Origin: an uncultured Oscillospiraceae bacterium | Lineage (GTDB): Bacteria; Bacillota; Clostridia; Oscillospirales; Oscillospiraceae | DNA: 64,000 nucleotides | Direction of reading: 5' to 3' | Assembly (NCBI GenBank): GCA_964401725.1 | Contig: CAYNZM010000002.1 | Coordinates: 3,711-67,710, forward strand | Shown: piece after piece, positions 1 to 64,000 of the stretch | Layout of the letters: each line of letters starts with the position of its first letter | Numbering within the stretch: position 1 is the first letter of the stretch | Program-made: the position numbers and the translations under genes | Notes under the pieces: generated by a model | What the model saw: the letters and a program-made list of their open reading frames with translations, nothing else | Told to the model about the DNA's origin: nothing | Databases searched by the model: none

Positions 1-1
1 C

Positions 2-259
2 GGCCGGAGCATGCTCACCCAGTCCGCCGCCATCCACTACCTCCGACCCGGTACGGGAGGAACTCTCACGGCAAAATCCCGTCTTATCAAAAACGGACGC
101 CGTACCGCCCTCTGCACCGGCGAGGTGTACGACGAGGCCGGACATCTTCTCGTCACGAGTCAGTTCGAGGTGTTCTACACGAGCGACACCCTGAACCTGC
201 CGGAGAAGGGCGAGGACGGTCTGTGGCATCCCGTGGGCGGGGAGGGCCAGTGGAGCTGA
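2..259 (+). CDS. PaaI/hotdog-fold thioesterase, C-terminal part (5' end outside window)
   Basis: The frame is open from the window edge. The C-terminal sequence ...TAKSRLIKNGRRTALCTGEVYDEAGHLLVTSQFEVFY matches the typical PaaI-type strand pattern. Confidence 0.55.
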   Translation, partial: GRSMLTQSAAIHYLRPGTGGTLTAKSRLIKNGRRTALCTGEVYDEAGHLLVTSQFEVFYTSDTLNLPEKGEDGLWHPVGGEGQWS

Positions 260-265
260 ATTTCC

Positions 266-1195
266 TCAGGGCGTGAGGCGCTCCAGCGTCGTTCCGGGAT
301 AGTAATGGGCAAGGATTTCGGCATAGCTCCAGCCCTCCGCGGCTAGGAGCTTCGCGCCTTCCTGGCTCATGCCGACGCCGTGACCGTACCCCGCGACGGT
401 GAAGCGAAAAACGCCGTCATCGTAGTCCACGGTAAAATCCGTGCTGCGCAGACCCAAGGCGCTCCGCACGAACCCGCCGGACAGGACCTGCCCGCCGATG
501 CGCAGATACCGCACCCGCCCAGCATCGTCCGGCTCCGTGCCCACGAGCCATGCTTCCGGCGGCGCCTCCGGGGAAAGACCCAGCCGAAAGGCCAGCTCCG
601 CCGGGGTGAATTCCGCCGTGGAAATGAGGTCCGGCACCTGCTCCGGGGTTTCGGGGCTGAACACCGGGACGAGATACGGCTGGGCGGACCAAATGGCCCC
701 GCTGTCCTCCGTGCTTCCCGCGGAGCTTGCGTGGAAGACCGACAGGATTAATTCGCCGTCGTAGGTCAGCACCTCGCCGTCCGTGGCAGTTACCGCCGCC
801 CGCACCGCCGCCAGGTTCTGGTCATAGTCCTCGCCCCAGCGGGCCCGCAGGGCGTCGTCGGAAAGATAGGCGAGGCAGCAGGCGCTGTCCGTGCAGATGT
901 TCGCACCGGGATGCCTGTCCGCCGCGAGGACATAGGTCCGGGCGGCTACGGCCTGGGCTTTCAGAGCCTCCGGGCCATAGGATACCGGCATTTCCGCCGC
1001 CACGGCATGGGGAAGATACTCCGCCGCGGTGGTCTCCACGATGCCGCTGTCCGTCAGCAAATACAGAGGCGTCCGCTCATCCGAGAGGGCGTCTGCCGCC
1101 GTGGGAGCGGCGAGGCGAAACAGCAGGATAAGCGCCGCGAAGGCAGTGCTCCACAGGGCGATGTGACGAAAAATGCGGGTTCGTATCAGCTTCAT
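266..1195 (-). CDS. spoIID: Stage II sporulation protein D (SpoIID/LytB lytic transglycosylase family)
   Basis: Motifs AVAARTY, VFHASSAGSTEDS and GYGHGVGMSQEGA, plus an N-terminal TM segment. Start trimmed to MKLIRTR (ATG 1195), which has AGGAG 8 nt upstream. Confidence 0.8.
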   Translation of the reverse strand: MKLIRTRIFRHIALWSTAFAALILLFRLAAPTAADALSDERTPLYLLTDSGIVETTAAEYLPHAVAAEMPVSYGPEALKAQAVAARTYVLAADRHPGANICTDSACCLAYLSDDALRARWGEDYDQNLAAVRAAVTATDGEVLTYDGELILSVFHASSAGSTEDSGAIWSAQPYLVPVFSPETPEQVPDLISTAEFTPAELAFRLGLSPEAPPEAWLVGTEPDDAGRVRYLRIGGQVLSGGFVRSALGLRSTDFTVDYDDGVFRFTVAGYGHGVGMSQEGAKLLAAEGWSYAEILAHYYPGTTLERLTP

Positions 1196-1266
1196 TTGTT
1201 CCACTCCTGTCTTGACGGGCGTCGGCCTTCGGGTATACAATCAGTTACACACGAGTTTATTACGGA

Positions 1267-2079
1267 ATGGAGATAGATATGCAGAACGAAGCCTACAAAC
1301 TGACCGGAGCCCTCGCGGTGACGAGCGCCGCGGGCTTTCTGCTCCGCTGGGTGCAGAATATGCGGATCCTGGACCCGGACGCGGGTCTTGCCGTGCGCGG
1401 CGCGGGCATCAGCTATGTCGTGGCGGCGGTCATTCTCGCCGTTGCCGCCGCCCTGGCCTATGTGGCCCTTTCGGTGCGGAAGCTGGAAGCCCCCCGGGAA
1501 CCGGAGGAAGCCCTTGCGGGAAAGACGTTTCTTTATACGGCCCTCAGCACCCTGCCGGGCGTGCTTTTCTTGCTGGCGGGGCTCCTGATGCTCACCCGTG
1601 CATGGCCGGACAGCGTGCTTGCCATCCGGCGCATCACCGGTATTGCGGCGGTTGCGGCGGGGGTGGGCACGGTGCTTATCGCCTCCGGCATCACAAAGCC
1701 GGAGAAGGCCGCTGTGCGCCGGTTCAGCGCGGTCCTGCTGATCCTGTTTGCGGGACTGTGGCTTGTTGCTGAGTATAAGGCGATCTCCGCCGATCCGGTC
1801 CTGTGGCGCTTCGCGGTGGAGATTCTCGCGATCTGCGCGGCGCTGATGGCGTACTACTACATTGCGGGGTATTTTTACGGCGAGCCCAGTCCGGCGATGT
1901 CGGTGTTTTTCTGCTGCCTCGGCGGTTTTCTTTGCGTCATGTCGGCGGTGGACGAGCATTCCCTTGCGGAGAGCCTGTGCTTTGTGGGAGCGGCATTCCA
2001 GCTTTTCGTGTGGGACTACGCCCTTGTAAAGAACCTGCGCCGCCCGGAGGACCCGATCCCGCCGCAGATCAAGCGATAA
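1267..2079 (+). CDS. Hypothetical polytopic membrane protein
   Basis: About 6-7 hydrophobic segments and no recognisable family. A sigma-A-like promoter (TTGACG-18-TACAAT, 1212-1241) lies upstream. The start could be 1279 instead. Confidence 0.5.
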   Translation: MEIDMQNEAYKLTGALAVTSAAGFLLRWVQNMRILDPDAGLAVRGAGISYVVAAVILAVAAALAYVALSVRKLEAPREPEEALAGKTFLYTALSTLPGVLFLLAGLLMLTRAWPDSVLAIRRITGIAAVAAGVGTVLIASGITKPEKAAVRRFSAVLLILFAGLWLVAEYKAISADPVLWRFAVEILAICAALMAYYYIAGYFYGEPSPAMSVFFCCLGGFLCVMSAVDEHSLAESLCFVGAAFQLFVWDYALVKNLRRPEDPIPPQIKR

Positions 2080-2092
2080 CCAAAGCATAAAC

Positions 2093-2125
2093 AAAGCCCC
2101 TCTCCCAGAACAGGAGAGGGGCTTT
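2093..2125. terminator. Bidirectional hairpin between convergent genes
   Basis: AAAGCCCCTCTCC-loop-GGAGAGGGGCTTT. Confidence 0.6.
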
Positions 2126-2138
2126 GCGCTGCCGCGGA

Positions 2139-3824
2139 TCACTCCACGGAGATTATGTAGTAGTAGACCGGCTGACCGCCGCGAATGAGGGAGGTCTCCG
2201 CCTCCCGGAAGTGGGAGCCGAGGCCGTCGCAGAAGCTCCGGGCGTCGGCGTCTGCCACATCTTGACCGACGTAGACGGTGATGAACTCAGGGTTAAGGGG
2301 CTCAATGGTCTTCTCCAGACGCCCGATCAGTTCGTCGGTGTCCGTGAAGGAGCCGACGAGAGCGCTGTCCATCAGGGTGAGGTACTCGCCCGCGTGGATG
2401 GTGTGTCCGTCGAACTCGGAGTCCCGGGCAGCGTAGGTCACCTGGGCGGTGTGGACGCCGGCGATGGCCTCGTTGAATTCCTCGGCGAGGGCCTCGGGCG
2501 AGCTGTCCGGGGACAGGCGCATCATGGCGGAAATGCCCTGGGGCACGGTCTTCGTGGGAATCACGATGACCTTTTTCGTGGTAAGGGGAACGCACTGCTC
2601 CGCCGCCATGATGATGTTTTTGTTGTTGGGGAAGACGAAAACGGTCTCCGCCGGGGTGAGGTTCACGGCCCGGAGGATGTCCTCCGTGGAGGGGTTCATG
2701 GTCTGGCCGCCGGAGACGATCCGGTCCGCGCCCAGCTGAAGGAAAAGCTCCTCCAGACCATCGCCGGCGCAGATGCACACGGCGCCGAGAGTCTTTTCCG
2801 CCGGGACGGGATCGGGGATGCCCTCGACATCCTCCTTGGGCGCGGCGCCGGACGCCTTGGCGGTCTCCTCCGGCGCTTCGGCGTGGGCCTTGGCGTCGAG
2901 AGAGGTGTGCTGCTCCCGCATGTTCTCGATCTTTACCGTGATGAGCGGTCCGTAGCCCAGGGCCTTGGTGAGGACCTTGCCGGGGTCGTTGGTGTGGACG
3001 TGGGTCTTGATGATCTCGTCGTCCTCCACCACCACGAGGGAGTCGCCGATGTTGCCGAGGTAGGCCCGGAGAAGGTCTACATTTTTGTTGTTTGCCTTGC
3101 GGACAATGAACTCCGTGCAGTAGGCGTATTGGATGTCCTCGGTGGCGAAGGAGGAGAAGTCCGCCTTCTTCTGCTCGGGGGCGGGGCCGACCTCGCTGAC
3201 GGTGACGCGGCCCTGCAGGTAGCCCAGCATAGCGTCGAGGATGATGACGTAGCCGTGACCGCCGGCGTCCACGACGCCCGCTTTGGTCAGGACCGGGTTC
3301 TGGTTGATGGTGTCCGCCAGGGCGACGCGGGCGCTCTCCAGGGAGGAGGCGAGGACCTCCTCCACATCGGCAGTCTGCTGGGCGCAGTTTTGGGCGGCCT
3401 CCGCGGCGAGACGGCTGACGGTGAGGATCGTGCCCTCGGCGGGCTTCATGACGGCCTTGTACGCCGCTTCCACACCGCTGTTCATGGCGGCGGCAAACTG
3501 GGCGGCGGAGGCGGTCTCCAGCTTCTTGAGGCCCTTGGACATGCCGCGGAACAGCAGCGACGTGATGACGCCGGAGTTTCCGCGCGCGCCGCGCAGGAGG
3601 CCGGAGGCCACGCGGTCGGCGGTGGCGGTCAGGGTGGGGGAGGCGCCATTCTTGCGGAGGTCCGAGGCGGCGGAGCTCATGGTCAGGCACATATTGGTGC
3701 CGGTGTCGCCGTCGGGGACCGGGAAGACGTTCAGCTCGTTGATGGTCTGCTCGTTGGCAGACAGGGCGTCGTACGCGCACAGGACCATGTCCCGAAACGC
3801 GGCGCCGTCGATGTATTCTCTCAA
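2139..3824 (-). CDS. DAK2 domain-containing protein (YloV family)
   Basis: N-terminus FPVPDGDTGTNM is the DAK2 motif, and the C-terminal region is DegV-like. It lies downstream of an asp23 gene, as in Bacillus yloU-yloV. Confidence 0.85.
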   Translation of the reverse strand: MREYIDGAAFRDMVLCAYDALSANEQTINELNVFPVPDGDTGTNMCLTMSSAASDLRKNGASPTLTATADRVASGLLRGARGNSGVITSLLFRGMSKGLKKLETASAAQFAAAMNSGVEAAYKAVMKPAEGTILTVSRLAAEAAQNCAQQTADVEEVLASSLESARVALADTINQNPVLTKAGVVDAGGHGYVIILDAMLGYLQGRVTVSEVGPAPEQKKADFSSFATEDIQYAYCTEFIVRKANNKNVDLLRAYLGNIGDSLVVVEDDEIIKTHVHTNDPGKVLTKALGYGPLITVKIENMREQHTSLDAKAHAEAPEETAKASGAAPKEDVEGIPDPVPAEKTLGAVCICAGDGLEELFLQLGADRIVSGGQTMNPSTEDILRAVNLTPAETVFVFPNNKNIIMAAEQCVPLTTKKVIVIPTKTVPQGISAMMRLSPDSSPEALAEEFNEAIAGVHTAQVTYAARDSEFDGHTIHAGEYLTLMDSALVGSFTDTDELIGRLEKTIEPLNPEFITVYVGQDVADADARSFCDGLGSHFREAETSLIRGGQPVYYYIISVE

Positions 3825-3865
3825 AGTTTCATACCTCTATCCAGCAGTGTGATGGTGCGCGGGGA

Positions 3866-4219
3866 TCAGTCCATGTTCATGGAATCGACGAACACGTCCA
3901 CTTGATTTACGATAACGCCGGTGGCGGCGGTGACCTTGTAGCTCACCTCGGACATGATGCTCTCGCACAGGGCGGAGAGATTCACGCCGTGGTCCACTAC
4001 GATGTGCAGCTCCACCGCGACGGTGCCGTCGTCGCCGTAATGCACGGTGACGCCCTTCGACATGGATTCCCGCCGAAGCAACTGCCAAACGCCGTCATTT
4101 TTTGACTGACTCGCCATGCCCTTGACGCCGAAGCAGCTGGATGCCGCGTCTCCTACGATATTGGAAAAGACATCGTTCGCAATGTCGATGATGCCCTTTT
4201 CGCTTGTTTTCATTAACAA
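3866..4219 (-). CDS. Asp23/Gls24 family envelope stress protein (YloU-like)
   Basis: GIIDIANDVFSNIVGDAASSCFGVKGMA is a typical Asp23 N-terminus. The TTG start at 4219 sits 8 nt after AAAGGAGG. Confidence 0.8.
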   Translation of the reverse strand: MLMKTSEKGIIDIANDVFSNIVGDAASSCFGVKGMASQSKNDGVWQLLRRESMSKGVTVHYGDDGTVAVELHIVVDHGVNLSALCESIMSEVSYKVTAATGVIVNQVDVFVDSMNMD

Positions 4220-4367
4220 GGCCAGGACCTCCTTTTGTGATCGCGTTGCCGTTAGATCATTATGGACATTCGCAGAGTATTATACCGCACTTTTCCATAC
4301 TGCACAAGAAAAATATTTTTAAGTAAGTATTTCAAAAGTATTTTCTTACGGAAATACAAAATTCTGC

Positions 4368-4396
4368 TTTTCATATCGGACGGATTATGATACAAT
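4368..4396 (+). promoter_or_regulatory. Candidate sigma-A promoter for PFOR (TTTTCA-17-TACAAT, TG upstream)
   Basis: Read directly in the AT-rich divergent region. The -35 element is weak. Confidence 0.35.
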
Positions 4397-4452
4397 GACG
4401 AAGATAATGGCAATCGTGTGAAAAAAATTTCATAAAGGAGATGTGTGTGACT

Positions 4453-7400
4453 ATGACCCGTTCCAAGAAGACCATGGACGGCAACAACGCCGCCGCTCAT
4501 GTGTCGTATGCCTTCACCGAGGTCGCGGCCATCTACCCCATCACTCCGTCGAGCCCGATGGCGGACTATGTGGATCAGTGGGCGGCTGCGGGGCAGAAGA
4601 ACCTCTTCGGCACCACCGTCAAGGTCCAGGAGATGCAGGCGGAGTCCGGCGCGGCCGGCGCCGTCCACGGCAGCCTGAACGCCGGCGCTCTCACCACGAC
4701 CTACACCGCGTCCCAGGGCCTGCTGCTGATGATCCCCAACATGTACAAGATCGCCGGCGAGCTCCTCCCGACCGTCTTCCATGTCACGGCCCGTACTCTC
4801 GCGACCCACTCCCTGTCCATCTTCGGTGACCACTCCGACGTGTATGCCTGCCGTCAGACCGGCTTTGCGATGCTGGCGGAGACCAACACCCAGGAGGTCA
4901 TGGACCTCTCCCCGGTGGCCCACCTCGCCGCCCTGAAGGGCCGGGTCCCGTTCCTGAACTTCTTTGACGGCTTCCGCACCTCCCATGAGCTGCAGAAGAT
5001 CGAGGTCTGGGACTATGAGGACCTCCGGGACATGCTGGACATGAAAGACGTGGAGGCCTTCCGCGCCCGCGCCCTGAACCCCGAGCGTCCCATCATGCGC
5101 GGCTCCCACGAGAACGGCGACATTTTCTTCCAGCACCGCGAGGCGGCGAACACCTACTACAACGCCCTGCCTGCCATCGTACAGGAGTGCATGGACAAGG
5201 TCAATGCCAAGCTCGGCACCGACTACAAGCTTTTCAACTACTACGGCGCTCCCGACGCCGAGCGGGTCATCGTCGCCATGGGTTCCATCTGCGACGTGGC
5301 GGAGGAGGTCATCGATTTCCTGACCGCCCAGGGCGAGAAGGTCGGCCTCGTGAAGGTCCGCCTGTACCGGCCCTTCGCGGCGGACAAGCTCCTCGAGGCC
5401 ATTCCCGCCACCTGCAGGAAGCTCGCGGTCCTCGACCGCACCAAGGAGCCCGGTTCCCAGGGCGAGCCCCTGTACATGGACGTCGTCACCGCTCTCGCCG
5501 CGGCGGGACGCACCGGCATCCGGGTCATCGGCGGACGCTACGGCCTCGCCTCCAAGGACACCACCCCGGCCAGCGTCTTCGCGGTGTACAAGGAGCTCAA
5601 AAAGGACGAGCCCAAGCGCCAGTTCACCGTCGGCATCGTGGACGACGTGACGAACCTCTCCCTGGCGGAGGAGCCCGCCCCCGACACCGCTCCCGCCGGC
5701 ACCATCCAGTGCAAGTTCTGGGGCCTCGGCGGCGACGGCACCGTCGGCGCGAACAAGAACTCCATCAAGATCATCGGCGACTACACCGACAAATTCGTCC
5801 AGGCCTACTTCCAGTACGACTCCAAGAAGACCGGCGGCGTTACCATCAGCCACCTCCGCTTCGGCGACAGCCCCATCAAGAGCCCGTACTACATCTCCAA
5901 GGCCGACTTCGTCGCCTGCCACAACCCGTCCTATGTGGACAAGGGCTTCAAGATGGTCCAGGACGTGAAGCCCGGCGGCGTCTTCCTCATCAACTGCCAG
6001 TGGAAGCCCGAGGAGCTCGATAAGCACATCGACGGCGCCTCCCGCCGCTACATCGCCCAGAACAACATCCAGCTCTACACCATCAACGCCATCGACCTCG
6101 CCATCGAGATCGGCATGGGCAAGCGCACGAATACCATTCTCCAGTCCGCGTTCTTCACCCTTGCGAAGGTCATGCCCGCGGAGGAGGCCGTCCAGCACAT
6201 GAAGGAGGCCGCCACGAAGTCCTACCGCAAGAAGGGCCAGGACATCGTGGACATGAACCACAAGGCCATCGACCTCGGCGCGAACGCCTTCGTGAAGATC
6301 GACGTTCCCGCGAGCTGGGCCGCCTGCGAGGATACCCCCGATCCCGAGGTCCATCCCGACCGGCCCGAGGTCATGAAGATGGTGAAGACCATCCTGAACC
6401 CCGTGGATAAGATGGACGGCGACAGCCTGCCCGTCTCCGCCTTTGCCGATCACGTGGACGGCACCTTCTTCCTGGGCGCTTCCGCCCACGAGAAGCGCGG
6501 CGTCGCGGTCACCGTGCCCCGCTGGGACGAGGGCAAGTGCATCCAGTGCAACCAGTGCGCCTATGTCTGCCCCCACGCTACCATCCGTCCCTTCGCCCTG
6601 ACCGAGGAGGAAGCCGCGAAGGCTCCCGCCGCCGCGAAGATCGCCGACTGGAAGGCCGGCAAGGGCAAGGGCGTATATAAGTTCACCATGGCGGTCAGCC
6701 CGCTGGACTGCATGGGCTGCGGCGTCTGCGTCGGCGTCTGCCCCACGAAGGCCATCACCATGGTCGGCCGCGAGGAAGAGCAGGCCCAGGAGGCCGTTTG
6801 GAACTACATGGCGGACGAGGTCGCTCCGAAGGAGGAGCTCTTCGACCTCACCGTCAAAGGCAGCCAGTTCCACCAGCCGCTGCTGGAGTTCTCCGGCTCC
6901 TGCGCCGGCTGCGCCGAGACGAGCTATGCCCGCCTGGTGACCCAGGTCTGCGGCGACCACATGTATATCGCGAACGCCACCGGCTGCTCGTCCATCTGGG
7001 GCGGTCCGGCGGCCACGAGCCCCTACACCCGCACCAAGGAAGGCCGCGGTCCCGCGTGGGCAAACTCCCTGTTTGAGGATAACGCCGAGTTCGGTCTCGG
7101 CATGTACCTCGGCCAGAAGACCATCCGGGAGCAGCTCCGTGCCGATGTGGAGTACATCATCGAAAACGGCAAGGTGGAGCCCATCGTCTCCGCCGCGAAG
7201 GAGTACCTCGCCACCTACGACGACGGCAAGGCAAACGAGCTTGCCACCCGCAAGTTCGTCGAGGCCCTGGAGACCCACGGCCGCGGCGGCGAGCATTGCG
7301 TGAAGCTCCTCAAGAACAAAGAATTCCTGTCGAAGAAATCCGTCTGGATCTTCGGCGGCGACGGCTGGGCCTACGACATCGGCTACGGCGGCCTGGATCA

Positions 7401-8007
7401 CGTTCTGGCCCAGGGCGAGGACGTGAACGTCCTCGTGTTCGATACCGAGGTCTACTCCAACACCGGCGGTCAGGCCTCCAAGGCGTCCCAGATCGGCCAG
7501 GTGGCGCAGTTTGCCGCTGCGGGCAAGGCCGTTGCGAAGAAGTCCCTCGCCCAGATCGCCATGACCTATGGCTATGTCTACGTTGCCCAGATCGCCATGG
7601 GCGCGAACCCCGCCCAGGCGCTGAAGGCCATCGCGGAGGCCGAGGCCTATCCCGGCCCGTCCCTCATCATCGGCTACGCTCCCTGTGAGATGCACAGCAT
7701 CAAGGGCGGCATGACGAACTGCCAGTCCGAGATGAAGAAGGCCGTGGAGTGCGGCTACTGGAACCTCTTCCGGTACAACCCCGCTCTCAAGGCCGAGGGC
7801 AAGAACCCGTTCACCCTGGACTCCAAGGCGCCCACCGGCTCCTACCGCGACTTCATCATGAACGAGGCTCGTTACTCCTCCCTGACCATCAACTTCCCCG
7901 AGCGGGCTGAAGAGCTCTTCACCAAGGCCGAGGAGGCCTCCGTGGAGCGTTACGCGAACCTGCAGCTCCAGAAGGAGATGTTCGAGAAGGAAGTCTCCGC
8001 CGAGTAA
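4453..8007 (+). CDS. nifJ: Pyruvate:ferredoxin (flavodoxin) oxidoreductase, single-chain PFOR
   Basis: About 1184 aa. It has two 4Fe-4S ferredoxin motifs (CIQCNQCAYVCP, CMGCGVCVGVCP) and the TPP motif GGDGWAYDIGYGGLDH. The start is ambiguous (4441, 4447 or 4453). Confidence 0.95.
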   Translation: MTRSKKTMDGNNAAAHVSYAFTEVAAIYPITPSSPMADYVDQWAAAGQKNLFGTTVKVQEMQAESGAAGAVHGSLNAGALTTTYTASQGLLLMIPNMYKIAGELLPTVFHVTARTLATHSLSIFGDHSDVYACRQTGFAMLAETNTQEVMDLSPVAHLAALKGRVPFLNFFDGFRTSHELQKIEVWDYEDLRDMLDMKDVEAFRARALNPERPIMRGSHENGDIFFQHREAANTYYNALPAIVQECMDKVNAKLGTDYKLFNYYGAPDAERVIVAMGSICDVAEEVIDFLTAQGEKVGLVKVRLYRPFAADKLLEAIPATCRKLAVLDRTKEPGSQGEPLYMDVVTALAAAGRTGIRVIGGRYGLASKDTTPASVFAVYKELKKDEPKRQFTVGIVDDVTNLSLAEEPAPDTAPAGTIQCKFWGLGGDGTVGANKNSIKIIGDYTDKFVQAYFQYDSKKTGGVTISHLRFGDSPIKSPYYISKADFVACHNPSYVDKGFKMVQDVKPGGVFLINCQWKPEELDKHIDGASRRYIAQNNIQLYTINAIDLAIEIGMGKRTNTILQSAFFTLAKVMPAEEAVQHMKEAATKSYRKKGQDIVDMNHKAIDLGANAFVKIDVPASWAACEDTPDPEVHPDRPEVMKMVKTILNPVDKMDGDSLPVSAFADHVDGTFFLGASAHEKRGVAVTVPRWDEGKCIQCNQCAYVCPHATIRPFALTEEEAAKAPAAAKIADWKAGKGKGVYKFTMAVSPLDCMGCGVCVGVCPTKAITMVGREEEQAQEAVWNYMADEVAPKEELFDLTVKGSQFHQPLLEFSGSCAGCAETSYARLVTQVCGDHMYIANATGCSSIWGGPAATSPYTRTKEGRGPAWANSLFEDNAEFGLGMYLGQKTIREQLRADVEYIIENGKVEPIVSAAKEYLATYDDGKANELATRKFVEALETHGRGGEHCVKLLKNKEFLSKKSVWIFGGDGWAYDIGYGGLDHVLAQGEDVNVLVFDTEVYSNTGGQASKASQIGQVAQFAAAGKAVAKKSLAQIAMTYGYVYVAQIAMGANPAQALKAIAEAEAYPGPSLIIGYAPCEMHSIKGGMTNCQSEMKKAVECGYWNLFRYNPALKAEGKNPFTLDSKAPTGSYRDFIMNEARYSSLTINFPERAEELFTKAEEASVERYANLQLQKEMFEKEVSAE

Positions 8008-8026
8008 GCCAACCGCATAAACCAAA

Positions 8027-8062
8027 GGACGCCGCGATCGCTCGCGGCGTCCTCTTTTTTCT
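8027..8062 (+). terminator. Intrinsic terminator after PFOR
   Basis: GGACGCCGCGA/TCGCGGCGTCC stem followed by TCTTTTTTCTGCTTTTT. Confidence 0.7.
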
Positions 8063-8074
8063 GCTTTTTGAGGT

Positions 8075-9091
8075 TTATTCGACAATATCCGCTTCGAGAG
8101 GGAAGGTAACCTGCCAGTTTCCCTCCGTCAGCAGGGAGGCGGTGTAGAAATCGCCGTAGAAGGCGTCCGGGTCCAGGTCCTGCGGGGCAAGGTCGAAGAC
8201 GTATTCCTCGATGCCGCTGACGCCGTCGTCGTCCCAGAAGGAGTAGGAACTGTCGGCGTATATCGTTTCGCCGTTCTCGTCGATATAGTACAGAAAGCCG
8301 TGGTTGTCCGTGCGGAGGATGTCCTCGTATCGCACCTGCATGTGGAGCGCTTCGTTCACCCAGCCTGCGGCGGTGACGGTCACGCCGTCCGCCGGAGAGA
8401 GCAGCGGCTCGCTCCGGGACGCGAGGACGAGGAGGGCGCTGTCTCCGCTCCATACGCTGCCGCCGCGCAGTTCCGTCACCGTCCGCGTCGCGGCCTCCGC
8501 GGGCAGGTCCTTCAGCGCCGCTCCCAGGGACACGCCCTCCGCGGCCTGCTTCCCACTGAGGATCCGATGGACGGAAAAGGTGGCCTTGCTCCCGCGTTCG
8601 GGGAGCTCCTGCCCATCCATGGCGGTACTGTACACATAGAACACGGCGGTCCCGGTGTCCTCGTCATAGCTCTCCATACGGCAGGTCCCCATACTGTCGT
8701 AGGCAGTGTGGAAGCTCCAACTGTCGAAGAGGTCTGCGGTCCCGTCGATCCGGTCCCCGGCGAGGTCCCGCAGGGCGATGTACGCCTCGGCGGTGTCGTC
8801 CCGGACAGAGGCGGCAAGGACCTCCATCTGAATGTCGTTGTCCACGCAGGCAAGGCGCACGGGACGGAAGCGCTGGGCAAGCGTCGGCATGGCGGCGTAA
8901 AGCAGCTCGTATCCAGCGTCGCTGAGGGCCATGGCGGGCAGCGCCAGCGCAAGGCATAGGATCGCGGCGGCGGCTATGACGGCGGCGCGACGCAGGACGG
9001 AGCCCGTCCGGCGCTTCGGTGTCTCGCAGGCTTCGAGAATGTGGCGGTCTTCCAGCCCGTTCATGGCGCAGGCAAGGTCGTTTTTCGTCAT
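8075..9091 (-). CDS. Putative anti-sigma factor (single TM, DUF4179-like extracytoplasmic beta-rich domain)
   Basis: The start MTKNDLA overlaps the sigma-factor stop in an ATGA junction (9088-9091). A TM segment AAVIAAAAILCLALALPAMA is present. The track ORF 8075..9511 carries a spurious N-terminal extension. Confidence 0.55.
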   Translation of the reverse strand: MTKNDLACAMNGLEDRHILEACETPKRRTGSVLRRAAVIAAAAILCLALALPAMALSDAGYELLYAAMPTLAQRFRPVRLACVDNDIQMEVLAASVRDDTAEAYIALRDLAGDRIDGTADLFDSWSFHTAYDSMGTCRMESYDEDTGTAVFYVYSTAMDGQELPERGSKATFSVHRILSGKQAAEGVSLGAALKDLPAEAATRTVTELRGGSVWSGDSALLVLASRSEPLLSPADGVTVTAAGWVNEALHMQVRYEDILRTDNHGFLYYIDENGETIYADSSYSFWDDDGVSGIEEYVFDLAPQDLDPDAFYGDFYTASLLTEGNWQVTFPLEADIVE

Positions 9092-9645
9092 GGCAAGAAT
9101 CCCTCCTTGATCAGATGGAGCCGCAGTTTTTCGCGGGTGCGGTGCAGGCGGACGGACACGGCATTCGGGCGCAGCCCCAGGGAGCGCGCGATGTCTCCCA
9201 CGGGATTGGCGTACCAGTAGCGACGGACAAAGCACATGCGGCTTAGCCTGTCGCAGCCGTCGAGGAAGCGGCCGATCTCCTCCGCCAGAACATGGGCGTC
9301 CAGGACCGTTTCGACGCCCTCCGGCGCGGGCAGGATGTCCGCGAGCTCGTCGAGGGCGGCGTCGTACCGACTTTCGCGGCAGGCAGCGGTGTTGTAGCGC
9401 AGGCGGTGGATGGCAAGGTTTCGTGTCGTCCGCAGAAGCCAAGCCTTGAGGGAGTCCGGCTTTGCGGGCGGGATAGCGTTCCAGGCGGCGAGAAAAGCGT
9501 CGGACACGCACTCCTCCACGTCCTGCTCGGAGTCGAGGATGTTCCGGGCCAGACGACGGCAGGCGGGACCCAGGTCCGCTTCCATCGCCGCGACAGCGTC
9601 CTCGGAGCGGGCCGTAAGCAGTGCCAGAATGTCCTGTTCGGTCAT
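9088..9645 (-). CDS. RNA polymerase sigma-70 factor, ECF subfamily
   Basis: Region 2 (DVEECVSDAFLAAWNA) and region 4 HTH (VGDIARSLGLRPNAVSVRLHRTREKL) are present. Length is 185 aa. Confidence 0.8.
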   Translation of the reverse strand: MTEQDILALLTARSEDAVAAMEADLGPACRRLARNILDSEQDVEECVSDAFLAAWNAIPPAKPDSLKAWLLRTTRNLAIHRLRYNTAACRESRYDAALDELADILPAPEGVETVLDAHVLAEEIGRFLDGCDRLSRMCFVRRYWYANPVGDIARSLGLRPNAVSVRLHRTREKLRLHLIKEGFLP

Positions 9646-9752
9646 GGCTTCATCACCTCCTGCCTATATAGTACCGATCGGAAGGGCCCATGTTACGGGA
9701 ATCATGAAAAAAACGGCAGGACGCTTGCCCTGCCGTGGTTGGGTCCGGGGAA

Positions 9753-11459
9753 TCACTCGATGCCCGTGAGGTCGAAGCTCTCGAGCCAGGCGGCGGCGTT
9801 TTCGCAGATGCACCGCATGGTTTCCTCGTCGAAGGGGGTGGGAAGCTCCGCCGCGGCGAGAAGCTCCGTGAAGGTCTTTGTCCCGGCGAGCTTGGTGTAG
9901 CGGTAGTACTGCTCCCAGGCGGCCCGGAAGTCCTTCTGGGACTCCGCCCAGAAATACAGGCTCATGGTCTGGGCGAGGCAGTAGTCGATGTAGTAGAACG
10001 GCGACTGGAAGATGTGTCCCTGCCGCTGCCAGAAGCGTCCGTCCCCGAAGAACGGGATCTCCTCGCCGTCGAGCCGCAGCCAGGGCATATACATTCCCGT
10101 CAGCTCACGCCAAATTTCGTTCCGCTCCGCCGGGGTCATGTCCGGCCGCTCGTAGACGATGTGCTGGAAGTGGTCCACCATGGTGCCGTAGGGGATGAAG
10201 GTCAGGGCCGAGGCCAGGTGGCTGTAGTGGAATTTCCGGGTGTCCGGGCCGAAGAAGCCCTCGCTCCAGGGCCAGGCGAAAAACTCCATGCTCATGGAGT
10301 GGACCTCGCTGGCCTCCATGCCAGCCCAGTGGCAGTCGATGGGAACGATGTCCCGGGCGGTCCAGTTCTGGAAGGCGTGACCGGCCTCGTGGGTGACGAC
10401 CTCCACGTCGCCCTGGGTGCCGTTGAAGTTCGCGAAGATGAAGGGGGTGTGGTAGGCGGGAAGCTCCGTGCAGTAGCCGCCGGCCTGCTTGCCGGGGGTG
10501 GCGAGAAGGTCCATCATCTCGTCGTCCAGCATGTGGTCGATGAACTCCGCCGTCTGGGGGGAGAGCTCGTGATAAAACTTCCTTGCCTGGGCCACGATGT
10601 CGTCTGCGGTGCCCATGGGCTTGGGGTTGCCGGAGCGGAACATGAGGGACTGGTCGGCGTAGCTCATGGGGTAGCTCACGCCGAGACGCTTCGCCTGGGC
10701 CCGGCGGATGCGGTCCGCCACGGGGACAAGGTGCTTCTGCACCGCGGCGCGGAAGCGCTCCACCTCCGCCTTGCCGTAGCTCGAGCGGCTCATGCGGCAG
10801 TAGCCGAGCTCCGTGTAGCCGTCGTAGCCCAGCTTCCGGCCCATGCCGTCCCGCAGGGCGGTGAGCTCGGCGTAGAGGCGATCCAGGTCCCCCGCCTTGG
10901 AGCGGAACCAGGAGCCGGTCGCCTTCCACGCGGCAAGACGGCGGGCATCGTCCGGGTCCTGCTGGATGGGCCCCATCTGGGCGACGGTGTAGGTTTTGCC
11001 CTCGAACTCGATCTGCGCCGAGGCGATGAGCTTATTGTACTCCGTGACCAGGGCATTTTCCTGCTGGAGCTCCGGGATGATGGCGGGGGAGAAGGATTTC
11101 AGCGCCAGGTCGATGTTCTTGAAGACCACCGTGCCGTATCTTTCCTCGAACTGGGTACGGAAGGGGCTCTCGAACAGGGTCCGCTGGAAGGCGTTCGAAC
11201 CCTCGGTGAGCAGGGGGGAGGTCTCGTCCCACCAGTCGGATTCGGCCTCGTAGAACTTGTCCCGGGTGTCGATGGAGTGGCGAATTTCCGCGAGGGTCAT
11301 AAGGGTCACGATCTCACCGCTGTAGGCGTCGGCCTCGAGATACACCGCGTCCGCGGCGGCGAAGTCCCGGGCGTTCTGCAGACGGGCGGTGAAGTCCGAA
11401 AGCTTTGCCAGGATCTCGTCCTTGTCCGGGCGGACGTAGGGCATTTCGGAAAATTTCAT
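9753..11459 (-). CDS. M3 family oligoendopeptidase (PepF-like)
   Basis: HEAGHAF zinc motif, about 568 aa. Start trimmed to MKFSEMPYVRPD (ATG 11459). Confidence 0.85.
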   Translation of the reverse strand: MKFSEMPYVRPDKDEILAKLSDFTARLQNARDFAAADAVYLEADAYSGEIVTLMTLAEIRHSIDTRDKFYEAESDWWDETSPLLTEGSNAFQRTLFESPFRTQFEERYGTVVFKNIDLALKSFSPAIIPELQQENALVTEYNKLIASAQIEFEGKTYTVAQMGPIQQDPDDARRLAAWKATGSWFRSKAGDLDRLYAELTALRDGMGRKLGYDGYTELGYCRMSRSSYGKAEVERFRAAVQKHLVPVADRIRRAQAKRLGVSYPMSYADQSLMFRSGNPKPMGTADDIVAQARKFYHELSPQTAEFIDHMLDDEMMDLLATPGKQAGGYCTELPAYHTPFIFANFNGTQGDVEVVTHEAGHAFQNWTARDIVPIDCHWAGMEASEVHSMSMEFFAWPWSEGFFGPDTRKFHYSHLASALTFIPYGTMVDHFQHIVYERPDMTPAERNEIWRELTGMYMPWLRLDGEEIPFFGDGRFWQRQGHIFQSPFYYIDYCLAQTMSLYFWAESQKDFRAAWEQYYRYTKLAGTKTFTELLAAAELPTPFDEETMRCICENAAAWLESFDLTGIE

Positions 11460-11521
11460 TATAAACAGCCTCCTGGGGGTGGATTTTTCGATTTTTGCCA
11501 CCAGAGTATAGCACAAATCGT

Positions 11522-11549
11522 TTGACAAGAAAAGATTTTCGTGTATAAT
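11522..11549 (+). promoter_or_regulatory. Candidate promoter of rpsF-ssb-rpsR (TTGACA-16-TATAAT)
   Basis: Both hexamers are perfect consensus, about 85 nt upstream of rpsF. Confidence 0.55.
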
Positions 11550-11632
11550 AATAGGGCTTGACCGCAGGGTCAGGAGAATTTTCCTTGCTCCTGGGAACAT
11601 CAGGGGCCAAATGACCATAAGGAGGTGCACCA

Positions 11633-11929
11633 ATGGCTAAGACAAGCGAAAAGTACGAGGTCATGTATATCATCGATCCCAACCTGGACGAGGAGACCCG
11701 TACCGCGATCGTCGAGAAATTCAAGGCGCTTGTGGAGGCGAATGGCACGATCGATGAGATGACGGTGAGCGAGAAGCAGAAACTCGCTTACGAAATCAAC
11801 TACATCAGCGAAGGCTATTACGTCCTCATCCAGTTCACCAGCGCTCCCGGCTTCCCCGCCGAGCTCGACCGTGTCCTCGGTATTACCGACGGCATCCTGC
11901 GCAGCCTCATCACGCTGCGCGCGGAGTAA
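11633..11929 (+). CDS. rpsF: 30S ribosomal protein S6
   Basis: YEVMYIIDPNLDEE is the typical S6 N-terminus. The gene sits in the rpsF-ssb-rpsR order. Confidence 0.95.
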   Translation: MAKTSEKYEVMYIIDPNLDEETRTAIVEKFKALVEANGTIDEMTVSEKQKLAYEINYISEGYYVLIQFTSAPGFPAELDRVLGITDGILRSLITLRAE

Positions 11930-11943
11930 GGGGTGAAGCTCTC

Positions 11944-12414
11944 ATGCTGAACCACATCGTCGTCATGGGCCGTCTGACCCGTGACCCCGAGCTGCGCTAC
12001 ACCCAGTCCCAGACCCCGGTCGCTACGTTCCGCGTGGCGGTGGATCGGGACTTCCAGCCCCGCGACGGCGGCGAGCGTCAGACCGACTTCATCGACTGCG
12101 TTGCGTGGCGCGCCACCGGCGAGTTCGTGTCGAAGTACTTCCAGAAGGGCAGCATGGCGGTGGTTTCCGGCCGCCTGCAGATGCGCGATTGGACTGACCG
12201 CGACGGCAACAAGCGCACCAGCGCCGAGATCGTGGCGGACAACATCTACTTCGGCGACAGCAAGCGTCGGGACGACAATTCCCGCGGCGGTTCCGCTTCC
12301 CGCAGCAGCTTCGGCAACAACAACTACGGCGCTCCGGCTTCCCAGTCCGGCAGCGCGGGCGTCGGCGCTTTCTCCGACCTCAGCGAGGACGGCGACGGCG
12401 ATCTGCCATTCTGA
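11944..12414 (+). CDS. ssb: Single-stranded DNA-binding protein
   Basis: OB-fold N-terminus MLNHIVVMGRLTRDPELRYT, a Gly/Ser-rich linker and the acidic tail DGDGDLPF. Confidence 0.95.
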   Translation: MLNHIVVMGRLTRDPELRYTQSQTPVATFRVAVDRDFQPRDGGERQTDFIDCVAWRATGEFVSKYFQKGSMAVVSGRLQMRDWTDRDGNKRTSAEIVADNIYFGDSKRRDDNSRGGSASRSSFGNNNYGAPASQSGSAGVGAFSDLSEDGDGDLPF

Positions 12415-12429
12415 TTTAGGAGGATTATC

Positions 12430-12669
12430 ATGGCTTTCGATAATAATCGGGCTAAGCCCCGCAAGCGCAGAAAGGTTTGCCAGTTCTGCGTTGACAAAAT
12501 GACCCATGTGGACTACAAGGATACCGCCCGCCTGAAGAAATACCTCTCCGAGCGCGGCAAGATTCTGCCCCGCCGCACTACCGGCGCCTGCGCCCAGCAC
12601 CAGCGTCAGCTGACCGAGGCCATCAAGCGTGCCCGTCAGATCGCTCTGCTGCCTTACGTGGCCGAGTAA
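12430..12669 (+). CDS. rpsR: 30S ribosomal protein S18
   Basis: CQFCVDK...[26 protein letters not shown] matches the S18 signature. Confidence 0.95.
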
Positions 12670-12683
12670 ATCGCCAACCGAAA

Positions 12684-12717
12684 ACGGGTGCGCTGTCTGC
12701 AGCGTGCCCGTTTTTTG
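12684..12717 (+). terminator. Intrinsic terminator after rpsR
   Basis: 12-bp stem (with two G-U pairs) followed by TTTTTT. Confidence 0.65.
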
Positions 12718-12740
12718 CCGTTCTATGCAAAGGAGCCGTT

Positions 12741-13883
12741 ATGAAAAAATTCGATCTCCGCAGTCGGCCCTGGTATCCCACCGCCGTCGCCGTGGTCATC
12801 GGCGTCGTGCTGTATGTCCTTCTCATGCGCTGGGGGGATTTCTGCGACAGCGTCGGGACCTTCGTGGGGTATTTCTCCCCGGTCATTCTGGGCTGCGTGC
12901 TGGCCTACCTCGTCAATCCCCTGGAGCGGCTGTATGAAGCCCGGGTGTTCCGCCGCCTGAAAAGCGAAAAACGCCGCATCACTCTGTCCAACACCCTGGC
13001 CTTTGTGACGGTGGTGGTGCTGGTGGTGCTGCTGATGCTTGTGATCCTGCCGCAGCTTTTTGAGAGCGTTTCCACCTTCGTTGGGAACCTGGATGGGTAT
13101 GTCGCCTCCCTGGAAGCGGTCCTGCAGAGCTCCGGCCTTCTGGACCACCTGAGCTTCGACCGGGACAGCCTAAGCGGACTCGTATCCTCCTCGGGAGACA
13201 TTCTGAAAACGGTCTCGACCTACCTCATGAACAATCTTTCGAACATACTGACCTCCTCCGCCACGGCAGGAAAGCAGATATTCCAGTGGGCCATCGGGTT
13301 TATGCTCTCGATCTATCTTCTTGCCGGGAAGCGCAGTCTGCGGTCCGGTACGGAGAGGCTCCTGCGCGGGATGTTCAGCGCGGCGAAGTACGACGGCGTG
13401 ATGGCGTTTCTGCGCCGGTGCAACGCCATCCTCAGCCGGTACATCGTCTTTAACCTCATCGACAGCCTCATCGTCGGCGCGGTGAACGCGGTGTTCATGC
13501 TCATCGCAGGCATGCCGTATGTGGGCCTTGTGTCCTTTGTGGTGGCGATCACGAACCTTGTTCCCACCTTCGGACCCATCATCGGCGGCGTCGTGGGAGC
13601 GTTCGCGCTGGTCCTGGTGCGTCCGCTGTACGCGCTGATATTTCTGGTGTTCACCCTGGTGTTGCAGACGGTGGACGGGTACATCCTCAAACCCCGGCTG
13701 TTCGGAAATTCCCTGGGCGTGTCCGGGCTGTGGATTCTCATCGGCGTCGTGGTGGGCGGCCGGATGTTCGGCGTTCTCGGCATCCTGCTGGCCATTCCCG
13801 GCGTCGCGATCATCGATTTTGTCTATCGGGACTATTTTCTGCCCTGGCTGGAAAAACGCCGCAGCCGCATCGACGCGGCGTAA
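12741..13883 (+). CDS. AI-2E family transporter (PerM/YhhT-like)
   Basis: Eight-TM pattern and conserved C-terminal region NLVPTFGPIIGGVVGA...ILKPRLFGNSLGVSGLWILIGVVVGG. Confidence 0.85.
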   Translation: MKKFDLRSRPWYPTAVAVVIGVVLYVLLMRWGDFCDSVGTFVGYFSPVILGCVLAYLVNPLERLYEARVFRRLKSEKRRITLSNTLAFVTVVVLVVLLMLVILPQLFESVSTFVGNLDGYVASLEAVLQSSGLLDHLSFDRDSLSGLVSSSGDILKTVSTYLMNNLSNILTSSATAGKQIFQWAIGFMLSIYLLAGKRSLRSGTERLLRGMFSAAKYDGVMAFLRRCNAILSRYIVFNLIDSLIVGAVNAVFMLIAGMPYVGLVSFVVAITNLVPTFGPIIGGVVGAFALVLVRPLYALIFLVFTLVLQTVDGYILKPRLFGNSLGVSGLWILIGVVVGGRMFGVLGILLAIPGVAIIDFVYRDYFLPWLEKRRSRIDAA

Positions 13884-13897
13884 ACAACCGAATACAA

Positions 13898-13939
13898 CAG
13901 GGAGCCGACACCCTCGTGCCGGCTCCCTGCCGTTTTTTG
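13898..13939 (+). terminator. Intrinsic terminator after the AI-2E transporter gene
   Basis: CAGGGAGCCG...CGGCTCCCTG followed by CCGTTTTTT. Confidence 0.7.
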
Positions 13940-13969
13940 AAGATTTAACGCCCTCTGCATCCGGCGGTT

Positions 13970-14596
13970 TTAGATACACTCCTTTGTCAGCACTTTTTTC
14001 TGCCAACTGTATTTTCCGCACGCAGGGCATTTCATGTATCGGGTCCTGCCGACGTGCATCGCAAGATTTGTCTGCCAGTAGGTAGGCACATGCCGGTCAT
14101 GGCATTTCTGACACTCATAATATCCGGCCTTCTGCTCAATGCCCACCGCGATAAACGCAACAGCAAGTATCATTATAAGAGCAAATGCGATAAGGCCGAT
14201 CCGGAGGCCGTCTGGCATTTCCACATAGGCTGTGACAGCGCACATGACCAAACCTGCAGCAGTCGCCGGACCTCCGATCATGTATTCCGTTCTGAGCAAC
14301 TGCCTGTTTTTCTCCTCAACCTGCCGTCTCATTTCGAGCAGGTTTTCTTCTGCCCGTTTATCATATGATTCTGCCATGATCCGCTCGCCCGACAGGAGCT
14401 CGTTGACATTGATTTCCAGAAGCTCGCAAAGCTCCAGCATGATCCCGGAATCCGGCAGGGATTTCCCGGTCTCCCACTTGGACACCGCTCGGTCGCTGAT
14501 GCCGAGCCTCTCGGCCAGGACTGCCTGGGTCATGCCCTGCTCCTTCCGGCAGGCTGCGATGAATCTTCCAATTTTGATCTGATCCATATCGGGCAC
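13970..14596 (-). CDS. XRE-family HTH regulator, membrane-tethered, with C-terminal 4-Cys zinc ribbon
   Basis: N-terminal HTH_3 (MTQAVLAERLGISDRAVSKWETGKSLP), two TM segments, then CQKC-x22-CPAC. The gene is visibly AT-richer than its flanks. Confidence 0.75.
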   Translation of the reverse strand: MPDMDQIKIGRFIAACRKEQGMTQAVLAERLGISDRAVSKWETGKSLPDSGIMLELCELLEINVNELLSGERIMAESYDKRAEENLLEMRRQVEEKNRQLLRTEYMIGGPATAAGLVMCAVTAYVEMPDGLRIGLIAFALIMILAVAFIAVGIEQKAGYYECQKCHDRHVPTYWQTNLAMHVGRTRYMKCPACGKYSWQKKVLTKECI

Positions 14597-14694
14597 CTCC
14601 TTTCATGGCTCAAGCATATCCGATGGCACTATGCTTTAACACGAACCGGCGGTTGATTTCCGTACACTCTACCGCTGGTTGAGTATCGATCTGT

Positions 14695-15009
14695 TTAATT
14701 CTTTTTCTTCGGAGCAGGCAGTTCCTCATACATCGCTTTCAGCAGTTCTCTCAGGAACTCCTTATCGTCCACGTCATCCACGAGCAGCATTTCCTTCGCG
14801 CCGTCATACGGAAGTTCCATATCCGCGTTTGGCATCATCGCCACAGCAGATTTGGTAGGCTTTACGAGAAAGCGATCATCGTAAATGCCGCCGACAACCC
14901 TGCCACGGTAGTAGATGATGTATTCTCCCATCATCGCCCGATAGGACACGTCGTCCAAATTCGACAATTGCTCCAATATAAAATCCAAGTATTCTTTGCT
15001 TGACGCCAT
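14695..15009 (-). CDS. TfoX/Sxy N-terminal domain protein
   Basis: YRAMMGEYIIYYRGRVVGGIYDDRFLVKPT matches the TfoX_N pattern. Length is 104 aa and the gene is AT-richer than its flanks. Confidence 0.7.
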   Translation of the reverse strand: MASSKEYLDFILEQLSNLDDVSYRAMMGEYIIYYRGRVVGGIYDDRFLVKPTKSAVAMMPNADMELPYDGAKEMLLVDDVDDKEFLRELLKAMYEELPAPKKKN

Positions 15010-15023
15010 AAATCAATTCCTCC

Positions 15024-15079
15024 GACATCTATATCACTAACTCAACCCTATGACATCTAAATGGCCTACTCAACCCTCC
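15024..15079. repeat. Imperfect 28-bp tandem direct repeat (two units, 21/28 identical)
   Basis: Unit 1 is GACATCTATATCACTAACTCAACCCTAT and unit 2 is GACATCTAAATGGCCTACTCAACCCTCC. The repeat lies 15-70 nt upstream of the TfoX-like gene start. Confidence 0.6.
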
Positions 15080-15190
15080 GCAGATTTCCTTTGATATGTT
15101 CTGTCGGAGCGGTTTTTGCGGACAAATCTGCTCTCCGCCGCTGACGGCCTAATGCCCGAAAAGCCCGGAAATACGGCACTTTTTCGGCGG

Positions 15191-16528
15191 TCAGTCCATA
15201 CTGCGTGACATCAATACTACCGTCTCGACATGGGCCGTTCGGGAAAACAGGTCCACCGCGGCGCATTTTTGCGGGGTGTAGCCCAGGGGGATGAGGCGCT
15301 TCAGGTCCCGGGCCAGGGTGCCGGGGTCGCAGGAGACGTATACCAGCCGGTCCGGGCCCATGGCGGCGATGGCCCGCAGGACCTCCTCATCCATGCCCTT
15401 CCGGGGCGGATCGGTGATGATGACCTCCGGGCGCAGGCCGTTCTCCGCCAGCGTTTTGGCGACGAAGGAGGCGTCGCCGCAGATGTATTCCGCGTTTTTC
15501 AGGCCGTTTTCTTCCGCGTTCCGACGGGCATTTTCCACGGCGGAGGGGACGATGTCGCTGCCGATGAGGCACTTGGCCTTCCGGGCGACGGCCTGTCCGA
15601 TGGTTCCCGCGCCGCCGTAGAGGTCCAGCACGGTCATTCCCTCGGGCTCCGCGTAGGCGCCGGCGAGGGCATAGAGCCTCTCCGCCTGCCGGGTGTTCAC
15701 CTGGAAAAAGGTCTGGGGCGAGAGATGAAACCGCGCGCCGCCGAGGGACTGCACCACCCCGGGATCACCCCACAGCGGGCGGATGTCGTCCGTGAGGACA
15801 ACGTTTCCGGGTCGATCATTCACGCAAAGGGATACCCCCGTGAGGCCGGGACAGGCGTTTCGCAGGGACTCCGACACCGTAGCGGGAATCTCCCCCGCGG
15901 CGACGATGCAGGCGGCAAAGCCGTCCAGCCCCTCCCGCAGGAACAGATGGCGGACAAGGCCCTTTCCGGCAGCTTCGTCGTAGGCGGGGGTGTCCGTCGC
16001 CTCCATCCAGGCGCACAGGGCTTTCGCGGCGGCGTTGAAGCTCTCCGGCTGCAGAAGGCAGCGGTCGATGGGGATCACGTCATGGCTCCGGGCGCGGTAA
16101 AAGCCGCAGACCGGCCCGGGGGCGAAATTATAGATGGCCTTGTTGCGATAGCCGAACATGCGGTCCGCGCCGTAGATCGTCTCCGCCTGCAGGGTAAGAC
16201 CGCCGATGCGTTTCAGAGCGTCGTTCACCCGGCCCAGCTTGAAGGAGAGCTCCGTCTCGTAGTCCATGTGCATGCAGGCGCAGCCGCCGCATTTTCCATA
16301 GACCGGGCAGGCCGGAGCGATCCGATGGGGGGAGTGGGAGAGACATTCCTCGCCCCGGCCCCATACCGCCGTGCGGTTCGCCTTCACGATCCGCACGCGC
16401 CATATCTCTCCGGGCAGGGTCCGGGGCACGAACACCGCCCGTCCCTCGATGCGGCATACCCCGCCGCCGTCGGAGGAAAATCCCGTGATCTCCGCCTCGT
16501 ATATCTCGTTTTTCCGCAGCTCTGTCAT
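15191..16528 (-). CDS. rlmD: 23S rRNA (uracil-C5)-methyltransferase, RumA/RlmD family
   Basis: TRAM-like N-terminus, Fe-S Cys cluster CPVYGKCGGCACMHM, SAM motif LDLYGGAGTIG and catalytic VYVSCDPGTLARD. Start trimmed to MTELRKN (16528). Confidence 0.85.
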   Translation of the reverse strand: MTELRKNEIYEAEITGFSSDGGGVCRIEGRAVFVPRTLPGEIWRVRIVKANRTAVWGRGEECLSHSPHRIAPACPVYGKCGGCACMHMDYETELSFKLGRVNDALKRIGGLTLQAETIYGADRMFGYRNKAIYNFAPGPVCGFYRARSHDVIPIDRCLLQPESFNAAAKALCAWMEATDTPAYDEAAGKGLVRHLFLREGLDGFAACIVAAGEIPATVSESLRNACPGLTGVSLCVNDRPGNVVLTDDIRPLWGDPGVVQSLGGARFHLSPQTFFQVNTRQAERLYALAGAYAEPEGMTVLDLYGGAGTIGQAVARKAKCLIGSDIVPSAVENARRNAEENGLKNAEYICGDASFVAKTLAENGLRPEVIITDPPRKGMDEEVLRAIAAMGPDRLVYVSCDPGTLARDLKRLIPLGYTPQKCAAVDLFSRTAHVETVVLMSRSMD

Positions 16529-16633
16529 ACGCGCCTCGCCCGTTTTTCTCCCATTGTACCACAGCCCCCGGAGAAAAAGGAGGACATTTTTCCCAAAACA
16601 GCGGATTTTCCGGTTTTTACCGCCGGTTCGCTC

Positions 16634-16662
16634 TTGCCAGCGGAGACTATTTGTGCTATATT
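16634..16662 (+). promoter_or_regulatory. Candidate promoter of the GH25-SLH lysozyme gene (TTGCCA-17-TATATT with TGc extension)
   Basis: Read directly from the sequence. Confidence 0.4.
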
Positions 16663-16718
16663 GATTGTAACTTTTGTAATTTCTTGTTTCTGTTTGCAAT
16701 GATTTGGATGGAGAGATT

Positions 16719-18191
16719 ATGAGGAAACGACTGATCGGCGGACTGCTGTGCGGGCTGCTGCTGTGGAGTACGATGCCGGCGGCGCTGGCCTCCGGGGAGA
16801 TCGAGGAGGAACTGATCGCGGAGGAAATGCTGCTGCCCGAGGAAGTGGCGAACGCGTCGGAAGCGCCTATCCCTTCGGAGGAGGACGAGGGCGAGCTGCC
16901 CCTATCGGAGGACCTCGACTGGCACGGTCTGGACCCGGAGGACCCGCTCCGGGGGCGTATCCAGCATCTGGACGGCGACTACGGGACCACCTGGAGCGAG
17001 TTTATTCCCCGGAGCCACGACGGCGAGACCCTGCACTACGGCATCGACGTCTCCGCCTACCAGAATGACATCGACTGGGCTAAGGCCAAGGCCGCAGGGG
17101 TGGAATTTGTCTTCATCCGCGCGGCGTATCGGCTCACGAAATCCGGCGCGCTGGCCCCGGATTCCTGCTTCGAATCCCATGTGAAGGGGGCGAAGGCAGC
17201 GGGGCTCAAGGTCGGGCTTTACATATTCTCCCAGGCCATCACCGTCAAGGAGGCGGAGGACGAGGCGGAGCTTCTCCTGGGCCTCGCCGCAAACTATGAC
17301 ATCGACCTTCCTCTGGTGTTCGATCTGGAGCACTACCCCAACGGACGCTTCTCCAACGCCGGCCTCAGCCGCCGGGAGGTGACGGACCTGTGCCTTGCTT
17401 TCTGCGCCAAGGTAGAGCAGGCGGGGTATGAGAGCATGGTCTATTCCAATCCCTCCATGCTGAAGGCCGATATGTACGCCGAGGAGCTGGACCGTCTGTG
17501 GCTGGCAAATTACACCACCCAGACGAGCTACACCACCCATCCCTACGAATTCTGGCAGTGCTCCGACAAGGGCGTCGTGGACGGCGTGCGCTACAACGGC
17601 AAGGCCACCGCGGTGGACCTGGACATCTGGTTCGAGCCGGGAGTGTCGGCCATGACCAACCCCTTCACCGACGTGAAGGAGGGGACGTGGTACCATGACG
17701 CGGTCCTCGCGGCATACCGGGCGGGCATCGTGAAGGGCATGACGGACACTACCTTCCAGCCCGCCGGCACCACGACCCGCGGTCAGCTCGTCACCATGCT
17801 CTATCGCATGGCCGGGGAACCGGACTGCACGGCCTCCGCCACCTTCACGGACCTGACCCAGTCCTGGTATCGGGACCCGGTGCGGTGGGCGGCGTCCCTC
17901 GGCATCGTGAAGGGCTACTCCGACACGGAATTCCGTCCGGGACAGGCCATCACCCGGGAGGAGCTCGTCACCATCCTCTACCGACGGCAGGGAGAGCCGA
18001 AGACGGACTGCGACCTCTCGGTCTACACCGACGCCGCCAGCATCCATTCCTGGGCCCGGGACGCTATGAAATGGGCGGTGGCGAAGGGCATCGTATCCGG
18101 CTATGAGGACGGCACGCTCCGTCCCCGGGTGGACGCCAGCCGCGCCGTGGTCTGCACGATCCTGGGGCGCATGGACGGCCTGGACGCTTGA
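16719..18191 (+). CDS. GH25 muramidase (lysozyme) with C-terminal SLH repeats
   Basis: Signal peptide, GH25 core GIDVSAYQNDIDWAKAKAAGVEFVFIRA, and three SLH-like repeats (FTDV...WYHDAVLAAYRAGIVKG and two more). Confidence 0.85.
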   Translation: MRKRLIGGLLCGLLLWSTMPAALASGEIEEELIAEEMLLPEEVANASEAPIPSEEDEGELPLSEDLDWHGLDPEDPLRGRIQHLDGDYGTTWSEFIPRSHDGETLHYGIDVSAYQNDIDWAKAKAAGVEFVFIRAAYRLTKSGALAPDSCFESHVKGAKAAGLKVGLYIFSQAITVKEAEDEAELLLGLAANYDIDLPLVFDLEHYPNGRFSNAGLSRREVTDLCLAFCAKVEQAGYESMVYSNPSMLKADMYAEELDRLWLANYTTQTSYTTHPYEFWQCSDKGVVDGVRYNGKATAVDLDIWFEPGVSAMTNPFTDVKEGTWYHDAVLAAYRAGIVKGMTDTTFQPAGTTTRGQLVTMLYRMAGEPDCTASATFTDLTQSWYRDPVRWAASLGIVKGYSDTEFRPGQAITREELVTILYRRQGEPKTDCDLSVYTDAASIHSWARDAMKWAVAKGIVSGYEDGTLRPRVDASRAVVCTILGRMDGLDA

Positions 18192-18237
18192 TGTTCACAG
18201 AAAGGACTTTATTTTTCCGAAAATATGCGGTAATATT

Positions 18238-18281
18238 ATAGGCTGAGAGCTTTTTGAACTCTCAGCCTATCCCTTTGCTTT
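18238..18281 (+). terminator. Hairpin after the GH25 gene
   Basis: ATAGGCTGAGAG-loop-CTCTCAGCCTAT followed by CCCTTTGCTTT. The U-tract is weak. Confidence 0.5.
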
Positions 18282-18297
18282 ACAGGAGAGACCAGCT

Positions 18298-19113
18298 ATG
18301 GATGAACTGGAACGCATAAAAAACATGACCCCGGAGGAACAGCAGGCCTACCTCGAAACCCTCCAGGCCTGCGAGCACAACTGCTCCACCTGCGAGGCGG
18401 AATGCTCCTCAAAGGTAAAGAAGCCCGCCAAGGTCGTCCTCATCGTCACGGGCGGCAAGGGCGGCACCGGTAAGAGCGTGATCTCGGTGCTTCTCGCGAA
18501 GGCCATCCGCAAGCAGGGCGCCAAAGCCGCTATCCTGGACGCGGACATCGCCTGCCCGGGCATTCCCGCCCTTCTCGGAATGACCGATCCCGTTCTGGGG
18601 GATATGCCGGAGCTTGCCCCGGTGGAGAACGCCGACGGCATCCCCGTCGTCAGCATGGGCATCATCACCGAGGACCCCAGCGAGCCCGTGATCTGGCCGG
18701 GAAAGGACATGGCAAAGCTGGCTGTGTGGCTCTTTAAGGACACGAACTGGCCGGCTGATCTGGACGTCCTCATCGTCGACATGCCCTCCGGCGCGGGGGA
18801 CATTCCCCTGGAGTATTACACCACCATGCCGGTGGATTACGCCCTGGCCGTGGCGGAGCCGGGGGAGCAGAGCTCCGGCGCTCTCCGTCGGGCGATCAAT
18901 CTCGCGGACATGCTCCGGGTGCCTGTCATGGGCGTCGTGGAGAACTTCGCGGAGGAGGATATGAACATCGCCGAAAGCTGCGAGACCGTCCCCGTAGTGG
19001 CGAGCCTGCCCTACGACGGCGCGATCCGCCGCGCCTCCAGCGCCGGCACCCTGGGACAGTACAATACGGACAAGCTGGATTTCCTCGCCCGCGCGGTGCT
19101 GGAGCTGAGGTAA
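18298..19113 (+). CDS. Mrp/NBP35-family P-loop ATPase (Fe-S cluster carrier-like)
   Basis: Deviant Walker A GGKGGTGKS and an N-terminal Cys-rich segment CEHNCSTCEAEC. Confidence 0.8.
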   Translation: MDELERIKNMTPEEQQAYLETLQACEHNCSTCEAECSSKVKKPAKVVLIVTGGKGGTGKSVISVLLAKAIRKQGAKAAILDADIACPGIPALLGMTDPVLGDMPELAPVENADGIPVVSMGIITEDPSEPVIWPGKDMAKLAVWLFKDTNWPADLDVLIVDMPSGAGDIPLEYYTTMPVDYALAVAEPGEQSSGALRRAINLADMLRVPVMGVVENFAEEDMNIAESCETVPVVASLPYDGAIRRASSAGTLGQYNTDKLDFLARAVLELR

Positions 19114-19117
19114 GGCC

Positions 19118-20446
19118 ATGAGACAAAACGGATTCCTTACAGGGTTCTTGTACGTCCTTCTGGTGTTTCTTGCCGTTGGACTTGCCATCCTGATCTTCTT
19201 CAACTACCGGGCGAACACCGAGCAAATGGCCGCCATCGAGGCGGAGGAGATCGCCGCCGCCGCCACGCCGACGCCGGAGCCCACCGCCACCCCGGAGCCT
19301 ACCCCCACGCCGGACCGGGTGACGGAGACCGTGACCCTCCTGTTTGCGGGGGACCTGGTGGGCCAGCCCGGACTTACCACGGACGCCGCCGCCACGGTGG
19401 ACGAAACCACCACCTACGACTTCTTCGACGAGCTCTCCGGCATCGTGACCTCCCTCGCCGGGGTGGACCTTGCCGCCTGCACCATGGTGGGCACCGTCAC
19501 GGAGGCGGATGCCTACGACTCCGGCTACAACATGCCGGCGGACATCGCCACGGCCCTGGCCGGGTCGGGCTTTCAGGTGGTGAACGCCGCCACGGACCAT
19601 ATCCTGGACCTGGGCTTCGACGGTCTCGCGGAGACCGTCCGCACCATGCAGAGCGAGGGTCTCTATACCGTAGGCGCGTACCCCTCGGAGCAGAGCCACG
19701 GCGCCTTCATCGCGGATGTCCACGGCGTGCAGGTGGCCTTTTTGAGCTACACCTACGGCACCGGCGGCGCCTCCATCGCGGACCGTCCCTGGTGTCTGGA
19801 CATCCTGACCCAGGACTATATGACGGACCAGACTACCGTGGACTATGACCGCATCGACGGGGACATCGCCGCGGTGAAAAACGCCGGCGCGGACGTGGTG
19901 GTCTGCTTTGTCTACTGGTGGGACAGCACCCAGTACTACACCGTCACCCGCCCGAACCAGACGGAGGTAACGGACCATCTCTTCGCTCAGGGTGTGGACA
20001 TCGTCGTCGGCGGCGGCGTGAAGACTGCACAACCCATCGTCACGAGCGTCGTGGAGCGGGCGGACGGCACCAAGGCAAACTGCGTCGCCTGCTACAGCCT
20101 GTCGAATCTCTTAAGCTGCTTCAACGACCGGTACACAAACCTCTCCGCCGCGGTCCGGATCACCGTCAGCCGCGACACCTCCACCGGGGAATGCTGGGTC
20201 AGCGGCGTGAGCTATGACCCGCTGTTCATGCTGGATACCGACGACTACGCGGACTACGTGGAGCCGTCCTACAAATTCCGTCTGCTGAATGCCTACGACG
20301 CCATGGAGAACTACGAGAGCGGCGGATCGACCCTGACGGAGCTTGCCTATGCCGCCGTGGAGCAGGGCGTTTCCGACCTGCAGGACCTCCTGGGGGCGGA
20401 CTATGACGCCGCAAACGGCGGCGTGACCCTGGGATACCCCTACTGA
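19118..20446 (+). CDS. CapA-family (PGA_cap metallophosphatase-like) membrane-anchored protein
   Basis: N-terminal TM segment, Pro/Thr/Glu linker, then a CapA-like core (LLFAGDL..., VVCFVYWW, VDIVVGGG). Confidence 0.75.
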   Translation: MRQNGFLTGFLYVLLVFLAVGLAILIFFNYRANTEQMAAIEAEEIAAAATPTPEPTATPEPTPTPDRVTETVTLLFAGDLVGQPGLTTDAAATVDETTTYDFFDELSGIVTSLAGVDLAACTMVGTVTEADAYDSGYNMPADIATALAGSGFQVVNAATDHILDLGFDGLAETVRTMQSEGLYTVGAYPSEQSHGAFIADVHGVQVAFLSYTYGTGGASIADRPWCLDILTQDYMTDQTTVDYDRIDGDIAAVKNAGADVVVCFVYWWDSTQYYTVTRPNQTEVTDHLFAQGVDIVVGGGVKTAQPIVTSVVERADGTKANCVACYSLSNLLSCFNDRYTNLSAAVRITVSRDTSTGECWVSGVSYDPLFMLDTDDYADYVEPSYKFRLLNAYDAMENYESGGSTLTELAYAAVEQGVSDLQDLLGADYDAANGGVTLGYPY

Positions 20447-21357
20447 AACCACAGCGTCGCCAGTCCATAGGCGATCGACGCGGAGATGCCTCCGCACAGC
20501 GCCCGGCCAAGAACGTGCCGGGCGCATTTTATATCCGTGCCTGCCACCGCGCCGAGGGTCTGGGCGTGGACGCTCAGTCCGCCCCAGCCCAGCAGAAACG
20601 CCGCCGCGGCGAGGTTTTCCGGCGTCGGCGCGGACCCGGCAAAGGACGCGATGCCGCTGCCCAGCTCCACGAAGCCCACCGCCAGCGCCCGCAGGATGGG
20701 CGGCATCCCCGCCGGCATCGGCATAAGGCCCAAAAGCGCGGAGAACAGCACCACATATCCGCACACTGCCAGGGTGGAGGCGAGGGCTTTCGCCGCCGCC
20801 TGGGGAAAGGCCGCTCCGAAGGCAATGGGCTCCGGCGGCGCGGGGAGGGGAGCATCCTCCCCGGCGGCATGCCCGCGCATCAGCAGCCCGACGCACACTG
20901 CCGCCAGGACATGGGACGCATAGAGGAGCATCCCCGCCCGGGGACTATGGAACACCCCGCCCGCCGCGCCGAGAAGGAAGGCCGGACCGGAGTTGTTGCA
21001 GAAGGCCAATAGCCGTTCCGCCTCCGACCGGGTCACAAGTCCGTTTTTTCTCAGCTCTCCCACCACGGACGCGCCCAGGGGATACCCGCCCGTGAGGCCC
21101 AGGACGAAGGCCTGCACGCCCCCGCCGGAGACGCGAAAAAGCCTCTGCAGGGGTCTTCCCGCCGCGCCGGACAGAATCGCCGGAAGCCCCAGCGCGGAGA
21201 GCAGATTTGACAGCACGAAAAAGGGAAACAGCGACGGGGCCAGGGTGGCGGCGCAGACGGAAAGTCCATGCCTCGCACCCTCCGCGGCGTCGGCGGAGAA
21301 GACGACGAGCCCCGCGAAGGCGACGAGGGTAAGCAGAAGGGAAGTATATCGTTTCAT
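20440..21357 (-). CDS. ylbJ: Sporulation integral membrane protein YlbJ-like (nucleoside-recognition/Gate domains)
   Basis: LAPSLFPFFVLSNLLSALG matches the YlbJ N-terminal signature. Start trimmed to MKRYTSL (21357). The gene makes a 7-nt convergent overlap with capA. Confidence 0.7.
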   Translation of the reverse strand: MKRYTSLLLTLVAFAGLVVFSADAAEGARHGLSVCAATLAPSLFPFFVLSNLLSALGLPAILSGAAGRPLQRLFRVSGGGVQAFVLGLTGGYPLGASVVGELRKNGLVTRSEAERLLAFCNNSGPAFLLGAAGGVFHSPRAGMLLYASHVLAAVCVGLLMRGHAAGEDAPLPAPPEPIAFGAAFPQAAAKALASTLAVCGYVVLFSALLGLMPMPAGMPPILRALAVGFVELGSGIASFAGSAPTPENLAAAAFLLGWGGLSVHAQTLGAVAGTDIKCARHVLGRALCGGISASIAYGLATLWFQ

Positions 21358-21433
21358 GCTGCATCCTATGGCGGCGGTCCGGGGAAAAAGTACGGCTTTT
21401 TTGTCCTGGAAGCGCATAGGCTGTCCCGGGGTG

Positions 21434-21706
21434 ATGAACATGAAACAGACGCTGACCGGGCGGGTGGCTGCCCGGTTCGATCTTCCGGCGGAAGCCGCCT
21501 CCGCCGCGCCGCGCATCACGATCTCCGGCGGGGACCGGGTGCTGATCGAAGGGCATCGCGGGCTTCTGGAGTACGCCGACGACCGCATCGCCGCAGCTGT
21601 CCCGAACGGCACGATCCTCGTAAAGGGCGAAGCCCTCCGCATGCGCTCTATGAGCGGACACGAGCTTGTCGTGACGGGAAAGCTCTGGGCGGTGGAGCTC
21701 CTATGA
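21434..21706 (+). CDS. yqfC: Sporulation protein YqfC (YabP/YqfC family)
   Basis: LPAEAASAAPRITISGGDRVLIEGHRGLLEYADDRI is typical of YqfC. Length is 90 aa. Confidence 0.8.
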   Translation: MNMKQTLTGRVAARFDLPAEAASAAPRITISGGDRVLIEGHRGLLEYADDRIAAAVPNGTILVKGEALRMRSMSGHELVVTGKLWAVELL

Positions 21707-22920
21707 GGCCGGACCGCGATCTTATCGGCTGGGCGGCGCTGCGCTGCACCGGCCCGGACCCGGCGGGTTTTTTGACGCGCCTAGCCGAGCAGAACGTCCC
21801 GTTTTGGGATGCGGAGCCGCCCGCAGATTTTTCCGTGAGCTTCCGCGTTCCGACCTGGCAGGTGAAGCGGGTCCGGCGCATGGCGGAGCGGGCGGGGTTC
21901 GAGGTCGCGGCGCTTTCCCGGCATGGGCTTCCGGCGGTGCTGTCCCATCTCCGGGGGCGGTGGCTTCCGGCGGTGCTTCTCGCGGCGCTGGCCTTTTTGA
22001 TCCTCTGGAGCGAGGCCCGGATATGGCGCATCGATATCGAGGGAAATGACCGGGTCCCGGAGGGAGTGCTCCGGCAGGCTCTCGCGGAGTGCGGGGTGGA
22101 CATCGGCTCCCGCTGGGTGGATATGAGCCAGGACGCCGTGCGAAACGGCGTCATCCTCCGCCTGCCGGACATCCGCTGGATGACGGTGACCATGGAGGGC
22201 TCCGCCGCCCGGGTCATCGTCCGGGAGACCCGGGAACGCCTCGATCCCATTCCGGAGGACGAATACGCGAATATCGTTTCGGACCGCACCGGCCTCGTCA
22301 CGGCGGTGTACGCCCTGCATGGTACGGCGGAGGTGGAGCCGGGCGACGCGGTCCTGCCGGGGGAGACCCTGGTCGGCGGGTATGCCACGGGACGCTTCGG
22401 GGTCCAGGGTCCCGTCCGGGCCGTCGGATACGCGGACCTGCGGACCTGGTACGAGATCACCGCCGCGGCGCCGTCCGAGGTCACGGAAAAGCGTCCCACC
22501 GGAGAGAAACGGACGGTGTTTTCCCTTGTTTTTGGCGATACGCGCATAAATTTTTACAAAGGCAGTAGTATTTGTCCGCCCGAATGTGATAAAATCAGTG
22601 TGAGTATGCCGTTGGAGCTGTCCGGTGTGCTCACCCTTCCCATCGCCCTGGAGCGGACTACCGTGACGGCCTATGCCGTCGAGTCCGTTTCCTCCCCGGA
22701 GCTTTCGGAGGAGCTTTCCGCGTCCCTGCTTGCGGAGCTTTCAAAGCGGCTGGGGGACGACGGGGAGATCGTCTCGGCGGAATTCTCCGCCTGGGAGGCG
22801 GAGGGGATGCTCTATGTCACACTCCAAGCGGAGTGCCGCGAGCGGGTGGGCGTGCCCGTCCCCATGACGGAGGCGGAGCTTGCCGCCGTCTACGAAAAAA
22901 TACCACAGACAGAGGAATGA
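21703..22920 (+). CDS. yqfD: Sporulation protein YqfD
   Basis: ATGA overlap with yqfC. The sequence shows the YqfD pattern (central TM segment, IWRIDIEGNDRVPEGVLRQAL). Start trimmed from track ORF 21268. Confidence 0.8.
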   Translation: MRPDRDLIGWAALRCTGPDPAGFLTRLAEQNVPFWDAEPPADFSVSFRVPTWQVKRVRRMAERAGFEVAALSRHGLPAVLSHLRGRWLPAVLLAALAFLILWSEARIWRIDIEGNDRVPEGVLRQALAECGVDIGSRWVDMSQDAVRNGVILRLPDIRWMTVTMEGSAARVIVRETRERLDPIPEDEYANIVSDRTGLVTAVYALHGTAEVEPGDAVLPGETLVGGYATGRFGVQGPVRAVGYADLRTWYEITAAAPSEVTEKRPTGEKRTVFSLVFGDTRINFYKGSSICPPECDKISVSMPLELSGVLTLPIALERTTVTAYAVESVSSPELSEELSASLLAELSKRLGDDGEIVSAEFSAWEAEGMLYVTLQAECRERVGVPVPMTEAELAAVYEKIPQTEE

Positions 22921-22923
22921 CCC

Positions 22924-23919
22924 ATGATCGAACGAACGATGCAGATCGACCGCATGGAAAACGTCATCAGCGTTTTCGGCTCCTTCGACCAGAATCTGCA
23001 CATCATCGAAACGGAGCTCGGCGTCATCGTCTCGAACCGCGAGGACAACATCCGCATCACGGGGGAGGCGGAAAACGTCATGCACGCAGAGCGAGCCATC
23101 TCCGGACTTCTCTCCCTGGCTGCCCGGGGGGAGGCCATCGACGCCCAAAACGTGCGCTACATCATAAAGCTCGTCCAGGCGGGCAAAGAAAACCAGATCG
23201 ACGATCTGGCCCGGGGCGTCGTGTGCGTCACGGCCAAGGGCAAGCCCATCAAGCCCAAAACCATCGGACAGACGGCCTATGTGGACGCCATCCGCCAAAA
23301 CACCGTGACCCTCGGCGTGGGTCCCGCCGGCACGGGCAAGACCTACCTCGCCGTGGCCTGCGCGGTGGCGGCCTTCCGGGAGAAGAAGGTAAACCGCATC
23401 GTCCTCACCCGTCCCGCGGTGGAGGCCGGGGAGCGCCTGGGCTTTCTCCCCGGCGACCTGCAGAGCAAGGTAGACCCGTACCTCCGCCCGCTGTACGACG
23501 CCCTGTTCGACATGCTGGGAGCGGAGACGTACAATAAATACCTGGAGCGCGGCGACATCGAGGTCGCGCCGCTGGCCTACATGCGCGGCCGCACGCTGGA
23601 CGACAGCTTCATCATCCTAGACGAGGCCCAGAACACCTCCCGGGAGCAGATGAAAATGTTCCTGACCCGCCTCGGCTTCGGCTCAAAGGTCGTCATCACC
23701 GGCGACGTGACCCAGATCGACCTGCCCGCGGACAAGGTCTCCGGCCTCAAGGAGGCCATGCGGGTCCTGGAGGGCGTGGAGGACATCGCCATCTGCCGTC
23801 TCACCGGGGCGGACGTGGTGCGGCACGTGCTGGTCCAGCGGATCATCGCGGCCTACGAGAAATTCGACGCCCAGCGCCACAATACAAACGCCAAACCCGC
23901 GCCGAAGGGGAAGAAGTGA
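22924..23919 (+). CDS. phoH: PhoH family ATPase
   Basis: Walker [13 protein letters not shown] and Walker [11 protein letters not shown]. Confidence 0.9.
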
Positions 23920-24392
23920 TGGCAAGACTAAAAATGCATCTGCGCTGCGAAAACGGCGTGAAATGCCCTCTGTCCCTCCGCCGACGCATCCATAAAGCCG
24001 CCGGCGCCGTGCTGGACACGGAGGGGATCATCGAAAAATGCGAGCTCTCCGTCCTCCTGACGGACGACGAGGGCATCCATGTTCTCAACCGGGAGTTCCG
24101 GGAGGTGGACAGGCCCACGGACGTCCTTTCCTTTCCCATGGGGGACACCGATGCCCGCACGGGACGGCTCCTTCTCGGGGACATGGTGCTGAACGTGGAT
24201 CGTGCCGCCGCCCAGGGAGCGGAGTTCGGCCACGGCGCCGACCACGAGATCAGCTACCTCACTGTCCACAGCGTCCTGCACCTGCTGGGCTATGACCATG
24301 TGGACGAGGGGGAGATGAAGCGTGCCATGCGTGCCCGGGAGAAAGCCATAATGAAGGTCCTGGAGCCGCAGGGCATCCGGACGGAGGAATAA
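23919..24392 (+). CDS. ybeY: rRNA maturation endoribonuclease YbeY
   Basis: [11 protein letters not shown] zinc motif. Adjacent to phoH and era. Confidence 0.9.
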
Positions 24393-24395
24393 ACT

Positions 24396-25307
24396 ATGTT
24401 TACGAAAACCGCCATGATCACCATTGCCGGTCGTCCGAATGTCGGCAAATCCACCCTTACGAATGCCCTGGTGGGGGAGAAGATCACCATCGTCTCCCCG
24501 AAGCCCCAGACCACCCGCCGCCGGATTCTCGCGGTGACGGGCCGGGGGGACACCCAGTTCGTCTTTGCCGACACCCCGGGCTTCCACAAGGCCCGGACGA
24601 AGCTGGGGGACTACATGGACAACGTGGTCCGTCAGTCCGTGGCGGACGTGGACGCCGTGGCCCTTCTCGTGGAGCCCATCGCCTCCATCGGCCCCCAGGA
24701 GCGCCTGCTCATTGAACGCCTCCGGGAAAACGGGATGCCGGCGGTCCTTGTCGTCAATAAGGCCGACACCGTGGCGGACAAGCGGGAGCTTCTTCCCGTG
24801 ATGGCGCTCTATAGCGAGGCTTATGACTTCACGGACATCGTTCCCATCTCCGCGAAGACCGGCGAGGGAGTGGAGGAGCTTCTCTCCGTCCTCGGGCAGT
24901 TCGCGGTGGAAGGACCGCCGCTCTTCCCGGAGGACTACATCTCCGACCAGCCGGAAAAACAGATCTGCGCCGAGATCGTCCGGGAAAAGCTCCTTTTGTG
25001 CCTCGACAAGGAGATCCCCCACGGCACGGCGGTGGTCGTGACAAAATTCTCCCAGCGGGACGATGAGGACGAGGACCGCCCCGGCGTCATCGACATGGAC
25101 GTGACCATTTACTGCGAGAAGCCCTCCCACAAGGGCATCATCATCGGAAAACACGGGGCGATGCTCAAGAAGATCGGAGAGCTCTCCCGGCGGGACATCG
25201 AGAAATTCATGGGTGCGAAGGTGTTTTTGCAGACCTGGGTGAAGGTGAAGGAAAATTGGCGGGACAGCGACGCGCTCCTGCGAAATTTTGGATTTACGGA
25301 CGAATGA
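24396..25307 (+). CDS. era: GTPase Era
   Basis: G1 motif GRPNVGKST, G3 motif DTPG, G4 motif NKAD and a KH domain at the C-terminus. Confidence 0.95.
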   Translation: MFTKTAMITIAGRPNVGKSTLTNALVGEKITIVSPKPQTTRRRILAVTGRGDTQFVFADTPGFHKARTKLGDYMDNVVRQSVADVDAVALLVEPIASIGPQERLLIERLRENGMPAVLVVNKADTVADKRELLPVMALYSEAYDFTDIVPISAKTGEGVEELLSVLGQFAVEGPPLFPEDYISDQPEKQICAEIVREKLLLCLDKEIPHGTAVVVTKFSQRDDEDEDRPGVIDMDVTIYCEKPSHKGIIIGKHGAMLKKIGELSRRDIEKFMGAKVFLQTWVKVKENWRDSDALLRNFGFTDE

Positions 25308-25355
25308 CACATGAACGCCCTTCCGCGTGGCACACTAATCCCGCGGGGTGGTAAC

Positions 25356-25493
25356 ATGGACAAGATCGAGACCGATCTTTTTTGGCAGTTGTTTTTTGAG
25401 ACGGGCGATCCCCTGTGCTGGATGCTGTACCGGCGCGGGTGGGCGGATCCCCGGCAGGACGGGAAGGGTACGCGAACACCCTTCCGCGGATGA
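25356..25493 (+). CDS. yqzL: YqzL-like small protein
   Basis: A 45-aa ORF between era and recO, exactly as in Bacillus. FWQLFFETGDPLCWMLYRR resembles the YqzL core. The SD is weak. Confidence 0.55.
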   Translation: MDKIETDLFWQLFFETGDPLCWMLYRRGWADPRQDGKGTRTPFRG

Positions 25494-25506
25494 GGACGGT
25501 ACATAC

Positions 25507-26250
25507 ATGTTTGCGACGGTAAGAGGACTGGTCCTGCGGGAGGTCCAGTATAAAGAAGCCGACCGCATCCTGACCGTGCTGACGGAGGATCGGGGAAAGC
25601 TCACCATCAAGGCCCGGGGAGCTCTGCGGAAGAAAAGCCGCCTCGGCGCGGCGAGCCAGGTCCTGTGCTATTCGGAATTCACCCTTTTCGGAAACAAGGG
25701 CAGATTTACGGCGGACGAGGGCTCGACGCTCGAGCAGTTCCTCGGCCTGCGGGACGATATTTCCCTGCTGGCACTGGGGGCGTATTTCGCGGAGCTTCTC
25801 GACACCGTCTGCGCGGAGGAAATGCCGGACGCTCCGGCGCTGCGCCTCGGTCTCAACGCCCTCTATGCCCTCAGCCGGGGGATGCATTCCCCCGAGCAGA
25901 TCAAAAGCGTCTTCGAGATGCGCCTTATGACCCTGGAGGGCTTTCGCCCGGAGGCGGATGCCTGCGGCGTCTGCGGAAAAACAGATGTTTCCGATCCCAT
26001 GTTCGCCCTGGAGGGCGGCATGGTCCACTGCCGGGCCTGCGGGGAGCAGAGTCTCGGCGCGTCGATGCCGCTCGACGGGGAGAGCCTTGCCGCCCTGCGG
26101 CACATCGTGAACGCTCCGGCCCGGAAGGAGTTTTCCTTTGCCGTGTCGGAGACCGCGGGAGAGCGTCTGGCCCGGGTGTGTGAGACCTATGTCCGGCGGC
26201 AGCTGGACCGCAATTTCTCATCCCTTGATTACTGGAAAAGCGTGAGATGA
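25507..26250 (+). CDS. recO: DNA repair protein RecO
   Basis: N-terminal OB fold (GLVLREVQYKEADRILTVLT) and zinc motif CGVCG...CRAC. Start trimmed to MFATVRG. Confidence 0.9.
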   Translation: MFATVRGLVLREVQYKEADRILTVLTEDRGKLTIKARGALRKKSRLGAASQVLCYSEFTLFGNKGRFTADEGSTLEQFLGLRDDISLLALGAYFAELLDTVCAEEMPDAPALRLGLNALYALSRGMHSPEQIKSVFEMRLMTLEGFRPEADACGVCGKTDVSDPMFALEGGMVHCRACGEQSLGASMPLDGESLAALRHIVNAPARKEFSFAVSETAGERLARVCETYVRRQLDRNFSSLDYWKSVR

Positions 26251-28643
26251 CTATGAAATCGAACGAACTCTACGAAAAATCCCTGCGGACCATCGAACTG
26301 CCCGCGGTGCTGGAGCTTCTGGCGTCGAAGGCAGCGTCCGACGGCGCGAAGGAGGCGGCGATGGCCCTGCGCCCGTCGTCCGATCCCCGGCAGGTGAAGG
26401 AGCGTCTTGCAGAGACCACCGACGCAAAGCTCATGGTAGAGGTAAAGGGCAGTCCGTCGTTTTCGGGCTTGAAAGACGTTCGATCGAGCCTTGCCCGGGC
26501 GGACCTGGGCGGCATGCTGAACACCCGAGAGCTTCTCGACATCGCCGGGGTGCTGTTCTGCGCCCGGTCTGCGGCGAGCTTCGCCGGCGGACGGGGGGAG
26601 GCAGGAAGTCTGAAGCGCCTGTTTTCGTCTCTCATGCCCAATCGGTTTTTGGAGGAGAAGATCACGACCTCCATCACCGGGGAGGAGGAGATCGCGGACG
26701 CGGCCTCCCCGGAGCTTGCGGACATCCGCCGGAAAATGCGCGCCGCCACGGCCCGGGTCCGGGACAGCCTGCAGAAGATCATCACCAGCCCGTCGTACTC
26801 CAAGGTCCTGCAGGAGGCCATCATCACCCAGCGGGGCGGGCGGTACGTCGTCCCTGTCCGGGCGGAGAAGAAAGGCGATCTTCCCGGCCTTGTGCACGAT
26901 GTCTCCGGCAGCGGCTCGACCCTGTTCGTGGAGCCCATGAGCGTCGTGAAGGCGAACAATGAGCTCCGGGAGCTGGGGGCGAAGGAGAAGGCCGAGATCG
27001 AGCGCATCCTCCTGGAGCTCTCCGCCGAGTGCGCCGCAAACCGGGGCAACATCGACCTGAACTATACCGTGCTGACGGCCCTGGACCTCATCTTCGCCAA
27101 AGCCGAGCTGAGCTACGACATGATGGCGGGGGAGCCGGTCCTCACGGAAAACGAACTCCTTCTCAAAAAAGCCCGTCATCCGCTCCTGCCGAAGAAAACC
27201 GCCGTTCCCATCGAGCTCACCCTTGGCGGCGCGGCCCACGACACCATCGTCATCACCGGCCCCAACACCGGCGGAAAAACCGTCACCCTCAAGACCATGG
27301 GGCTTCTCTGTGCCATGGCGGGCTGCGGGCTGCACATCCCGGCGGGGGACGGCAGCGCCGTGCCGGTGCTGGAGAGCATTCTGGCGGACATCGGAGACGA
27401 GCAGTCCATCGAGCAGAGCCTCTCCACCTTCTCGAGCCACATGGTGAACATGGTGGACATCCTGCAATGCTGCGGCCCCCGGAGCCTGGTCCTGCTGGAC
27501 GAGGTGGGCGCGGGCACGGACCCCACGGAGGGCGCTGCCCTCGCCATCGCCATTTTGGAATACGCCCGGCAGACCGGGGCGCTGGTGGCGGCCACGACGC
27601 ATTACGCGGAGCTGAAAATATACGCCGCGAACACTCCGAACGTCGTGAACGCCTCCTGCGAGTTCGACGTGGAGACCCTCCGGCCCACCTATCGCCTGCT
27701 GGTGGGCATCCCGGGCAAATCCAACGCCTTTGCCATCTCCAGCCGCCTGGGACTTCCCAATACGATTATTGAAGACGCCAAACGCCGCCTCACGGCGGAG
27801 ACCTCCACCTTCGAGCGCACCATCGAGCGCCTGGAGGAGCAGCGGGTCGCCATGGAGCGCCAGACCGAGGCCCAGGAGCGTCTGCGCCGGGCGGCGGAGG
27901 AGGACGCAAAGCAGGCCGAGCGCATGCGCCGGGAGCTGGAGGTCCGTCTCGAAAAAGCGGAGCTCAAGGCTCGGCGGGAGGCCGAGCGCATCCTGCAGGA
28001 CGCCCGCGCCGCGGCGGACGAGGCCTTCCGGGAGATCGACCGCCAGCGCTCTCTGGATAACGACGCGGAGGACGTCCACTCCATCAATGAGGCCCGGGCG
28101 GAGCTTCGCCGGAAGCTGAACCTCGCGGAGGAGAAGGTCCGAGAGCGGGAGGAGCCCATCCGTCCGGCGGCGGGGGAGGCAAAGCCCTCCCGACCCATCG
28201 CGGCGGGGGACACCGTGGAGCTTCTGTCCTCCGGCATCCGGGCGGAGGTCATCAAAGTAAACGATAACGGAAGCCTCTCCCTCCAGGCGGGCATCATGAA
28301 AGTCACCGCCTCCCCCGAGGAAGTCCGGCTTCTCGAAAACGTCAAAAAGACCAAGACGAACATCTCCGCGGCGGCGGGGGCGTCCCTCCGGGCGGCGTCC
28401 TGCGCGCCGGAGCTGGACATCCGGGGCATGATGGCGGACGAGGCGGACCTGGCCGTGGAGCGCTACCTGGATAACGCCTCCCGCGCCCGCCTCAAGACCG
28501 TCACCATCATCCACGGCAAGGGCACCGGCGCTCTCCGGTCGGCGGTGCAGAATACTCTGCGTCATAATCGCCTTGTCAAGAGTTACCGCCTGGGACGTTA
28601 CGGTGAGGGCGAAACCGGCGTCACCGTGGTCGAACTGAAGTAA
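26247..28643 (+). CDS. mutS2: Endonuclease MutS2 (MutS domain V plus Smr)
   Basis: Walker A GPNTGGKT, LLDEVGAGTDP, and a C-terminal Smr domain (IIHGKGTGALR). ATGA overlap with recO. Confidence 0.9.
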   Translation: MTMKSNELYEKSLRTIELPAVLELLASKAASDGAKEAAMALRPSSDPRQVKERLAETTDAKLMVEVKGSPSFSGLKDVRSSLARADLGGMLNTRELLDIAGVLFCARSAASFAGGRGEAGSLKRLFSSLMPNRFLEEKITTSITGEEEIADAASPELADIRRKMRAATARVRDSLQKIITSPSYSKVLQEAIITQRGGRYVVPVRAEKKGDLPGLVHDVSGSGSTLFVEPMSVVKANNELRELGAKEKAEIERILLELSAECAANRGNIDLNYTVLTALDLIFAKAELSYDMMAGEPVLTENELLLKKARHPLLPKKTAVPIELTLGGAAHDTIVITGPNTGGKTVTLKTMGLLCAMAGCGLHIPAGDGSAVPVLESILADIGDEQSIEQSLSTFSSHMVNMVDILQCCGPRSLVLLDEVGAGTDPTEGAALAIAILEYARQTGALVAATTHYAELKIYAANTPNVVNASCEFDVETLRPTYRLLVGIPGKSNAFAISSRLGLPNTIIEDAKRRLTAETSTFERTIERLEEQRVAMERQTEAQERLRRAAEEDAKQAERMRRELEVRLEKAELKARREAERILQDARAAADEAFREIDRQRSLDNDAEDVHSINEARAELRRKLNLAEEKVREREEPIRPAAGEAKPSRPIAAGDTVELLSSGIRAEVIKVNDNGSLSLQAGIMKVTASPEEVRLLENVKKTKTNISAAAGASLRAASCAPELDIRGMMADEADLAVERYLDNASRARLKTVTIIHGKGTGALRSAVQNTLRHNRLVKSYRLGRYGEGETGVTVVELK

Positions 28644-28700
28644 AAGCACCATAAAAACCCCCTTCGGTCTGTGCAATTCTCCAAAACATGCAAATAGGGT

Positions 28701-28729
28701 TTGCGAAGTCGGGAGAATTTTGGTAATAT
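28701..28729 (+). promoter_or_regulatory. Candidate ptsH promoter (TTGCGA-17-TAATAT with TGg extension)
   Basis: Read directly from the sequence. It lies in the AT-rich gap after mutS2. Confidence 0.5.
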
Positions 28730-28766
28730 AAGGACAGAATGTAATGTGTAAAGGATTGGTGTGCAC

Positions 28767-29030
28767 ATGATTACTCGCGAGGTCACTATCAACAACCAGG
28801 TGGGTCTGCATGCGCGTCCCGCCACCTTCTTCATCCAGAAGGCCAATGAGTTCAAATCCGTCATATGGGTCGAGAAGGACGAACGCCGCGTCAACGCGAA
28901 GAGCCTTCTGGGCGTGCTCTCCCTGGGCATCGTGAAGGGTACGACCATCAGCATCATTGCCGACGGTGCGGACGAAGCCCAGGCCGTCGAGACGCTGGCC
29001 GATCTCATCGACCGGGAGTTTGAAGAGTAA
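28767..29030 (+). CDS. ptsH: Phosphocarrier protein HPr
   Basis: With ATG 28767, GLHARPAT places the His at position 15. The Ser46 region is NAKSLLGVLSLG. Confidence 0.85.
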   Translation: MITREVTINNQVGLHARPATFFIQKANEFKSVIWVEKDERRVNAKSLLGVLSLGIVKGTTISIIADGADEAQAVETLADLIDREFEE

Positions 29031-29048
29031 TTTCCCAAAACCGAAAAA

Positions 29049-29081
29049 GGGTGTGCAGCCGTATGCTACACACCCTTTTTC
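29049..29081 (+). terminator. Intrinsic terminator after ptsH
   Basis: GGGTGTGCAGC...GCTACACACCC followed by TTTTT. Confidence 0.65.
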
Positions 29082-29096
29082 GTCTTGTGAGGTTCT

Positions 29097-30950
29097 ATGG
29101 ACAAGATCGCCGTTCTGAGGGAAAAAGCCAATAAGCTGCCGCTGCTGCCCGGGGTCTACATCATGAAGGACGCCGCCGGGGAGGTCATCTACGTCGGCAA
29201 GGCCAAGGCCCTGAAAAACCGGGTCACCAGCTACTTCCGGGGGGAACACCTGCCCAAGGTGGCGGCCATGGTGAGCCATGTGGACGACTTCGACGTCATC
29301 GTGGCGGCCACGGAGTTCGAGGCCCTGGTCCTCGAAAACAGCCTCATCAAGCGGCACATGCCCCACTACAACATCCTCCTGCGGGATGACAAGACGTATC
29401 CCTTCCTGCGGCTGGACGAGGCGGAGCCGTACCCGACCTTCACCATCGTCAACCGCGTGGCGGAGGACGGGGCGAAATACTTCGGCCCCTATGGCGGCCG
29501 GGGGGTGTCGAACGGCATTTTGCAGACCCTCCGCAAGGCCCTGCGCCTGCCGGACTGCGGCCGGAAATTTCCCCGGGACATCGGCAAGGACCGGCCCTGC
29601 CTCAACCTGCACATGGGCACCTGCGACGGCTGGTGCCGCGGGGAGCCGGACGAGGCCGAGTACCGCCGCCGGATCGGGGAGGCGGTGCAGATTTTGCAGG
29701 GGGACTCCAAGGACCTTCTGCGCTCCCTGGAGGCGGAGATGAACGCCGCCGCGGAGGACCTGCGCTTCGAGAAGGCCGCCCAGCTCCGGGACCGTCTCCG
29801 GGCCGTGCAGGAGCTGGCAAACCGCCAGAACGTCATAAAATCCGTCCGGGCGGACACCGACGCCGTGGGCTTCTTCCGGGGGGCCAAGACCGCCTTCGTG
29901 GTGCTGCATTATACCGACGGGGACCTCACCGGCAAGGACTTCGAGCTGATGCCGGAGCCCATGGAGGAGGACGCCCAGGCTGTGTCGAGCCTCGTGCGGC
30001 AGTATTATCTCCGCCGGGGGGCCTGGCCGAAGCTGGTGCTCCTGCCCTGCGAGATGGAGGATGCCGAGCCCCTGGCACAGCTCTTGTCTGACAGGGCGGG
30101 ACACAAGGTAGAGCTCTCCGTGCCCCGGCGGGGGACGAGACGCGCCTTTTTCGAGGCCGCCCAGCGGAATGCCCGGGAGGAGTCTGTTCGCGCGGAAACC
30201 GAATACGAACGCCGCTCCAAGACCCTGGAGTGGCTGCAGAAGATGCTGTCCCTCGATAAGCCGCCCCGCCGCATCGAGGGCTACGACATATCGAACACCG
30301 GAAACTTCGGCATCGTGGCGTCCATGACCGTGTTCGAGGACGGACGCCCCGCCAAGAGCAAATACCGCCGCTTCCGCATGAAGACCGTGGCGGGGCAGGA
30401 CGACTTCGCCAGCATGCGGGAGGTCATCTCCCGCCGGTCCCAGCGGTATCTGGACGGGGACGAGAAATTCGCGCCTCTGCCGGATGTGTTCTTCATCGAC
30501 GGCGGCCCCGGCCAGGTGGCGGCGGCGGAGGACGCCCTGCGGGAAAAGGGCATCGCGAGCGTCCCGGTCTACGGCATGGTGAAGGACGACCGTCACCACA
30601 CCCGGGCCCTGACCACCCGGGAGGGTCACGAGATCGGCATCCAGTCCAATCCCGCAGTGTTCGCCATGGTGGGCAATCTCCAGGAGGAGACCCACAACTT
30701 CGCCATCGGCTACCACAAGACCCTGCGGAAACAAACCATTGCCTCCCGGCTGGAGGACATTCCCGGGGTGGGAGAGAAGCGGCGTCAGGCGCTGCTTCGC
30801 ACCTTCAAGAGCGTCAGGCGCATCCGGGAGGCCACGGTGGAGGAGCTGACCGCCGCCGTCCCACGGAGCACCGCCCAGGCGGTATACGAATACTTCCACG
30901 GTGGGGAAACCGTGCTGCCGCCGGAGAGCGGTGGGGAGGAAGAACTATGA
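29097..30950 (+). CDS. uvrC: Excinuclease ABC subunit C
   Basis: GIY-YIG N-terminus (PGVYIMKD...VIYVGKA), a UVR domain, and a C-terminal HhH (IPGVGEKRRQALL). Confidence 0.95.
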   Translation: MDKIAVLREKANKLPLLPGVYIMKDAAGEVIYVGKAKALKNRVTSYFRGEHLPKVAAMVSHVDDFDVIVAATEFEALVLENSLIKRHMPHYNILLRDDKTYPFLRLDEAEPYPTFTIVNRVAEDGAKYFGPYGGRGVSNGILQTLRKALRLPDCGRKFPRDIGKDRPCLNLHMGTCDGWCRGEPDEAEYRRRIGEAVQILQGDSKDLLRSLEAEMNAAAEDLRFEKAAQLRDRLRAVQELANRQNVIKSVRADTDAVGFFRGAKTAFVVLHYTDGDLTGKDFELMPEPMEEDAQAVSSLVRQYYLRRGAWPKLVLLPCEMEDAEPLAQLLSDRAGHKVELSVPRRGTRRAFFEAAQRNAREESVRAETEYERRSKTLEWLQKMLSLDKPPRRIEGYDISNTGNFGIVASMTVFEDGRPAKSKYRRFRMKTVAGQDDFASMREVISRRSQRYLDGDEKFAPLPDVFFIDGGPGQVAAAEDALREKGIASVPVYGMVKDDRHHTRALTTREGHEIGIQSNPAVFAMVGNLQEETHNFAIGYHKTLRKQTIASRLEDIPGVGEKRRQALLRTFKSVRRIREATVEELTAAVPRSTAQAVYEYFHGGETVLPPESGGEEEL

Positions 30951-31477
30951 GAGTCATCACCGGAACGGCCCGGGGCCGCAAGCTCGCGGAGCCGAAGGAT
31001 CAGTCCATCCGTCCCACGACGGATATGGTCAAAGAAGCCATCTTCAGCATCGTCCAGTTCGACGTCCCCGGACGCCGAGTCCTGGACCTGTTCGCCGGCA
31101 CGGGACAGCTCGGCATCGAGGCCCTGTCCCGGGGGGCAAGGGAGTGCGTTTTCGTGGACAACAGCCCCGCGTCCCTCGCTCTCGTGCGGAAAAATCTCGC
31201 CACCTGCGGCATGGAAGCGCCGGTGATCCGCTCGGATGCCCTGCGGTATCTTTCCGGCGGCGGCAGGTTCGACCTTGTCCTTCTGGATCCGCCCTATCAC
31301 GCGGACATCTATAACGACGTGCTCCACGCGCTGTTTTCGTTTGACATCTTAAACGAAGGTGGTATAATACTTGTCGAAAGTATGCGAGGCGAGTCGCTGC
31401 CGGACGCCGAGCCGCCCTACGCCCGCGGCAGGACGTACAACTACGGCAAAATCTCGCTGACGCTGTATTCGAGGTAA
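30947..31477 (+). CDS. rsmD: 16S rRNA (guanine966-N2)-methyltransferase RsmD
   Basis: MRVITGTARGRKL, LDLFAGTGQLGIEALSRGA and DPPY motifs. ATGA overlap with uvrC. Confidence 0.85.
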   Translation: MRVITGTARGRKLAEPKDQSIRPTTDMVKEAIFSIVQFDVPGRRVLDLFAGTGQLGIEALSRGARECVFVDNSPASLALVRKNLATCGMEAPVIRSDALRYLSGGGRFDLVLLDPPYHADIYNDVLHALFSFDILNEGGIILVESMRGESLPDAEPPYARGRTYNYGKISLTLYSR

Positions 31478-31484
31478 TACCGCC

Positions 31485-31982
31485 ATGACCACCGCCATCA
31501 TTCCCGGCAGCTTCGACCCCATCACCCTGGGTCACCTGAACATCATCCGCCGCGCCGCCACCATCTTTGACCGCGTCGTGGTGTGCGTGATGAAAAACAG
31601 CGCGAAGCACTATATGTTCACTACCGACGAGCGCATCGCCCTGGCGAAAAAAGTCGTTTCCCGCCTGCCGAACGTGGAGGTGACGACGACGGAGCTTCTC
31701 CTTGCGGAGTATGCCAAGCAGTTCGAAAATCCCGTCATCGTGAAGGGACTGCGGGCGGTGTCGGACTTCGACTACGAATTCCAGATCGCCCTCATCAACA
31801 AAAAAATGAACCCGGAGCTGGATACGTTATTCCTTACCTCCAGCGAGAAATACACCTTCCTCAGCTCCACCGTCGTCAAGGAGATGGCGGCCTACGGCGC
31901 GGACCTCTCCGAGTTCGCTCCCAGCGAGATCATCGACGATATCCTAGAGAAAACAAATACCAGGAGGCAGACGCAGCAATGA
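31485..31982 (+). CDS. coaD: Pantetheine-phosphate adenylyltransferase
   Basis: PGSFDPITLGHLNII (T/HxGH motif). Length is 165 aa. Confidence 0.95.
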   Translation: MTTAIIPGSFDPITLGHLNIIRRAATIFDRVVVCVMKNSAKHYMFTTDERIALAKKVVSRLPNVEVTTTELLLAEYAKQFENPVIVKGLRAVSDFDYEFQIALINKKMNPELDTLFLTSSEKYTFLSSTVVKEMAAYGADLSEFAPSEIIDDILEKTNTRRQTQQ

Positions 31983-32479
31983 ACGAGAACGAAGGCATCC
32001 TTGAGCTTGTGGACATGCTCTACAACATGATCTCCGAGGCGTGGGGCGTTCCCCTGGGGAACGACAAATGCCTCATCGAGCGGGACAAAGCCCTGGATCT
32101 CATCGAGGAGATCAAAAACCAGCTCCCCGCGGAGATCGCCGAGGCCCGGCGTCTCGTCGCCCGCCGGGACGAATTCATCCAGAACGCCAAGCGGGAAGGG
32201 GAATCCGTCCGCAAGATGGCGGAGGAAAGCGCCCGGAAGATGGTGGACGAGCAGGAAGTCGTCCGTGCCGCCCGCACCCGGGCCGAGGAGCTCATCACCG
32301 CCGCGGAGAACCGCTCCCGGGAAGTTCGCCGTGCCATGAACGAATACGTGGACGACACCCTCAAGGGCGCGGAGGAATCCGTGGCCCACTCCCTGGACAG
32401 CCTGCGCCAGACCCGCAGCCGCTTCCGCAGCGCCGCCGCGAGCCTTCAGGGAAATCCTACCTCCCGGGAAGACAAATAA
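31979..32479 (+). CDS. Hypothetical coiled-coil protein (ATPase subunit b/H-like heptads)
   Basis: ATGA overlap with coaD. The protein is highly charged and helical (AEIAEARRLVARRDEFIQNAKREGE...). A strong terminator follows. Confidence 0.6.
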   Translation: MNENEGILELVDMLYNMISEAWGVPLGNDKCLIERDKALDLIEEIKNQLPAEIAEARRLVARRDEFIQNAKREGESVRKMAEESARKMVDEQEVVRAARTRAEELITAAENRSREVRRAMNEYVDDTLKGAEESVAHSLDSLRQTRSRFRSAAASLQGNPTSREDK

Positions 32480-32497
32480 CCCCATACCGACCCCTTG

Positions 32498-32536
32498 CCG
32501 GGCGAGACGTTTTGCAGCGTCTCGCCCGGTTTTTTG
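32498..32536 (+). terminator. Intrinsic terminator before the dcw cluster
   Basis: CCGGGCGAGACG-TTTTGCAG-CGTCTCGCCCGG followed by TTTTTT. Confidence 0.75.
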
Positions 32537-32617
32537 CGCTCTGGGCCATATCTTGTGGTCGGCTACAGGGACTGCAACTATTGGAAGAAACTTACAGAAA
32601 AAATCCGGTTTACCCCC

Positions 32618-32646
32618 TTGCATTTTTTGTCAGCACCTCTTATAAT
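32618..32646 (+). promoter_or_regulatory. Candidate dcw/mraZ promoter (TTGCAT-17-TATAAT)
   Basis: Near-consensus hexamers at optimal spacing, 72 nt upstream of mraZ. Confidence 0.6.
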
Positions 32647-32656
32647 GGACCCATTG

Positions 32657-32702
32657 GTGGGGCGAAGTGGTGTAAAGTGCACAAAAATCCCACTCAGTGG
32701 AG
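32657..32702 (+). promoter_or_regulatory. Candidate MraZ operator: GTGG-type boxes phased at 10 nt
   Basis: GTGGGG at 32657, GTGGTG at 32667, GTGCAC at 32677 and GTGGAG at 32697. They lie between the -10 element and the mraZ start. Confidence 0.4.
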
Positions 32703-32717
32703 CGGAGGTGAAGCCGG

Positions 32718-33134
32718 ATGACAGGTGAATATCAGCATTCCCTGGACGCGAAAGGCCGTCTGTTCATCCCGGCAAAGCTCCGGGAGGAGCTTGGTACGGA
32801 GTTCTATGTCACTATCTCCGCCGACACCTGCCTCTGCGCCTACAGCGCGGAAAACTGGAAGGTCTTCTCCGACAAGATCAGCGCCATGCCCTACAAGGAC
32901 CAGCGTAAAATGCGTGCGCTCCACGCCTTTGCGGCGAAATGCGAGCTGGACGCCCAGGGCCGGGTGCTGCTGCCGCAGACCCTGCGGGACTTCGCGAAAT
33001 TTGAGAAAAACGTCACCGTCCTCGGGGCAAACAACCACGCGGAATTCTGGAACAGCGACCTGTGGGCGGACATCCGTCAGCAGGAGATGTCCCCGGAGAA
33101 CATCGCCGCTCTCATGCAGGAGCTGGACTTCTGA
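32718..33134 (+). CDS. mraZ: Transcriptional regulator MraZ
   Basis: MTGEYQHSLDAKGRLFIPAKLR is followed by a second SpoVT/AbrB-like repeat (LDAQGRVLLPQTLR). Confidence 0.9.
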   Translation: MTGEYQHSLDAKGRLFIPAKLREELGTEFYVTISADTCLCAYSAENWKVFSDKISAMPYKDQRKMRALHAFAAKCELDAQGRVLLPQTLRDFAKFEKNVTVLGANNHAEFWNSDLWADIRQQEMSPENIAALMQELDF

Positions 33135-34060
33135 TGGAGCATATCAGCGTTCTTCTGGAGGAGTGCATCCGGTATCTCGCCATCCGGCCCGACGGTGTCT
33201 ATGTGGACGGCACCCTGGGCATGGGCGGTCACTCCGAGGCCATCGCCTCCCGCCTGACCACCGGACGCCTCATTTCCATCGACCGGGACGACCGGGCCCT
33301 GGCCTTTGCCGGACGGCGACTGGCTCCCTACGGGGCCCGAGTGACCCTCTGCAAGGGTAATTTCAGCGACCTTGGGGCGATTTTGGACCGGGCCGGGGTG
33401 GAGAAGGTCGACGGCATGATGTTCGACCTCGGCGTATCCTCGCCCCAGCTCGACGTGGCGGAGCGGGGCTTTTCCTACAGCAAAGACGCGCCGCTGGACA
33501 TGCGGATGGACGAATCCGAACCCCTGACGGCGGATGCCATCGTAAACGAGTGGAGCGAGGCGGAGCTTCGCAGCATCTTCTGGCGGTACGGCGAGGAACG
33601 CTATGCCGGACGCATCGCCTCCGCCATCGTGGAACGTCGGGAGAAGACCCCCATCCGCACCACCGGTGAGCTGGTGGACGTGATCCGGAAGGCCATGCCC
33701 GCGGCGGCCCTGCGGGAGAAGCAGCACCCCGCCAAGCGCTGCTTCCAGGCCCTCCGCATCGCGGTGAACGACGAGCTGGGCAGTCTCGAGCGGATGCTTT
33801 CCCAGGTTCCGGACCGGCTGAAGGTCGGCGGACGGCTTCTCGTCATCAGCTTCCACTCTCTGGAGGATCGCCTCGTGAAGGAAGCCATCCGCAGCCGGGA
33901 AAACGGCTGCACCTGCCCAAAGGATTTCCCGGTGTGCACCTGCGGATTTGTTCAGACGCTCCGCAGCGTCACCCGCAAGCCGGTATCTCCCTCGGCGGAG
34001 GAAACAGAAACAAACCCCCGGGCTCGCAGCGCTCGGCTTCGGATCGCGGAAAGGGTGTAA
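33134..34060 (+). CDS. rsmH: 16S rRNA (cytosine1402-N4)-methyltransferase RsmH
   Basis: HISVLLEE, DGTLGMGGHS, DLGVSSPQLD and SFHSLEDR motifs. Confidence 0.95.
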   Translation: MEHISVLLEECIRYLAIRPDGVYVDGTLGMGGHSEAIASRLTTGRLISIDRDDRALAFAGRRLAPYGARVTLCKGNFSDLGAILDRAGVEKVDGMMFDLGVSSPQLDVAERGFSYSKDAPLDMRMDESEPLTADAIVNEWSEAELRSIFWRYGEERYAGRIASAIVERREKTPIRTTGELVDVIRKAMPAAALREKQHPAKRCFQALRIAVNDELGSLERMLSQVPDRLKVGGRLLVISFHSLEDRLVKEAIRSRENGCTCPKDFPVCTCGFVQTLRSVTRKPVSPSAEETETNPRARSARLRIAERV

Positions 34061-34064
34061 GATC

Positions 34065-34634
34065 ATGAGCACGACGAAGAACTTCAAACGCTATAATTTC
34101 GTCACCGGCGCGGTGGACGGCACTCTGGCGTACGATTTCAGCAACCCCATGTACTTCCCGGAGGAGGAGGTTTACGAGACTCCGCAGCCGGAAGCCCCTC
34201 CCCGGCGGAAGGTCTGGGTCCGGGAGGACGCGGTGGAGCAGGCGGAGACCGCCGTCCGGACAAAGCAGGGCTTCTCGCTCCTGGCGGTGATCGGGACTCT
34301 CTGCGTCATGGCGGTGCTGGTGCTGGTGCTTCTGGCGCAGATCCAGCTCGTGGGTATCTCCCAGAATGCCGCCCAGCTCGAGAGCCGCATTTCCGAACTG
34401 CAGATCGAGCACGCCAAGCTGACCATGGAATACGAGACGGTCTTCAACCTCAAATCCGTGGAGGAATACGCCGTGGGCGTTCTGGGCATGCAGGAAGTGC
34501 AGGACGACCAGATCCGCTACCTCACCAGCGTGTCCTCCGCCGACAAGGCTGTGATCCTCGAAACCACCGACTCCCGGTTCGCGGACCTGGGCGTGGACGA
34601 CCTCCTTACCTCTCTGCTGGCATATTTCCGCTGA
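34065..34634 (+). CDS. FtsL/septum-formation-initiator-like bitopic protein
   Basis: It occupies the dcw position after rsmH. It has a single TM segment (LLAVIGTLCVMAVLVLVLL) followed by a coiled coil (LESRISELQIEHAKL). Confidence 0.6.
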   Translation: MSTTKNFKRYNFVTGAVDGTLAYDFSNPMYFPEEEVYETPQPEAPPRRKVWVREDAVEQAETAVRTKQGFSLLAVIGTLCVMAVLVLVLLAQIQLVGISQNAAQLESRISELQIEHAKLTMEYETVFNLKSVEEYAVGVLGMQEVQDDQIRYLTSVSSADKAVILETTDSRFADLGVDDLLTSLLAYFR

Positions 34635-34730
34635 GGAACGAAGTATACTGGATATTGCAGGACGGCGTAAAGTGTGCTATAATGCTTTATGTAAACTTAC
34701 CTGTTTCCGGTATTCTCAAAGGAGCGTTCC

Positions 34731-37079
34731 ATGGCTAAGACGCGCAAAACCAAGAGCGGACCCGTGTCCCCCAATACGATGATGCTTCGCCGCACACTGT
34801 TCCTTATGATCGTGTGCGGCATAGTTGCGTTTGTGGTTCTTGGCTGGCGGCTGTTCCGAATTCAAATCATCGACCACGACATGTACGAGGCCCGGGCGGT
34901 GGAGCAGCAGCTCCGGGAGACCACCGTCTCCGCCCAGCGTGGCACCATCTACGACCGGAATATGAACATCCTGGCCATGAGCGCCTCCACCCAGAACGTC
35001 TACGTCAGTCCCGCGGAGATGGAGCTCTACGACGAGGACCCGGCCGCCATCGCCGCGGCCCTCGCGGACATCCTGGACATGGACTACTATACAATCTACG
35101 AAAAATGCCTGACCCGGGGCTCCTGGTACGTCACCATCGCAAAGAAGATCGACGACGACGCTGCCGAGCGCATCCGGGAATTCAAAGCCGCCGGACACAC
35201 CTACAGGGACGAGAACGGCGCTATCGTTCTGAACAGGGACGGCACTCCCGCCATGCGTCCCTACCAGGGGGTGAAGCTGGAGGAAGCCACGAAGCGCTAC
35301 TATCCCTATTCGTCTCTCGCGAGCCATGTCATCGGCTTCGTCGGGGCGGACGACTACGGCCTTGCCGGGGTGGAATACCGCTACGACGACATCCTCGCCG
35401 GAACGAACGGACGCATCGTCCGGGCCACCACCGCCGCCGGCACAGATATGCTCTTCACGGACTTCGAGGACTACTACGACGCGGAAAACGGCGAGAGCGT
35501 GGTCCTCACCATCGACACCACGGTGCAGTACTACCTCGAAAAGCATCTGCAGCTCGCGGTGGAAAACTACGACCTGCAAAACGGCGCGGCGGGCATCGTC
35601 ATGGACGTGAACACCGGTGCGGTCCTGGGCATGGCCTCTCTGGGGGACTATGATCCCAATAACTACCTGGAGCTCAGTGAGGAGGTCCAGAAGGCCATCG
35701 ACCTGGAGCCGGACGAAGCCGTCCGGGAGGAGCTCACCGCCGCCGCCCGAAACGAGCAGTGGCGCAACAAGGCCCTCTCGGACACCTATGAACCCGGCTC
35801 CACCTTCAAGATCATCACCCTGGCCATGGGTCTCGAGTCCGGCGCTATCGATATGAGCTCCACCTTCTTCTGCTCCGGCAGCATGGACGTGGCGGGCCGT
35901 ACCGATCCGCTGAACTGCTGGAACACCGGCGGTCACGGCGCGGAGACGCTCACCGAGGCCATCATGAACTCCTGCAACGTGGCCCTTGTACATATCGGCC
36001 AGGCGGTGGGAGCGGAGCGGTTCTACGAATACGCCCGGGCCTTCGGCTTCTTTGAAAAAACCGGCATCGACCTGCAGGGAGAATCCGGCAGCATCTGGTG
36101 GGACGAGGAGACCTTCTTCGATCCCTGGAACAAGTCCCAGCTTGCCGCGGCCTCCTTCGGGCAGACCTTCACCATCACGCCTTTGCAGCTCATCACCGGC
36201 GTCAGCGCCGCGGTGAACGGCGGGCATCTGATGCAGCCCTATGTCGTCTCCCGGGTGCTGGACGAGAGCGGTACCGTCGTCAGCCAGCACGAGCCCGTGG
36301 AGGTCCGGCAGGTGGTGAGCGAGGAGACCTCCGCCCATGTGTGCGAGATCCTCGAGCAGGTCGTGGGAAATCCCCTCGGCACCGGCAAGAACGCCTACGT
36401 TGCGGGCTATCGCATCGGCGGCAAGACCGGCACCTCCGAGGACGTGGTCTACGAGACCCAGACCGGTACGAAGCGCTATATCGTTTCCTTCATCGGCGTC
36501 GCCCCCATGGACGATCCGCAGGTGGCGGTGCTGGTGCTGCTGAAATCCCCGGGACCCAACTCCACCACCTATACCTCCGGCGGTCAGATGGCGGCTCCCA
36601 CCGTGGGCGGCATCATGGCGGACATCCTTCCCGTCCTGGGTGTGGAACCCGTCTACACCGGCGACGAGGCGGATCGGGTGGACCGCTCCGTTCCCCGGCT
36701 CATCGGCAAGGACGCGGCGGAGGCCCAGGAGCTGGCTTCGGCGGCGGGCTTCGAGTTCCGCACCATCGGCGAGGGCAGCACCGTCACAGCCCAGGTGCCT
36801 CGCTCCGGGTCCACCATTGCCTCCGGCAGCGAGATCATCCTCTATCTCGGCGCGGAGCCCACCACGGAGACCTCTACCGTGCCGGACCTCATCGGCATGG
36901 ACTACGAATCCGCCCGAATCGTCCTGGGCTGGGAAAATCTATACGTAAACGGCGAAGGTGCGCTCATGAGCAGCTCCTCCTATGTCATCCGCCAGAGCAT
37001 CCCGGAGGGAACGGAGGTGCCCCTCGGCACCGTGATCACCGTGTCCCTGTCCGATACGAGCAACCTCGGCCGCTACTGA
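34731..37079 (+). CDS. Class B penicillin-binding protein (FtsI/PBP2B/SpoVD type) with two PASTA domains
   Basis: SxxK (STFK), SxN (SCN) and KTG (KTGT) motifs, with two C-terminal PASTA-like repeats. Confidence 0.9.
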   Translation: MAKTRKTKSGPVSPNTMMLRRTLFLMIVCGIVAFVVLGWRLFRIQIIDHDMYEARAVEQQLRETTVSAQRGTIYDRNMNILAMSASTQNVYVSPAEMELYDEDPAAIAAALADILDMDYYTIYEKCLTRGSWYVTIAKKIDDDAAERIREFKAAGHTYRDENGAIVLNRDGTPAMRPYQGVKLEEATKRYYPYSSLASHVIGFVGADDYGLAGVEYRYDDILAGTNGRIVRATTAAGTDMLFTDFEDYYDAENGESVVLTIDTTVQYYLEKHLQLAVENYDLQNGAAGIVMDVNTGAVLGMASLGDYDPNNYLELSEEVQKAIDLEPDEAVREELTAAARNEQWRNKALSDTYEPGSTFKIITLAMGLESGAIDMSSTFFCSGSMDVAGRTDPLNCWNTGGHGAETLTEAIMNSCNVALVHIGQAVGAERFYEYARAFGFFEKTGIDLQGESGSIWWDEETFFDPWNKSQLAAASFGQTFTITPLQLITGVSAAVNGGHLMQPYVVSRVLDESGTVVSQHEPVEVRQVVSEETSAHVCEILEQVVGNPLGTGKNAYVAGYRIGGKTGTSEDVVYETQTGTKRYIVSFIGVAPMDDPQVAVLVLLKSPGPNSTTYTSGGQMAAPTVGGIMADILPVLGVEPVYTGDEADRVDRSVPRLIGKDAAEAQELASAAGFEFRTIGEGSTVTAQVPRSGSTIASGSEIILYLGAEPTTETSTVPDLIGMDYESARIVLGWENLYVNGEGALMSSSSYVIRQSIPEGTEVPLGTVITVSLSDTSNLGRY

Positions 37080-37092
37080 TGGGAGATACCCA

Positions 37093-38547
37093 ATGAAACT
37101 GGAAGCTATACTGCGGGAGGTCCCGGTGACGGCGCTGCACGCCGATCCGGACCTTGAGATCACCGGTATCTGCTGCGATTCCCGGCAGGTTTGCCCCGGA
37201 AGTCTGTTCGTGGCGGTGGCTGGATACCAGTCCGACGGCCACCGCTTCATCCGCTCGGCCTTGGACGCCGGTGCGGCGGCGGTCCTGTGCCAGGATACCC
37301 CGGAGGAGGACGTTCCCTGCGTCGTCACGCCGGACAGCCGGAAGGCGCTGGCCCTGGCATCCGCGGCGTTCTTCGGGCATCCCGCCCGGGAGATGACCAT
37401 GATCGGCGTCACCGGCACGAATGGCAAGACCACCTCCACCATGCTCATAAAGCACATTTTGGAGCACAGCCTGGGGGCGAAGGTGGGGCTTCTCGGCACT
37501 ATCGCGAATTATATCGGCGGCGAGGTCCTCCCCGCGGAGCGCACCACCCCGGAGTCCTGCGACCTGCAGCGTCTTCTGCGGCGCATGGCGGACGCCGGAT
37601 GCACCTATGCCGTGATGGAGGTCTCCTCCCACGCCCTGTACCTTGACCGGGTGGCCGGGATGCGCTATGATGTCGGGGTGTTCACGAACCTCACCCAGGA
37701 CCACCTGGATTTCCACAAGACCATGGAAAATTACGCCGAGGCAAAATCCCGGCTGTTTTCCCGGTGCGGCAAAGCCGCGGTGAACACGGACGATCCCTGG
37801 GCGGAGTTCATGATCTCCCGGGCGGAATGTCCCGTGACGACCTTCGGCATCCGGGGCGGAGAGGACGTCGCCGCGGAGGATATTTCCTATGCCGCGGAGG
37901 GCGTGGCCTTCACCGCGGTGCATGCCGGCGAGCGGGTCCCGGTGCGGCTCGGCATCCCGGGGACCTTTTCCGTCAGCAACGCCCTCACGGCTATGACCGC
38001 GGCCCATCTCGCGGGGGTGCCCTTCCAGGACGCGGCGGAGGCCCTTTCCTCGGCCCCCGGGGTGAAGGGCAGGGCGGAGGTGGTCCCCACGCCGGGGGAC
38101 TACACCGTTGTCATCGACTATGCCCACACGCCGGACGCTCTGGAGAAAATCCTGCGGACCATGCGGGCCGTGAGCTCCGGGCGGATCGTGGCGGTGTTCG
38201 GCTGCGGCGGCGACCGGGACGGCAGCAAGCGTCCCATCATGGGCCGGATCGCAGCGGAGAACGCGGACTTCACCGTCGTCACGAGCGACAACCCCCGCAC
38301 CGAGGACCCGGAGGCCATCATCGGGGACATCCTGGCGGGCATCCCACCGGAGGCGCCGAGGATCGTTCTCCCGGACCGCCGGGAGGCCATCGCCTGGGTC
38401 CTGGACCATCACGAGCCCGGGGACGTGATCGTCCTGGCCGGGAAGGGACATGAGACCTATCAGGACGTGGGCGGCGTCAAACACCACATGGACGAGAGGG
38501 AGATCGTCGCGGAGCATCTGGCATCCGCGGCGGGACGGAAACTATGA
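37093..38547 (+). CDS. murE: UDP-MurNAc-L-Ala-D-Glu:meso-DAP ligase
   Basis: GVTGTNGKTT motif, plus the DNPR motif (TSDNPRTEDP) that indicates DAP specificity. Confidence 0.95.
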   Translation: MKLEAILREVPVTALHADPDLEITGICCDSRQVCPGSLFVAVAGYQSDGHRFIRSALDAGAAAVLCQDTPEEDVPCVVTPDSRKALALASAAFFGHPAREMTMIGVTGTNGKTTSTMLIKHILEHSLGAKVGLLGTIANYIGGEVLPAERTTPESCDLQRLLRRMADAGCTYAVMEVSSHALYLDRVAGMRYDVGVFTNLTQDHLDFHKTMENYAEAKSRLFSRCGKAAVNTDDPWAEFMISRAECPVTTFGIRGGEDVAAEDISYAAEGVAFTAVHAGERVPVRLGIPGTFSVSNALTAMTAAHLAGVPFQDAAEALSSAPGVKGRAEVVPTPGDYTVVIDYAHTPDALEKILRTMRAVSSGRIVAVFGCGGDRDGSKRPIMGRIAAENADFTVVTSDNPRTEDPEAIIGDILAGIPPEAPRIVLPDRREAIAWVLDHHEPGDVIVLAGKGHETYQDVGGVKHHMDEREIVAEHLASAAGRKL

Positions 38548-39554
38548 TAAAACTATTCATTTCATTCATCGCGGCTTTCGTCATCGCGGCGATGGTGGGG
38601 AAGTTCTATGTTCCCTGGCTCCGACGCATCAAGGCCGGACAGGAAATCAAAGAGATCGGTCCCAACTGGCACAAGACCAAGACCGGGACTCCCACCATGG
38701 GCGGAGTGATCTTCATCGCCGCCGTTACGCTGGTGGTGGTTACCGTGGGCTTTCCGGACTACACCCGGGGCAGCCGCGGCGCGCTGTTCGTGCTGCTGTT
38801 TTCTCTGTTTTTCGGGGCCATTGGCTTTCTGGACGACTTTGAAAAGCTCAAAAAGAAGCAAAATCTCGGCTTGTCCGCCCGGGCAAAATTCATCCTGCAG
38901 CTGGCTGTGGCGGTGGCCCTGCTGTACCTGCTGCGGCTGGAGGGGTATCTCGAGGCCCATCTTTACGTCCCCTTCTGGGGCGTGACCCTTCGCCTGCCGG
39001 AGTGGCTGTACTTCGTCTTCGCGGCTTTCGTCGTCGTCGGCACGGTGAACGCCGTGAACATCACCGACGGCCTGGACGGTCTCGCCGCCAGCGTCACCAT
39101 CCCCGTCATGGTGTACTACACCGCCATCGCGTATATGTGGGGACGGCAGTACGCCGGCCTCGACGTGTTCACCGCGGGCCTCACGGGCGGTCTTTTTGGC
39201 TTCCTGCTGTACAATTTCTATCCCGCCAAGTGCTTCATGGGGGACACCGGCAGCCTGTTCCTGGGCGGCGCGGTGTGCGGCATGGCCTTCGCGCTGGATA
39301 TGCCTCTCGTGCTGATCCCCGTGGGCATCATCTATCTGCTTGAGACCCTCTCCGACATCATCCAGGTGGGGTATTTCAAGCTCACCCACGGCAAACGGGT
39401 CTTCAAAATGGCTCCCTTCCACCACCATCTGGAAATGGGCGGCTGGACCGGCCGTAAGTGGAAGGAGACGGAGATCGTCGCCCTGTTTACCGGCGTCACC
39501 GTCGTTTTCTGCGTCATCGCGTTTCTCGGCACGGTCCGCCGCTATGGTCTCTGA
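38544..39554 (+). CDS. mraY: Phospho-N-acetylmuramoyl-pentapeptide transferase
   Basis: NAVNITDGLDGLA, FMGDTGSLFLGG and HHHLE motifs. ATGA overlap with murE. Confidence 0.95.
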   Translation: MIKLFISFIAAFVIAAMVGKFYVPWLRRIKAGQEIKEIGPNWHKTKTGTPTMGGVIFIAAVTLVVVTVGFPDYTRGSRGALFVLLFSLFFGAIGFLDDFEKLKKKQNLGLSARAKFILQLAVAVALLYLLRLEGYLEAHLYVPFWGVTLRLPEWLYFVFAAFVVVGTVNAVNITDGLDGLAASVTIPVMVYYTAIAYMWGRQYAGLDVFTAGLTGGLFGFLLYNFYPAKCFMGDTGSLFLGGAVCGMAFALDMPLVLIPVGIIYLLETLSDIIQVGYFKLTHGKRVFKMAPFHHHLEMGGWTGRKWKETEIVALFTGVTVVFCVIAFLGTVRRYGL

Positions 39555-39587
39555 TCGTCTGCCACGGAAAGGGAGGGACATCCGACC

Positions 39588-40760
39588 GTGAACGAAATGA
39601 ACTCCATCCGCTACGAAAACACTCGTTTGGCGGACTACACCGAGGACAACAGCATCGACCGCGGCTCGGTGGACATCCCCTTCGCCATGCTGGCTCTGCT
39701 GCTGCTGGCCATCGGGGTGGTCATGGTGCTTTCCTCCAGCTATGCCCGCGCGTACTATGACGTGGAGGGCATCACTCGGCACAATGCCACGTATTACTTC
39801 GTCCGGCAGGCGCTGTTCGCCTTGTGCGGCGTGGGCGTGATGCTGGTGTGCTCCCGGCTTCCCATGGGGTTTTACCGCCGGGTATCCTTTATCGTGTTCA
39901 TCGTCTCCATCGTCCTGCTGGTCCTCGTGGCCTTTATCGGCGCGGTGGGCGGCGGCGCGAAACGCTGGATCGACCTGGGCTTTACCACCGTCCAGCCCTC
40001 GGAGGTCACGAAGATCGGCGTGGTGCTGTATTTTTCCCTGCTGATCTGCCAGAAAAAAGAAGACATCCGCACCCTGCGGGGTCTCGTGCCCTTCGTGGGG
40101 TGGCTGGGCCTCGTCGCCGTCCTGCTGGCCATGGAGCCCCACTGGTCTGCCCTCGCCATCATCGGCGCCTTGGGCCTCGTGCTGCTTTTCGTGGGCGGCG
40201 CGGAGCTGAAGCTCTTCATCTACGGCCTTCTTGGCGCAGGGGGTGCGGCGGGCCTTGCCTACGCCCTGTTTCCCTACGTTCGCCAGCGGCTCACGGCGTG
40301 GACGGATCCCTTCGCGGACCTCACCGGCTCCGGCTGGCAGGTGGCTCAGTCCCTGTATTCCATCGGCTCCGGGGGGCTTCTGGGCCTCGGTCTAGGAAAC
40401 TCCCGGCAGAAGTACCTCTACCTCCCGGAGGAGCACAACGACTACATCTTCTCCATCGTCTGCGAGGAGCTGGGCTTTATCGGGGCGGTCCTCATTCTTG
40501 CCCTGTTCGCCCTGCTGATCCTCCGGGGCTACTGGCTCGCCATGCACGCCCGGGATCGGTATTCCTGCCTTGTGTGCGTCGGCATCACGACGCTGTTTGC
40601 CCTGCAGGTCATCCTGAACGTGGCGGTCTGCACGAACACCATCCCCAGCACGGGCATCTCCCTGCCGCTGTTCAGCTACGGCGGCACAGCGCTTCTGCTG
40701 CAGATGGGGGAGATCGGCATCATCCTGTCCATGTCCCGGGACATCCCGGAAAAGAGGTAG
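39588..40760 (+). CDS. ftsW: SEDS-family peptidoglycan polymerase FtsW/SpoVE
   Basis: QPSEVTKIGVVLYF, EEHNDYIFSIVCEELG and LPLFSYGGTALL motifs. Confidence 0.9.
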   Translation: MNEMNSIRYENTRLADYTEDNSIDRGSVDIPFAMLALLLLAIGVVMVLSSSYARAYYDVEGITRHNATYYFVRQALFALCGVGVMLVCSRLPMGFYRRVSFIVFIVSIVLLVLVAFIGAVGGGAKRWIDLGFTTVQPSEVTKIGVVLYFSLLICQKKEDIRTLRGLVPFVGWLGLVAVLLAMEPHWSALAIIGALGLVLLFVGGAELKLFIYGLLGAGGAAGLAYALFPYVRQRLTAWTDPFADLTGSGWQVAQSLYSIGSGGLLGLGLGNSRQKYLYLPEEHNDYIFSIVCEELGFIGAVLILALFALLILRGYWLAMHARDRYSCLVCVGITTLFALQVILNVAVCTNTIPSTGISLPLFSYGGTALLLQMGEIGIILSMSRDIPEKR

Positions 40761-40763
40761 CCT

Positions 40764-41882
40764 ATGCGTGTTTTGTTCACCTGCGGCGGCACCGCGGGCC
40801 ACATAAATCCCGCCCTGGGTGTGGCGGGCCGCATCCGGGAGCTGATTCCTGACGCCGAGGTCCTATTCGTCGGCGCGGAGGGCCGGATGGAGACGGAACT
40901 GGTCCCCCGGGAGGGATACGCCCTGCGGACCATCCGCATCGCCGGGTTCCGCCGGGGTCTCAGCGGCAAGAACATCCGGGAAAACCTCCGCACCGCGGAG
41001 CTCCTGCGGAAGGCTGTCGCGGATTCCAAGCGCATCATCCGTGAGTTTCAGCCGGATGTCGCCGTGGGCACGGGGGGCTATGTCTGCTATCCCGTCCTGC
41101 TGGCTGCCTCCCGCCTGGGGGTTCCCACGGCGGTGCATGAGTCCAACGCCGTTCCCGGCCTCACCACCCGGCTTCTGGAGCGTTCTGTCGATCAGATCAT
41201 GGTGGGCCTGGAAGAAAGCCGCGGCGCCTACCGGGACCCCTCCAAGGTGGAGCTCACCGGCACGCCCGTGCGGGTGGAGTTTCTCCACGCGGATCGGGCC
41301 AGGGCCCGCCGGGAACTGGGCCTTCCGGCGGAGGAACCCATCGTTGTCGCCACCTTCGGCTCTCTCGGCGCGGGGTATATGAATGACCGCATGCTGGAGT
41401 TCATCCGCCGCATGGGAACCGAGCCGGATTTCCGCCTTATTTACGGCACCGGAAAGCAGTACTATGAATCTGTCTGGGAGCGCCTCCCGGGCCTCCCTAT
41501 GCGGGTGGACCTGCGGGAGTACATCTACGACATGCCCAAGATCATGGCGGCGGCGGATGTGATCCTCTGCCGGGCGGGAGCCTCCACCATCGGAGAGCTG
41601 ACCTGTCTCGGAAAGCCTGCCGTCATTGTCCCCAGTCCCAACGTGGTGAATCACCACCAGGAAAAGAACGCCAAAGTCCTCGCGGATGCCGGGGCGGCCC
41701 GGATGCTTCTGGAGGGCCGATTCGACGGCGGCGGGCTTTATGACACCGTAAAATCCCTGTTGGACGACTCGGAAGCTCTCGCATCCATGCACAAGGCCTC
41801 TGAGGACATGGGCGTGAAAAACGCCACTGACCGCATCACGTCCCTGGTATTGGGACTTGCGGAGACACAGAGAAAAGGATAA
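40764..41882 (+). CDS. murG: UDP-GlcNAc:lipid I GlcNAc transferase
   Basis: GGTAGHINPAL N-terminus, and CRAGASTIGEL with HQEKNA in the C-terminal half. Confidence 0.95.
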   Translation: MRVLFTCGGTAGHINPALGVAGRIRELIPDAEVLFVGAEGRMETELVPREGYALRTIRIAGFRRGLSGKNIRENLRTAELLRKAVADSKRIIREFQPDVAVGTGGYVCYPVLLAASRLGVPTAVHESNAVPGLTTRLLERSVDQIMVGLEESRGAYRDPSKVELTGTPVRVEFLHADRARARRELGLPAEEPIVVATFGSLGAGYMNDRMLEFIRRMGTEPDFRLIYGTGKQYYESVWERLPGLPMRVDLREYIYDMPKIMAAADVILCRAGASTIGELTCLGKPAVIVPSPNVVNHHQEKNAKVLADAGAARMLLEGRFDGGGLYDTVKSLLDDSEALASMHKASEDMGVKNATDRITSLVLGLAETQRKG

Positions 41883-41887
41883 TTTTT

Positions 41888-42646
41888 ATGGCAAGATATG
41901 ACCGCTACGGCGCTGCCCGGAAGCGAAAAAAACGCGGTTCCCTGTTCGTGCCCGTCTCCGTTCTGCTGGTGGGGGCGGCGCTGCTGTTCGGCATGGGCGT
42001 GTTCTTCCGGGTCCAGACCATCGAGGTGGAGGGGGCGGTCTCCTATACCGACGAGGAGATCATTGCCGCCTCAGGCATCGACCTGGGGGACAACCTCTTT
42101 TTCGTAAACCGGTTTTCCGCCTCCAGCCGGATATTCGCCCAGCTTCCCCTGGTGGAGGAGGCCTCCATCGAGCGAAGCCTGCCCAACAAGATCATCATCA
42201 CCGTGGACGAGAGCTACTCCCTGGCCTGCGTGGGCTGGGAGGGGCAGACCTGGATGATGACGGGAAACTGCAAGCTTCTGGGCACCGGGGACGGGGAAGA
42301 GCTTGCCGGCCTCGTCCGGGTCAAAAACATCACTCCTATCTCCCCCAAGGCCGGAGAGATTCTGGCGGTGGACGAATCCGAGAGCCTGAAGCTGACCTAT
42401 TTGCAGGAGCTTCTGCGGGCCATGCAGCAGATGGATATGATCGGGGATGTGTCCGAGCTGGACATGGAAAACTCCGCCGATCCCACCTTCCGCTACCTGG
42501 ACCGCTTCACGGTCCGCATGGGACCGAACGACAACACGGAGTACAAGCTCCGCATGCTCCTGAGCGCCGTCGCCCAGATGGAGGAAGACGTGACCGGCAC
42601 GGTGTATCTCTCCGAGGGGACCACAGTCCACGTCAGCCCGGACTGA
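41888..42646 (+). CDS. ftsQ: Cell division protein FtsQ/DivIB (POTRA)
   Basis: N-terminal TM segment, POTRA-like IEVEGAVSYTDEEIIAASGIDLGDNLF, and the dcw position before ftsZ. Confidence 0.75.
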   Translation: MARYDRYGAARKRKKRGSLFVPVSVLLVGAALLFGMGVFFRVQTIEVEGAVSYTDEEIIAASGIDLGDNLFFVNRFSASSRIFAQLPLVEEASIERSLPNKIIITVDESYSLACVGWEGQTWMMTGNCKLLGTGDGEELAGLVRVKNITPISPKAGEILAVDESESLKLTYLQELLRAMQQMDMIGDVSELDMENSADPTFRYLDRFTVRMGPNDNTEYKLRMLLSAVAQMEEDVTGTVYLSEGTTVHVSPD

Positions 42647-42683
42647 TTTTTCGTTAATTTACATAATATTTTTCAAGAAACTA

Positions 42684-42712
42684 TTGACCTGACCGCATTT
42701 TCGTAATAAAAT
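42684..42712 (+). promoter_or_regulatory. Candidate ftsZ-proximal promoter (TTGACC-17-TAAAAT)
   Basis: Read directly in the AT-rich gap after ftsQ. Confidence 0.5.
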
Positions 42713-42772
42713 GTAACTGATGTAATTTGGACGGAAATGCCGTTTACTTCATACACGGGAGGCACTTTGATT

Positions 42773-43903
42773 ATGGCAGATCGCATCGTTGAAACCGGTC
42801 CGGAGAATGTAGTCACGCTGAAGGTCGTCGGCATCGGCGGCGCCGGCGGAAACGTTGTCAACCGCATGGTCGGTTCCGGCACCAGCGGCGTGGACTTCAT
42901 CGCCGTAAACACGGACCGCCAGGCTCTTTCCATGTCCACCGCGGACCAGAAGATCCAGATCGGTGAAAAGCTCACCCACGGCCAGGGCGCGGGCAGCGAC
43001 CCTGCCGTCGGCAGTAAGGCCGCGGAGGAGAGCCGCAACGAGATCGCAAAGGCCCTGGAGGGCACGGACATGGTCTTCATCACCGCCGGTATGGGAGGCG
43101 GCACCGGCACCGGCGCCGGGCCTGTGGTGGCGGACATCGCCAGGGAAGCCGGCATCCTCACCGTCGGCGTCGTCACGAAGCCTTTCGGCTTCGAAGGCAA
43201 GAAGCGCATGACCCAGGCCATGAACGGCATCGACGAGCTTCTCGGCAAGGTGGACAGCCTCCTCGTTATCCCGAACGACCGCCTGAAATACGCCACCGAC
43301 CAGAAGGTGACCTTCGCGAACGCCTTCGAGATCGCGGACGAGGTCCTGCACCAGGCCGTCACCAGCATTTCCGACCTCATCAAAAACACCGGCTTCATCA
43401 ACCTTGACTTTGCCGATGTCTGCACCATCATGCGGGATGCCGGCTACGCTCACATGGGCGTGGGCCACGCCGTCGGCAAAGGCAAGGCGGAGGACGCCGC
43501 TCAGATGGCGATTTCCAGCCCGCTCATGGAGACCTCTATCAACGGCGCCCGGGGCGTCCTCATCAACATCACCGGCTCCGAGGACATGGGCCTCGAGGAC
43601 GTGGAGGTCGCCGCGAACCTGGTCCAGGCCGCCGCGCACCCCGACGCCAACATCATCTTCGGCGCCTCGTTCGACAACACCATGGAGGACGAGATCCGCG
43701 TCATCGTCATCGCCACCGGCTTCGACGACGACAGCCCTACGGCGAAGGCCGTCGCCACCGCCGCCGCTCCTTCCGCTCCCGTGGAGGACGCGAAGGAAAA
43801 CCTCTTCTCTGCCGCCGCGGAGTCCGTGGCCGACGCCCGTCCCGCCTCCGGCGAAGAGGAAGACCCCTTTGACAGTATCTTCAAGATATTCAACTCCAAG
43901 TAA
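42773..43903 (+). CDS. ftsZ: Cell division protein FtsZ
   Basis: [13 protein letters not shown] and the tubulin signature [15 protein letters not shown], with a conserved C-terminal peptide [10 protein letters not shown]. Start trimmed to MADRIVE after GGGAGG. Confidence 0.95.
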
Positions 43904-43921
43904 TTTTCCGGTACAATCAGT

Positions 43922-43959
43922 CATCCCTGTTCGGACGAACCGGACAGGGATGTTTTTTA
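43922..43959 (+). terminator. Intrinsic terminator after ftsZ
   Basis: CATCCCTGTTCGG...CCGGACAGGGATG followed by TTTTTT. Confidence 0.7.
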
Positions 43960-44439
43960 TCCAAAGCAGCGCCGGATAAAGGATCGCTTCTCCGCGGCGG
44001 CGCATTGGACCTCAGCGGCATAATGCCGGAAGAGCTCCGCCAGCTCCCCGTCGGCTCTCCGGGCGGCCTCCTCACAGGCTTCCGCAGCTTCCTCGTCCCG
44101 GAGCATGGCGCTCCGCAGGGCCTCCAGGGGATGACCGGGCAGGGGGCAGGATGAGCTCTCTCGATCACGTACGCCGTCGGCCAGAAACGCCTCCGCCCGC
44201 AGACGGTTGGCGCGGCAGGATGCCTGCCTTGCGTGGCGCAGGAGCATGGTCCGTCCGTCTCCCCGCAGGCGGGAGGCGAGGCATCGGTCGAATTCCGCCG
44301 CCTGCCGGGCTTTTTCCGCCATCTCCGCGAGATGCAGCCCGGAGGAGGGAAGAGATGCCTCCGTTCCATTCACCCGCGTCCATACGCCCTCAAAGCCCTC
44401 CAGCGCCGCTTGCCAGCGCAGGGTTTGTTCCGTCTCCAT
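43957..44439 (-). CDS. Hypothetical helical protein, 160 aa
   Basis: GGGAGG lies 9 nt before the ATG, and the gene ends at the ftsZ-side terminator. No family was recognised. The sequence is Ala/Arg/Glu-rich with several Cys. Confidence 0.5.
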   Translation of the reverse strand: METEQTLRWQAALEGFEGVWTRVNGTEASLPSSGLHLAEMAEKARQAAEFDRCLASRLRGDGRTMLLRHARQASCRANRLRAEAFLADGVRDRESSSCPLPGHPLEALRSAMLRDEEAAEACEEAARRADGELAELFRHYAAEVQCAAAEKRSFIRRCFG

Positions 44440-44493
44440 AATAAATGACCTCCCGCGGCATTCTATGCGGGAGGTCGATTTGGTTGTGCGGGA

Positions 44494-45351
44494 TCAGCGG
44501 TAGCCGTGGGTGCGGACGGAGTTCAGCACAACCGCGAAGCCGTCGGGATCCAGGTGGATGCCGTCGCCGTTGCAGTAGTCCTCCACGAGGTTCCCGGTGG
44601 CGTCCATCAAGGCGTCGTGGGTGTTGAGGTAGCGGGTGCCGGTGCTGACGGCGATGTCGTAGAGCCACCCGTTCGCGGCGTTCACCCGGGCGTTATCGAT
44701 GCCCTCCGGAGCCTGGCTGTCGATGACGGGGTAGATAGAGTGGCAGATGATCTTCGTGTCTGGGCTGACAGCCAGGATGCCGCCGATGAGGTCCGTGTAT
44801 TCCTCCTTAAAGGAGCTTTCGTCCATGAAGGAAATGCCATTCACGCCCAGGGTGATGACGAGGATGTCCGGCTGTATCTCCGCGGCGGCGTCCCGGATGC
44901 TCATGCTGCGCTTGGAGCCGTCGGCGGCGTAGATGTCCAGCTCGGCGTAGCTCTGGGCGTTCAGGGTCAGGGTGCCGCTGGAGGGGGTCCAGACCTGCTG
45001 AGAGGGCAAAACGCCGTAGGCCAGCATGCCGTAGGTGGTGCTGTCCCCCAGGAATATGATCCGGGAGAGGTATCCCTCCCCCATGTCCTCCGTGAGCTGC
45101 AGCTCCGTGGGGATGGGCTCCGGCGTGGGCTCGGCGGTGGGGTCGGGAGCCGTGTCGGGAGCGGTTTCGAGGGCCGTTTCCAGGTCCGTTTCGGCGGCGG
45201 TTTCCGGCGTTTCGATGATGGCGGCGGTCTCTGCCTTCGGGGCTCTGGTGCAGGATGCGAACAGGGTGGCGAACATGGCCGCGATGGCGCAGATCACGAC
45301 GCAGACCGTCCAGAGAAGGTGGAAGGTCCCTCGCGGGTTGGACTTTTTCAT
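44494..45351 (-). CDS. SGNH/GDSL hydrolase-family lipoprotein
   Basis: Lipobox LFASC, an acidic Pro/Thr/Glu linker, block I IIFLGDSTTYG and block V GDGIHL. Confidence 0.75.
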   Translation of the reverse strand: MKKSNPRGTFHLLWTVCVVICAIAAMFATLFASCTRAPKAETAAIIETPETAAETDLETALETAPDTAPDPTAEPTPEPIPTELQLTEDMGEGYLSRIIFLGDSTTYGMLAYGVLPSQQVWTPSSGTLTLNAQSYAELDIYAADGSKRSMSIRDAAAEIQPDILVITLGVNGISFMDESSFKEEYTDLIGGILAVSPDTKIICHSIYPVIDSQAPEGIDNARVNAANGWLYDIAVSTGTRYLNTHDALMDATGNLVEDYCNGDGIHLDPDGFAVVLNSVRTHGYR

Positions 45352-45371
45352 GATGGGTACTCCTGTAGGAA

Positions 45372-45395
45372 CAGGGGAAGCCGACGCTTCCCCTG
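45372..45395 (-). terminator. Hairpin between the EF-G paralogue and the SGNH gene (weak or partial terminator)
   Basis: CAGGGGAAGC-loop-GCTTCCCCTG. The U-tract on the minus strand is poor. Confidence 0.35.
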
Positions 45396-45415
45396 TGGAA
45401 ATTCTGTTCTGTGAG

Positions 45416-47446
45416 TTACTCGGCGTCGGCGCGGGCCTTGGCCTCCTCGATGATCTTCTGCTGGACGTTGGCGGGGACCTCGTCGTAGCGGACGAACTCC
45501 AGGGTGAAGGAACCTCGGCCCTGGGTCATGCTGCGCAGGTCGATGGCGTAGGTGGTGACCTCGGCCATGGGGACCTCGGCCTCGATGACCTGCATGCCGT
45601 CGTGAGCGTTCATGCCCAGCATGGTGCCGCGGCGCTTGGACTGGATGTCGGAGAGGATGTCGCCCATGTTGGCGTCGGGGACGGTGATCTTCATGAGGCC
45701 GATGGGCTCCATGATGACGGGGTTCGCGTTCACGAGCTCCTTATAGGCGAGGCCGGCCGCGGTTTTGAAGGCCATTTCGGAGGAGTCCACGGGGTGATAG
45801 CCGCCGTCGTACAGCACGGCCTTGAGGTACACCATGGGATACCCGGCGAGAACACCCTTCTCGCAGCATTCCCGCAGGCCCTTTTCGACGGCGGGGAAGA
45901 AGTTCTTGGGCACGGAGCCGCCGAAAACCTCCTCGGCGAAGATCATGTCCTCCTGCTCGGTCTGGGGCTCGAAGCGGATCTTAACGTCGGCGAACTGGCC
46001 GTGACCGCCGGTCTGCTTCTTGTGGCGGCCGTGGGTGTCCAGGGTCTTGCGGATTTTTTCGCGGTAAGCGACGCGGGCGGGGGAGAGCTCCACCTCCACG
46101 CCGAATTTGCTCTTGAGCTTGGAGCAGAGGACGTTGATGTGCATGTCACCGGCGCCGGCAACCACCTGCTGGTGGGTCTCAGCGTTCAGGGTGACGGAGA
46201 AGGTGGGGTCCTCCTCGTTCAGGCGGGCAAGGCCCTGGGCGACCTTGTCGTCCTGGCCCTTGACCTTCGGGGCGATGGCCATCTGGTAGCAGGGAACGTC
46301 AAACTCGATGCCGGGAAGAGCCTCCACCGCGCCGGGAGCGCAGAGGGTGTCGCCGGTCTTGGTGTCGGAGAGCTTGGACACCGCGCCGAAGTCGCCGCAG
46401 CCGATCTCGGGGACCTCAGTGTTCTTCTTGCCCTGCATGGCATAGACGTGACCGAGCTTCTCCTTGGCGTCGGAACGGGCGTTCGTGAGAGTCATGTCGC
46501 CGGTGACCTTGCCGGAGATAACCTTGAACAGGGAGAACTTGCCGAACTGGTCGGAGACGGTCTTGTAGACGATGACCTTCGTGGGGCCGTTGGGATCGAG
46601 AGCTGCGCCGTTTTCGCTGGGCTCGGGGAAGATGGAGATGGCGGCGTCCAGCAGGACCCGGGTGCCGAGGCCCGTGAAGGCGCTGCCGCAGTATACCGGG
46701 CAGATGCTGCCGTCGGCCACGGCGGTGCTCAGGGCGCCGGAGATTTCCTCCGGGGAGAGCTCCATGGTCTCGAAGTACTTCTCCATGAGCTCCTCGCTGG
46801 TCTCCGCGGCGGACTCGGCAAGCTCGGTGTAGAGTTCCTCGAGACGGCCTTCCATCGCGGCGGGAACGGGGATGTCAACCCGCTTGTTACCCTCTATCTT
46901 GAAGGCTTTCTTCGTGAGGACGTCCACAACGCCGATGTATTTGTCGCCTTCTTTGATGGGCTCGGTCATGGCGCAGACGGAGTTGCCGAAGGCTTCCCGC
47001 AGGCTGTCGAAGGTCTTGTCGAAGTCGGCGTGATCCTCGTCCAGCTTGGAGATGTAGATGGCGCGGGGCTTGTTCGAGGTCTTGAGGAGCTTCCAGCTCT
47101 TCTCCGCGCCGACGTTCAAACCGTCCTTCGCGGAGACGCAGATGACGCCGATATCCGCCACGCGGAGGGCCTGACGCACCTCACCGGCGAAGTCGAAGAA
47201 GCCCGGGGTGTCGATGATATTGAGCTTGTACCCCTGCCAGTTGGCGTACATGGTGGCGGCGGAGATGCTGATCTGGCGGCGGACCTCCTCCGGGTCGAAA
47301 TCGGAGACGGTGTTGCCGTCCACGACCCTGCCCAGGCGGTCGGTCATGCCGGCGATGGAGAGGATGCTCTCCGCGAGGGTGGTCTTGCCGTTTCCGCCGT
47401 GGCCGAGCAGAGCGATGTTGCGAATTTTCTTCAGTTCAGTGCTCAT
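45416..47446 (-). CDS. Elongation factor G paralogue (EF-G2-like translational GTPase)
   Basis: G1 motif GHGGNGKTT (not the canonical AHIDAGKTT), DTPGFFDF, SKLD, and EF-G domains II-V. The gene is not in an rpsL-rpsG-fusA-tuf context. Start trimmed to MSTELKK. Confidence 0.9.
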   Translation of the reverse strand: MSTELKKIRNIALLGHGGNGKTTLAESILSIAGMTDRLGRVVDGNTVSDFDPEEVRRQISISAATMYANWQGYKLNIIDTPGFFDFAGEVRQALRVADIGVICVSAKDGLNVGAEKSWKLLKTSNKPRAIYISKLDEDHADFDKTFDSLREAFGNSVCAMTEPIKEGDKYIGVVDVLTKKAFKIEGNKRVDIPVPAAMEGRLEELYTELAESAAETSEELMEKYFETMELSPEEISGALSTAVADGSICPVYCGSAFTGLGTRVLLDAAISIFPEPSENGAALDPNGPTKVIVYKTVSDQFGKFSLFKVISGKVTGDMTLTNARSDAKEKLGHVYAMQGKKNTEVPEIGCGDFGAVSKLSDTKTGDTLCAPGAVEALPGIEFDVPCYQMAIAPKVKGQDDKVAQGLARLNEEDPTFSVTLNAETHQQVVAGAGDMHINVLCSKLKSKFGVEVELSPARVAYREKIRKTLDTHGRHKKQTGGHGQFADVKIRFEPQTEQEDMIFAEEVFGGSVPKNFFPAVEKGLRECCEKGVLAGYPMVYLKAVLYDGGYHPVDSSEMAFKTAAGLAYKELVNANPVIMEPIGLMKITVPDANMGDILSDIQSKRRGTMLGMNAHDGMQVIEAEVPMAEVTTYAIDLRSMTQGRGSFTLEFVRYDEVPANVQQKIIEEAKARADAE

Positions 47447-47523
47447 TGGGTTTTCTCCTTCTATTGATTGAAAACAAAATTCAAAACACAGATCAAAGCG
47501 CTTTTGGTGCGCCACGATTAAAT

Positions 47524-47552
47524 ATTATACACGATTGCATAAAAATTGGCAA
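47524..47552 (-). promoter_or_regulatory. Candidate promoter of the EF-G paralogue (TTGCCA-17-TATAAT on minus strand)
   Basis: The plus strand reads ATTATA (47524-47529) and TGGCAA (47547-47552). Confidence 0.5.
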
Positions 47553-47588
47553 TAGCCTATCGCGGTTAAATCACGCTTGCCGGAGTTT

Positions 47589-49832
47589 TCAGCGATTCAC
47601 GCCCAGGGACAGGATCACCGACGGCAGGGACCACAGAAGCATGAAAAGAAGGAGGTTCCCCACGGAGGCGGTGTCGAAGGACCCGGCCCGGGCCAGCAGG
47701 AACAGGATCAGCATGCCGATGACGCTCCCGGCCAGGGCCAGGATGGCGGACAGGCGGCAGGCGGTGTAGACCTTTCGTCCGATCTCGGCGGCTTCCACCA
47801 GGGGCAGCATCCCCGCCCGGGAGAATACGGCGTCGATGGACTCCTGCTGCACCGCCCGACCCATCAGCCGGTAGCGCTCCCGGTAGGAGGGGAAGTTAAA
47901 CTTTTCGGTGGGCAGGCGGAAGAGCCTTCCGATCATCCGGGGGGTGATGTTGAAGTCCCGGATGGCAAAGACGGTCTGGGTCCGGCCCCGCAGCAGGGTC
48001 ACGAGAGCGTCCTGCACGCTGGTGACGGGGATGTACTCCATCACGAAAACGCCCACGAGCTCGCCCTCGACGGCGGTGCAGACGGCGTTTCGGGTCTGCA
48101 TGTTCTGGGGCAGGCGGATGCCCTGGAGGTTCATGAACCCCGCGGAGCCCACGAAGACCCGCTCGCCGCCCACGAGACCGGAAAGGCCGCCGCCCTCATG
48201 GCAGAAAAATTCCTCCACCTCGGGGATGCGGTAGCCCCGGCGGTCCGTCAGCTCCCGGAACAGCCCGGTCAGACCGCTGCCGGAGGCCTCGATGAGAGCT
48301 GCGGTGACGGAGACCACCTTCCCGAGGAAAACGCCCTCCGCGGCGTTGATCTCGGAGAATTTCACGGTGCCGGGAGGGAAGAGGTCCTCGTCCGTGATGA
48401 CCACCCGGCGGTTGCGTCCGATGTCGGCGCAGCCGGCGTATCCGGCGAGAGCGGCTCCGGCGGTCCGGAGACGGCGGGAGGCCGCGGCGTAGGGCAGGGG
48501 GAAGGCGAAAAACGCCGCGAAAGACGTACTGACGCACAGAAGCGCGGAGAAGGTGTGGAGAAGGTCGCCGCCGGATTTCCCCAGGCTCGCGAGGATGGCA
48601 AGCAGGAGAGAGGCTCCCAGCAGGAAAGGCGCGGCGGCGGCGTAGGCCGTGGCGCAGAAATCCTGGGATTCGCTGCGGCGTACGATGCCGTCGGCGGTCT
48701 CCCGGGGAGAGCGCAGCAGGCTGCCCCGCTGGGTCTCGGAGCCGTCGGTGGTTAGGACCGAGGGGGTTTTCGTAGCGGCGGCGGTGAGGAAGGTGCGGCG
48801 CCGGGCGCGGCAGGTGAGGCGCTGGCCCCAGAGGCCCGCGGTCAGTGCCACGGCGGCGATGGCGCAGAAGGGCATGGACCCGGTCTTCGTCACCAGGACC
48901 GCCACCGCGTCCACCGCGGCGAAAAAGGCGGACAGAGACGCCAGGGCCTCCGCCCCGGGCTGCAGGTCAAAAAGCTGCCGCAGACCGGTGGAAAACACGT
49001 CCAGGGCCGCCATGGTCACCGCCAGAAGCAGCACGAGGCTCACCCCCGCCTGGAGGGGCAGGCTCCGGCCCAGCATCCCTGCCATGGGCAGCCGAAAGCC
49101 GATCCAGGCCAGCACCAGCGTGAGGCCCAGAGCGATCCGCAGCCGCAGGGTCAGGTCTCCCAGCAGGGAGGCGTAGTACTTCGCGGCCTTGCCGGGCCGC
49201 AGCTCCGGGGTCTCCCGGATGTCCACCGGGTCAGGCCAGTTGGCGGCCTCCTGGGTCTGCATCTGCCGCCGGGCCAGCATGGTGGCGATGCGGCGCACCA
49301 GCGGCGTCAGAACCCGCTGGACAGCGGAGGGCTTATCCGGCTCCGAGGGCAGTTTTTTCGGCCTCTCCGGGGCGGGTGCATCCGAGGGCGGTTCCTCTGC
49401 CGGGACCTCCTCCGGGGCGTCCTCGGCCTCCTCCGGGGCCTCCGATACAGGGCGGTCATATTGCAGGGTGATGATGCCGTCCTCGCCCTTGATCACCCGG
49501 GGACGGACGGGTTCCGACTCCGGTTTCGGCTCTGGCTCCGGAGCCGGTTCGGGCTCCGGCTCCGGGTGTTCCGCCCGGTATTTGCGCAGGGTCTCCCCCA
49601 GGGCGTTCATGGCGGCCTGTCGGGAGCGGGCGGCGATCTCCTCCGCTGTCTCGGGGGGAGCCTCCGGCTCCGAAACAGGCTCCGGTTCCGGAGTTTTCTC
49701 CACGACAAATACCGGCTCCGCTGGCATTTGACGGGGAGCCGGTGGGTTCTTTCGGGCATACTCCTGCAAAAGGTCCATCACGGAGTATTCGCCGTAGTCC
49801 GGGGTGAAGTCTACGGTGCGGTGATCACTCAT
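47589..49832 (-). CDS. Membrane protein homologous to P1B-type ATPases but lacking all catalytic motifs, with an acidic Pro/Glu-rich N-terminal region
   Basis: By eye the sequence is colinear with CopA-type ATPases. It has VVITDEDLFPPGT where DKTGT is expected, CVSTSF where CPC is expected and IRDFNIT where TGDN is expected. No TGES or GDGxND motif is present. Its start overlaps the rlmB stop by 8 nt. Confidence 0.7.
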   Translation of the reverse strand: MSDHRTVDFTPDYGEYSVMDLLQEYARKNPPAPRQMPAEPVFVVEKTPEPEPVSEPEAPPETAEEIAARSRQAAMNALGETLRKYRAEHPEPEPEPAPEPEPKPESEPVRPRVIKGEDGIITLQYDRPVSEAPEEAEDAPEEVPAEEPPSDAPAPERPKKLPSEPDKPSAVQRVLTPLVRRIATMLARRQMQTQEAANWPDPVDIRETPELRPGKAAKYYASLLGDLTLRLRIALGLTLVLAWIGFRLPMAGMLGRSLPLQAGVSLVLLLAVTMAALDVFSTGLRQLFDLQPGAEALASLSAFFAAVDAVAVLVTKTGSMPFCAIAAVALTAGLWGQRLTCRARRRTFLTAAATKTPSVLTTDGSETQRGSLLRSPRETADGIVRRSESQDFCATAYAAAAPFLLGASLLLAILASLGKSGGDLLHTFSALLCVSTSFAAFFAFPLPYAAASRRLRTAGAALAGYAGCADIGRNRRVVITDEDLFPPGTVKFSEINAAEGVFLGKVVSVTAALIEASGSGLTGLFRELTDRRGYRIPEVEEFFCHEGGGLSGLVGGERVFVGSAGFMNLQGIRLPQNMQTRNAVCTAVEGELVGVFVMEYIPVTSVQDALVTLLRGRTQTVFAIRDFNITPRMIGRLFRLPTEKFNFPSYRERYRLMGRAVQQESIDAVFSRAGMLPLVEAAEIGRKVYTACRLSAILALAGSVIGMLILFLLARAGSFDTASVGNLLLFMLLWSLPSVILSLGVNR

Positions 49833-50568
49833 GGCGCTGCCTCACGACCTCGTACAGCAGGATAGCGGCGGCGACGGAGGCGTTCAGGGAGTTCACCTGC
49901 CCGGCCATGGGGATGGAGAGGATGAAATCGCAGCTCTCCCGCACCAGCCTGGACAGCCCCCGGCCCTCCGAGCCGATGACGAGGCAGATGGGACCTTTCA
50001 TGTCCGTCTTCCAGAGGGGAGCGCTGCCGTCGGCCTCCGCGCCGTAGACCCAGATGCCGGATTTCTTGAGGTCCGCCAGGGTGTTGGTGAGGTTTGCGGC
50101 CCGGGCGATGAGCATATGCTCCGCGGCACCGGCGCTGGCCTTGTCGGCGGCGGCGGTGATGCCCGCGCTGTGATGACGGGGGATGATGACTCCGTGGGCA
50201 CCGGCGCATTCGGCGCAGCGGATGACAGCCCCCAGGTTCCGGGGGTCCTCCAGCCCGTCGCAGACCACGATAAAGGGGTCCTCGCCCTTCTCCTTCGCGT
50301 GGGCCAGGATGTCCTCCGCCGAGCAATATTCCTTCGCGGCGGCCACGGCGATGACGCCCTGGTGCGCGCCGTTCGTGGCGCTCATGCCGTCCAGCTTGCG
50401 TCGGTCGCATTCCGTAACGGGGATGCCGGCGTTTTTCGCGTTGGAGGCGATGAAGCCCAGAGCCTTGTCCCCGGAGCCCTTGGCAAGGAAGATCTTGTCC
50501 AGGGGTCGTCCGGCCCGGAGGGCTTCGATGACGGCGTTCTTGCCTTCTATGATGTTTTCTTCTGACAT
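49825..50568 (-). CDS. rlmB: 23S rRNA (guanosine2251-2'-O)-methyltransferase RlmB (SpoU/TrmH family)
   Basis: NLGAVIRCAECAGAHGVII, LVIGSEGRGLS and IPMAGQVNSLNASVAAAILLYE motifs. The start could be 50574 instead. Confidence 0.85.
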   Translation of the reverse strand: MSEENIIEGKNAVIEALRAGRPLDKIFLAKGSGDKALGFIASNAKNAGIPVTECDRRKLDGMSATNGAHQGVIAVAAAKEYCSAEDILAHAKEKGEDPFIVVCDGLEDPRNLGAVIRCAECAGAHGVIIPRHHSAGITAAADKASAGAAEHMLIARAANLTNTLADLKKSGIWVYGAEADGSAPLWKTDMKGPICLVIGSEGRGLSRLVRESCDFILSIPMAGQVNSLNASVAAAILLYEVVRQRHE

Positions 50569-50691
50569 ATTCATACAAAAACCACTATACCACAATCTTC
50601 CCGGATTGGAAAGCGGCATATTCAAAAAATCCGGCGGTAAATTGTGGACTTTTTTGCCGGAACAGGGTATGATAGACGGGAGGTGAATTCT

Positions 50692-51564
50692 ATGCGAGCG
50701 CTCAATACCAAAATAGACCGCTTCTGCCTTGCCCATCCCCGGTTCGGCATCCCGCGGCTCATGCTGTACATCGTCATCGGAAACGTCCTCGTCTGGGTTT
50801 TCGGGCTCATGGACACCACGAACACGCTGTATTCTCTGCTGTACTTCGATCCCGCGCTGTTCTGCCGGGGTCAGGTCTGGCGGATCGTGACCTACGTCCT
50901 CGTGCCCACCTCCAGCGGTGTGCTGTGGCTGGCGGTGTCGCTGTACTTTTATTATTTCATCGGCTCCGCTCTGGAAAACGCATGGGGTGCGGGGAAGTTC
51001 ACGATTTACTATTTCAGCGGCCTTCTTCTGACGGCGCTGTATTCCCTCGTCGTCTACTGGCTGGGCGGGAGACGCATCCTGGTTTCCGCCACGTATCTGA
51101 ACCTCTCCCTGTTTTTCGCCTTCGCGACCCTATGGCCGGAGCAGCGTGTCCTTCTGTTTTTTATCATCCCGGTGAAGATGAAGTGGCTGGCTTGGGCGGA
51201 TGCCGCGCTGTTTGCCGTGGAGTTCGTCATGGCGCTGCTCGCGGGGCAGATCGGCTATGCTTTCATCCCCGTGGTGGCTATGGGAGCCTATCTCGTCTTC
51301 TGCGGGGAGTGGCTTTTCGACCGCGTCCGGCCCAGCCGGGTGAAGCAGGCCGCCAAGCAGAAGGCCCGGACCATCGAGTTCAAGCAGGCAGCCCAGCGCA
51401 TCCACCGCGAGCAGGCCGCCGCGGGCTACACCCGCAAATGCGCCGTCTGCGGCCGGACCGACGCGGACAATCCCGGCCTGGAATTCCGCTTCTGCAGCCG
51501 CTGCGCGGGCTATCATTGCTTCTGTGCCGACCACATCAACAACCACGTCCATTTTACGGAGTGA
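50692..51564 (+). CDS. Rhomboid-like membrane protein with a C-terminal Cys/His zinc-ribbon tail
   Basis: QVWRIVTYVLVP...YFYYFIGSALENAWGAGKF aligns with the rhomboid WR/GxxxE region. No TM6 His was seen. The tail is CAVCG...CSRCAGYHCFCADH. GGGAGG lies 8 nt before the ATG. Confidence 0.6.
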   Translation: MRALNTKIDRFCLAHPRFGIPRLMLYIVIGNVLVWVFGLMDTTNTLYSLLYFDPALFCRGQVWRIVTYVLVPTSSGVLWLAVSLYFYYFIGSALENAWGAGKFTIYYFSGLLLTALYSLVVYWLGGRRILVSATYLNLSLFFAFATLWPEQRVLLFFIIPVKMKWLAWADAALFAVEFVMALLAGQIGYAFIPVVAMGAYLVFCGEWLFDRVRPSRVKQAAKQKARTIEFKQAAQRIHREQAAAGYTRKCAVCGRTDADNPGLEFRFCSRCAGYHCFCADHINNHVHFTE

Positions 51565-51601
51565 AGTAAGAAAGAAACTATAGAGATCGGGAACGAAAGC
51601 T

Positions 51602-53368
51602 ATGTCACGAAAGGAAGTCCGCGGGTGGTTTTTGAAGCTCGCGATATTCACGGCGCTGCTGGTGTGCCTGGGGACGCTGCTGTACGGCACGGCCTCCATG
51701 CTGGCGGAGGAGGGAAGTGCTCTCGCGGAGATCACGGAGAGCGCTGCCTACGCCTCTCCTACGCCGTCCCCCACGCCCACCCCCACCCCCACGCCGACAC
51801 CCACGCCGTCCCCCACGCCGGAGCCTACCCCGGTGCCCACGCCCCTGCCGGAGTTCTCGCCGGTGCGGAGCGTTTCGGAGGTCATCACCTCCACCCGCAT
51901 CGCCGTGGACGGGGAGCTCGTGGAAAACTATCAGGCGGATGACGCCCACCGCATCGACTTCGGCGGCGCGAGCGACTATACGTCCGTGAAGGGCATCATC
52001 ACCTTCCGGGGGAACAACTTCCGGGATACCGCCCAGTACGGCGTCGCGGAGATCGCGGACCGGCGCTTCGGGGACCACTGGCGGGTGGGGACGGACGGTC
52101 TCAGCTCCACCAGCGGCGGCTACTGGGGCGGCAGCGGCTGGACCGGGCAGCCCCTCATCGTGGAGTGGCCGGACAGCACGAAGCAGATCATGAACATGTA
52201 TGACTGGGCCAAGGAAAAGGACGGTCTTGTGGAGGTCATCTACTGCACGCTGGACGGATACGTCTACTTCCTGGACCTGGACACCGGGGACTACACCCGG
52301 GACCGCCTGTATCTCGGCTGGTCCTTCAAGGGAGCCGGAGCCCTGGACCCCCGGGGGTATCCCATCCTCTATGTGGGCGGCGGCCTTGCGAACAATTACG
52401 GCGAGCTGCCCCGGGTCCTGGTCGTGAGCCTTATCGACGGCTCGGTCCTCCACACCTTCGGAAACTACGACACCTTCTCGCCCCGGCCGGACTGGTCCGC
52501 CTTTGACAGCTCCGCCCTGGTGGACGCGGAGACGGATCAGCTCATCTACCCCGGCGAGAACGGCGTCCTCTACCTCGTGAAGCTGAACACGCGCTACGAC
52601 GAGGCCGCGGGGACTCTGTACATCGACCCGGAGGAGGTGAAATTCACCTTCGAGTCCGACTCCGCGAAGGACATGCTCTACGGCATGGAGGACAGCTCGA
52701 TCATCTGGCGGGGGCATCTCTTCCTCGCGGACAACGGCGGGGACTTCATCTGCCTGGATCTGAACACTCTCGAGATCGAGTGGCGCTTCGACTGCCTGGA
52801 CGACACGAATTGCACCGGTGTCCTGGAGGTGGACGGCACGGGCCGTCCGTACATCTACCTCTCCACCTCCTTCCACCTGGGCTTCCGAAGCTGGAGTTCC
52901 GCCACGATCCCGGTCTGGAAGATCGACGCCGTGACCGGGCGGGAGGTCTGGCACCACGACTATACCTGCTACTCCGAGGAGGGCCTCTCCGGCGGCGTGC
53001 AGGGGTCCCTGGCCCTGGGGAAGGGGAGCCTCGACGGCATCCTTTACGTCTCTATGGCGCGGCATCCGAACGGCTACAACGGCCAGCTCCTCGCGCTGGA
53101 CACCGCCACGGGCGACGAGCTCTGGACCTTCACCTCCGACAGCTATTCCTGGTCCACGCCCACCTGCTTCTACGACCGGGACGGGCATGGCTATGTGCTG
53201 TACGCCAGCTGCATCCAGGGAAAGCTCTACTGGCTGGACGGCCTGGACGGCACGCTGTACGACGTGTATCCCTTCGGCTGCACCACGGAGGCCAGCCCGG
53301 TGGTCTACAACAACACCGTGGTCATGGGCACGCGAAACCAGGAGCTCCTCGGCATCACCCTGACATGA
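51602..53368 (+). CDS. Membrane-anchored PQQ-like (BamB-type) beta-propeller repeat protein
   Basis: N-terminal TM segment, a (PT)n linker, then repeated blades ending in DG.LY..D..TG pattern (DGYVYFLDLDTGD, KLYWLDGLDGT, LLALDTATGDELW). Confidence 0.7.
   Translation: MSRKEVRGWFLKLAIFTALLVCLGTLLYGTASMLAEEGSALAEITESAAYASPTPSPTPTPTPTPTPTPSPTPEPTPVPTPLPEFSPVRSVSEVITSTRIAVDGELVENYQADDAHRIDFGGASDYTSVKGIITFRGNNFRDTAQYGVAEIADRRFGDHWRVGTDGLSSTSGGYWGGSGWTGQPLIVEWPDSTKQIMNMYDWAKEKDGLVEVIYCTLDGYVYFLDLDTGDYTRDRLYLGWSFKGAGALDPRGYPILYVGGGLANNYGELPRVLVVSLIDGSVLHTFGNYDTFSPRPDWSAFDSSALVDAETDQLIYPGENGVLYLVKLNTRYDEAAGTLYIDPEEVKFTFESDSAKDMLYGMEDSSIIWRGHLFLADNGGDFICLDLNTLEIEWRFDCLDDTNCTGVLEVDGTGRPYIYLSTSFHLGFRSWSSATIPVWKIDAVTGREVWHHDYTCYSEEGLSGGVQGSLALGKGSLDGILYVSMARHPNGYNGQLLALDTATGDELWTFTSDSYSWSTPTCFYDRDGHGYVLYASCIQGKLYWLDGLDGTLYDVYPFGCTTEASPVVYNNTVVMGTRNQELLGITLT
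51755..51844 (+). repeat. Low-complexity coding repeat encoding (Pro-Thr/Ser)n linker
   Basis: It encodes SPTPSPTPTPTPTPTPTPSPTPEPTPVPTP. The nucleotide sequence is reiterated CCCACGCC-type units. Confidence 0.6.
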
Positions 53369-53374
53369 AAATAA

Positions 53375-53404
53375 TACCGCCTGCGGTTTTCCACGCAGGC
53401 GGTA
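53375..53404. terminator. Hairpin between convergent beta-propeller and acyltransferase genes
   Basis: TACCGCCTGCG-loop-CGCAGGCGGTA. Confidence 0.5.
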
Positions 53405-53418
53405 ATTCTGTATGCGGT

Positions 53419-54525
53419 TTACTGTGCGTTCATGGGTTCCTGGGTGCAGACGGATTTGATCCATTTGATCATGGCGTTGTACCAGTCGTTGAAGACGGGA
53501 AGCCCCAGCAGGCTCATGACCCCGACGCCCACGAGAAGCGCCACGGGGACCGTCACATACCACTGATTGAGACCCGGAGCCGCGGCAAACACCAGGGCGT
53601 AGACGTTCCGCATGAACATGATGACGTAGGTGTGCAGCAGGTACGGGACCATGGTCCGGGTACCGCCGTCCCGCAGGACGGGCAGCGACCTGTCCGGTAT
53701 GAACACGAACAGGAAGATGATCTGCAGGAAGGACACGCCGTACCCCAGGACCCGGAGCAGCAGACCCTTTCCGATGCCGTAGGAGAACAGGGCAAATTCC
53801 GGATGGGCGGGATCACCCTGGAAGGAGGCCCAGTAGTAGAAGAAGTCGATGTGGAAAACGCCCTTCACGTTCAGCCAGCCCCACACGCCCAGGACCGCCA
53901 TGGTGGCGATGAGCACCGGGACCTTCGGGAGGTTTTCGAGCTTTCGTACGTCCTCCCGGCTGAGCTTCATGCCGATGAGGTAAAACGGCAGAAACCCGAT
54001 GGTGCGGCTGATGCTCATGAAATGCCCCACGTCCGGGCAGAACGCTCCCACGAGAAGCGCCACGGCGAAGGAGATCGGCACGATGTACTTGATTTGCTGA
54101 AGGGCTTTTGTCAGCAGCTTCCAGAAGAACATGCACATAAGGTACCAGTACGCGAACGTCGGGGTAAAGAGGTTCTGAGCGCTGGTGCCGTAGCACAGGA
54201 CGAAGAGGCTGTTGAAGATGAGGTACGGTACCAGAAAATCGAAGATCGCGCTCTGGTAGCATTTATAGCCCTTTTTGGAGAAGTACCCGGAGATAAAGCA
54301 GAACCCGGGCATGGTGATCATCCGGGACCAGCAGACGATGACGGTGACGAGCCAGTGGGCGGTGATGTTCACCGGGGCGGCGCCGGAGCCGACGCCGGTC
54401 TGGGTGAGCATGTGCTCCGCGATGACGTTGAACAGAAGGATGTAGCGGATGTTATCGGCCCGGAACCAGCGGGCCTTGGGCGCGGCTACGGCAGCGCCGG
54501 GCAGAGGAGCGGCGATGGTTTCCAT
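53419..54525 (-). CDS. Acyltransferase-3 family integral membrane O-acyltransferase
   Basis: The RWFRADNIRYILLFNVIAEH start is typical of the family, and about 10 TM segments follow. AAGGAGA lies 7 nt before ATG 54525. Confidence 0.75.
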   Translation of the reverse strand: METIAAPLPGAAVAAPKARWFRADNIRYILLFNVIAEHMLTQTGVGSGAAPVNITAHWLVTVIVCWSRMITMPGFCFISGYFSKKGYKCYQSAIFDFLVPYLIFNSLFVLCYGTSAQNLFTPTFAYWYLMCMFFWKLLTKALQQIKYIVPISFAVALLVGAFCPDVGHFMSISRTIGFLPFYLIGMKLSREDVRKLENLPKVPVLIATMAVLGVWGWLNVKGVFHIDFFYYWASFQGDPAHPEFALFSYGIGKGLLLRVLGYGVSFLQIIFLFVFIPDRSLPVLRDGGTRTMVPYLLHTYVIMFMRNVYALVFAAAPGLNQWYVTVPVALLVGVGVMSLLGLPVFNDWYNAMIKWIKSVCTQEPMNAQ

Positions 54526-54646
54526 ATGTCTGTCTCCTTGGAAAAATTCACTCCCTCGATTATAAAATCTTTTATTTTTCCCGTCAATAGGCAACTTCAT
54601 CCGGGATTTGGGTGAAAAATATCCCGTCTCCGGTGCCGGGAAGCGG

Positions 54647-54675
54647 TTGTAATCCCGTGGAAAGCGTGGTACAAT
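54647..54675 (+). promoter_or_regulatory. Candidate promoter of the envelope-decoration operon (TTGTAA-17-TACAAT with TGg extension)
   Basis: Read directly from the sequence, 84 nt upstream of ATG 54759. Confidence 0.5.
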
Positions 54676-54758
54676 TTATATATTTGGTGGACAGGCCGGT
54701 TTGCGTTTTGTTAATCACGCTTAACGGCTGTTAATCTTATTCCAGAGAGGACTTCGCC

Positions 54759-56519
54759 ATGAACGACAATCCCGACCGCGGTACGTACTGGCAGGGCTGG
54801 CGGAAGCGGTTCCTTACCCTTCTGGCTCCGGCGTTCCTTATGAGCTTCACCGTGGTCTTTTTCGGACCGCTGGACATCGTGAACGCGAACCAGGCGTACC
54901 TTACCTTCTCGGCGGGGAGCCTGGTGCCGGCCTTCGGTCTTGCGACGCTGGGCATCACCCTGGTCATCGCGGCGGTGTTTGCCCTGCTCCCCGGAAGGGC
55001 CCGGGGCATCGCCATGGGGCTTCTTTTGGGACTCGCGGTGATGGCGTATCTCCAGGGGTCGTTCCTCAATGGCGACGTTCTGCAGAAGCTGGACGGCAAC
55101 ACCTTCGACTGGCACGACTTCCCCCGGCAGGCCACCCGGAACCTCCTGCTGTGGCTCGCGGTGCTGGCGGGGCTTTCGGTGCTGGGGCTGTTCTTCCCGG
55201 AGCAGGCCCGGACCGTGACCCTCATCGCGTCTCTCGCGCTGGTGGCGGCCCAGGCCGTGGCCCTTGTGACCACCTGGGTGCCGGAGGACCGCTCGGAGCC
55301 CAATCTGCAGCTCTCCGGCGCGGACCAGTTCACGTTTTCCACGGACGAGAACATTATTTTCATCACCCTCGACCAGTTCAATCCCCTGATCTTCGAGGAG
55401 CAGCTCGCCGCCGACCCCTCTCTGGAGGAGACGTTCAAGGACTTCCTGTACTTCGACAACATGTCCTCCTGCTACTCCTTCACCTTCCCGAGCCTCCTGT
55501 ACCTCGCGACGCACCAGTACTTCGACACCACCGTCCCCACCCGGCAGGCGGTGTATAACGCCTGGCACAGCGACTCCGCCGCGGGCTTCTTCGACGCCCT
55601 GCATGAAAACGGCTACGAGGCGAACCTCTACATGGAATCGAACTATGCCGCTCTCGGCGCGGAGAACATGCTGGGCAAGGCGGACAACGTGGTGGAGGCG
55701 GGACGACTTGTGGTGACGCCGCTGTTTTTTGAGTTCGTTCTCGACATGTCCCTCTATCGCTACATGCCCATCATGCTCAAAAACGATTTCTGCGTCTCCA
55801 CCGGCGGCATCGTGGACATCTCCACCTTCCAGGGGGTCACGAAGCTCCGCATCAACTACGACTTCCGCTCCTCCCTGGAGGAGGAGGGCATCACCCTCAC
55901 GGACGAGCACAGCATGTTCCAGTGGTACCACATGGCCGGAGCGCATTTCCCGTATGTCGTGGACTACGACGGCTACCTATGCGACGAGGACGAGTCCGAT
56001 CGCGAAACAGCGCTGCACGGCTATCTCGTGATGCTGGATACGTTCTTCCAATACCTGAAGGACGCCGGGGTCTACGACGACGCGGCCATCATCATCTCCG
56101 CCGACCACGGGTATTTCGAGTGCTTCCAGACCGTCGGCATGATCAAGCTCCCCGGCGAGCACCGGGACGAGATGGAGATTTCCTCCGCGCCGGTGGCCCA
56201 GGAGGACGTGATGCCCACGATCCTCTCCCTGCTGGGGAAGGACTACGAGGACTACGGCACGACGTTCTTCGACTGGTCCGAGGGTGACCACCGCATCCGC
56301 TGCACGCGGGTCTGGGGGTACATGACCCAGTACCCGGAGGTGGATTGGATCGGGAACCTGGACCAGTGGGACGCGGAGGCCAACGGCTTCGAGCGGTACA
56401 ACGTCTTCGGCGTGTTCTTCTACGACGGCGACCGGGACGATATTCTCTACAAGGAACGCTATTGGTACAATTACGGCTACGCGGACCTCATCGAGCCCTT
56501 GTACGACAGCTTCTACTGA
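54759..56519 (+). CDS. LtaS/EptA-like alkaline-phosphatase-superfamily membrane enzyme (phospho-headgroup transferase)
   Basis: About 5 N-terminal TM segments are followed by an extracytoplasmic domain. It carries IIFITLDQF (metal ligand), YSFTFPS (candidate Thr nucleophile), WYHMAGAHFPY and IIISADHGY. Confidence 0.7.
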   Translation: MNDNPDRGTYWQGWRKRFLTLLAPAFLMSFTVVFFGPLDIVNANQAYLTFSAGSLVPAFGLATLGITLVIAAVFALLPGRARGIAMGLLLGLAVMAYLQGSFLNGDVLQKLDGNTFDWHDFPRQATRNLLLWLAVLAGLSVLGLFFPEQARTVTLIASLALVAAQAVALVTTWVPEDRSEPNLQLSGADQFTFSTDENIIFITLDQFNPLIFEEQLAADPSLEETFKDFLYFDNMSSCYSFTFPSLLYLATHQYFDTTVPTRQAVYNAWHSDSAAGFFDALHENGYEANLYMESNYAALGAENMLGKADNVVEAGRLVVTPLFFEFVLDMSLYRYMPIMLKNDFCVSTGGIVDISTFQGVTKLRINYDFRSSLEEEGITLTDEHSMFQWYHMAGAHFPYVVDYDGYLCDEDESDRETALHGYLVMLDTFFQYLKDAGVYDDAAIIISADHGYFECFQTVGMIKLPGEHRDEMEISSAPVAQEDVMPTILSLLGKDYEDYGTTFFDWSEGDHRIRCTRVWGYMTQYPEVDWIGNLDQWDAEANGFERYNVFGVFFYDGDRDDILYKERYWYNYGYADLIEPLYDSFY

Positions 56520-56537
56520 TCCTGTGAGGCACGGAAC

Positions 56538-58424
56538 ATGATAAACTTCCTGACAGACATCTTCGCCCATGTGATGGACTTCTGCTATGGGCTTCTGCCC
56601 AATTGGATCGCGGCCATCGCGCTGTTCACGCTGCTGACGAAGCTCTTGCTGCTGCCGGTGTCCCTGTGGTCCAATCGCAACGGCCTCAAGATGGTCTCCA
56701 TCCTGCCCCGGGTGAACCGCATCAAAGCGGAGTTTTACGGCGACCGGGAGCGCATCGACGAGGCCACCGCGGCGATGTATAAGCAGACGGGCTATCATCC
56801 GCTCCTCACCATGGTGCCGCTTGCCATCCAGATCATCGTCCTGCTGGGACTCATCGGCGTCATCCACCGCATCGCGGACACGGGCACCGCGCCGGGCCTC
56901 GGCCTCGTGCCGGTGACGGATGGGGGAGCCGCGTGGCTCATGCCCCTCGCGGCGGCGGGAGCGGCGGTGATCCTGAGCCTTGCTCAGAACCGCGTGAACC
57001 CCCTCCAGCGGGAGCAGTCCCGCCCGGAGCAGCTCGTAACAAACGGCATCTCCGTGGGCATTTCCTTGGTCCTCGGCGCGTTCGTGTCCGTGGGCGTCGC
57101 GCTGTACTGGAGCTTCTCGAACCTCATGACCATTGGCGTACAGCTTCTGTGTAACCTCCTCCAGCCGCCGAAAAACTACGTCGATTACGCGGACCTCGCC
57201 GCCAGCCGGGAGGAGCTGCGGAAGCTCGATTCCATGGGCCCGACCCAGACCAAGGAGCTCAAGGCCCGGGAAAAAGCCGACTACAAGCGCTTTTTCTCCG
57301 TGGTGAACAAGAAGCTCGTCTTCTACTCCGAGGGCAGCGGGTTTTACAAATACTTCCAGAATATCATATCCGAGCTTCTCCGCCGGTCCAACGTGACCAT
57401 CCACTACATCACCTCCGACCCCAACGACCAGATTTTTGCCATTGCGAAATCCGAACCCCGCATCCATCCGTACTACATCGGCGAGCGCCGGATGATCACC
57501 ATGTTCATGAAGCTGGACGCGGACATCGTCTGCATGACCATGCCGGACCTGGAAACGTACCAGTACAAACGCTCCTACGTCCGCAGGGACATCGAGTACG
57601 TCTACATCTTCCACGGGATGTTCTCGGGCCTTGTGACCCTCCGCAGCGGCGCTCTGGACCACTTCGACACGCTCCTGACCCCCACCCCGGGCTTCGAGGA
57701 GGAGATGCGGGCCTGGAACCGGGTCCACGGCCTGCCGGACCAGCGCATGGTCCCCTGCGGATACGGCGTCATCGACAACATGGCCGCCCAGTACGACGCC
57801 ATGGAAACAACCGACCACGACCCGAAAACCGTCCTCATCGCTCCCTCCTGGCAGGAGGGGAACGTGCTGGATTCCTGCCTGGCGGACCTGGCGGAGCCTC
57901 TTCTCGCGGCGGGGTACGACATTACCGTCCGGCCCCACCCCCAGTATCTCCGGCGGTTTCCCCAGCGCTTCGAGGCGATAAAATCCGCCAGCGCGGGGTA
58001 TGCCCCGGACCGCTTCCGCTTCCAGACGGATTTCAGCTCCAACGAGACGGTGTTTTCCGCGGACATCCTGGTGACGGACTGGTCCAACATCGGCTACGAA
58101 TACGCCGTGGCGACGAAAAAACCCGTCCTCTTCGTGAACACCCCCCGGAAGCTCGTAAACGACGACTGGACGGAGGAGGACGTAAAAAAATACGCCCCGG
58201 ACGACAATATCCGCTCCCTGCTGGGGGTGGCGGTGGAGCCGGAGGCGGTCCGGGATCGCGCGGCGTCCATCGCCGGGGACATGCTCGCCCACCGGGAGGA
58301 CTACGCCGACGTCATCGAATCCGTGCGCCGGGAGAGGCTCTACCACTTCGGGGAGAGCGGCGTTTACGGCGCGAAATACCTCCTGGGACGCATCCTGGAA
58401 AACCAGAAGAAAGCGAAGGAATAA
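56538..58424 (+). CDS. Fusion: YidC/Oxa1-like five-TM module and TagF-like CDP-alcohol phosphotransferase domain
   Basis: N-terminal half: LFTLLTKLLLLPVSLW, MYKQTGYHPL and GVALYWSFSNLMTIGVQ (YidC core). C-terminal half: VLIAPSWQEG, VRPHPQ and ILVTDWSNIGYEYAVATKKPVLFV (Glyphos_transf pattern). Confidence 0.7.
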   Translation: MINFLTDIFAHVMDFCYGLLPNWIAAIALFTLLTKLLLLPVSLWSNRNGLKMVSILPRVNRIKAEFYGDRERIDEATAAMYKQTGYHPLLTMVPLAIQIIVLLGLIGVIHRIADTGTAPGLGLVPVTDGGAAWLMPLAAAGAAVILSLAQNRVNPLQREQSRPEQLVTNGISVGISLVLGAFVSVGVALYWSFSNLMTIGVQLLCNLLQPPKNYVDYADLAASREELRKLDSMGPTQTKELKAREKADYKRFFSVVNKKLVFYSEGSGFYKYFQNIISELLRRSNVTIHYITSDPNDQIFAIAKSEPRIHPYYIGERRMITMFMKLDADIVCMTMPDLETYQYKRSYVRRDIEYVYIFHGMFSGLVTLRSGALDHFDTLLTPTPGFEEEMRAWNRVHGLPDQRMVPCGYGVIDNMAAQYDAMETTDHDPKTVLIAPSWQEGNVLDSCLADLAEPLLAAGYDITVRPHPQYLRRFPQRFEAIKSASAGYAPDRFRFQTDFSSNETVFSADILVTDWSNIGYEYAVATKKPVLFVNTPRKLVNDDWTEEDVKKYAPDDNIRSLLGVAVEPEAVRDRAASIAGDMLAHREDYADVIESVRRERLYHFGESGVYGAKYLLGRILENQKKAKE

Positions 58425-58427
58425 GCC

Positions 58428-59228
58428 ATGCTCATCCGCTGCAACGACAGCGACATCCCCCGGGTCCGGGACTACATCGGGGAGGACAAAACTCTCTGCT
58501 TCTACTTCTATATGGACATGCTGGCCTGCGGCACGGAGGCCGAGGGTCTCGGTATGTGGACCTGCGAACAGGACGGGACCATCACCGCCGCGGCCTATCG
58601 CTACTACGACGCTCTGCATCTCTACAGCCGCACCGGCATCGACCCACAGGAGCTTCTGCCTCTCCTTCGGGAGCTGGACCCCAAGGTCATCACGGGAAAG
58701 CAGGCGGACATAGACCGTCTCGCGCCGCTGCTTCCCCCGGGGCGGTACGCCTATGAGCTGAGCCACGTCATCACCGCCGACAAGGAGATGGACGGCAGAA
58801 GCGAGCTTACCGTCACTCCGGCGGGGGAGGCGGATATCCCGGAGATCGCGTCCCTCATGATGACGGAGCACATCTACAACACCGTTTACACCTACGACAG
58901 CCTGTGCGAGAGCCTCATCCGCCGGGTGAGGGAGGGCTTCGGACGGCTCTTCGTCATGCGGACGGGGGACGGCCGTCTCGCCGCCACCAACGCTCTGTCT
59001 GCGGAGACGGAGGAATTCGCCGTCATCAACGGCCTCGTGACGAACCCGGACATGCGGGGCCAGGGCCTGGGCCGGGCCATCACCGCCAGCACCTGGAATC
59101 TCGTTCGGGACGAGGGGAAGCGTGGCCTTGCCTTCCTCGGGGCGGACAACGAAAACACCCTGTCCCTCCATCGGCGCATGGGATATACGTTTTTGGGGCT
59201 TTACGCACGGTTAATTCGGGAGGATTGA
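58428..59228 (+). CDS. Two-domain GNAT-family N-acetyltransferase
   Basis: C-terminal acetyl-CoA motif NPDMRGQGLGRAIT. There is a 3-nt gap to each neighbouring gene. Confidence 0.7.
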   Translation: MLIRCNDSDIPRVRDYIGEDKTLCFYFYMDMLACGTEAEGLGMWTCEQDGTITAAAYRYYDALHLYSRTGIDPQELLPLLRELDPKVITGKQADIDRLAPLLPPGRYAYELSHVITADKEMDGRSELTVTPAGEADIPEIASLMMTEHIYNTVYTYDSLCESLIRRVREGFGRLFVMRTGDGRLAATNALSAETEEFAVINGLVTNPDMRGQGLGRAITASTWNLVRDEGKRGLAFLGADNENTLSLHRRMGYTFLGLYARLIRED

Positions 59229-59231
59229 GAT

Positions 59232-61031
59232 ATGCAGGCATTGATGCTGGCCGCCGGCATGGGCAAACGCCTGGGAGCCTATACGAACAATCAAACGAAA
59301 TGCATGGTGCAGGTGGGGGGCAGGACCTTGCTGGAGCACGCCGCGGAGGCCCTGCGGCAGGCAGGCATCCGGAAGTTCACCCTGGTGGTGGGGTATGAGG
59401 GCGAAAAGCTCAAGGCTTTCGCCCGGGAGAAGCTCGCGGACTTCGACCTCACCTTCGTGGAGAACCCGGACTACGCCGCCACGAACAACATCTATTCCCT
59501 GTATCTCGCTCGGGAGGTCCTGACCTCGGACGACACGATCCTCCTGGAGTCGGACCTCATCTACGAGCCACGGCTCATCCGGGAGCTCATGGACTTCGAC
59601 GCCCCCAACGTGGTGGCCGTGGCGAAATACCGGCCCTGGATGGATGGGACCATGACCCTCGTGGACGAGAACGGCGTCATCACAGAATTCGTGGAGAAGC
59701 GGGATTTCCGCTTTGACCGGGCGGAGGAATACTGCAAGACCGTGAACGTCTATAAGTTCAGCCGGTCCTTCTCCGCGGACCAGTACGAGCCCTTTCTCAG
59801 CGCCTACATCCGGGCCTATGGGGACAACCAGTACTACGAGATGGTCCTCAAAGCCCTCGCTCACCTGCCGTTTGCGGGCCTGCGGGCGTACGAGCTCGGG
59901 GACATCAAGTGGTACGAGATCGACGACGCTCAGGACCTCGACATCGCAAACACGCTGTTTGCTCCCCCGGCGGAGCGTCTCCACGCCTACGGACGGCATT
60001 TTGGGGGCTACTGGCGGTATGACCGTCTGCGGGATTTCTGCTATCTCGTGAACCCTTACTATCCGCCCCGGAAGATGCAGGACCAGATGCGGTACATGTA
60101 CGATGCCCTGCTGACCCAGTACCCCTCCGGCATGGCGGATATGCGGCTGCTCGCCGGGAAGATGTTCGGCATAAAGCAGGAGCATATCCTCGTTGGCAAC
60201 GGTGCCGCGGAGCTCATCAACACCCTGGGCCGTATTCTTTCCGGCAAAACGGCGGTGACCCTCCCGGCCTTCAACGAGTACGTCCGCTGTTTCCCGGACT
60301 GCGCGTTTACCCATATCCCCCTCGCGGAGACGGGCTATTGCTTCGATCTCCACCGGCTGCGGGAAGCTGCGGCCTCCTGCGGGAATCTCATCCTCGTCAA
60401 TCCCGACAACCCCACCGGCGCCTTCCTCGCGAAAAACGAGGTCCTGGAGCTCTGTGAGATCACCCGCGCCGCGGGGTCGAGGCTTATAGTGGACGAATCC
60501 TTCGTGGACTTTGCCGCGGGGGAGAAGCGCTTCACCCTCCTGGAGGACGATATTCTGAGCCGATTCCCGAACCTCGTCGTCGTGAAGAGCATCTCGAAAT
60601 CCTACGGCGTGCCCGGTCTGCGGCTCGGGGTCGTGGCCTCCGCCGACACAGAGCTTCTCGCCCGGATGAAGGACCTTCTCCCGGTGTGGAACATCAATTC
60701 CTTCGCGGAGTACTTCCTGCAGGTCAGCGGTCTGTACGCCGGGTCCTACGCCGCCGCCTGTGATCGCATCGCGGAGAACCGGCAGGGGATGATCGAGCGT
60801 CTTGCGTCGTATCCGTTTTTGACGCCCTGCCCCTCGGAGGCGAATTACGTGATGTGCCGGGTGGAGGGCATGACCTCCAAGGCCCTGGCGGATAAGCTCC
60901 TGGAGCGGGATATCCTCATAAAAGACCTTGCCCCGAAGGACGGCTTCGGCGGGGAGAGCTTCGTGCGCATCGCCGTCCGGGACGAGGCCGACAACGAGGC
61001 CCTGTACGCCGCGCTGGACGAGCTCGGCTGA
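59232..61031 (+). CDS. Fusion: LicC-like cytidylyltransferase and class I/II PLP-dependent aminotransferase/decarboxylase (HisC/CobD-like)
   Basis: N-terminal half: MLAAGMGKRLG, NNIYSLYLA and WYEIDDAQDL (LicC pattern). C-terminal half: NPDNPTG and the Lys motif SISKSYGVPGLRLG. Confidence 0.8.
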   Translation: MQALMLAAGMGKRLGAYTNNQTKCMVQVGGRTLLEHAAEALRQAGIRKFTLVVGYEGEKLKAFAREKLADFDLTFVENPDYAATNNIYSLYLAREVLTSDDTILLESDLIYEPRLIRELMDFDAPNVVAVAKYRPWMDGTMTLVDENGVITEFVEKRDFRFDRAEEYCKTVNVYKFSRSFSADQYEPFLSAYIRAYGDNQYYEMVLKALAHLPFAGLRAYELGDIKWYEIDDAQDLDIANTLFAPPAERLHAYGRHFGGYWRYDRLRDFCYLVNPYYPPRKMQDQMRYMYDALLTQYPSGMADMRLLAGKMFGIKQEHILVGNGAAELINTLGRILSGKTAVTLPAFNEYVRCFPDCAFTHIPLAETGYCFDLHRLREAAASCGNLILVNPDNPTGAFLAKNEVLELCEITRAAGSRLIVDESFVDFAAGEKRFTLLEDDILSRFPNLVVVKSISKSYGVPGLRLGVVASADTELLARMKDLLPVWNINSFAEYFLQVSGLYAGSYAAACDRIAENRQGMIERLASYPFLTPCPSEANYVMCRVEGMTSKALADKLLERDILIKDLAPKDGFGGESFVRIAVRDEADNEALYAALDELG

Positions 61032-61107
61032 GGGATTTTTACTTGCCAATCCCCGCGGGGGATGCTATACTAAACCGGATACAATAACAGAAAGAAGGAT
61101 AATCACC

Positions 61108-61368
61108 TTGAAAAAGCTCCGTTTCGCGTTTTTCTTCACCGGCATGGCCGTGGCGCTGATGGTCCCGGCCTTTGCGTATGTGGACCCCTCCGTGACCTCC
61201 ATGGCGATTCAGGCCGTGGCGGGCATCGTGGTGGCGGTAGCCGCCGTGGCAGGCGTGCTTTGGTCCAAGGCCAAGAAGAAGGCCAAGCAGGTCCTGAACA
61301 TCGACGAGAACGCCGGCAAGACCGTGGAGGCCGACGTCGTCATCACCGAGGACGAAAAGAAGGACTGA
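61108..61368 (+). CDS. Small membrane protein (two hydrophobic segments, Lys-rich then acidic tail)
   Basis: TTG start 8 nt after GAAGGA. Length is 86 aa. A 13-bp-stem terminator follows. No family was recognised. Confidence 0.45.
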   Translation: MKKLRFAFFFTGMAVALMVPAFAYVDPSVTSMAIQAVAGIVVAVAAVAGVLWSKAKKKAKQVLNIDENAGKTVEADVVITEDEKKD

Positions 61369-61392
61369 AAACCCGGGAAAACAAACAAGAAA

Positions 61393-61428
61393 CCGGCTCC
61401 GTTCCAACCAGGGAACGGAGCCGGTTTT
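61393..61428. terminator. Bidirectional intrinsic terminator
   Basis: 13-bp stem CCGGCTCCGTTCC/GGAACGGAGCCGG, flanked by AAA and TTTT. Confidence 0.75.
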
Positions 61429-61435
61429 GCCGCTG

Positions 61436-61870
61436 TCATGCCCCGTATTTATCGAATAAATACTCGATGGCGAGCTTGTAGCTCTCGAAGCCGCGGCCGG
61501 CAAAGGTCTTTTCGCAGGCCATGCCGGGGTAGGAGACGCGCCGGAAATCCTCCCGGGCGTTCACGTCGGAAAGATGCACCTCCGCCGCCGGGAGCGACAC
61601 CGCTTTCAGGGCGTCCAGGATCGCGACGCTCGTGTGGGTGTAGGCCGCGGGATTGATGACGATGCCGTCCACCACGCCGTACGCCGACTGGATCATGTCC
61701 ACGAGAACCCCCTCGTGGTTCGACTGGAAGACCTCGCACTCGATGCCGTGGCCGGCGCAGATCTCCCGGATGTACCGGTCCAGGTCGTCGTAGGTCCGGC
61801 GTCCGTAGATGTCCGGCTCGCGGATGCCGAGCATGTTGAGGTTTGGTCCGTTCAGGATGAGAAGCTTCAT
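61436..61870 (-). CDS. aroQ: Type II 3-dehydroquinate dehydratase
   Basis: ILNGPNLNMLGIREPDIYG, QSNHEG and INPAAYTHTS motifs. Confidence 0.9.
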   Translation of the reverse strand: MKLLILNGPNLNMLGIREPDIYGRRTYDDLDRYIREICAGHGIECEVFQSNHEGVLVDMIQSAYGVVDGIVINPAAYTHTSVAILDALKAVSLPAAEVHLSDVNAREDFRRVSYPGMACEKTFAGRGFESYKLAIEYLFDKYGA

Positions 61871-63090
61871 GGCAATGCCTCCAGGATCGCGTCCGCCGCG
61901 TGTTCGGCGGTGGTATCGTTTTCGATTTGGATGTCCGCAAAGCGCTCGTACAGCGGCTTTCGCGCCTCGTACAGAGCCGCGGGGGAGGTCCGCTGGGACA
62001 GGGGGCGGCCTTCGGTGGGGAGGGCGTTTACGTTCCGCCGGAGCCACACGAGCACGCCGTTCTGCCGCAGGAGAGGGTAGTTTTCCTCCCGGGTGACGCA
62101 GCCGCCGCCGGTGGCGATAATGGCCCCGGAGCGTTTCCCGAGGTCCGCGAGGACCTCCGTCTCCCGGCGTCGGAAGCCGGGTTCCCCCTCGGCGGCGAAG
62201 ATGTCCGGGATAGACATGCCTGTCCGACGGACGATCTCATCATCCGCGTCGAGAAGCTCCCGCCCCAGGCGCTCAGCGAGGATCGCTCCGACGGTGGATT
62301 TCCCGCAGCCCGGCATGCCGATGAGGACGATGTTCTCCATCTGCCGGGTGAGGTCCCGGGTGATGGTCTCCACTTGTCCGTCAGGGATGGATGTTTTTGC
62401 AAACTGCTCCGCCGAACCCCGGGCCTGGGCCACCAGCATCCGCAGGCCGTTGGCGCGGGGGATGCCCCGGGCCTCTGCCTCCAGCAGAAGCCGGGTCCGC
62501 AGGGGGTTGTAGATGAGGTCCAGCACCGCCTCCAGCCGGGGAAACGCCTCCAGATCGACCGGGGAGGCCTCTGTACTCGGGTACATGCCCACCGGCGTCG
62601 CGTTCACCAAAATCCGGGCGTCGGCATGGTTTGCGAGGTTTTCGTAGTTGTCCGGACCATGTCTCGAGATGCGGACGATGGGTTCCGCGTCCAGGTCTTT
62701 CAGCGCCGCGGCCACCGCGAGGGATGCCCCGCCGGTGCCGAGGACCACGGCCTTTTTCCCTGCCAGGGGGACGTTCAGGCTCCGGGCGAGGGCCAGGAAC
62801 CCCGCGTAGTCCGTGTTGTCCCCGTGCCAGCCCTCGGGGGTGCGGACGAGGGTGTTCACGCTGCCCACTGCCCGGGCCGCGGGGGATAGGCTCACGCAGA
62901 ATGGCATCACGGTCTTTTTGTAGGGGATCGTGACGTTCATGCCCGCGAGGTCCGTCGCGGCAAGGAAATCCGCCACCGCCCCCGGTTCGAGCTCGCAGAG
63001 GCCGTAGTCGTACCCCGCAAGGCGGGCGTGGATCGCCGGGGACCAGGAATGCCCCAGGTGCCGCCCCAGGAGCCCGAAGCTATTTCCCAT
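61867..63090 (-). CDS. Fused shikimate dehydrogenase / shikimate kinase
   Basis: N-terminal AroE (GHSWSPAIH, VLGTGGASLAV) and C-terminal AroK with P-loop GMPGCGKST. ATGA-type overlap with aroQ. Confidence 0.9.
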   Translation of the reverse strand: MGNSFGLLGRHLGHSWSPAIHARLAGYDYGLCELEPGAVADFLAATDLAGMNVTIPYKKTVMPFCVSLSPAARAVGSVNTLVRTPEGWHGDNTDYAGFLALARSLNVPLAGKKAVVLGTGGASLAVAAALKDLDAEPIVRISRHGPDNYENLANHADARILVNATPVGMYPSTEASPVDLEAFPRLEAVLDLIYNPLRTRLLLEAEARGIPRANGLRMLVAQARGSAEQFAKTSIPDGQVETITRDLTRQMENIVLIGMPGCGKSTVGAILAERLGRELLDADDEIVRRTGMSIPDIFAAEGEPGFRRRETEVLADLGKRSGAIIATGGGCVTREENYPLLRQNGVLVWLRRNVNALPTEGRPLSQRTSPAALYEARKPLYERFADIQIENDTTAEHAADAILEALP

Positions 63091-63358
63091 GGGACGACTC
63101 CATTCGCCGTGCCTGGTGTGCGCGGCTGGCGGACATAACGCTCTCGAAGATGCCCGCGATGCCCTCGGCGGTCTCCGGGCGGCAGGATGCTTTCACGGCG
63201 GCGAGCTTTTCCGCCTCCCGGGCGGCGTCCAGGATGGGCTTTCCCGTCCGGGCCTTGGCGTCCGCGATGGAAGAAGCCACGTCCATCCGCCGCTCCAGCA
63301 GGGAAATGATCTCCCCGTCGATGGCGTCGATCTCCCGGCGCAGGTCATTCAGCTCCAT
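63080..63358 (-). CDS. Chorismate mutase (AroQ-class, CM type 2)
   Basis: LNDLRREIDAIDGEIISLLERRMDVASSIADAK is the typical CM_2 helix. The gene overlaps both neighbours. Confidence 0.8.
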   Translation of the reverse strand: MELNDLRREIDAIDGEIISLLERRMDVASSIADAKARTGKPILDAAREAEKLAAVKASCRPETAEGIAGIFESVMSASRAHQARRMESSHGK

Positions 63359-64000
63359 GCCCCCGCCTCCTTTCCGGCATCGTAGACCGCGCAGGCCGCG
63401 GCGGCCTCCACCACCGGCACCGCCCGGGGCACGATGCAGGGATCGTGCCGTCCCCGGACCGTGAGCTTTGCGTTCTCGCGGGTCACGAGGTCCACGCTGT
63501 CCTGCTCCATGCCGATGCTGGGGGTGGGCTTCACGGCGGCCCGGAAGACGATGGGCATGCCCGTGGTGATGCCCCCCAGGATGCCCCCGGCGTGGTTTGT
63601 CCGGGTGCGGACCGTGCCGGATTTGTCGTAGTAAAAGGAGTCGTTGTTCTCGCTGCCGTGCATGGCTGCCGCGGCGAAACCCGCTCCGAACTCCACGCCC
63701 TTCACGGCGGGAATGCCAAAGATAAGCCGAGCGATACGGTTTTCCATGCCGTCGAACATGGGATCGCCGAGACCCGCGGGAACGCCCTCGCTGACGCATT
63801 CGATGATGCCCCCCACGGAATCCCCCGCGTCCTTTGCGGCCTGCAGGACGGTCTGCATGGCCTCGGGATCGGTCACCCCGCCGATGGAGGCGATGCGTGC
63901 ATGGATGGCGATGCTCTGGGCTTCCAAAAGCTGGATGGCGATACCCCCGGCCACGCAGAGGGATGCCGTCATCCGCCCGGAGAACTGCCCGCCCCCGGGA
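63349..64000 (-). CDS. aroC: Chorismate synthase, C-terminal part (5' end outside window)
   Basis: GGGQFSGRMTA, NHAGGILGGITTG and RGRHDPCIVPRA motifs. The frame is open to the window edge. Confidence 0.9.
   Translation of the reverse strand, partial: PGGGQFSGRMTASLCVAGGIAIQLLEAQSIAIHARIASIGGVTDPEAMQTVLQAAKDAGDSVGGIIECVSEGVPAGLGDPMFDGMENRIARLIFGIPAVKGVEFGAGFAAAAMHGSENNDSFYYDKSGTVRTRTNHAGGILGGITTGMPIVFRAAVKPTPSIGMEQDSVDLVTRENAKLTVRGRHDPCIVPRAVPVVEAAAACAVYDAGKEAGAWS

Follow-up and report, generated by a model that had tools for sequence, protein, structure and literature searches.

How might a compact bacterial locus make, activate and deliver a small phosphate-linked head group to the cell envelope when no transporter gene is found near it? 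The question arises from six genes at positions 53419–61368 of a 64,000-nucleotide stretch of DNA from an uncultured Oscillospiraceae bacterium (hereafter the window), two of which encode fusion enzymes. A preliminary description had proposed that a head group is activated with CTP, transferred or polymerised at the inner membrane face by a TagF-like domain and re-transferred outside by an LtaS-like enzyme, with export unassigned unless a YidC-like module supplies it. We put at about one in two the probability that the locus is a modular system adding a small phosphate-linked head group, such as phosphoethanolamine, to an envelope component.

Organization of the locus

An acyltransferase-3 (AT3) membrane protein is encoded on the minus strand (53419–54600; PF01757), followed on the plus strand by a sulfatase-like protein (54759–56519), a YidC::TagF fusion (56538–58424), a GNAT-family acyltransferase (58428–59228), a LicC::PLP fusion (59232–61031) and a small ORF (61108–61368). 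The YidC::TagF gene begins 18 nt after the sulfatase-like gene, the GNAT gene 3 nt after that fusion and the LicC::PLP gene 3 nt after GNAT, confirming on the sequence the ORFs and gaps described earlier; the first 3-nt gap couples GNAT translationally to the YidC::TagF gene. In profile searches of the locus ORFs, all seven Pfam families that had been forecast match above gathering score: PF01757 (32.2 bits, cut-off 31), PF00884 (30.6 bits, cut-off 25), PF02096 (94.8 bits), PF04464 (39.6 bits), PF00583 (31.8 bits), PF12804 (56.5 bits) and PF00155 (105.5 bits).

The two strands diverge from an AT-rich intergenic region (54526–54758; 44% GC against 63% for the window), for which no Rfam match was found. 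As expected of the single divergent promoter region claimed before, a consensus scan finds a sigma-70-like site on each strand (minus, TTGACG-17-TATAAT; plus, TTGTAA-17-TACAAT with TG). The AT3 ORF opens at ATG 54600, but ATG 54525 is the more likely true start, because AGGAGA lies upstream of it and the resulting 368 aa equals the median length of the AT3 homologue cluster in related loci. At the other end, a promoter-like site identified by consensus match only (61043–61071, plus strand; TTGCCA-17-TATACT with TG; 10 of 12 consensus positions) precedes the small ORF, whose TTG start at 61108 comes 8 nt after GAAAGAAGGA. The closing terminator noted earlier is likewise present, as a GC-rich 16-bp hairpin (61390–61427; terminator scan and sequence) that is likely bidirectional and separates the small ORF from aroQ, which converges on it from the minus strand. 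The impression of a GC-poorer locus holds weakly (61.1% against 63.3% for the rest of the window), but third-codon-position GC (0.83–0.89) matches that of other genes.

Pfam scans of most of the larger ORFs in the window, with several ORFs below about 170 aa outside the scan, agree that it contains no exporter, priming transferase or PEP mutase. The parallel claim that glycosyltransferases are missing stands except for the peptidoglycan enzymes MraY and MurG of the dcw cluster. Near the locus, in the window and in close relatives, no transporter or glycosyltransferase was found.

A conserved core with swappable cassettes

The locus is not a one-off but belongs to a widespread modular system. 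At least 480 GTDB species genomes encode the YidC::TagF fusion, with carriers among the Oscillospiraceae and many Coriobacteriia (Eggerthella sinensis, Gordonibacter, Adlercreutzia, Raoultibacter and Collinsella), and our literature search found no paper on this YidC::TagF/small/sulfatase system. The prediction that an operon-like unit is co-conserved in relatives was borne out. Among related loci we compared the 40 in which the fusion gene has flanks of 5 kb or more on each side (full-flank loci). A core trio of fusion, sulfatase-family homologue and small membrane module is directly observed in 38 of them. In three genomes (L027, L034 and L068) a single protein of about 1400 aa reads YidC::TagF::small::sulfatase; in two others, L044 has two and L074 three small::sulfatase paralogues in tandem behind a single fusion gene, an arrangement that fits one donor-maker serving several outer transferases. 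In Anaerotruncus sp. G3 (L024) the fusion adjoins a PEP-mutase/phosphonate cassette, with neither sulfatase nor small module within 9 kb. Apparently the fusion either works without these two partners, or both are located elsewhere in that genome.

The head-group genes form a swappable cassette around this core. A LicC-like or CTP_transf_like gene lies within 8 kb in 26 of the 40 full-flank loci, and no nucleotidyltransferase was found within that distance in the other 14. The LicC::PLP cassette is carried by the window locus and by L007, while the same chromosomal site in a relative with a 78%-identical fusion protein holds a LicC::choline/ethanolamine kinase and a permease. Other genomes place beside the core an NTP_transf::PEP mutase with Ppd and Fe-ADH, or an Aminotran_5 gene with a CTP_transf_like::GFO oxidoreductase; in Coriobacteriia the neighbours are LicC, choline kinase, LicD and EamA.

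The three core components

The sulfatase-like protein belongs to the alkaline-phosphatase (AP) superfamily (PF00884) and has five N-terminal TM helices followed by an extracellular catalytic domain. Its AlphaFold2 model (pLDDT 89.3, pTM 0.84) places helices at residues 7–171 and then an alpha/beta domain, and the best Foldseek matches are PbgA/YejM, MCR-1, LtaS, LtaP and EptA. Direct sequence matches, to LtaP (E 0.005) and LtaS, are weak. The domain is about 25% identical across phyla; D205, T242, H391, H396, D449 and H450 are invariant. On these residues, an invariant Thr nucleophile and metal ligands, the sequence comparisons indicate a catalytic phosphotransferase rather than a sensor.

PbgA/YejM, the best full-length structural match of this protein, is itself a non-catalytic lipid-binding protein, which counts against the explanation that we favour.

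In the YidC::TagF fusion, residues 1–211 (56538–57170) form a five-TM YidC/Oxa1-like module that matches PF02096 and, narrowly, TIGR03592 (84.6 bits against a cut-off of 84.3). The family profile matches E. coli YidC (E 1e-15) and B. halodurans YidC2 (E 1e-13), and the invariant K35 aligns with R366 of the former and the conserved TM1 Arg of the latter. This core, with its invariant groove residues, is 45–50% identical across phyla. Residues ~245–628 (57270–58424) are a cytoplasmic TagF-like domain of the GT-B, CDP-alcohol phosphotransferase type (PF04464), whose AlphaFold2 model (pLDDT 87.6) has TagF 3L7L as best Foldseek match (E 1.4e-9). Its invariant residues are H359, S437/Q439, R465/H467 and T513-D514-W515-S516, including two conserved His.

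The small ORF encodes an 86-aa procoat-like membrane protein with no matching Pfam family. A signal-like helix and an AxA|YVDPS motif are followed by a TM helix, a basic stretch and, on the cytoplasmic side, the motif IDEN..K.VE. First described as an extra that closes the locus, the protein instead proves to be a conserved core component, present in 39 of the 40 full-flank loci and, in some genomes, fused to the sulfatase or to both partners. The module matches 430 representative clusters (E≤1e-3), either alone (68–140 aa) or at the N-terminus of proteins of about 700 aa; in Coriobacteriia it is the N-terminus of the sulfatase-like protein, and a 1361-aa representative carries it at residues 681–741. 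At the AxA site Ala occupies −1 in 57 of 57 sequences and −3 in 55 of 57, and Y1, D3, P4 and S5 of the acidic external tail of about 10 aa are invariant. Its identity across phyla (~50–55%) exceeds that of the sulfatase domain. The module is probably an obligate partner that tethers the outer enzyme to the fusion, and possibly sits in the YidC-like groove.

Probable head-group synthesis and acylation

Residues 1–250 of the second fusion (59232–59981) form a LicC/PntC-like nucleotidyl (cytidylyl) transferase domain (PF12804) with PDB matches to LicC (1JYK) and to a nucleotidyltransferase/class V aminotransferase fusion (6PD1). Residues 251–599 (59982–61031) form a CobD-like PLP enzyme domain. 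Its best NCBIfam model is TIGR01140, threonine-phosphate decarboxylase (191 bits, below the cut-off of 290; hisC, 137 bits), and its best PDB match is 6OUX, a 'threonine phosphate decarboxylase-like enzyme' (131.9 bits, against 103.6 bits for CobD 1LC5). We take 6OUX, from its identical product name only, to be the Sulfurospirillum phosphoserine decarboxylase SMUL_1544. Judged by these matches, the PLP domain is probably a phospho-amino-acid decarboxylase, and the fusion likely yields CDP-ethanolamine or CDP-aminopropanol; we prefer phosphoserine to phosphothreonine on just two grounds, that 6OUX scores above CobD and that the locus has no kinase. Since the window contains no PEP mutase, the product would be a phosphate ester rather than a phosphonate.

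The GNAT protein (266 aa) had been called two-domain. PF00583 and FR47 match residues 156–254, a span that includes an RGQGLGR acyl-CoA-type motif, but the N-terminal half has no Pfam match. In a locus that carries another cassette, the gene directly 3' of the fusion encodes an orthologue (31% identity over the full length, E 2e-39). GNAT occurs in 8 of the 40 loci, where the cassette always has a PLP enzyme or amino-alcohol kinase, and never in the PEP-mutase/Fe-ADH or Coriobacteriia choline-kinase loci among the 40; this restriction fits the suggestion that it N-acylates the head group. The AT3 gene fares differently. Orthologues of 352–353 aa hold the same position in relatives, but with a presence in only 4 of the 40 full-flank loci it is lineage-specific and not a general part of the pathway.

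A model for envelope decoration and its alternatives

We speculate that the PLP domain, as its family membership suggests, would decarboxylate a phospho-amino acid. The most economical substrate would be O-phospho-L-serine, a serine-pathway intermediate that would give phosphoethanolamine; alternatively, O-phospho-L-threonine would give 1-amino-2-propanol phosphate. The LicC-like domain would then make the CDP-activated head group. GNAT would probably N-acylate the amino group of the head group, and O-acylation by AT3 would be an optional, lineage-specific step. The membrane-held TagF-like domain would carry out one transfer only, placing the phospho-head-group on a hydroxyl group of an acceptor bound to the membrane, for which diacylglycerol, a glycolipid or a lipid-linked glycan are candidates. 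Polymerisation, the other activity suggested for this domain, seems unlikely, because the same core stands beside choline, aminoethylphosphonate-type and amino-alcohol cassettes and most of their products have no free hydroxyl to extend; a single transfer would suit these cassettes better. The least certain step is passage of the intermediate to the outer leaflet, for which the hydrophilic groove of the YidC-like module is the sole candidate in the core. E. coli YidC scrambles glycerophospholipids in vitro (bioRxiv 10.1101/2023.09.01.555937), and together with the strict conservation of the fusion this makes export by the YidC-like module more plausible. Finally, by analogy with its family's mechanism, the LtaS/EptA-like enzyme, by means of its Thr nucleophile and metal site, would take the phospho-head-group off the lipid donor and pass it to a final extracellular acceptor encoded outside the locus. 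The general logic proposed before, with CTP activation, TagF-like transfer inside and LtaS-like transfer outside, thus finds backing at the level of gene content, in the fusions that link the parts and in the recurrent cytidylyltransferase neighbours. What counts against the model, besides PbgA/YejM, are the L024 locus, the 14 loci in which no nucleotidyltransferase was found within 8 kb, and the export by ABC transporters of the polymers on which characterised TagF-family enzymes act.

One alternative, in our view unlikely, is that decoration is cytoplasmic only. The TagF-like domain would load a lipid-linked glycopolymer or glycolipid anchor made elsewhere and exported by its own transporter; the YidC part would be a mere anchor, and the sulfatase-like protein an LtaS/LtaP-type polymer builder or primer without re-transfer. 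Characterised TagF, TarL and TagB enzymes act in this way, the TagF fold and motifs are present, the weak sequence matches of the sulfatase-like protein are LtaP and LtaS, and ABC transporter, glycosyltransferase and LicD genes adjoin the fusion in several Coriobacteriia and other loci. Yet a complete five-TM core with an invariant groove, so well conserved across phyla, exceeds the needs of a plain anchor, no such transporter or glycosyltransferase lies close to the locus in the window or in near relatives, and the union of three parts in one polypeptide argues for one substrate stream.

The layout of the small module, with its hydrophobic leader, AxA site, short acidic tail, single TM helix and basic cytoplasmic stretch, is that of M13 procoat and Pf3 coat, classical YidC substrates, and its D3 could pair with the invariant groove Lys35. 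One might therefore regard the YidC-like module as a dedicated insertase or chaperone that inserts or holds the small module and the sulfatase-like enzyme beside the TagF-like domain and moves no lipid, the intermediate crossing otherwise; the better conservation of the small module than of the sulfatase domain also agrees with this. Covalent fusion to a transferase and, in the triple fusions, to its own 'substrate' would be unexpected for a transient, catalytic biogenesis factor, however, and the transbilayer step would go unexplained in loci with no other candidate, so we rate this idea as rather improbable. Least probable of all, we think, is that the end product is a membrane lipid, with the fusion making an unusual phospholipid or phosphonolipid head group (e.g. 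phosphatidylethanolamine-like, N-acylated) and equilibrating it between leaflets while the sulfatase-like protein remodels or senses it. The L024 locus would fit, as would the lipid binding of PbgA/YejM, and Selenomonas phosphonate neighbourhoods with multiple sulfatases correspond to a group that had earlier been assigned as phosphonolipid (PMC8942020). Against it, the invariant Thr nucleophile and metal ligands speak for catalysis rather than sensing, the tandem small::sulfatase paralogues suggest several acceptors, and many loci place the fusion among polysaccharide genes (glycosyltransferases, a priming transferase, Wzt-type ABC transporters).

Comparison with known systems

The sulfatase-like protein shares its five N-terminal TM helices and extracellular AP-type domain with LtaS/LtaP, GacH, EptA/MCR-1, PptA, OpgB and BcsG. 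The Foldseek matches to MCR-1, EptA, LtaS and LtaP and the invariant T242 with Asp/His metal ligands (D205, D449, H450) tie it to LtaS/EptA-type enzymes, although the sequence relationship is marginal (LtaP, as above). LtaS, GacH, EptA, OpgB and BcsG take their phospho-head-group from membrane phospholipid. Whereas such enzymes use bulk phospholipids, the gene for the sulfatase-like protein goes together with that for a cytoplasmic CDP-dependent transferase, and in most genomes the protein has or adjoins the extra procoat-like module.

The TagF-like domain resembles TagF/TarL/TagB in its GT-B fold, with TagF as best structural match, in its PF04464 match and in its conserved His-containing motifs. 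Those enzymes are peripheral membrane proteins, whereas this domain is joined to a YidC-type five-TM core; it goes with CDP-choline, ethanolamine or phosphonate-type cassettes rather than tagD/tarIJ, and its likely donors are non-polymerisable. Characterised members of the family act on lipid-linked polymers that ABC transporters export, and we know of no TagF-family enzyme that makes a phospholipid. With YidC/Oxa1 insertases the fusion shares the full five-TM core, including the cytoplasmic hairpin, and a positive groove charge (K35 for R366 of E. coli YidC). It differs in having a groove Lys instead of Arg, no lipoprotein signal or large periplasmic domain, a 380-aa transferase in place of the C-terminal ribosome-binding tail, and a place in envelope-decoration loci.

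CobD and 6OUX provide the best NCBIfam and PDB matches of the PLP domain, which differs from CobD in falling below the equivalog cut-off, in its union with a nucleotidyltransferase and in having no adjoining cobamide genes. An architectural parallel is the PntC–AEP transaminase fusion of T. denticola (Tde1415), known alongside PntC::PEP-mutase fusions (PMC6697681). Here too a LicC-like nucleotidyltransferase, matched by 6PD1, is joined to a PLP enzyme that would make its substrate, and relatives of the core adjoin NTP_transf::PEP mutase; the PLP enzyme there is a class V transaminase, whereas ours is class I/II and CobD-like. As in Lic-1 (LicA/B/C/D), a LicC-type cytidylyltransferase would activate the head group, and relatives of the core adjoin LicC::choline kinase, LicD and an EamA (LicB-like) transporter. 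By contrast with Lic-1, LicA, LicB and LicD are all missing from the window, the head group would come from the fused PLP enzyme, and transfer is predicted to proceed through TagF-like and AP-superfamily enzymes; a survey of phosphocholine genes saw no sign that Lic-1 and PptA-type transferases occur together (PMC10434233).

In its logic, the proposed system comes close to other relays across the membrane. GtrA/GtrB/GtrX and CsbB/GtcA/YfhO are three-component extracytoplasmic glycosylation systems, and DltB/DltX/DltD form a relay. In each an inner transferase loads a carrier, a small membrane part is involved in passage across the bilayer, and an outer enzyme attaches the group to a polymer. 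The protein families here are wholly different, and the cargo would be a phospho-alcohol rather than a sugar or D-alanine.

The constant core

A protein search with the YidC-like::TagF-like fusion protein (56538-58424, plus strand) recovered more than 100 full-length homologues at 53-100% identity, all of them with both domains, and at least 480 relatives, in Oscillospiraceae and Coriobacteriia, came out of a scan in which each GTDB species was represented by one genome. The species scan also placed the fusion in Anaerotruncus sp. G3. Coriobacteriia fusions, at 45-50% identity, occur in Eggerthella sinensis, Gordonibacter, Adlercreutzia mucosicola, Raoultibacter, Collinsella and Berryella. Most relatives are metagenome-assembled genomes, and some of these (loci L018, L020, L022, L064, L075 and L082) carry a fusion with 45-50% identity to the Firmicutes/Coriobacteriia proteins under implausible labels such as Planctomycetia, Bacteroidaceae/Bacteroidales, Methanocorpusculum and Lentisphaerae; the likely explanation is contamination during binning, with horizontal transfer as the alternative.

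We called ORFs mechanically in 85 related loci, searched them with the window proteins and family HMMs, and counted gene presence in a well-flanked subset of 40 loci with at least 5 kb on each side of the fusion gene. A core trio of the fusion, a homologue of the LtaS/EptA-like (sulfatase-like) protein (54759-56519, plus strand) and a homologue of the small procoat-like membrane protein (61108-61368, plus strand) was found in 38 of the 40, and the small module in 39, counts that depend on the chosen HMM thresholds and on a sulfatase HMM that includes small-module columns and is matched by stand-alone small ORFs too. The GNAT is present in 8/40 and the acyltransferase-3 gene in 4/40, and the head-group genes vary. 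Most loci that appear to be without sulfatase-like or small-protein homologues stop less than 2 kb downstream of the fusion gene. There are two exceptions to the three-part core, and only the Anaerotruncus sp. G3 locus (L024, NZ_KE159678.1) is without both partners: it is well flanked and pairs the fusion with an NTP_transf::PEP mutase, Ppd and Fe-ADH, and no sulfatase-like gene or small module was found within ~9 kb of the fusion.

In Firmicutes the small protein is a separate ORF of 80-140 aa, and in Coriobacteriia it makes up the first ~100 residues of a sulfatase-like protein of 680-880 aa, whose gene comes directly after that of the fusion. Three loci (L027, L034 and L068) go further and join all three parts into a single polypeptide of ~1400 aa, in which Pfam finds 60KD_IMP, Glyphos_transf and Sulfatase in one chain. 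Judged from gene structure, these fusions are the strongest available evidence that the three core parts would work jointly. Tandem small::sulfatase paralogues also occur behind one fusion gene, three in Berryella wangjianweii (L074, 11874-18981) and two in a Gordonibacter sp. (L044, 11802-16162), each with its own AxA/YVDPS module.

Layout and surroundings of the locus

Our ORF calls agree with the gene map and packing in the preliminary description, and all seven Pfam families predicted there match above their gathering scores. The acyltransferase-3 gene (53419-54600, minus strand) has a likelier start at the ATG at 54525, with AGGAGA 5' of it. A 233-bp divergent intergenic region (54526-54758, 44% GC, sigma-70-like sites in both directions) is followed on the plus strand by a tight four-gene run, sulfatase-like (54759-56519), fusion (56538-58424), GNAT (58428-59228) and LicC::PLP (59232-61031), with gaps of 18, 3 and 3 nt. 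The small ORF (61108-61368, plus strand) has a TTG start 8 nt downstream of GAAAGAAGGA, and a 16-bp hairpin (61390-61427) is common to the end of the locus and the convergent aroQ. Neither riboswitches nor other RNA elements turned up when 53000-62000 was scanned with Rfam.

The impression that the locus is less GC-rich holds for overall composition (61.1% GC against 63.3% for the rest of the window) but not for third-position GC, which at 0.83-0.89 is at the housekeeping level, and so there is no sign of recent acquisition. Horizontal transfer of the locus, which the slightly lower GC might have suggested, is unsupported on this ground and because the chromosomal site is conserved: relatives at 78-81% identity have the same rhomboid/PQQ-like genes on one side and the shikimate operon on the other. 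The remaining window is housekeeping in character, with a dcw cluster (MraY, FtsW, MurG, FtsZ), EF-G, UvrC, MutS2, Era and RecO, and it also includes sporulation genes and the shikimate operon. Pfam scans of most larger window ORFs uphold the reported lack of a priming transferase, a PEP mutase and an exporter of the Wzx/ABC type, and the same scans found no polysaccharide glycosyltransferase.

The locus is inserted directly upstream of the shikimate-pathway operon (61436-63090 and beyond, minus strand; aroQ, an aroE::aroK fusion, chorismate mutase and chorismate synthase), a gene order kept in relatives. On the other side, a rhomboid-like gene (50644-51564, plus strand) is followed by a gene for a 588-aa secreted or membrane-anchored PQQ-like beta-propeller protein (51602-53368, plus strand) whose long linker is rich in Pro and Thr (PTPSPTPTPTPTP...). 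Relatives at 78-81% identity keep both genes in synteny with the locus, and a bidirectional hairpin (53375-53404) lies between the PQQ-like and acyltransferase-3 genes. The linker could itself be a target of surface modification. Elsewhere in the window, a GH25 muramidase with three SLH domains (16704-18191, plus strand) implies the presence of a secondary cell-wall polymer to which SLH proteins are anchored, and this polymer is a possible acceptor for the decoration. A 747-aa ORF (47589-49832, minus strand) has gene-like codon statistics and no Pfam match; an unannotated gene of similar size occupies its position in two relatives (L088, 915-3269; L089, 929-3019).

Exchangeable head-group cassettes

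The genes flanking the core vary by lineage. The window type, GNAT plus LicC::PLP, is also found in loci L006, L007, L010-L013 and L015-L017, and a LicC::PLP homologue adjoins an Atopobiaceae core (L030). A relative with a 78%-identical fusion keeps the GNAT and the small gene at the same chromosomal position, flanked as in the window by the rhomboid/PQQ-like genes and the shikimate operon, but in place of LicC::PLP it has gained a nucleotidyltransferase, an amidohydrolase, a LicC::choline/ethanolamine-kinase fusion and an amino-acid-type permease. In a close relative (L086, 6371-12140), the LicC::PLP site holds an HTH::NTP-transferase, Amidohydro_3, LicC::choline/ethanolamine kinase and AA_permease; its Amidohydro_3-type amidohydrolase recurs in 5/40 loci. 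Other Firmicutes carry a phosphonate cassette of NTP_transf(::CTP_transf)::PEP mutase, phosphonopyruvate decarboxylase and Fe-alcohol dehydrogenase, and a further cassette combines a GNAT, a class V aminotransferase and a cytidylyltransferase::GFO-type oxidoreductase. The Coriobacteriia cassette consists of HTH::LicC, LicC::choline kinase, LicD and an EamA transporter amid glycosyltransferases and ABC transporters, and one lineage has the fusion with an ornithine-cyclodeaminase-like protein, LicC::PLP, an 88-aa ORF, a GT2 and a priming transferase. In the well-flanked set of 40, a LicC-like or CTP_transf_like gene lies within 8 kb at 26 loci, while choline/ethanolamine kinase is found at 13, PEP mutase at 6 and the CobD-like enzyme at 5.

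Proteins of the core

Residues 1-211 of the 628-aa fusion protein make up a complete YidC/Oxa1 core (PF02096, 94.8 bits, cut-off 35; TIGR03592, 84.6 bits, barely over its cut-off of 84.3), and the fusion-family profile matches EcYidC (E 1e-15) and BhYidC2 of B. halodurans (E 1e-13). K35, invariant in 43 homologues, aligns with EcYidC R366 and the conserved TM1 Arg of BhYidC2, so the positive charge of the groove is kept, but as Lys instead of Arg. The NCBIfam equivalog models for housekeeping YidC all score far under their cut-offs (e.g. 60 vs 282 bits), and by its profile matches this part is best regarded as a divergent member of YidC/Oxa1 at the domain level only. The AF2 model of the fusion has a pLDDT of 87.6 and finds TagF (3L7L, E 1.4e-9) as its best Foldseek match; because the top 50 matches of the whole model are GT-B proteins only, the assignment of the YidC fold rests on sequence profiles.

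A TagF-type GT-B domain (PF04464, 39.6 bits, cut-off 22.1) spans residues ~245-628, and the YidC topology predicts it to be cytoplasmic. Its FHG, PSWQ, RPHPQ and TDWS motifs are invariant, including H359 (FHG) and H467 (RPHPQ), which, going by their motifs, may correspond to the catalytic TagF residues H444 and H584; the family profile matches only TarL here, and weakly. The predicted donor is a CDP-activated alcohol phosphate, in line with the frequency of nearby cytidylyltransferase genes. The preliminary description left room for polymerisation by this domain, a role that we consider unlikely from the nature of the associated head-group cassettes.

The sulfatase-like protein (586 aa; AF2 model pLDDT 89.3, pTM 0.84) is modelled with five long, presumably transmembrane, helices (residues 7-171) followed by an alpha/beta alkaline-phosphatase-fold domain, and its best structural matches in Foldseek are PbgA/YejM, MCR-1, LtaS, LtaP and EptA. 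D205, T242, H391, H396, D449 and H450 stay unchanged between Firmicutes and Coriobacteriia, whose homologues share only ~25% identity, and no C/S-x-P-x-R motif stands at the nucleophile position in the homologue alignment. The alignment thus identifies a predicted LtaS/EptA-type Thr-nucleophile/metal site, not the CxPxR site of true sulfatases, and motif position would equate T242, D205 and D449-H450 with LtaS T300, E255 and D475/H476, the DH pair being directly aligned. LtaS, GacH, EptA, OpgB and BcsG transfer their groups from phosphatidylglycerol or phosphatidylethanolamine via a phospho-Thr intermediate.

The small protein (86 aa) matches no Pfam family. After its hydrophobic leader, position -1 is Ala in 57/57 sequences and position -3 in 55/57; after this AxA come an invariant Y-x-D-P-S, a TM helix, a basic stretch and a near-invariant cytoplasmic I-D-E-N-x-x-K-x-V. 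M13 procoat and Pf3 coat, the classical YidC substrates, have the same layout of AxA, short acidic external tail, single TM helix and basic tail. The AxA/Y motif is retained even mid-chain in the triple fusions, which suggests that cleavage by signal peptidase, leaving a free N-terminal Tyr, is important. Across phyla the small module is ~50-55% identical, near the 45-50% of the fusion and against ~25% for the sulfatase domain, a degree of conservation in keeping with a protein that partners the fusion directly. In a full HMMER scan of 1.84 billion representatives, the module gave 430 clusters, in length classes that correspond to stand-alone, N-terminal and mid-chain forms; one 1361-aa protein has it at residues 681-741.

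Enzymes of the window cassette

The LicC::PLP protein (599 aa) has an N-terminal cytidylyltransferase-like domain (PF12804, 56.5 bits) whose PDB matches are LicC (1JYK, E 1.6e-13) and 6PD1 (E 2.4e-11), a nucleotidyltransferase/class V aminotransferase fusion that is similar in its nucleotidyltransferase half. The PLP domain is matched best by TIGR01140 (Thr-phosphate decarboxylase; 191 bits, under the cut-off of 290), ahead of hisC (137 bits), and in the PDB by 6OUX (131.9 bits), a HisC-named entry (104) and CobD (103.6). The product name of 6OUX, 'threonine phosphate decarboxylase-like enzyme', is the one used for Sulfurospirillum SMUL_1544, and going by this common name 6OUX may be the SMUL_1544 product. 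The SMUL_1544 enzyme decarboxylates phosphoserine to phosphoethanolamine. That the gene governs norcobamide biosynthesis is stated in a title cited in PMC6461909. The head group of the window would most simply be phosphoethanolamine made from phosphoserine, because this needs no kinase, because the best structural relative of the PLP domain bears the name of the norcobamide enzyme, and because the sister locus swaps in a permease and an amino-alcohol kinase yet keeps the GNAT; aminopropanol phosphate from phosphothreonine is the alternative.

The GNAT is matched by PF00583 at residues 167-253 (31.8 bits, cut-off 20.7), with an RGQGLGR motif; its Pfam matches are confined to residues 156-254, and none fall in the N-terminal 150 residues. 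Wherever it occurs in the well-flanked loci, it lies 3-4 nt downstream of the fusion gene, and 7 of these 8 loci carry a PLP enzyme expected to yield a primary amine, the remaining one (L009) having the kinase/permease cassette. Within the 40 loci no GNAT was found with PEP-mutase/Fe-ADH cassettes or with Coriobacteriia choline-kinase cassettes. The acyltransferase-3 gene is limited to close relatives of the window.

One further genome (L090, 8001-9806) has a LicC::PLP homologue at 65% identity without a YidC::TagF fusion, and the cassette must therefore serve other systems as well. Its neighbors are a GDSL lipase and several small unannotated genes in a row, and an acyltransferase-3 gene lies 5 kb off. 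The 265-aa protein downstream of it, considered as a GNAT, is not a GNAT homologue, so this locus is uninformative on where the GNAT acts.

A proposed head-group relay

The domain identities, conserved residues, co-occurrence, gene fusions and cassette exchange are matters of observation, and they are consistent with a relay as the most likely mechanism, all of whose enzymatic steps we infer. A cytoplasmic cassette would make a CDP/CMP-activated head group, the TagF-like domain would move the phospho-head-group once onto a hydroxyl of a membrane-bound carrier, the loaded carrier would reach the outer leaflet, and the AP-superfamily enzyme, by way of a phospho-Thr intermediate, would hand the head group on to the final acceptor. 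The YidC-like groove is the only conserved candidate for the membrane crossing. Scrambling of glycerophospholipids has been shown in vitro for E. coli YidC, Oxa1 and Get1 and in simulations for MisCB (bioRxiv 10.1101/2023.09.01.555937). A more novel and tentative reading, to which we give a probability of roughly one in three, is that a domain of the YidC/Oxa1 family has been turned from inserting proteins to exporting small molecules and serves as the inner half of a three-component relay, formed by the YidC::TagF fusion, a signal-peptidase-processed procoat-like mini-protein and the AP-superfamily outer transferase. CDP-activated cargo (phosphoethanolamine, phosphocholine, aminoethyl- or hydroxyethyl-phosphonate, or serinol-type groups) would be carried across the membrane by a dedicated lipid, or by the mini-protein as with DltX, and would be installed on the envelopes of many gut Firmicutes and Coriobacteriia.

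A different division of labor, which we think unlikely, has the TagF-like domain decorating a lipid-linked polymer in the cytoplasm, with the YidC part only an anchor and the sulfatase-like protein an LtaS-type synthase. LtaS is among the best structural matches of that protein; its score against the LtaS model NF053595 is 28.4 bits, the cut-off being 970, its direct PDB sequence matches reach only E 0.005-0.02, and on these scores it is a separate family within the alkaline phosphatase superfamily, distant from LtaS. It is somewhat less probable again that the YidC-like part truly inserts or holds the procoat-like module and assembles the outer enzyme beside the inner one, an account in which a module laid out like a classical YidC substrate has an obvious place; this account and the lipid-crossing one are not mutually exclusive. 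The least likely of the three is that the product is a special membrane lipid, as might be suggested by Anaerotruncus sp. G3, where a phosphonate cassette accompanies the fusion without its partners, the one such case among the well-flanked loci. We see a substantial chance that this system for decorating the envelope with phospho-head-groups puts the YidC fold to a genuinely new use.

Comparison with known systems

By profile scores, each domain can be assigned to a known family at the superfamily level, and none at the equivalog level. Our literature searches found nothing on a YidC-TagF-type fusion and nothing specific on Eggerthella phosphocholine or on CDP-ethanolamine in teichoic acids. 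Nor did we find a published description of the whole combination, in which a YidC core::TagF-type transferase is linked through gene fusions with a procoat-like module and an LtaS/EptA-like enzyme and is accompanied by exchangeable lic-, pnt- and CobD-type cassettes.

If the relay exists as proposed, it would be a widespread Gram-positive route of envelope decoration, present in at least 480 species-level genomes, and would install immunologically relevant groups such as phosphocholine, phosphoethanolamine and phosphonates. Carriers include the cultivable human-gut genera Eggerthella, Gordonibacter, Adlercreutzia, Collinsella and Raoultibacter, and because its cassettes can be swapped, the system is an attractive one for glyco-engineering and can be tested easily. 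It would also provide an in vivo case of an Oxa1/YidC-family groove acting on a lipid-linked substrate, so far seen in vitro and in simulations only, and a new family of conserved mini-proteins whose processed N-terminus does not vary.

Two published gaps bear on these loci. Steps after nucleotidyl activation in cell-surface phosphonate pathways 'remain enigmatic' (Rice et al. 2019, PMC6697681), and the core described here would be a concrete candidate for these 'tailoring' steps. In a survey of phosphocholine genes, the donor of PptA-type transferases was unidentified and co-existence of Lic-1 and PptA-type enzymes was not known (PMC10434233). The relay, if the more novel reading is right, would be a donor-generating route for PptA/EptA-like transferases in bacteria without phosphatidylethanolamine or phosphatidylcholine. 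In the loci described here, LicC-type and AP-superfamily genes are neighbors.

Follow-up and report, generated by a model that had tools for sequence, protein, structure and literature searches.

The YidC–TagF gene (56538..58424, + strand) in the 64-kb stretch of DNA analyzed here, hereafter the window, is an uninterrupted open reading frame of 628 amino acids that joins a YidC/Oxa1-fold membrane module in frame to a divergent TagF-type phosphotransferase domain. This fusion is widespread and has so far remained functionally uncharacterized. Comparative evidence strongly supports that it works with an LtaS/EptA-like phosphotransferase, a small "AxA|YxDP" membrane peptide, and a cytidylyltransferase pathway for a CDP/CMP-activated head group. 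The fusion probably supplies the missing step by which decorations of the phosphocholine, aminoalcohol-phosphate or phosphonate type reach the cell surface from the cytoplasm.

Occurrence and annotation of the fusion

The in-frame fusion claimed in the first-pass annotation is borne out by the intact reading frame, by an identical protein in an NCBI-derived protein collection (P0001), and by more than 100 protein clusters with 53–84% identity to the query at 97–100% query coverage. At least 576 species-representative genomes encode the fusion, and one 90% cluster has 525 member sequences. Given this number of genomes and of clusters with near-full coverage, an assembly artefact can be excluded. 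The family is common among the Lachnospiraceae, Oscillospiraceae, and Coriobacteriia of the human gut; its spread over phyla is patchy, and two paralogs are present in one locus. The plasmid search yielded no match, and the phage search yielded three unannotated fecal fragments only. Many of the related loci compared below are MAG contigs with heuristic gene calling by codon log-odds, for which the fusion genes served as the training set, and the counts reported from them are lower bounds. A longest-ORF call on the opposite strand (55977..59171, − strand) was rejected as a GC-rich antisense shadow.

Annotation pipelines name the fusion "membrane protein insertase YidC", which is a systematic mis-annotation. 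It had been considered at the outset that the architecture might turn out to be common and already characterized. Common it is, as the genome count indicates; in the literature on YidC/TagF and on phosphonate and phosphocholine decoration, no description of the fusion or its system was found.

The YidC module and the interdomain linker

Residues 1–208 (56538..57161, + strand) form a YidC/Oxa1-fold module, as recognized by Pfam, NCBIfam, PDB profiles, and the structural model. The module consists of an amphipathic helix, TM1 with K35, a cytoplasmic C1 helical hairpin, and TM2–TM5. The Pfam 60KD_IMP profile (PF02096), proposed as a check on the N-terminal region, gave a significant match at residues 23–206 (E = 7.4e-27; 94.8 bits vs. 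a cutoff of 35) that spans model positions 1–162 of 163. The NCBIfam model TIGR03592 was passed at the borderline (84.6 bits vs. a cutoff of 84.3), whereas all NCBIfam YidC equivalog models scored far under their cutoffs (e.g., 36 bits vs. 377 for SpoIIIJ). Compared with PDB, the family profile aligned across the entire core with the YidC structures of Escherichia coli (E = 1e-15) and B. halodurans (YidC2, E = 2e-13). When the N-terminal 240 amino acids were modeled alone (AF2; pLDDT 92.1, pTM 0.85), the eight best PDB structure matches were all YidC, with 3wo7_A at the top (TM 0.64/0.68, rmsd 3.6 Å). The region had been described as a complete small Gram-positive YidC core. The complete core stands, with one correction: unlike the housekeeping YidCs of Gram-positive bacteria, the fusion has no lipoprotein signal peptide and starts directly at the amphipathic helix preceding TM1.

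The conserved positive charge of TM1, with Lys in place of Arg, was also correctly recognized. K35 is aligned with R366 of E. coli in the family profile alignment, and among 204 fusions Lys occupies this position in 98%, against 1% for Arg. Many residues of the polar groove and loops are at least 94% conserved in the same 204 fusions, and at 35–50% overall identity neither the polar residues of the groove nor the cytoplasmic C2 loop vary. Among 96 diverse fusions, the mean conservation is 0.64 for the YidC module vs. 0.68 for the TagF half, and the best-conserved stretches of the fusion include the C2 loop and the linker. The linker (residues 209–255; 57162..57302, + strand) has a mean column conservation of 0.67, with 25% of its columns at least 90% conserved in the 96 diverse fusions, and is helical in the full-length model. 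The C-terminus of YidC is cytoplasmic, a topology that fits a TagF domain inside the cell. Judged from these alignments, K35 and the near-catalytic level of conservation of the YidC module argue against a passive anchor.

The TagF-type domain

Residues 256–628 and the stop codon (57303..58424, + strand) correspond to a divergent TagF-type (Glyphos_transf, GT-B-like) phosphotransferase domain, supported by Pfam, profile, and fold evidence. Pfam Glyphos_transf (PF04464) matches residues 387–533 (E = 4.2e-10; 39.6 bits vs. a cutoff of 22.1); this match is partial (model positions 143–292 of 367), and in relatives such as P0121 it extends over model positions 12–292. A broader profile matched two PDB entries and no others, namely TarL (8va1, E = 9e-7) and Cps3D, a capsule polymerase that resembles TagF (8qoy, E = 2e-6), over a span that includes the APSW, RPHP, and TDWS..EYA motifs. 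The TagF-type catalytic domain claimed earlier is thus upheld by a score above the cutoff and by the alignment of the motifs then quoted to TarL and Cps3D. For the full-length model (pLDDT 87.7), the top Foldseek matches include Cps3D (8qoy) and Bcs3 (8a0c/8a0m), followed by generic GT-B folds. The invariant residues of the domain are T334, H359, D377, R465, and H467 (RPHP), plus the TDWS..E motif; H359, H467, and the donor motifs are invariant even when stand-alone relatives are included. H359 is a putative equivalent of the catalytic His of TagF. The relationship is very distant at the level of single sequences (phmmer from the fusion to TarL, E = 0.012), and the N-terminal (acceptor) subdomain of the TagF half is unrecognizable by sequence.

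The suggested lipid-linked phospho-polymer gained no support, and neither did a CDP-glycerol polymerase. Neighborhood annotation found no tagD-like gene, no genes for CDP-glycerol/CDP-ribitol synthesis, and no teichoic-acid genes near the fusion, and the neighbors are small-head-group pathways. By its context, YidC–TagF is probably not a teichoic-acid polymerase gene.

The operon in the window

The fusion belongs to a tightly spaced five-gene operon (54759..61368) that lies between a promoter-like site and a terminator. The operon encodes, in order, the LtaS/EptA-like transferase, YidC–TagF, a GNAT protein, a LicC-like cytidylyltransferase–CobD-like decarboxylase, and an 86-aa membrane peptide. 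A sigma-70-like promoter candidate (TTGTAA-17-TACAAT with TG; 54647..54675, + strand), found by a consensus scan as a pattern match only, lies 5' of the operon, and a strong bidirectional intrinsic terminator with a 16-bp stem containing 10 GC pairs (terminator scan; 61390..61427) marks its end. The Rfam scan of the entire window returned no RNA family, and hence no riboswitch is predicted ahead of the operon. An HMM scan of the window found no second YidC-like sequence. Neither the operon nor the annotated recurrent neighbor clusters contain a LicD domain.

The first gene (54759..56519, + strand) encodes an LtaS/EptA-like transferase of the alkaline-phosphatase (AP) superfamily (586 aa), assigned by Pfam Sulfatase (30.6 bits vs. 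a cutoff of 25) and a conserved catalytic set. Five TM helices at its N-terminus precede the catalytic domain, which is extracytoplasmic. Its match to the LtaS NCBIfam model and its PDB profile matches, which are to LtaS/LtaP, are weak. Across 38 homologs, conservation of the catalytic set (D205, T242 in SFTFPS, H391, H396, and D449-H450) reaches 95% or more. The third gene (58428..59228, + strand) encodes a GNAT-family acetyltransferase of 266 aa (Pfam Acetyltransf_1/FR47). Of 84 loci, 18 have a GNAT gene directly 3' of the fusion, all of them without a detected PEP-mutase/Ppd gene. The fourth gene (59232..61031, + strand) is bifunctional, with an N-terminal LicC-like cytidylyltransferase (Pfam NTP_transf_3) and a C-terminal CobD-like PLP decarboxylase (Aminotran_1_2). 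This protein scores 191 bits with TIGR01140, under the cutoff of that model, and has PDB matches to 6oux (E = 2.6e-37), CobD (1lc5), LicC (1jyk), and the PntC fusion (6pd1); it is predicted to make a CDP-aminoalcohol donor. The donor in the window is probably CDP-ethanolamine or CDP-aminopropanol; the CobD-like decarboxylase would act together with the LicC-like domain to make it out of a phospho-amino acid, to which the GNAT possibly adds N-acetylation.

The last gene (61108..61368, + strand; TTG start and AGAAGGA ribosome-binding site) encodes the 86-aa AxA|YxDP hairpin, a procoat-like membrane microprotein defined by a family HMM and motif statistics. A second promoter-like site (61043..61071, + strand; 10/12 matches, with TG; pattern match only) lies directly 5' of this gene. 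The hairpin has no Pfam match, and an identical 86-aa protein is present in the NCBI-derived collection. A signal-type helix (Ala at −3/−1) leads into a very short ecto-segment of acidic character (Y-x-D-P), after which come a TM helix and a tail of basic character; the Tyr, Asp, and Pro of the YxDP motif are 100% conserved in 120 diverse homologs. We propose that the hairpin is an obligatory partner, which could serve for docking, as a client of YidC, or as a carrier.

Related loci, multi-domain fusions, and YidC-less relatives

Across 84–86 related loci, the conserved neighbors of the fusion are the hairpin, the LtaS-like gene, and a cytidylyltransferase. The hairpin is the best-conserved partner (75 of 86 loci by HMM) and lies downstream of the fusion on the same strand in 69 of 73 loci; the LtaS-like family was found by HMM in 65 of 86, and many natural proteins have it covalently joined to YidC–TagF. 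The core is kept while the donor pathway is swapped between PEP mutase/Ppd, choline kinase–LicC, and aminotransferase types. The attached genes include CTP_transf with PEP_mutase (14 loci), Ppd (10), Fe-ADH (8), and HTH–NTP_transf–choline kinase (14), and other loci have Aminotran_5 or CobD-like pathway types. In these other species, a donor of CDP-choline or CMP-(2-aminoethyl/2-hydroxyethyl)phosphonate is strongly supported. The claim that the YidC fold has been co-opted gains from this context: the fold appears to have been recruited into a non-housekeeping pathway, within operons for decoration.

The same modules also occur in several natural multi-fusions, namely LtaS–YidC–TagF, YidC–TagF–hairpin–LtaS, hairpin–LtaS, and hairpin–TagF. 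Despite the different orders, all are topologically consistent, with TagF inside and the sulfatase domain outside. The hairpin is joined in frame to LtaS-like or TagF-like modules depending on the lineage. In one CPR genome, a hairpin and sulfatase pair is found with a GT4 glycosyltransferase rather than TagF, suggesting a docking role for the hairpin rather than a role as a P-X carrier. A split form is present in locus L125, where a separate YidC-like gene lies directly 5' of a TagF-like gene that stands alone. Among the TagF-like relatives, the stand-alone and hairpin-anchored kinds are represented by P0278 and P0176. Proteins of 438–466 aa that seemed to be a new "TagF-only" architecture were not accepted as such: P0292 and P0295 are fusions with N-terminally truncated calls, and P0327 has lost its YidC part.

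Distant relatives have the core of hairpin, TagF-like, LtaS-like, and cytidylyltransferase genes without a nearby YidC-like gene, and thus YidC is an accessory add-on that is dispensable for the chemistry. No recurrent flippase family was found in either the fused or the YidC-less loci; the TM domain of an MsbA-type ABC exporter was found in one of 84 YidC-less loci and in none of the 86 fused loci. The displacement test, which looked for a dedicated flippase in YidC-less loci that is absent from fused ones, therefore gives no support to the conduit model. Because such cores have neither a nearby YidC-like gene nor a recurrent flippase, translocation is not strictly dependent on a dedicated YidC.

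Proposed function and alternatives

Our leading interpretation, held tentatively and somewhat short of an even chance, is that YidC–TagF is the central component of a portable, modular system for envelope head-group decoration, with loading by TagF, transfer by YidC, and installation by the LtaS-like enzyme. The cytoplasmic TagF-like domain would transfer P-X, with release of CMP, to a hydroxyl of a membrane-embedded acceptor in the inner leaflet. The acceptor would most simply be diacylglycerol or a glycolipid, giving a lipid head-group donor as used by LtaS/EptA/PptA-type enzymes. LtaS and EptA are AP-superfamily transferases with phospholipid head groups as donors, and such donor use has also been discussed for PptA (PMC10434233). 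The fused YidC module would fix the geometry of the enzyme at the membrane, and its hydrophilic, Lys-bearing groove would pass the charged head group of the intermediate to the outer leaflet by local scrambling. The Thr nucleophile of the LtaS-like enzyme would then accept P-X and install it on a surface polymer or protein.

With TagF in the cytoplasm and the sulfatase domain on the outer side, a trans-membrane step would be needed, and we infer that the YidC module most likely passes the membrane-bound intermediate across. The lipid intermediate and its scrambling are proposed by analogy. E. coli YidC scrambles phospholipids in vitro, and together with Oxa1 and Get1 it provides a scramblase precedent in the Oxa1 superfamily (bioRxiv 10.1101/2023.09.01.555937), such that a scramblase role of the fused module is plausible. 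This precedent, the conservation of K35, of the polar residues, and of the module as a whole, the split form in L125, and the lack of a recurrent flippase in fused loci all speak for a YidC module that is not passive. Alternatively, the TagF-like and LtaS-like enzymes might act on one polymer at different stages, with no hand-over of P-X.

The resemblance of the hairpin to a classical YidC client counts against the conduit reading and favors a conventional insertase role. The fusion could be a dedicated insertase or assembly chaperone that inserts the hairpin and/or the LtaS-like partner and thereby assembles a TagF/hairpin/LtaS-like complex, with P-X crossing otherwise or on a polymer precursor. 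We consider this rather unlikely, though the observations in its favor are several. Procoat-like proteins are the archetype of YidC-only substrates, of which M13 procoat and Pf3 coat are established examples. The YidC core is still complete, down to the C1 hairpin, and the YidC-less systems may be explained by the housekeeping YidC. The invariant Asp of the peptide and the invariant groove Lys would also be in keeping with electrostatic capture, the model put forward for B. halodurans YidC (Kumazaki, 2014). However, the housekeeping YidC should suffice for such a task, and the selection for a covalent enzyme fusion with a rigid, conserved linker is then not obviously explained. Moreover, the LtaS TM helices precede YidC in LtaS–YidC–TagF, which makes co-translational insertion in cis impossible. 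The polar conservation is far above that usual for broad-client insertases, although a single dedicated client could also explain it.

Another possibility, which we regard as unlikely, is that the YidC fold merely tethers a peripheral TagF enzyme near a lipid-linked glycan acceptor, where the enzyme would act as LicD does on a precursor exported by a Wzx/TacF-type flippase of the cell. TagF-family enzymes do work at the membrane surface, and the stand-alone and hairpin-anchored relatives indicate that the enzyme works with other anchors or none. However, a tether does not account for a YidC module almost as conserved as the catalytic half, with invariant polar groove and C2 loop, or for the unfused YidC-like gene that adjoins a TagF-like gene in L125, and it leaves the obligatory LtaS-like partner and the multi-module fusions unexplained.

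It is less probable still that the hairpin is a DltX-like peptide carrier. In this scenario, TagF would load P-X on Tyr1 or on Ser/Thr of YxDP(S/G)(V/T) in the cytoplasm-open YidC groove, YidC would translocate the segment, by then more anionic, and the LtaS-like enzyme would unload it outside. A precedent exists in D-alanylation, in which a Tyr of the microprotein DltX is the covalent carrier. The fully conserved Tyr, Asp, and Pro, the presence of the hairpin in most loci and its fusion to either enzyme in different lineages, and the promoter-like site preceding its gene would all be compatible with such a shuttle. However, we know of no TagF-family enzyme that modifies protein hydroxyls, and the shuttle would use up peptide stoichiometrically unless the segment returns to the cytoplasmic side. 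In addition, the hairpin is kept in YidC-less systems and, in the CPR genome, beside GT4 instead of TagF, and D-P-(G/S) may be a mere tight turn. Finally, a housekeeping YidC with an extra C-terminal domain, as suggested by the pipelines' naming and a TIGR03592 cutoff passed by 0.3 bits, is very improbable given the scores far under every YidC equivalog cutoff, the variable surface-decoration cassette in place of an rnpA–yidC–jag context (in complete genomes, the fusion sites are presumably not those associated with the origin-proximal rnpA–yidC cluster), the patchy phylum distribution, and the two paralogs in one locus.

Returning to the decoration system, its broader form is a possibility that we place appreciably short of an even chance. 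The YidC/Oxa1 fold would have left protein insertion for small-molecule envelope chemistry, as one of the four modules (TagF-like, YidC, AxA|YxDP, and LtaS-like) of a machine that translocates a lipid- or peptide-linked phospho-/phosphono-head-group intermediate, bridging cytoplasmic nucleotide-activated donors to AP-superfamily transferases outside. In many gut anaerobes, this machine would be the long-sought route of 2-aminoethylphosphonate, phosphocholine, and related groups to surface polymers. Zwitterionic groups of this kind on the cell surface have immunological activity. The steps of phosphonate tailoring beyond CMP-AEP formation have been called enigmatic (PMC6697681), and the cassette provides concrete candidate transferases beside PEP mutase/Ppd/PntC genes in many genomes. 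It also physically links two phosphocholine routes, one inside with CDP-choline and LicD and one outside with lipid donors and PptA/EptA-type enzymes. A YidC module that handles a head group linked to a lipid or peptide would bear directly on the scramblase activity recently proposed for the Oxa1 family, and the single-chain four-module fusions are ready subjects for structural work.

Comparison with known systems

Similar to the YidC/Oxa1 insertases (B. halodurans YidC2, B. subtilis SpoIIIJ/YqjG, and the E. coli core), the fusion has a five-TM core with a cytoplasmic C1 hairpin, a positive charge in the TM1 groove, a Gln in TM2, a "YW..SN" motif in TM5, and an N-out/C-in topology. It differs in that Lys replaces the usual Arg in nearly all members, that neither a lipoprotein signal nor a P1 domain is present, and that a 420-aa linker plus enzyme takes the place of the ribosome-binding C-terminal tail. 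Furthermore, the gene sits in a mobile decoration cassette and its polar conservation is unusually high. With TagF/TarL/TarF as well as Cps3D and Bcs3, the fusion shares a GT-B-like fold, donor-side motifs (APSW, R-P-H-P, and D-W/Y-S-S...E), two putatively equivalent invariant His residues, and a predicted CMP-releasing transfer of alcohol phosphate. However, its neighbors make CDP-choline, CDP-aminoalcohol or CMP-phosphonate rather than CDP-glycerol/CDP-ribitol, and nothing found here points to polymerization.

For donor synthesis, the cassettes resemble the Lic pathway (LicA/LicC/LicD), with choline kinase and LicC-type cytidylyltransferase activation in the cytoplasm, or phosphonate tailoring, with PEP mutase/Ppd/(AEPT or Fe-ADH) and PntC activation at related loci. 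In Olsenella uli, the fusion adjoins a LicA/C-type gene (PMC6697681). Unlike the Lic pathway, the cassette lacks LicD and has a TagF-like transferase coupled to an AP-superfamily enzyme; co-occurrence of a Lic-type donor with a PptA-type transferase was not known (PMC10434233). The partner enzyme resembles LtaS/GacH/EptA/PptA/OpgB in its five TM helices, external catalytic domain, Thr nucleophile, and metal-binding Asp/His, but the sequence similarity is weak. Whereas LtaS/EptA-type members draw on bulk phospholipids (PG and PE), here a dedicated CDP-X transferase in the cytoplasm, a YidC fold, and a hairpin are genetically or physically joined to the enzyme. Cytoplasmic loading of a carrier, translocation, and extracytoplasmic decoration are the steps of UgtP–LtaA–LtaS, GtrB–GtrA–GtrC, ArnC–ArnEF–ArnT, and DltABCD/DltX. 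The proposed system would follow the same three-step logic, with its microprotein as a parallel to DltX, but with unrelated components, a putative YidC-fold translocator, and a phospho-/phosphono-head group instead of a sugar or D-Ala.

Domain Composition of the YidC-TagF Fusion

The gene at 56538..58424 (+) is a single unbroken open reading frame in the window sequence and encodes a product of 628 aa. The first-pass annotation had described it as an in-frame fusion of a YidC module and a TagF domain, and this description holds, with both Pfam domains scoring above their cutoffs. As had been proposed for the N-terminal ~250 aa, Pfam 60KD_IMP matches residues 23-206 (E=7.4e-27; 94.8 bits vs. 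a cutoff of 35; model positions 1-162 of 163). The generic YidC domain model TIGR03592 (NCBIfam) is barely above its cutoff (84.6 vs. 84.3 bits), and the fusion falls below every cutoff of the NCBIfam housekeeping YidC equivalog models by a wide margin. Residues 4-205 align to residues 335-531 of E. coli YidC and to B. halodurans YidC2, both by phmmer and with a 55-member family profile (profile E-values of 1e-15 and 2e-13, respectively). K35 of the fusion aligns with R366 of E. coli YidC and is Lys in 98% of 204 fusions, in agreement with the earlier assignment of a Lys as the positive charge of TM1. When the N-terminal 240 aa are modelled alone (pLDDT 92.1; pTM 0.85), the best eight PDB matches are all YidC structures (3wo7_A, TM 0.64/0.68, rmsd 3.6 A), and matches past rank 8 are noise.

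The TagF half is supported, though divergent. Pfam Glyphos_transf matches residues 387-533 (E=4.2e-10; 39.6 bits vs. 22.1), covering only model positions 143-292 of 367. Two TagF-like capsule polymerases, Cps3D (8qoy) and Bcs3 (8a0c, with CMP), are among the top Foldseek matches of the full-length model (pLDDT 87.7; pTM 0.67), and a profile that includes stand-alone relatives has just two PDB matches, TarL (E=9e-7) and Cps3D (E=2e-6). The TarL/Cps3D profile match spans APSW, RPHP, and TDWS..EYA, and the motifs quoted in the first-pass annotation are the correct ones. Five residues (T334, H359, D377, R465, and H467) are invariant down to ~30% identity. By structure, the fusion belongs to two superfamilies, YidC/Oxa1 and TagF.

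Distribution and Naming

More than 100 protein clusters with 53–84% identity contain both Pfam domains and align over 97–100% of the query, which makes the pairing a recurrent architecture, a point that had been left for checking. An exhaustive search of 1.84 billion representatives recovers 381 proteins at E<=1e-30, and in a set with one genome per species, at least 576 genomes carry the fusion. Among the matches listed, carriers belong to Oscillospiraceae, Lachnospiraceae, Christensenellaceae, and many Coriobacteriia (Olsenella uli, Atopobium, Slackia, Gordonibacter, Adlercreutzia, Collinsella, and Berryella), with further carriers in Bacteroidales, Victivallales/Lentisphaerae, and single Planctomycetia and Methanocorpusculum MAGs. 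Carriers with complete genomes include Angelakisella massiliensis (LT629945), Berryella wangjianweii (CP053716), and Raoultibacter massiliensis (LT962671), as well as Olsenella uli. The Lachnospira / Eubacterium sp. CAG:248 cluster alone has 525 member sequences, and one member is found on 567 contigs. Existing names are solely automatic ("membrane protein insertase YidC" or, for fragments, "CDP-glycerol glycerophosphotransferase family protein"), and full-text literature searches found no publication on the YidC-TagF architecture. The fusion is real, common, and unstudied.

A phage collection also holds the fusion on three unannotated "Bacteriophage sp." fecal fragments (MT838376.1, MT836777.1, and MT836947.1). 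These occurrences, as well as those in the MAGs of unexpected taxa (L029, Methanocorpusculum; L024, Planctomycetia), could be caused by mis-binning or horizontal transfer.

Operon Structure and Predicted Donor

The fusion is the second of five genes in a closely spaced plus-strand run. The first gene (54759..56519, +) encodes an LtaS-like protein of 586 aa with five N-terminal TM helices, a Pfam Sulfatase domain, and weak likeness to LtaS/LtaP. The fusion is followed by a GNAT acetyltransferase gene (58428..59228, +), a gene that joins a LicC-like NTP_transf_3 domain to a CobD-like PLP decarboxylase (59232..61031, +), and a gene for an 86-aa membrane peptide, here called the hairpin (61108..61368, +; TTG start, good ribosome-binding site). 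The same 86-aa protein is present in an NCBI-derived collection. Pattern matching places one promoter-like site ahead of the LtaS-like gene and a second ahead of the hairpin gene, and a bidirectional terminator with a 16-bp stem lies downstream of the latter (61390-61427). A 1,064-aa open reading frame (55977..59171, −) antisense to the LtaS-like and YidC-TagF genes is not a gene; codon log-odds rejects it, and the frame is an Arg/Gly/His/Pro-rich shadow typical of high-GC DNA.

The N-terminal half of the 59232..61031 product matches LicC (1jyk) and the PntC fusion 6pd1 in the PDB. The best PDB match of the product is 6oux ("threonine phosphate decarboxylase-like enzyme"; E=2.6e-37), followed by CobD (1lc5). 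We take 6oux to be the Sulfurospirillum SMUL_1544 enzyme, an L-serine-O-phosphate decarboxylase that yields ethanolamine phosphate. Because of this assumed activity and the CobD- and LicC-like matches, the donor in the window is predicted to be a CDP-aminoalcohol, with ethanolamine or aminopropanol as the alcohol. The bifunctional enzyme would make it straight from phosphoserine or phosphothreonine.

The remaining window is core chromosome, including the dcw cluster, rpsF-ssb-rpsR, uvrC, and shikimate genes, and no second YidC-like sequence is found in these 64 kb. An aroE-aroK fusion (shikimate dehydrogenase and shikimate kinase; 61867..63090, −), beside aroQ and chorismate synthase, is convergent with the decoration operon and shares its terminator. 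Upstream of the operon, 50644..51564 (+) encodes a membrane protein of the rhomboid family whose C-terminal tail is Cys/His-rich and zinc-ribbon-like (CAVCGR...CSRCAGYHCFCADHINNHVH) and is syntenic in the closest relatives only, and 51602..53368 (+) encodes a secreted PQQ/BamB-like beta-propeller with a long (Thr-Pro)n linker behind the signal anchor.

Conserved Partners and Interchangeable Donor Pathways

For 84-86 related loci, genes were called by codon log-odds, products were clustered, and cluster representatives were annotated; MAG contigs make up many of the loci, both gene calling and clustering were heuristic, and counts are lower bounds, in part because some contigs are truncated. 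HMM searches detect the hairpin at 75 of 86 loci, and in 69 of 73 it is encoded downstream of the fusion on the same strand. They detect the LtaS-like protein at 65 of 86, the missing cases being mostly on contigs that end early. In the LtaS-like protein, the catalytic set D205, T242 (SFTFPS), H391, H396, and D449-H450 is at least 95% conserved. The third conserved partner of the fusion is a cytidylyltransferase, and the pathway joined to it is the variable part across loci. Phosphonate-type loci have CTP_transf_like+PEP_mutase (14 loci), the TPP-dependent decarboxylase Ppd (10), and Fe-ADH (8), and Lic-type loci have HTH-NTP_transf_3-choline kinase (14) and APH/choline kinase (6). Other donor types pair Aminotran_5 with CTP_transf_like-GFO_IDH_MocA or are of the CobD-like type of the window. 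A GNAT gene lies directly 3' of the fusion in 18 loci; it is absent from all loci with a detected PEP-mutase or Ppd gene and from choline-kinase loci without a separate NTP-transferase gene. This distribution hints at N-acetylation of an amino head group.

The gene order in Olsenella uli is LtaS-like, LicA/C-type gene, and fusion. In this species, the PntC gene is transcribed and phosphonate signals from whole cells were reported earlier, and the steps past nucleotide activation were stated as unknown (Rice et al., PMC6697681). Anaerotruncus sp. G3 (L033) has two YidC-TagF paralogs (6760-8646, −, and 9962-11857, +) with one gene between them, and the pair adjoins Ppd and PEP-mutase genes.

The partners are also fused to one another in several orders: Sulfatase-YidC-TagF (P0123, P0128, P0129, P0134, and P0139-P0142), YidC-TagF-hairpin-sulfatase (P0122, P0131, P0132, and P0137), hairpin-sulfatase (Adlercreutzia L048 and Berryella L070), and hairpin-TagF-like (P0176). 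All these orders are consistent with one predicted topology, in which TagF would be cytoplasmic, the sulfatase outside, YidC N-out/C-in, and the hairpin N-in/C-in.

The Hairpin Family

The hairpin belongs to an unnamed family of at least 7,324 matched proteins that has no Pfam match and only a sub-threshold match in NCBIfam. Among 120 diverse members, an AxA↓YxDP motif starts at a median of residue 23. Its Ala at −1 is invariant, as are Tyr +1, Asp +3, and Pro +4 (100% each), position −3 is Ala in 96%, and Ser or Gly occupies +5. Behind the motif are ~23 hydrophobic residues, then five Lys/Arg within 12 residues. The hairpin thus reads as a substrate of signal peptidase I, and its mature form would begin with Tyr, expose about six residues outside, span the membrane a single time, and finish with a basic tail in the cytoplasm. 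A signal peptidase I gene (Peptidase_S26; L088:11320-11802, −) lies between two sulfatase-like genes, near hairpin and TagF-like genes, and is consistent with processing at AxA↓Y.

Hairpin genes in related loci (L001:14330-14602, L086:7814-8038, L087:7702-7944, and L088:9357-9638, among others in the family) almost always adjoin genes for sulfatase/LtaS-like proteins and a cytoplasmic GT-B-type transferase. Genes for very distant members still have a sulfatase-like gene on one side and, on the other, an overlapping gene for a cytoplasmic transferase. In Candidatus Daviesbacteria (L172, 4643-7396), the sulfatase-like and hairpin genes are followed by a GT4 glycosyltransferase in place of the TagF-like gene, suggesting that the hairpin/AP-superfamily pair partners with different cytoplasmic GT-B enzymes.

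Relatives without the YidC Module

Stand-alone TagF-like proteins (~385 aa, 30–35% identity) occur in loci that share the hairpin, an LtaS-like homolog (515 aa; hhalign probability 99.8%), an NTP-transferase, and phosphonate genes or importers. Because these loci keep the same partners, YidC is an add-on to an older core. No YidC-like gene is found near the stand-alone genes, save in two loci: in L125 (9119-11160), the TagF-like gene is directly preceded by a separate small gene for a YidC-like protein that has the canonical groove Arg, and in L158 (6342-9446), a Gram-negative-type YidC with a P1 domain lies 340 nt downstream of the TagF-like gene of that locus. No recurrent flippase family is found in either the YidC-less (84) or the fused (86) loci, with an ABC exporter TM domain in one of the 84 and none of the 86. 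This flippase displacement test lends no weight for or against a translocation role of YidC. MsbA-type ABC exporters adjoin YidC-less hairpin/sulfatase systems at L087:5804-7591 and L170:2708-4501 and are not recurrent.

Proposed Mechanism and Alternatives

TagF-family enzymes use a CDP-alcohol as donor: its alcohol phosphate goes to a hydroxyl, and CMP is released. LtaS/EptA-type enzymes work on the outer side of the membrane, by way of a Thr-linked intermediate, the group being drawn from phospholipid head groups. The fusion very probably belongs to a head-group decoration system. In such a system, the TagF-like domain would put P-X, the phospho- or phosphono-head group from CDP/CMP-X, on a membrane-embedded hydroxyl at the inner leaflet, the loaded intermediate would pass through the membrane, and the LtaS-like enzyme would place P-X on a surface acceptor. 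The steps and the nature of the carrier are all our inference, and we offer this load, cross, and install scheme tentatively, as plausible rather than probable. Phospholipid scrambling in vitro has been found for E. coli YidC, Oxa1, and Get1 (bioRxiv 10.1101/2023.09.01.555937), and the fused YidC could by analogy be a local translocator. Systems that lack the module would rely for crossing on general flip-flop or on the housekeeping YidC. There is a substantial, though less than even, chance that the substrate of this YidC fold is of a categorically new kind and not a protein.

Alternatively, the YidC module may be dedicated to insertion or assembly of the hairpin or of the LtaS-like protein. 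The mature hairpin would have the same layout as the phage procoat-type, YidC-only substrates. We consider this role rather unlikely.

The first-pass annotation had also raised a passive membrane anchor. Among 96 diverse fusions, mean column conservation is 0.64 in the YidC module vs. 0.68 in the TagF domain, with 20% and 25% of columns, respectively, at least 90% conserved, and the cytoplasmic C2 loop (0.76) and the linker between the domains (0.67) rank with the best-conserved stretches. Among 204 fusions, T31, N48, Q98, Q150, N151, N154, Q157, E159, Q160, S172, S176, Y190, W191, S194, N195, and N206 are at least 94% conserved. This pattern points to a specific role that the module performs at a fixed geometry relative to the enzyme, and not to a tether, and the anchor is not favoured and quite unlikely.

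That the hairpin is a DltX-like peptide-carrier shuttle seems improbable. The idea that the fusion is simply a housekeeping YidC is very unlikely, as both equivalog scores and genomic context speak against it, and carrier genomes are expected to have a canonical yidC linked to rnpA as well.

Comparison with Known Systems

Each part of the cassette is of a known kind. The fusion differs from housekeeping YidC in equivalog scores and context, from teichoic-acid TagF in donor supply and context, and from the Lic system in that no LicD is present in the window operon or among the annotated recurrent neighbour families. The overall logic of the cassette is like that of three-component systems such as UgtP-LtaA-LtaS or the Gtr type. 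What is undescribed is the joining of a YidC fold and a TagF-like domain with a procoat-like microprotein and an AP-superfamily transferase, together with swappable donor pathways. A CDP-choline/LicD route has been set apart from a presumed lipid-donor/PptA route, with co-occurrence of the two not known (PMC10434233). In the cassette, CDP-donor and AP-superfamily routes are joined both genetically and physically.
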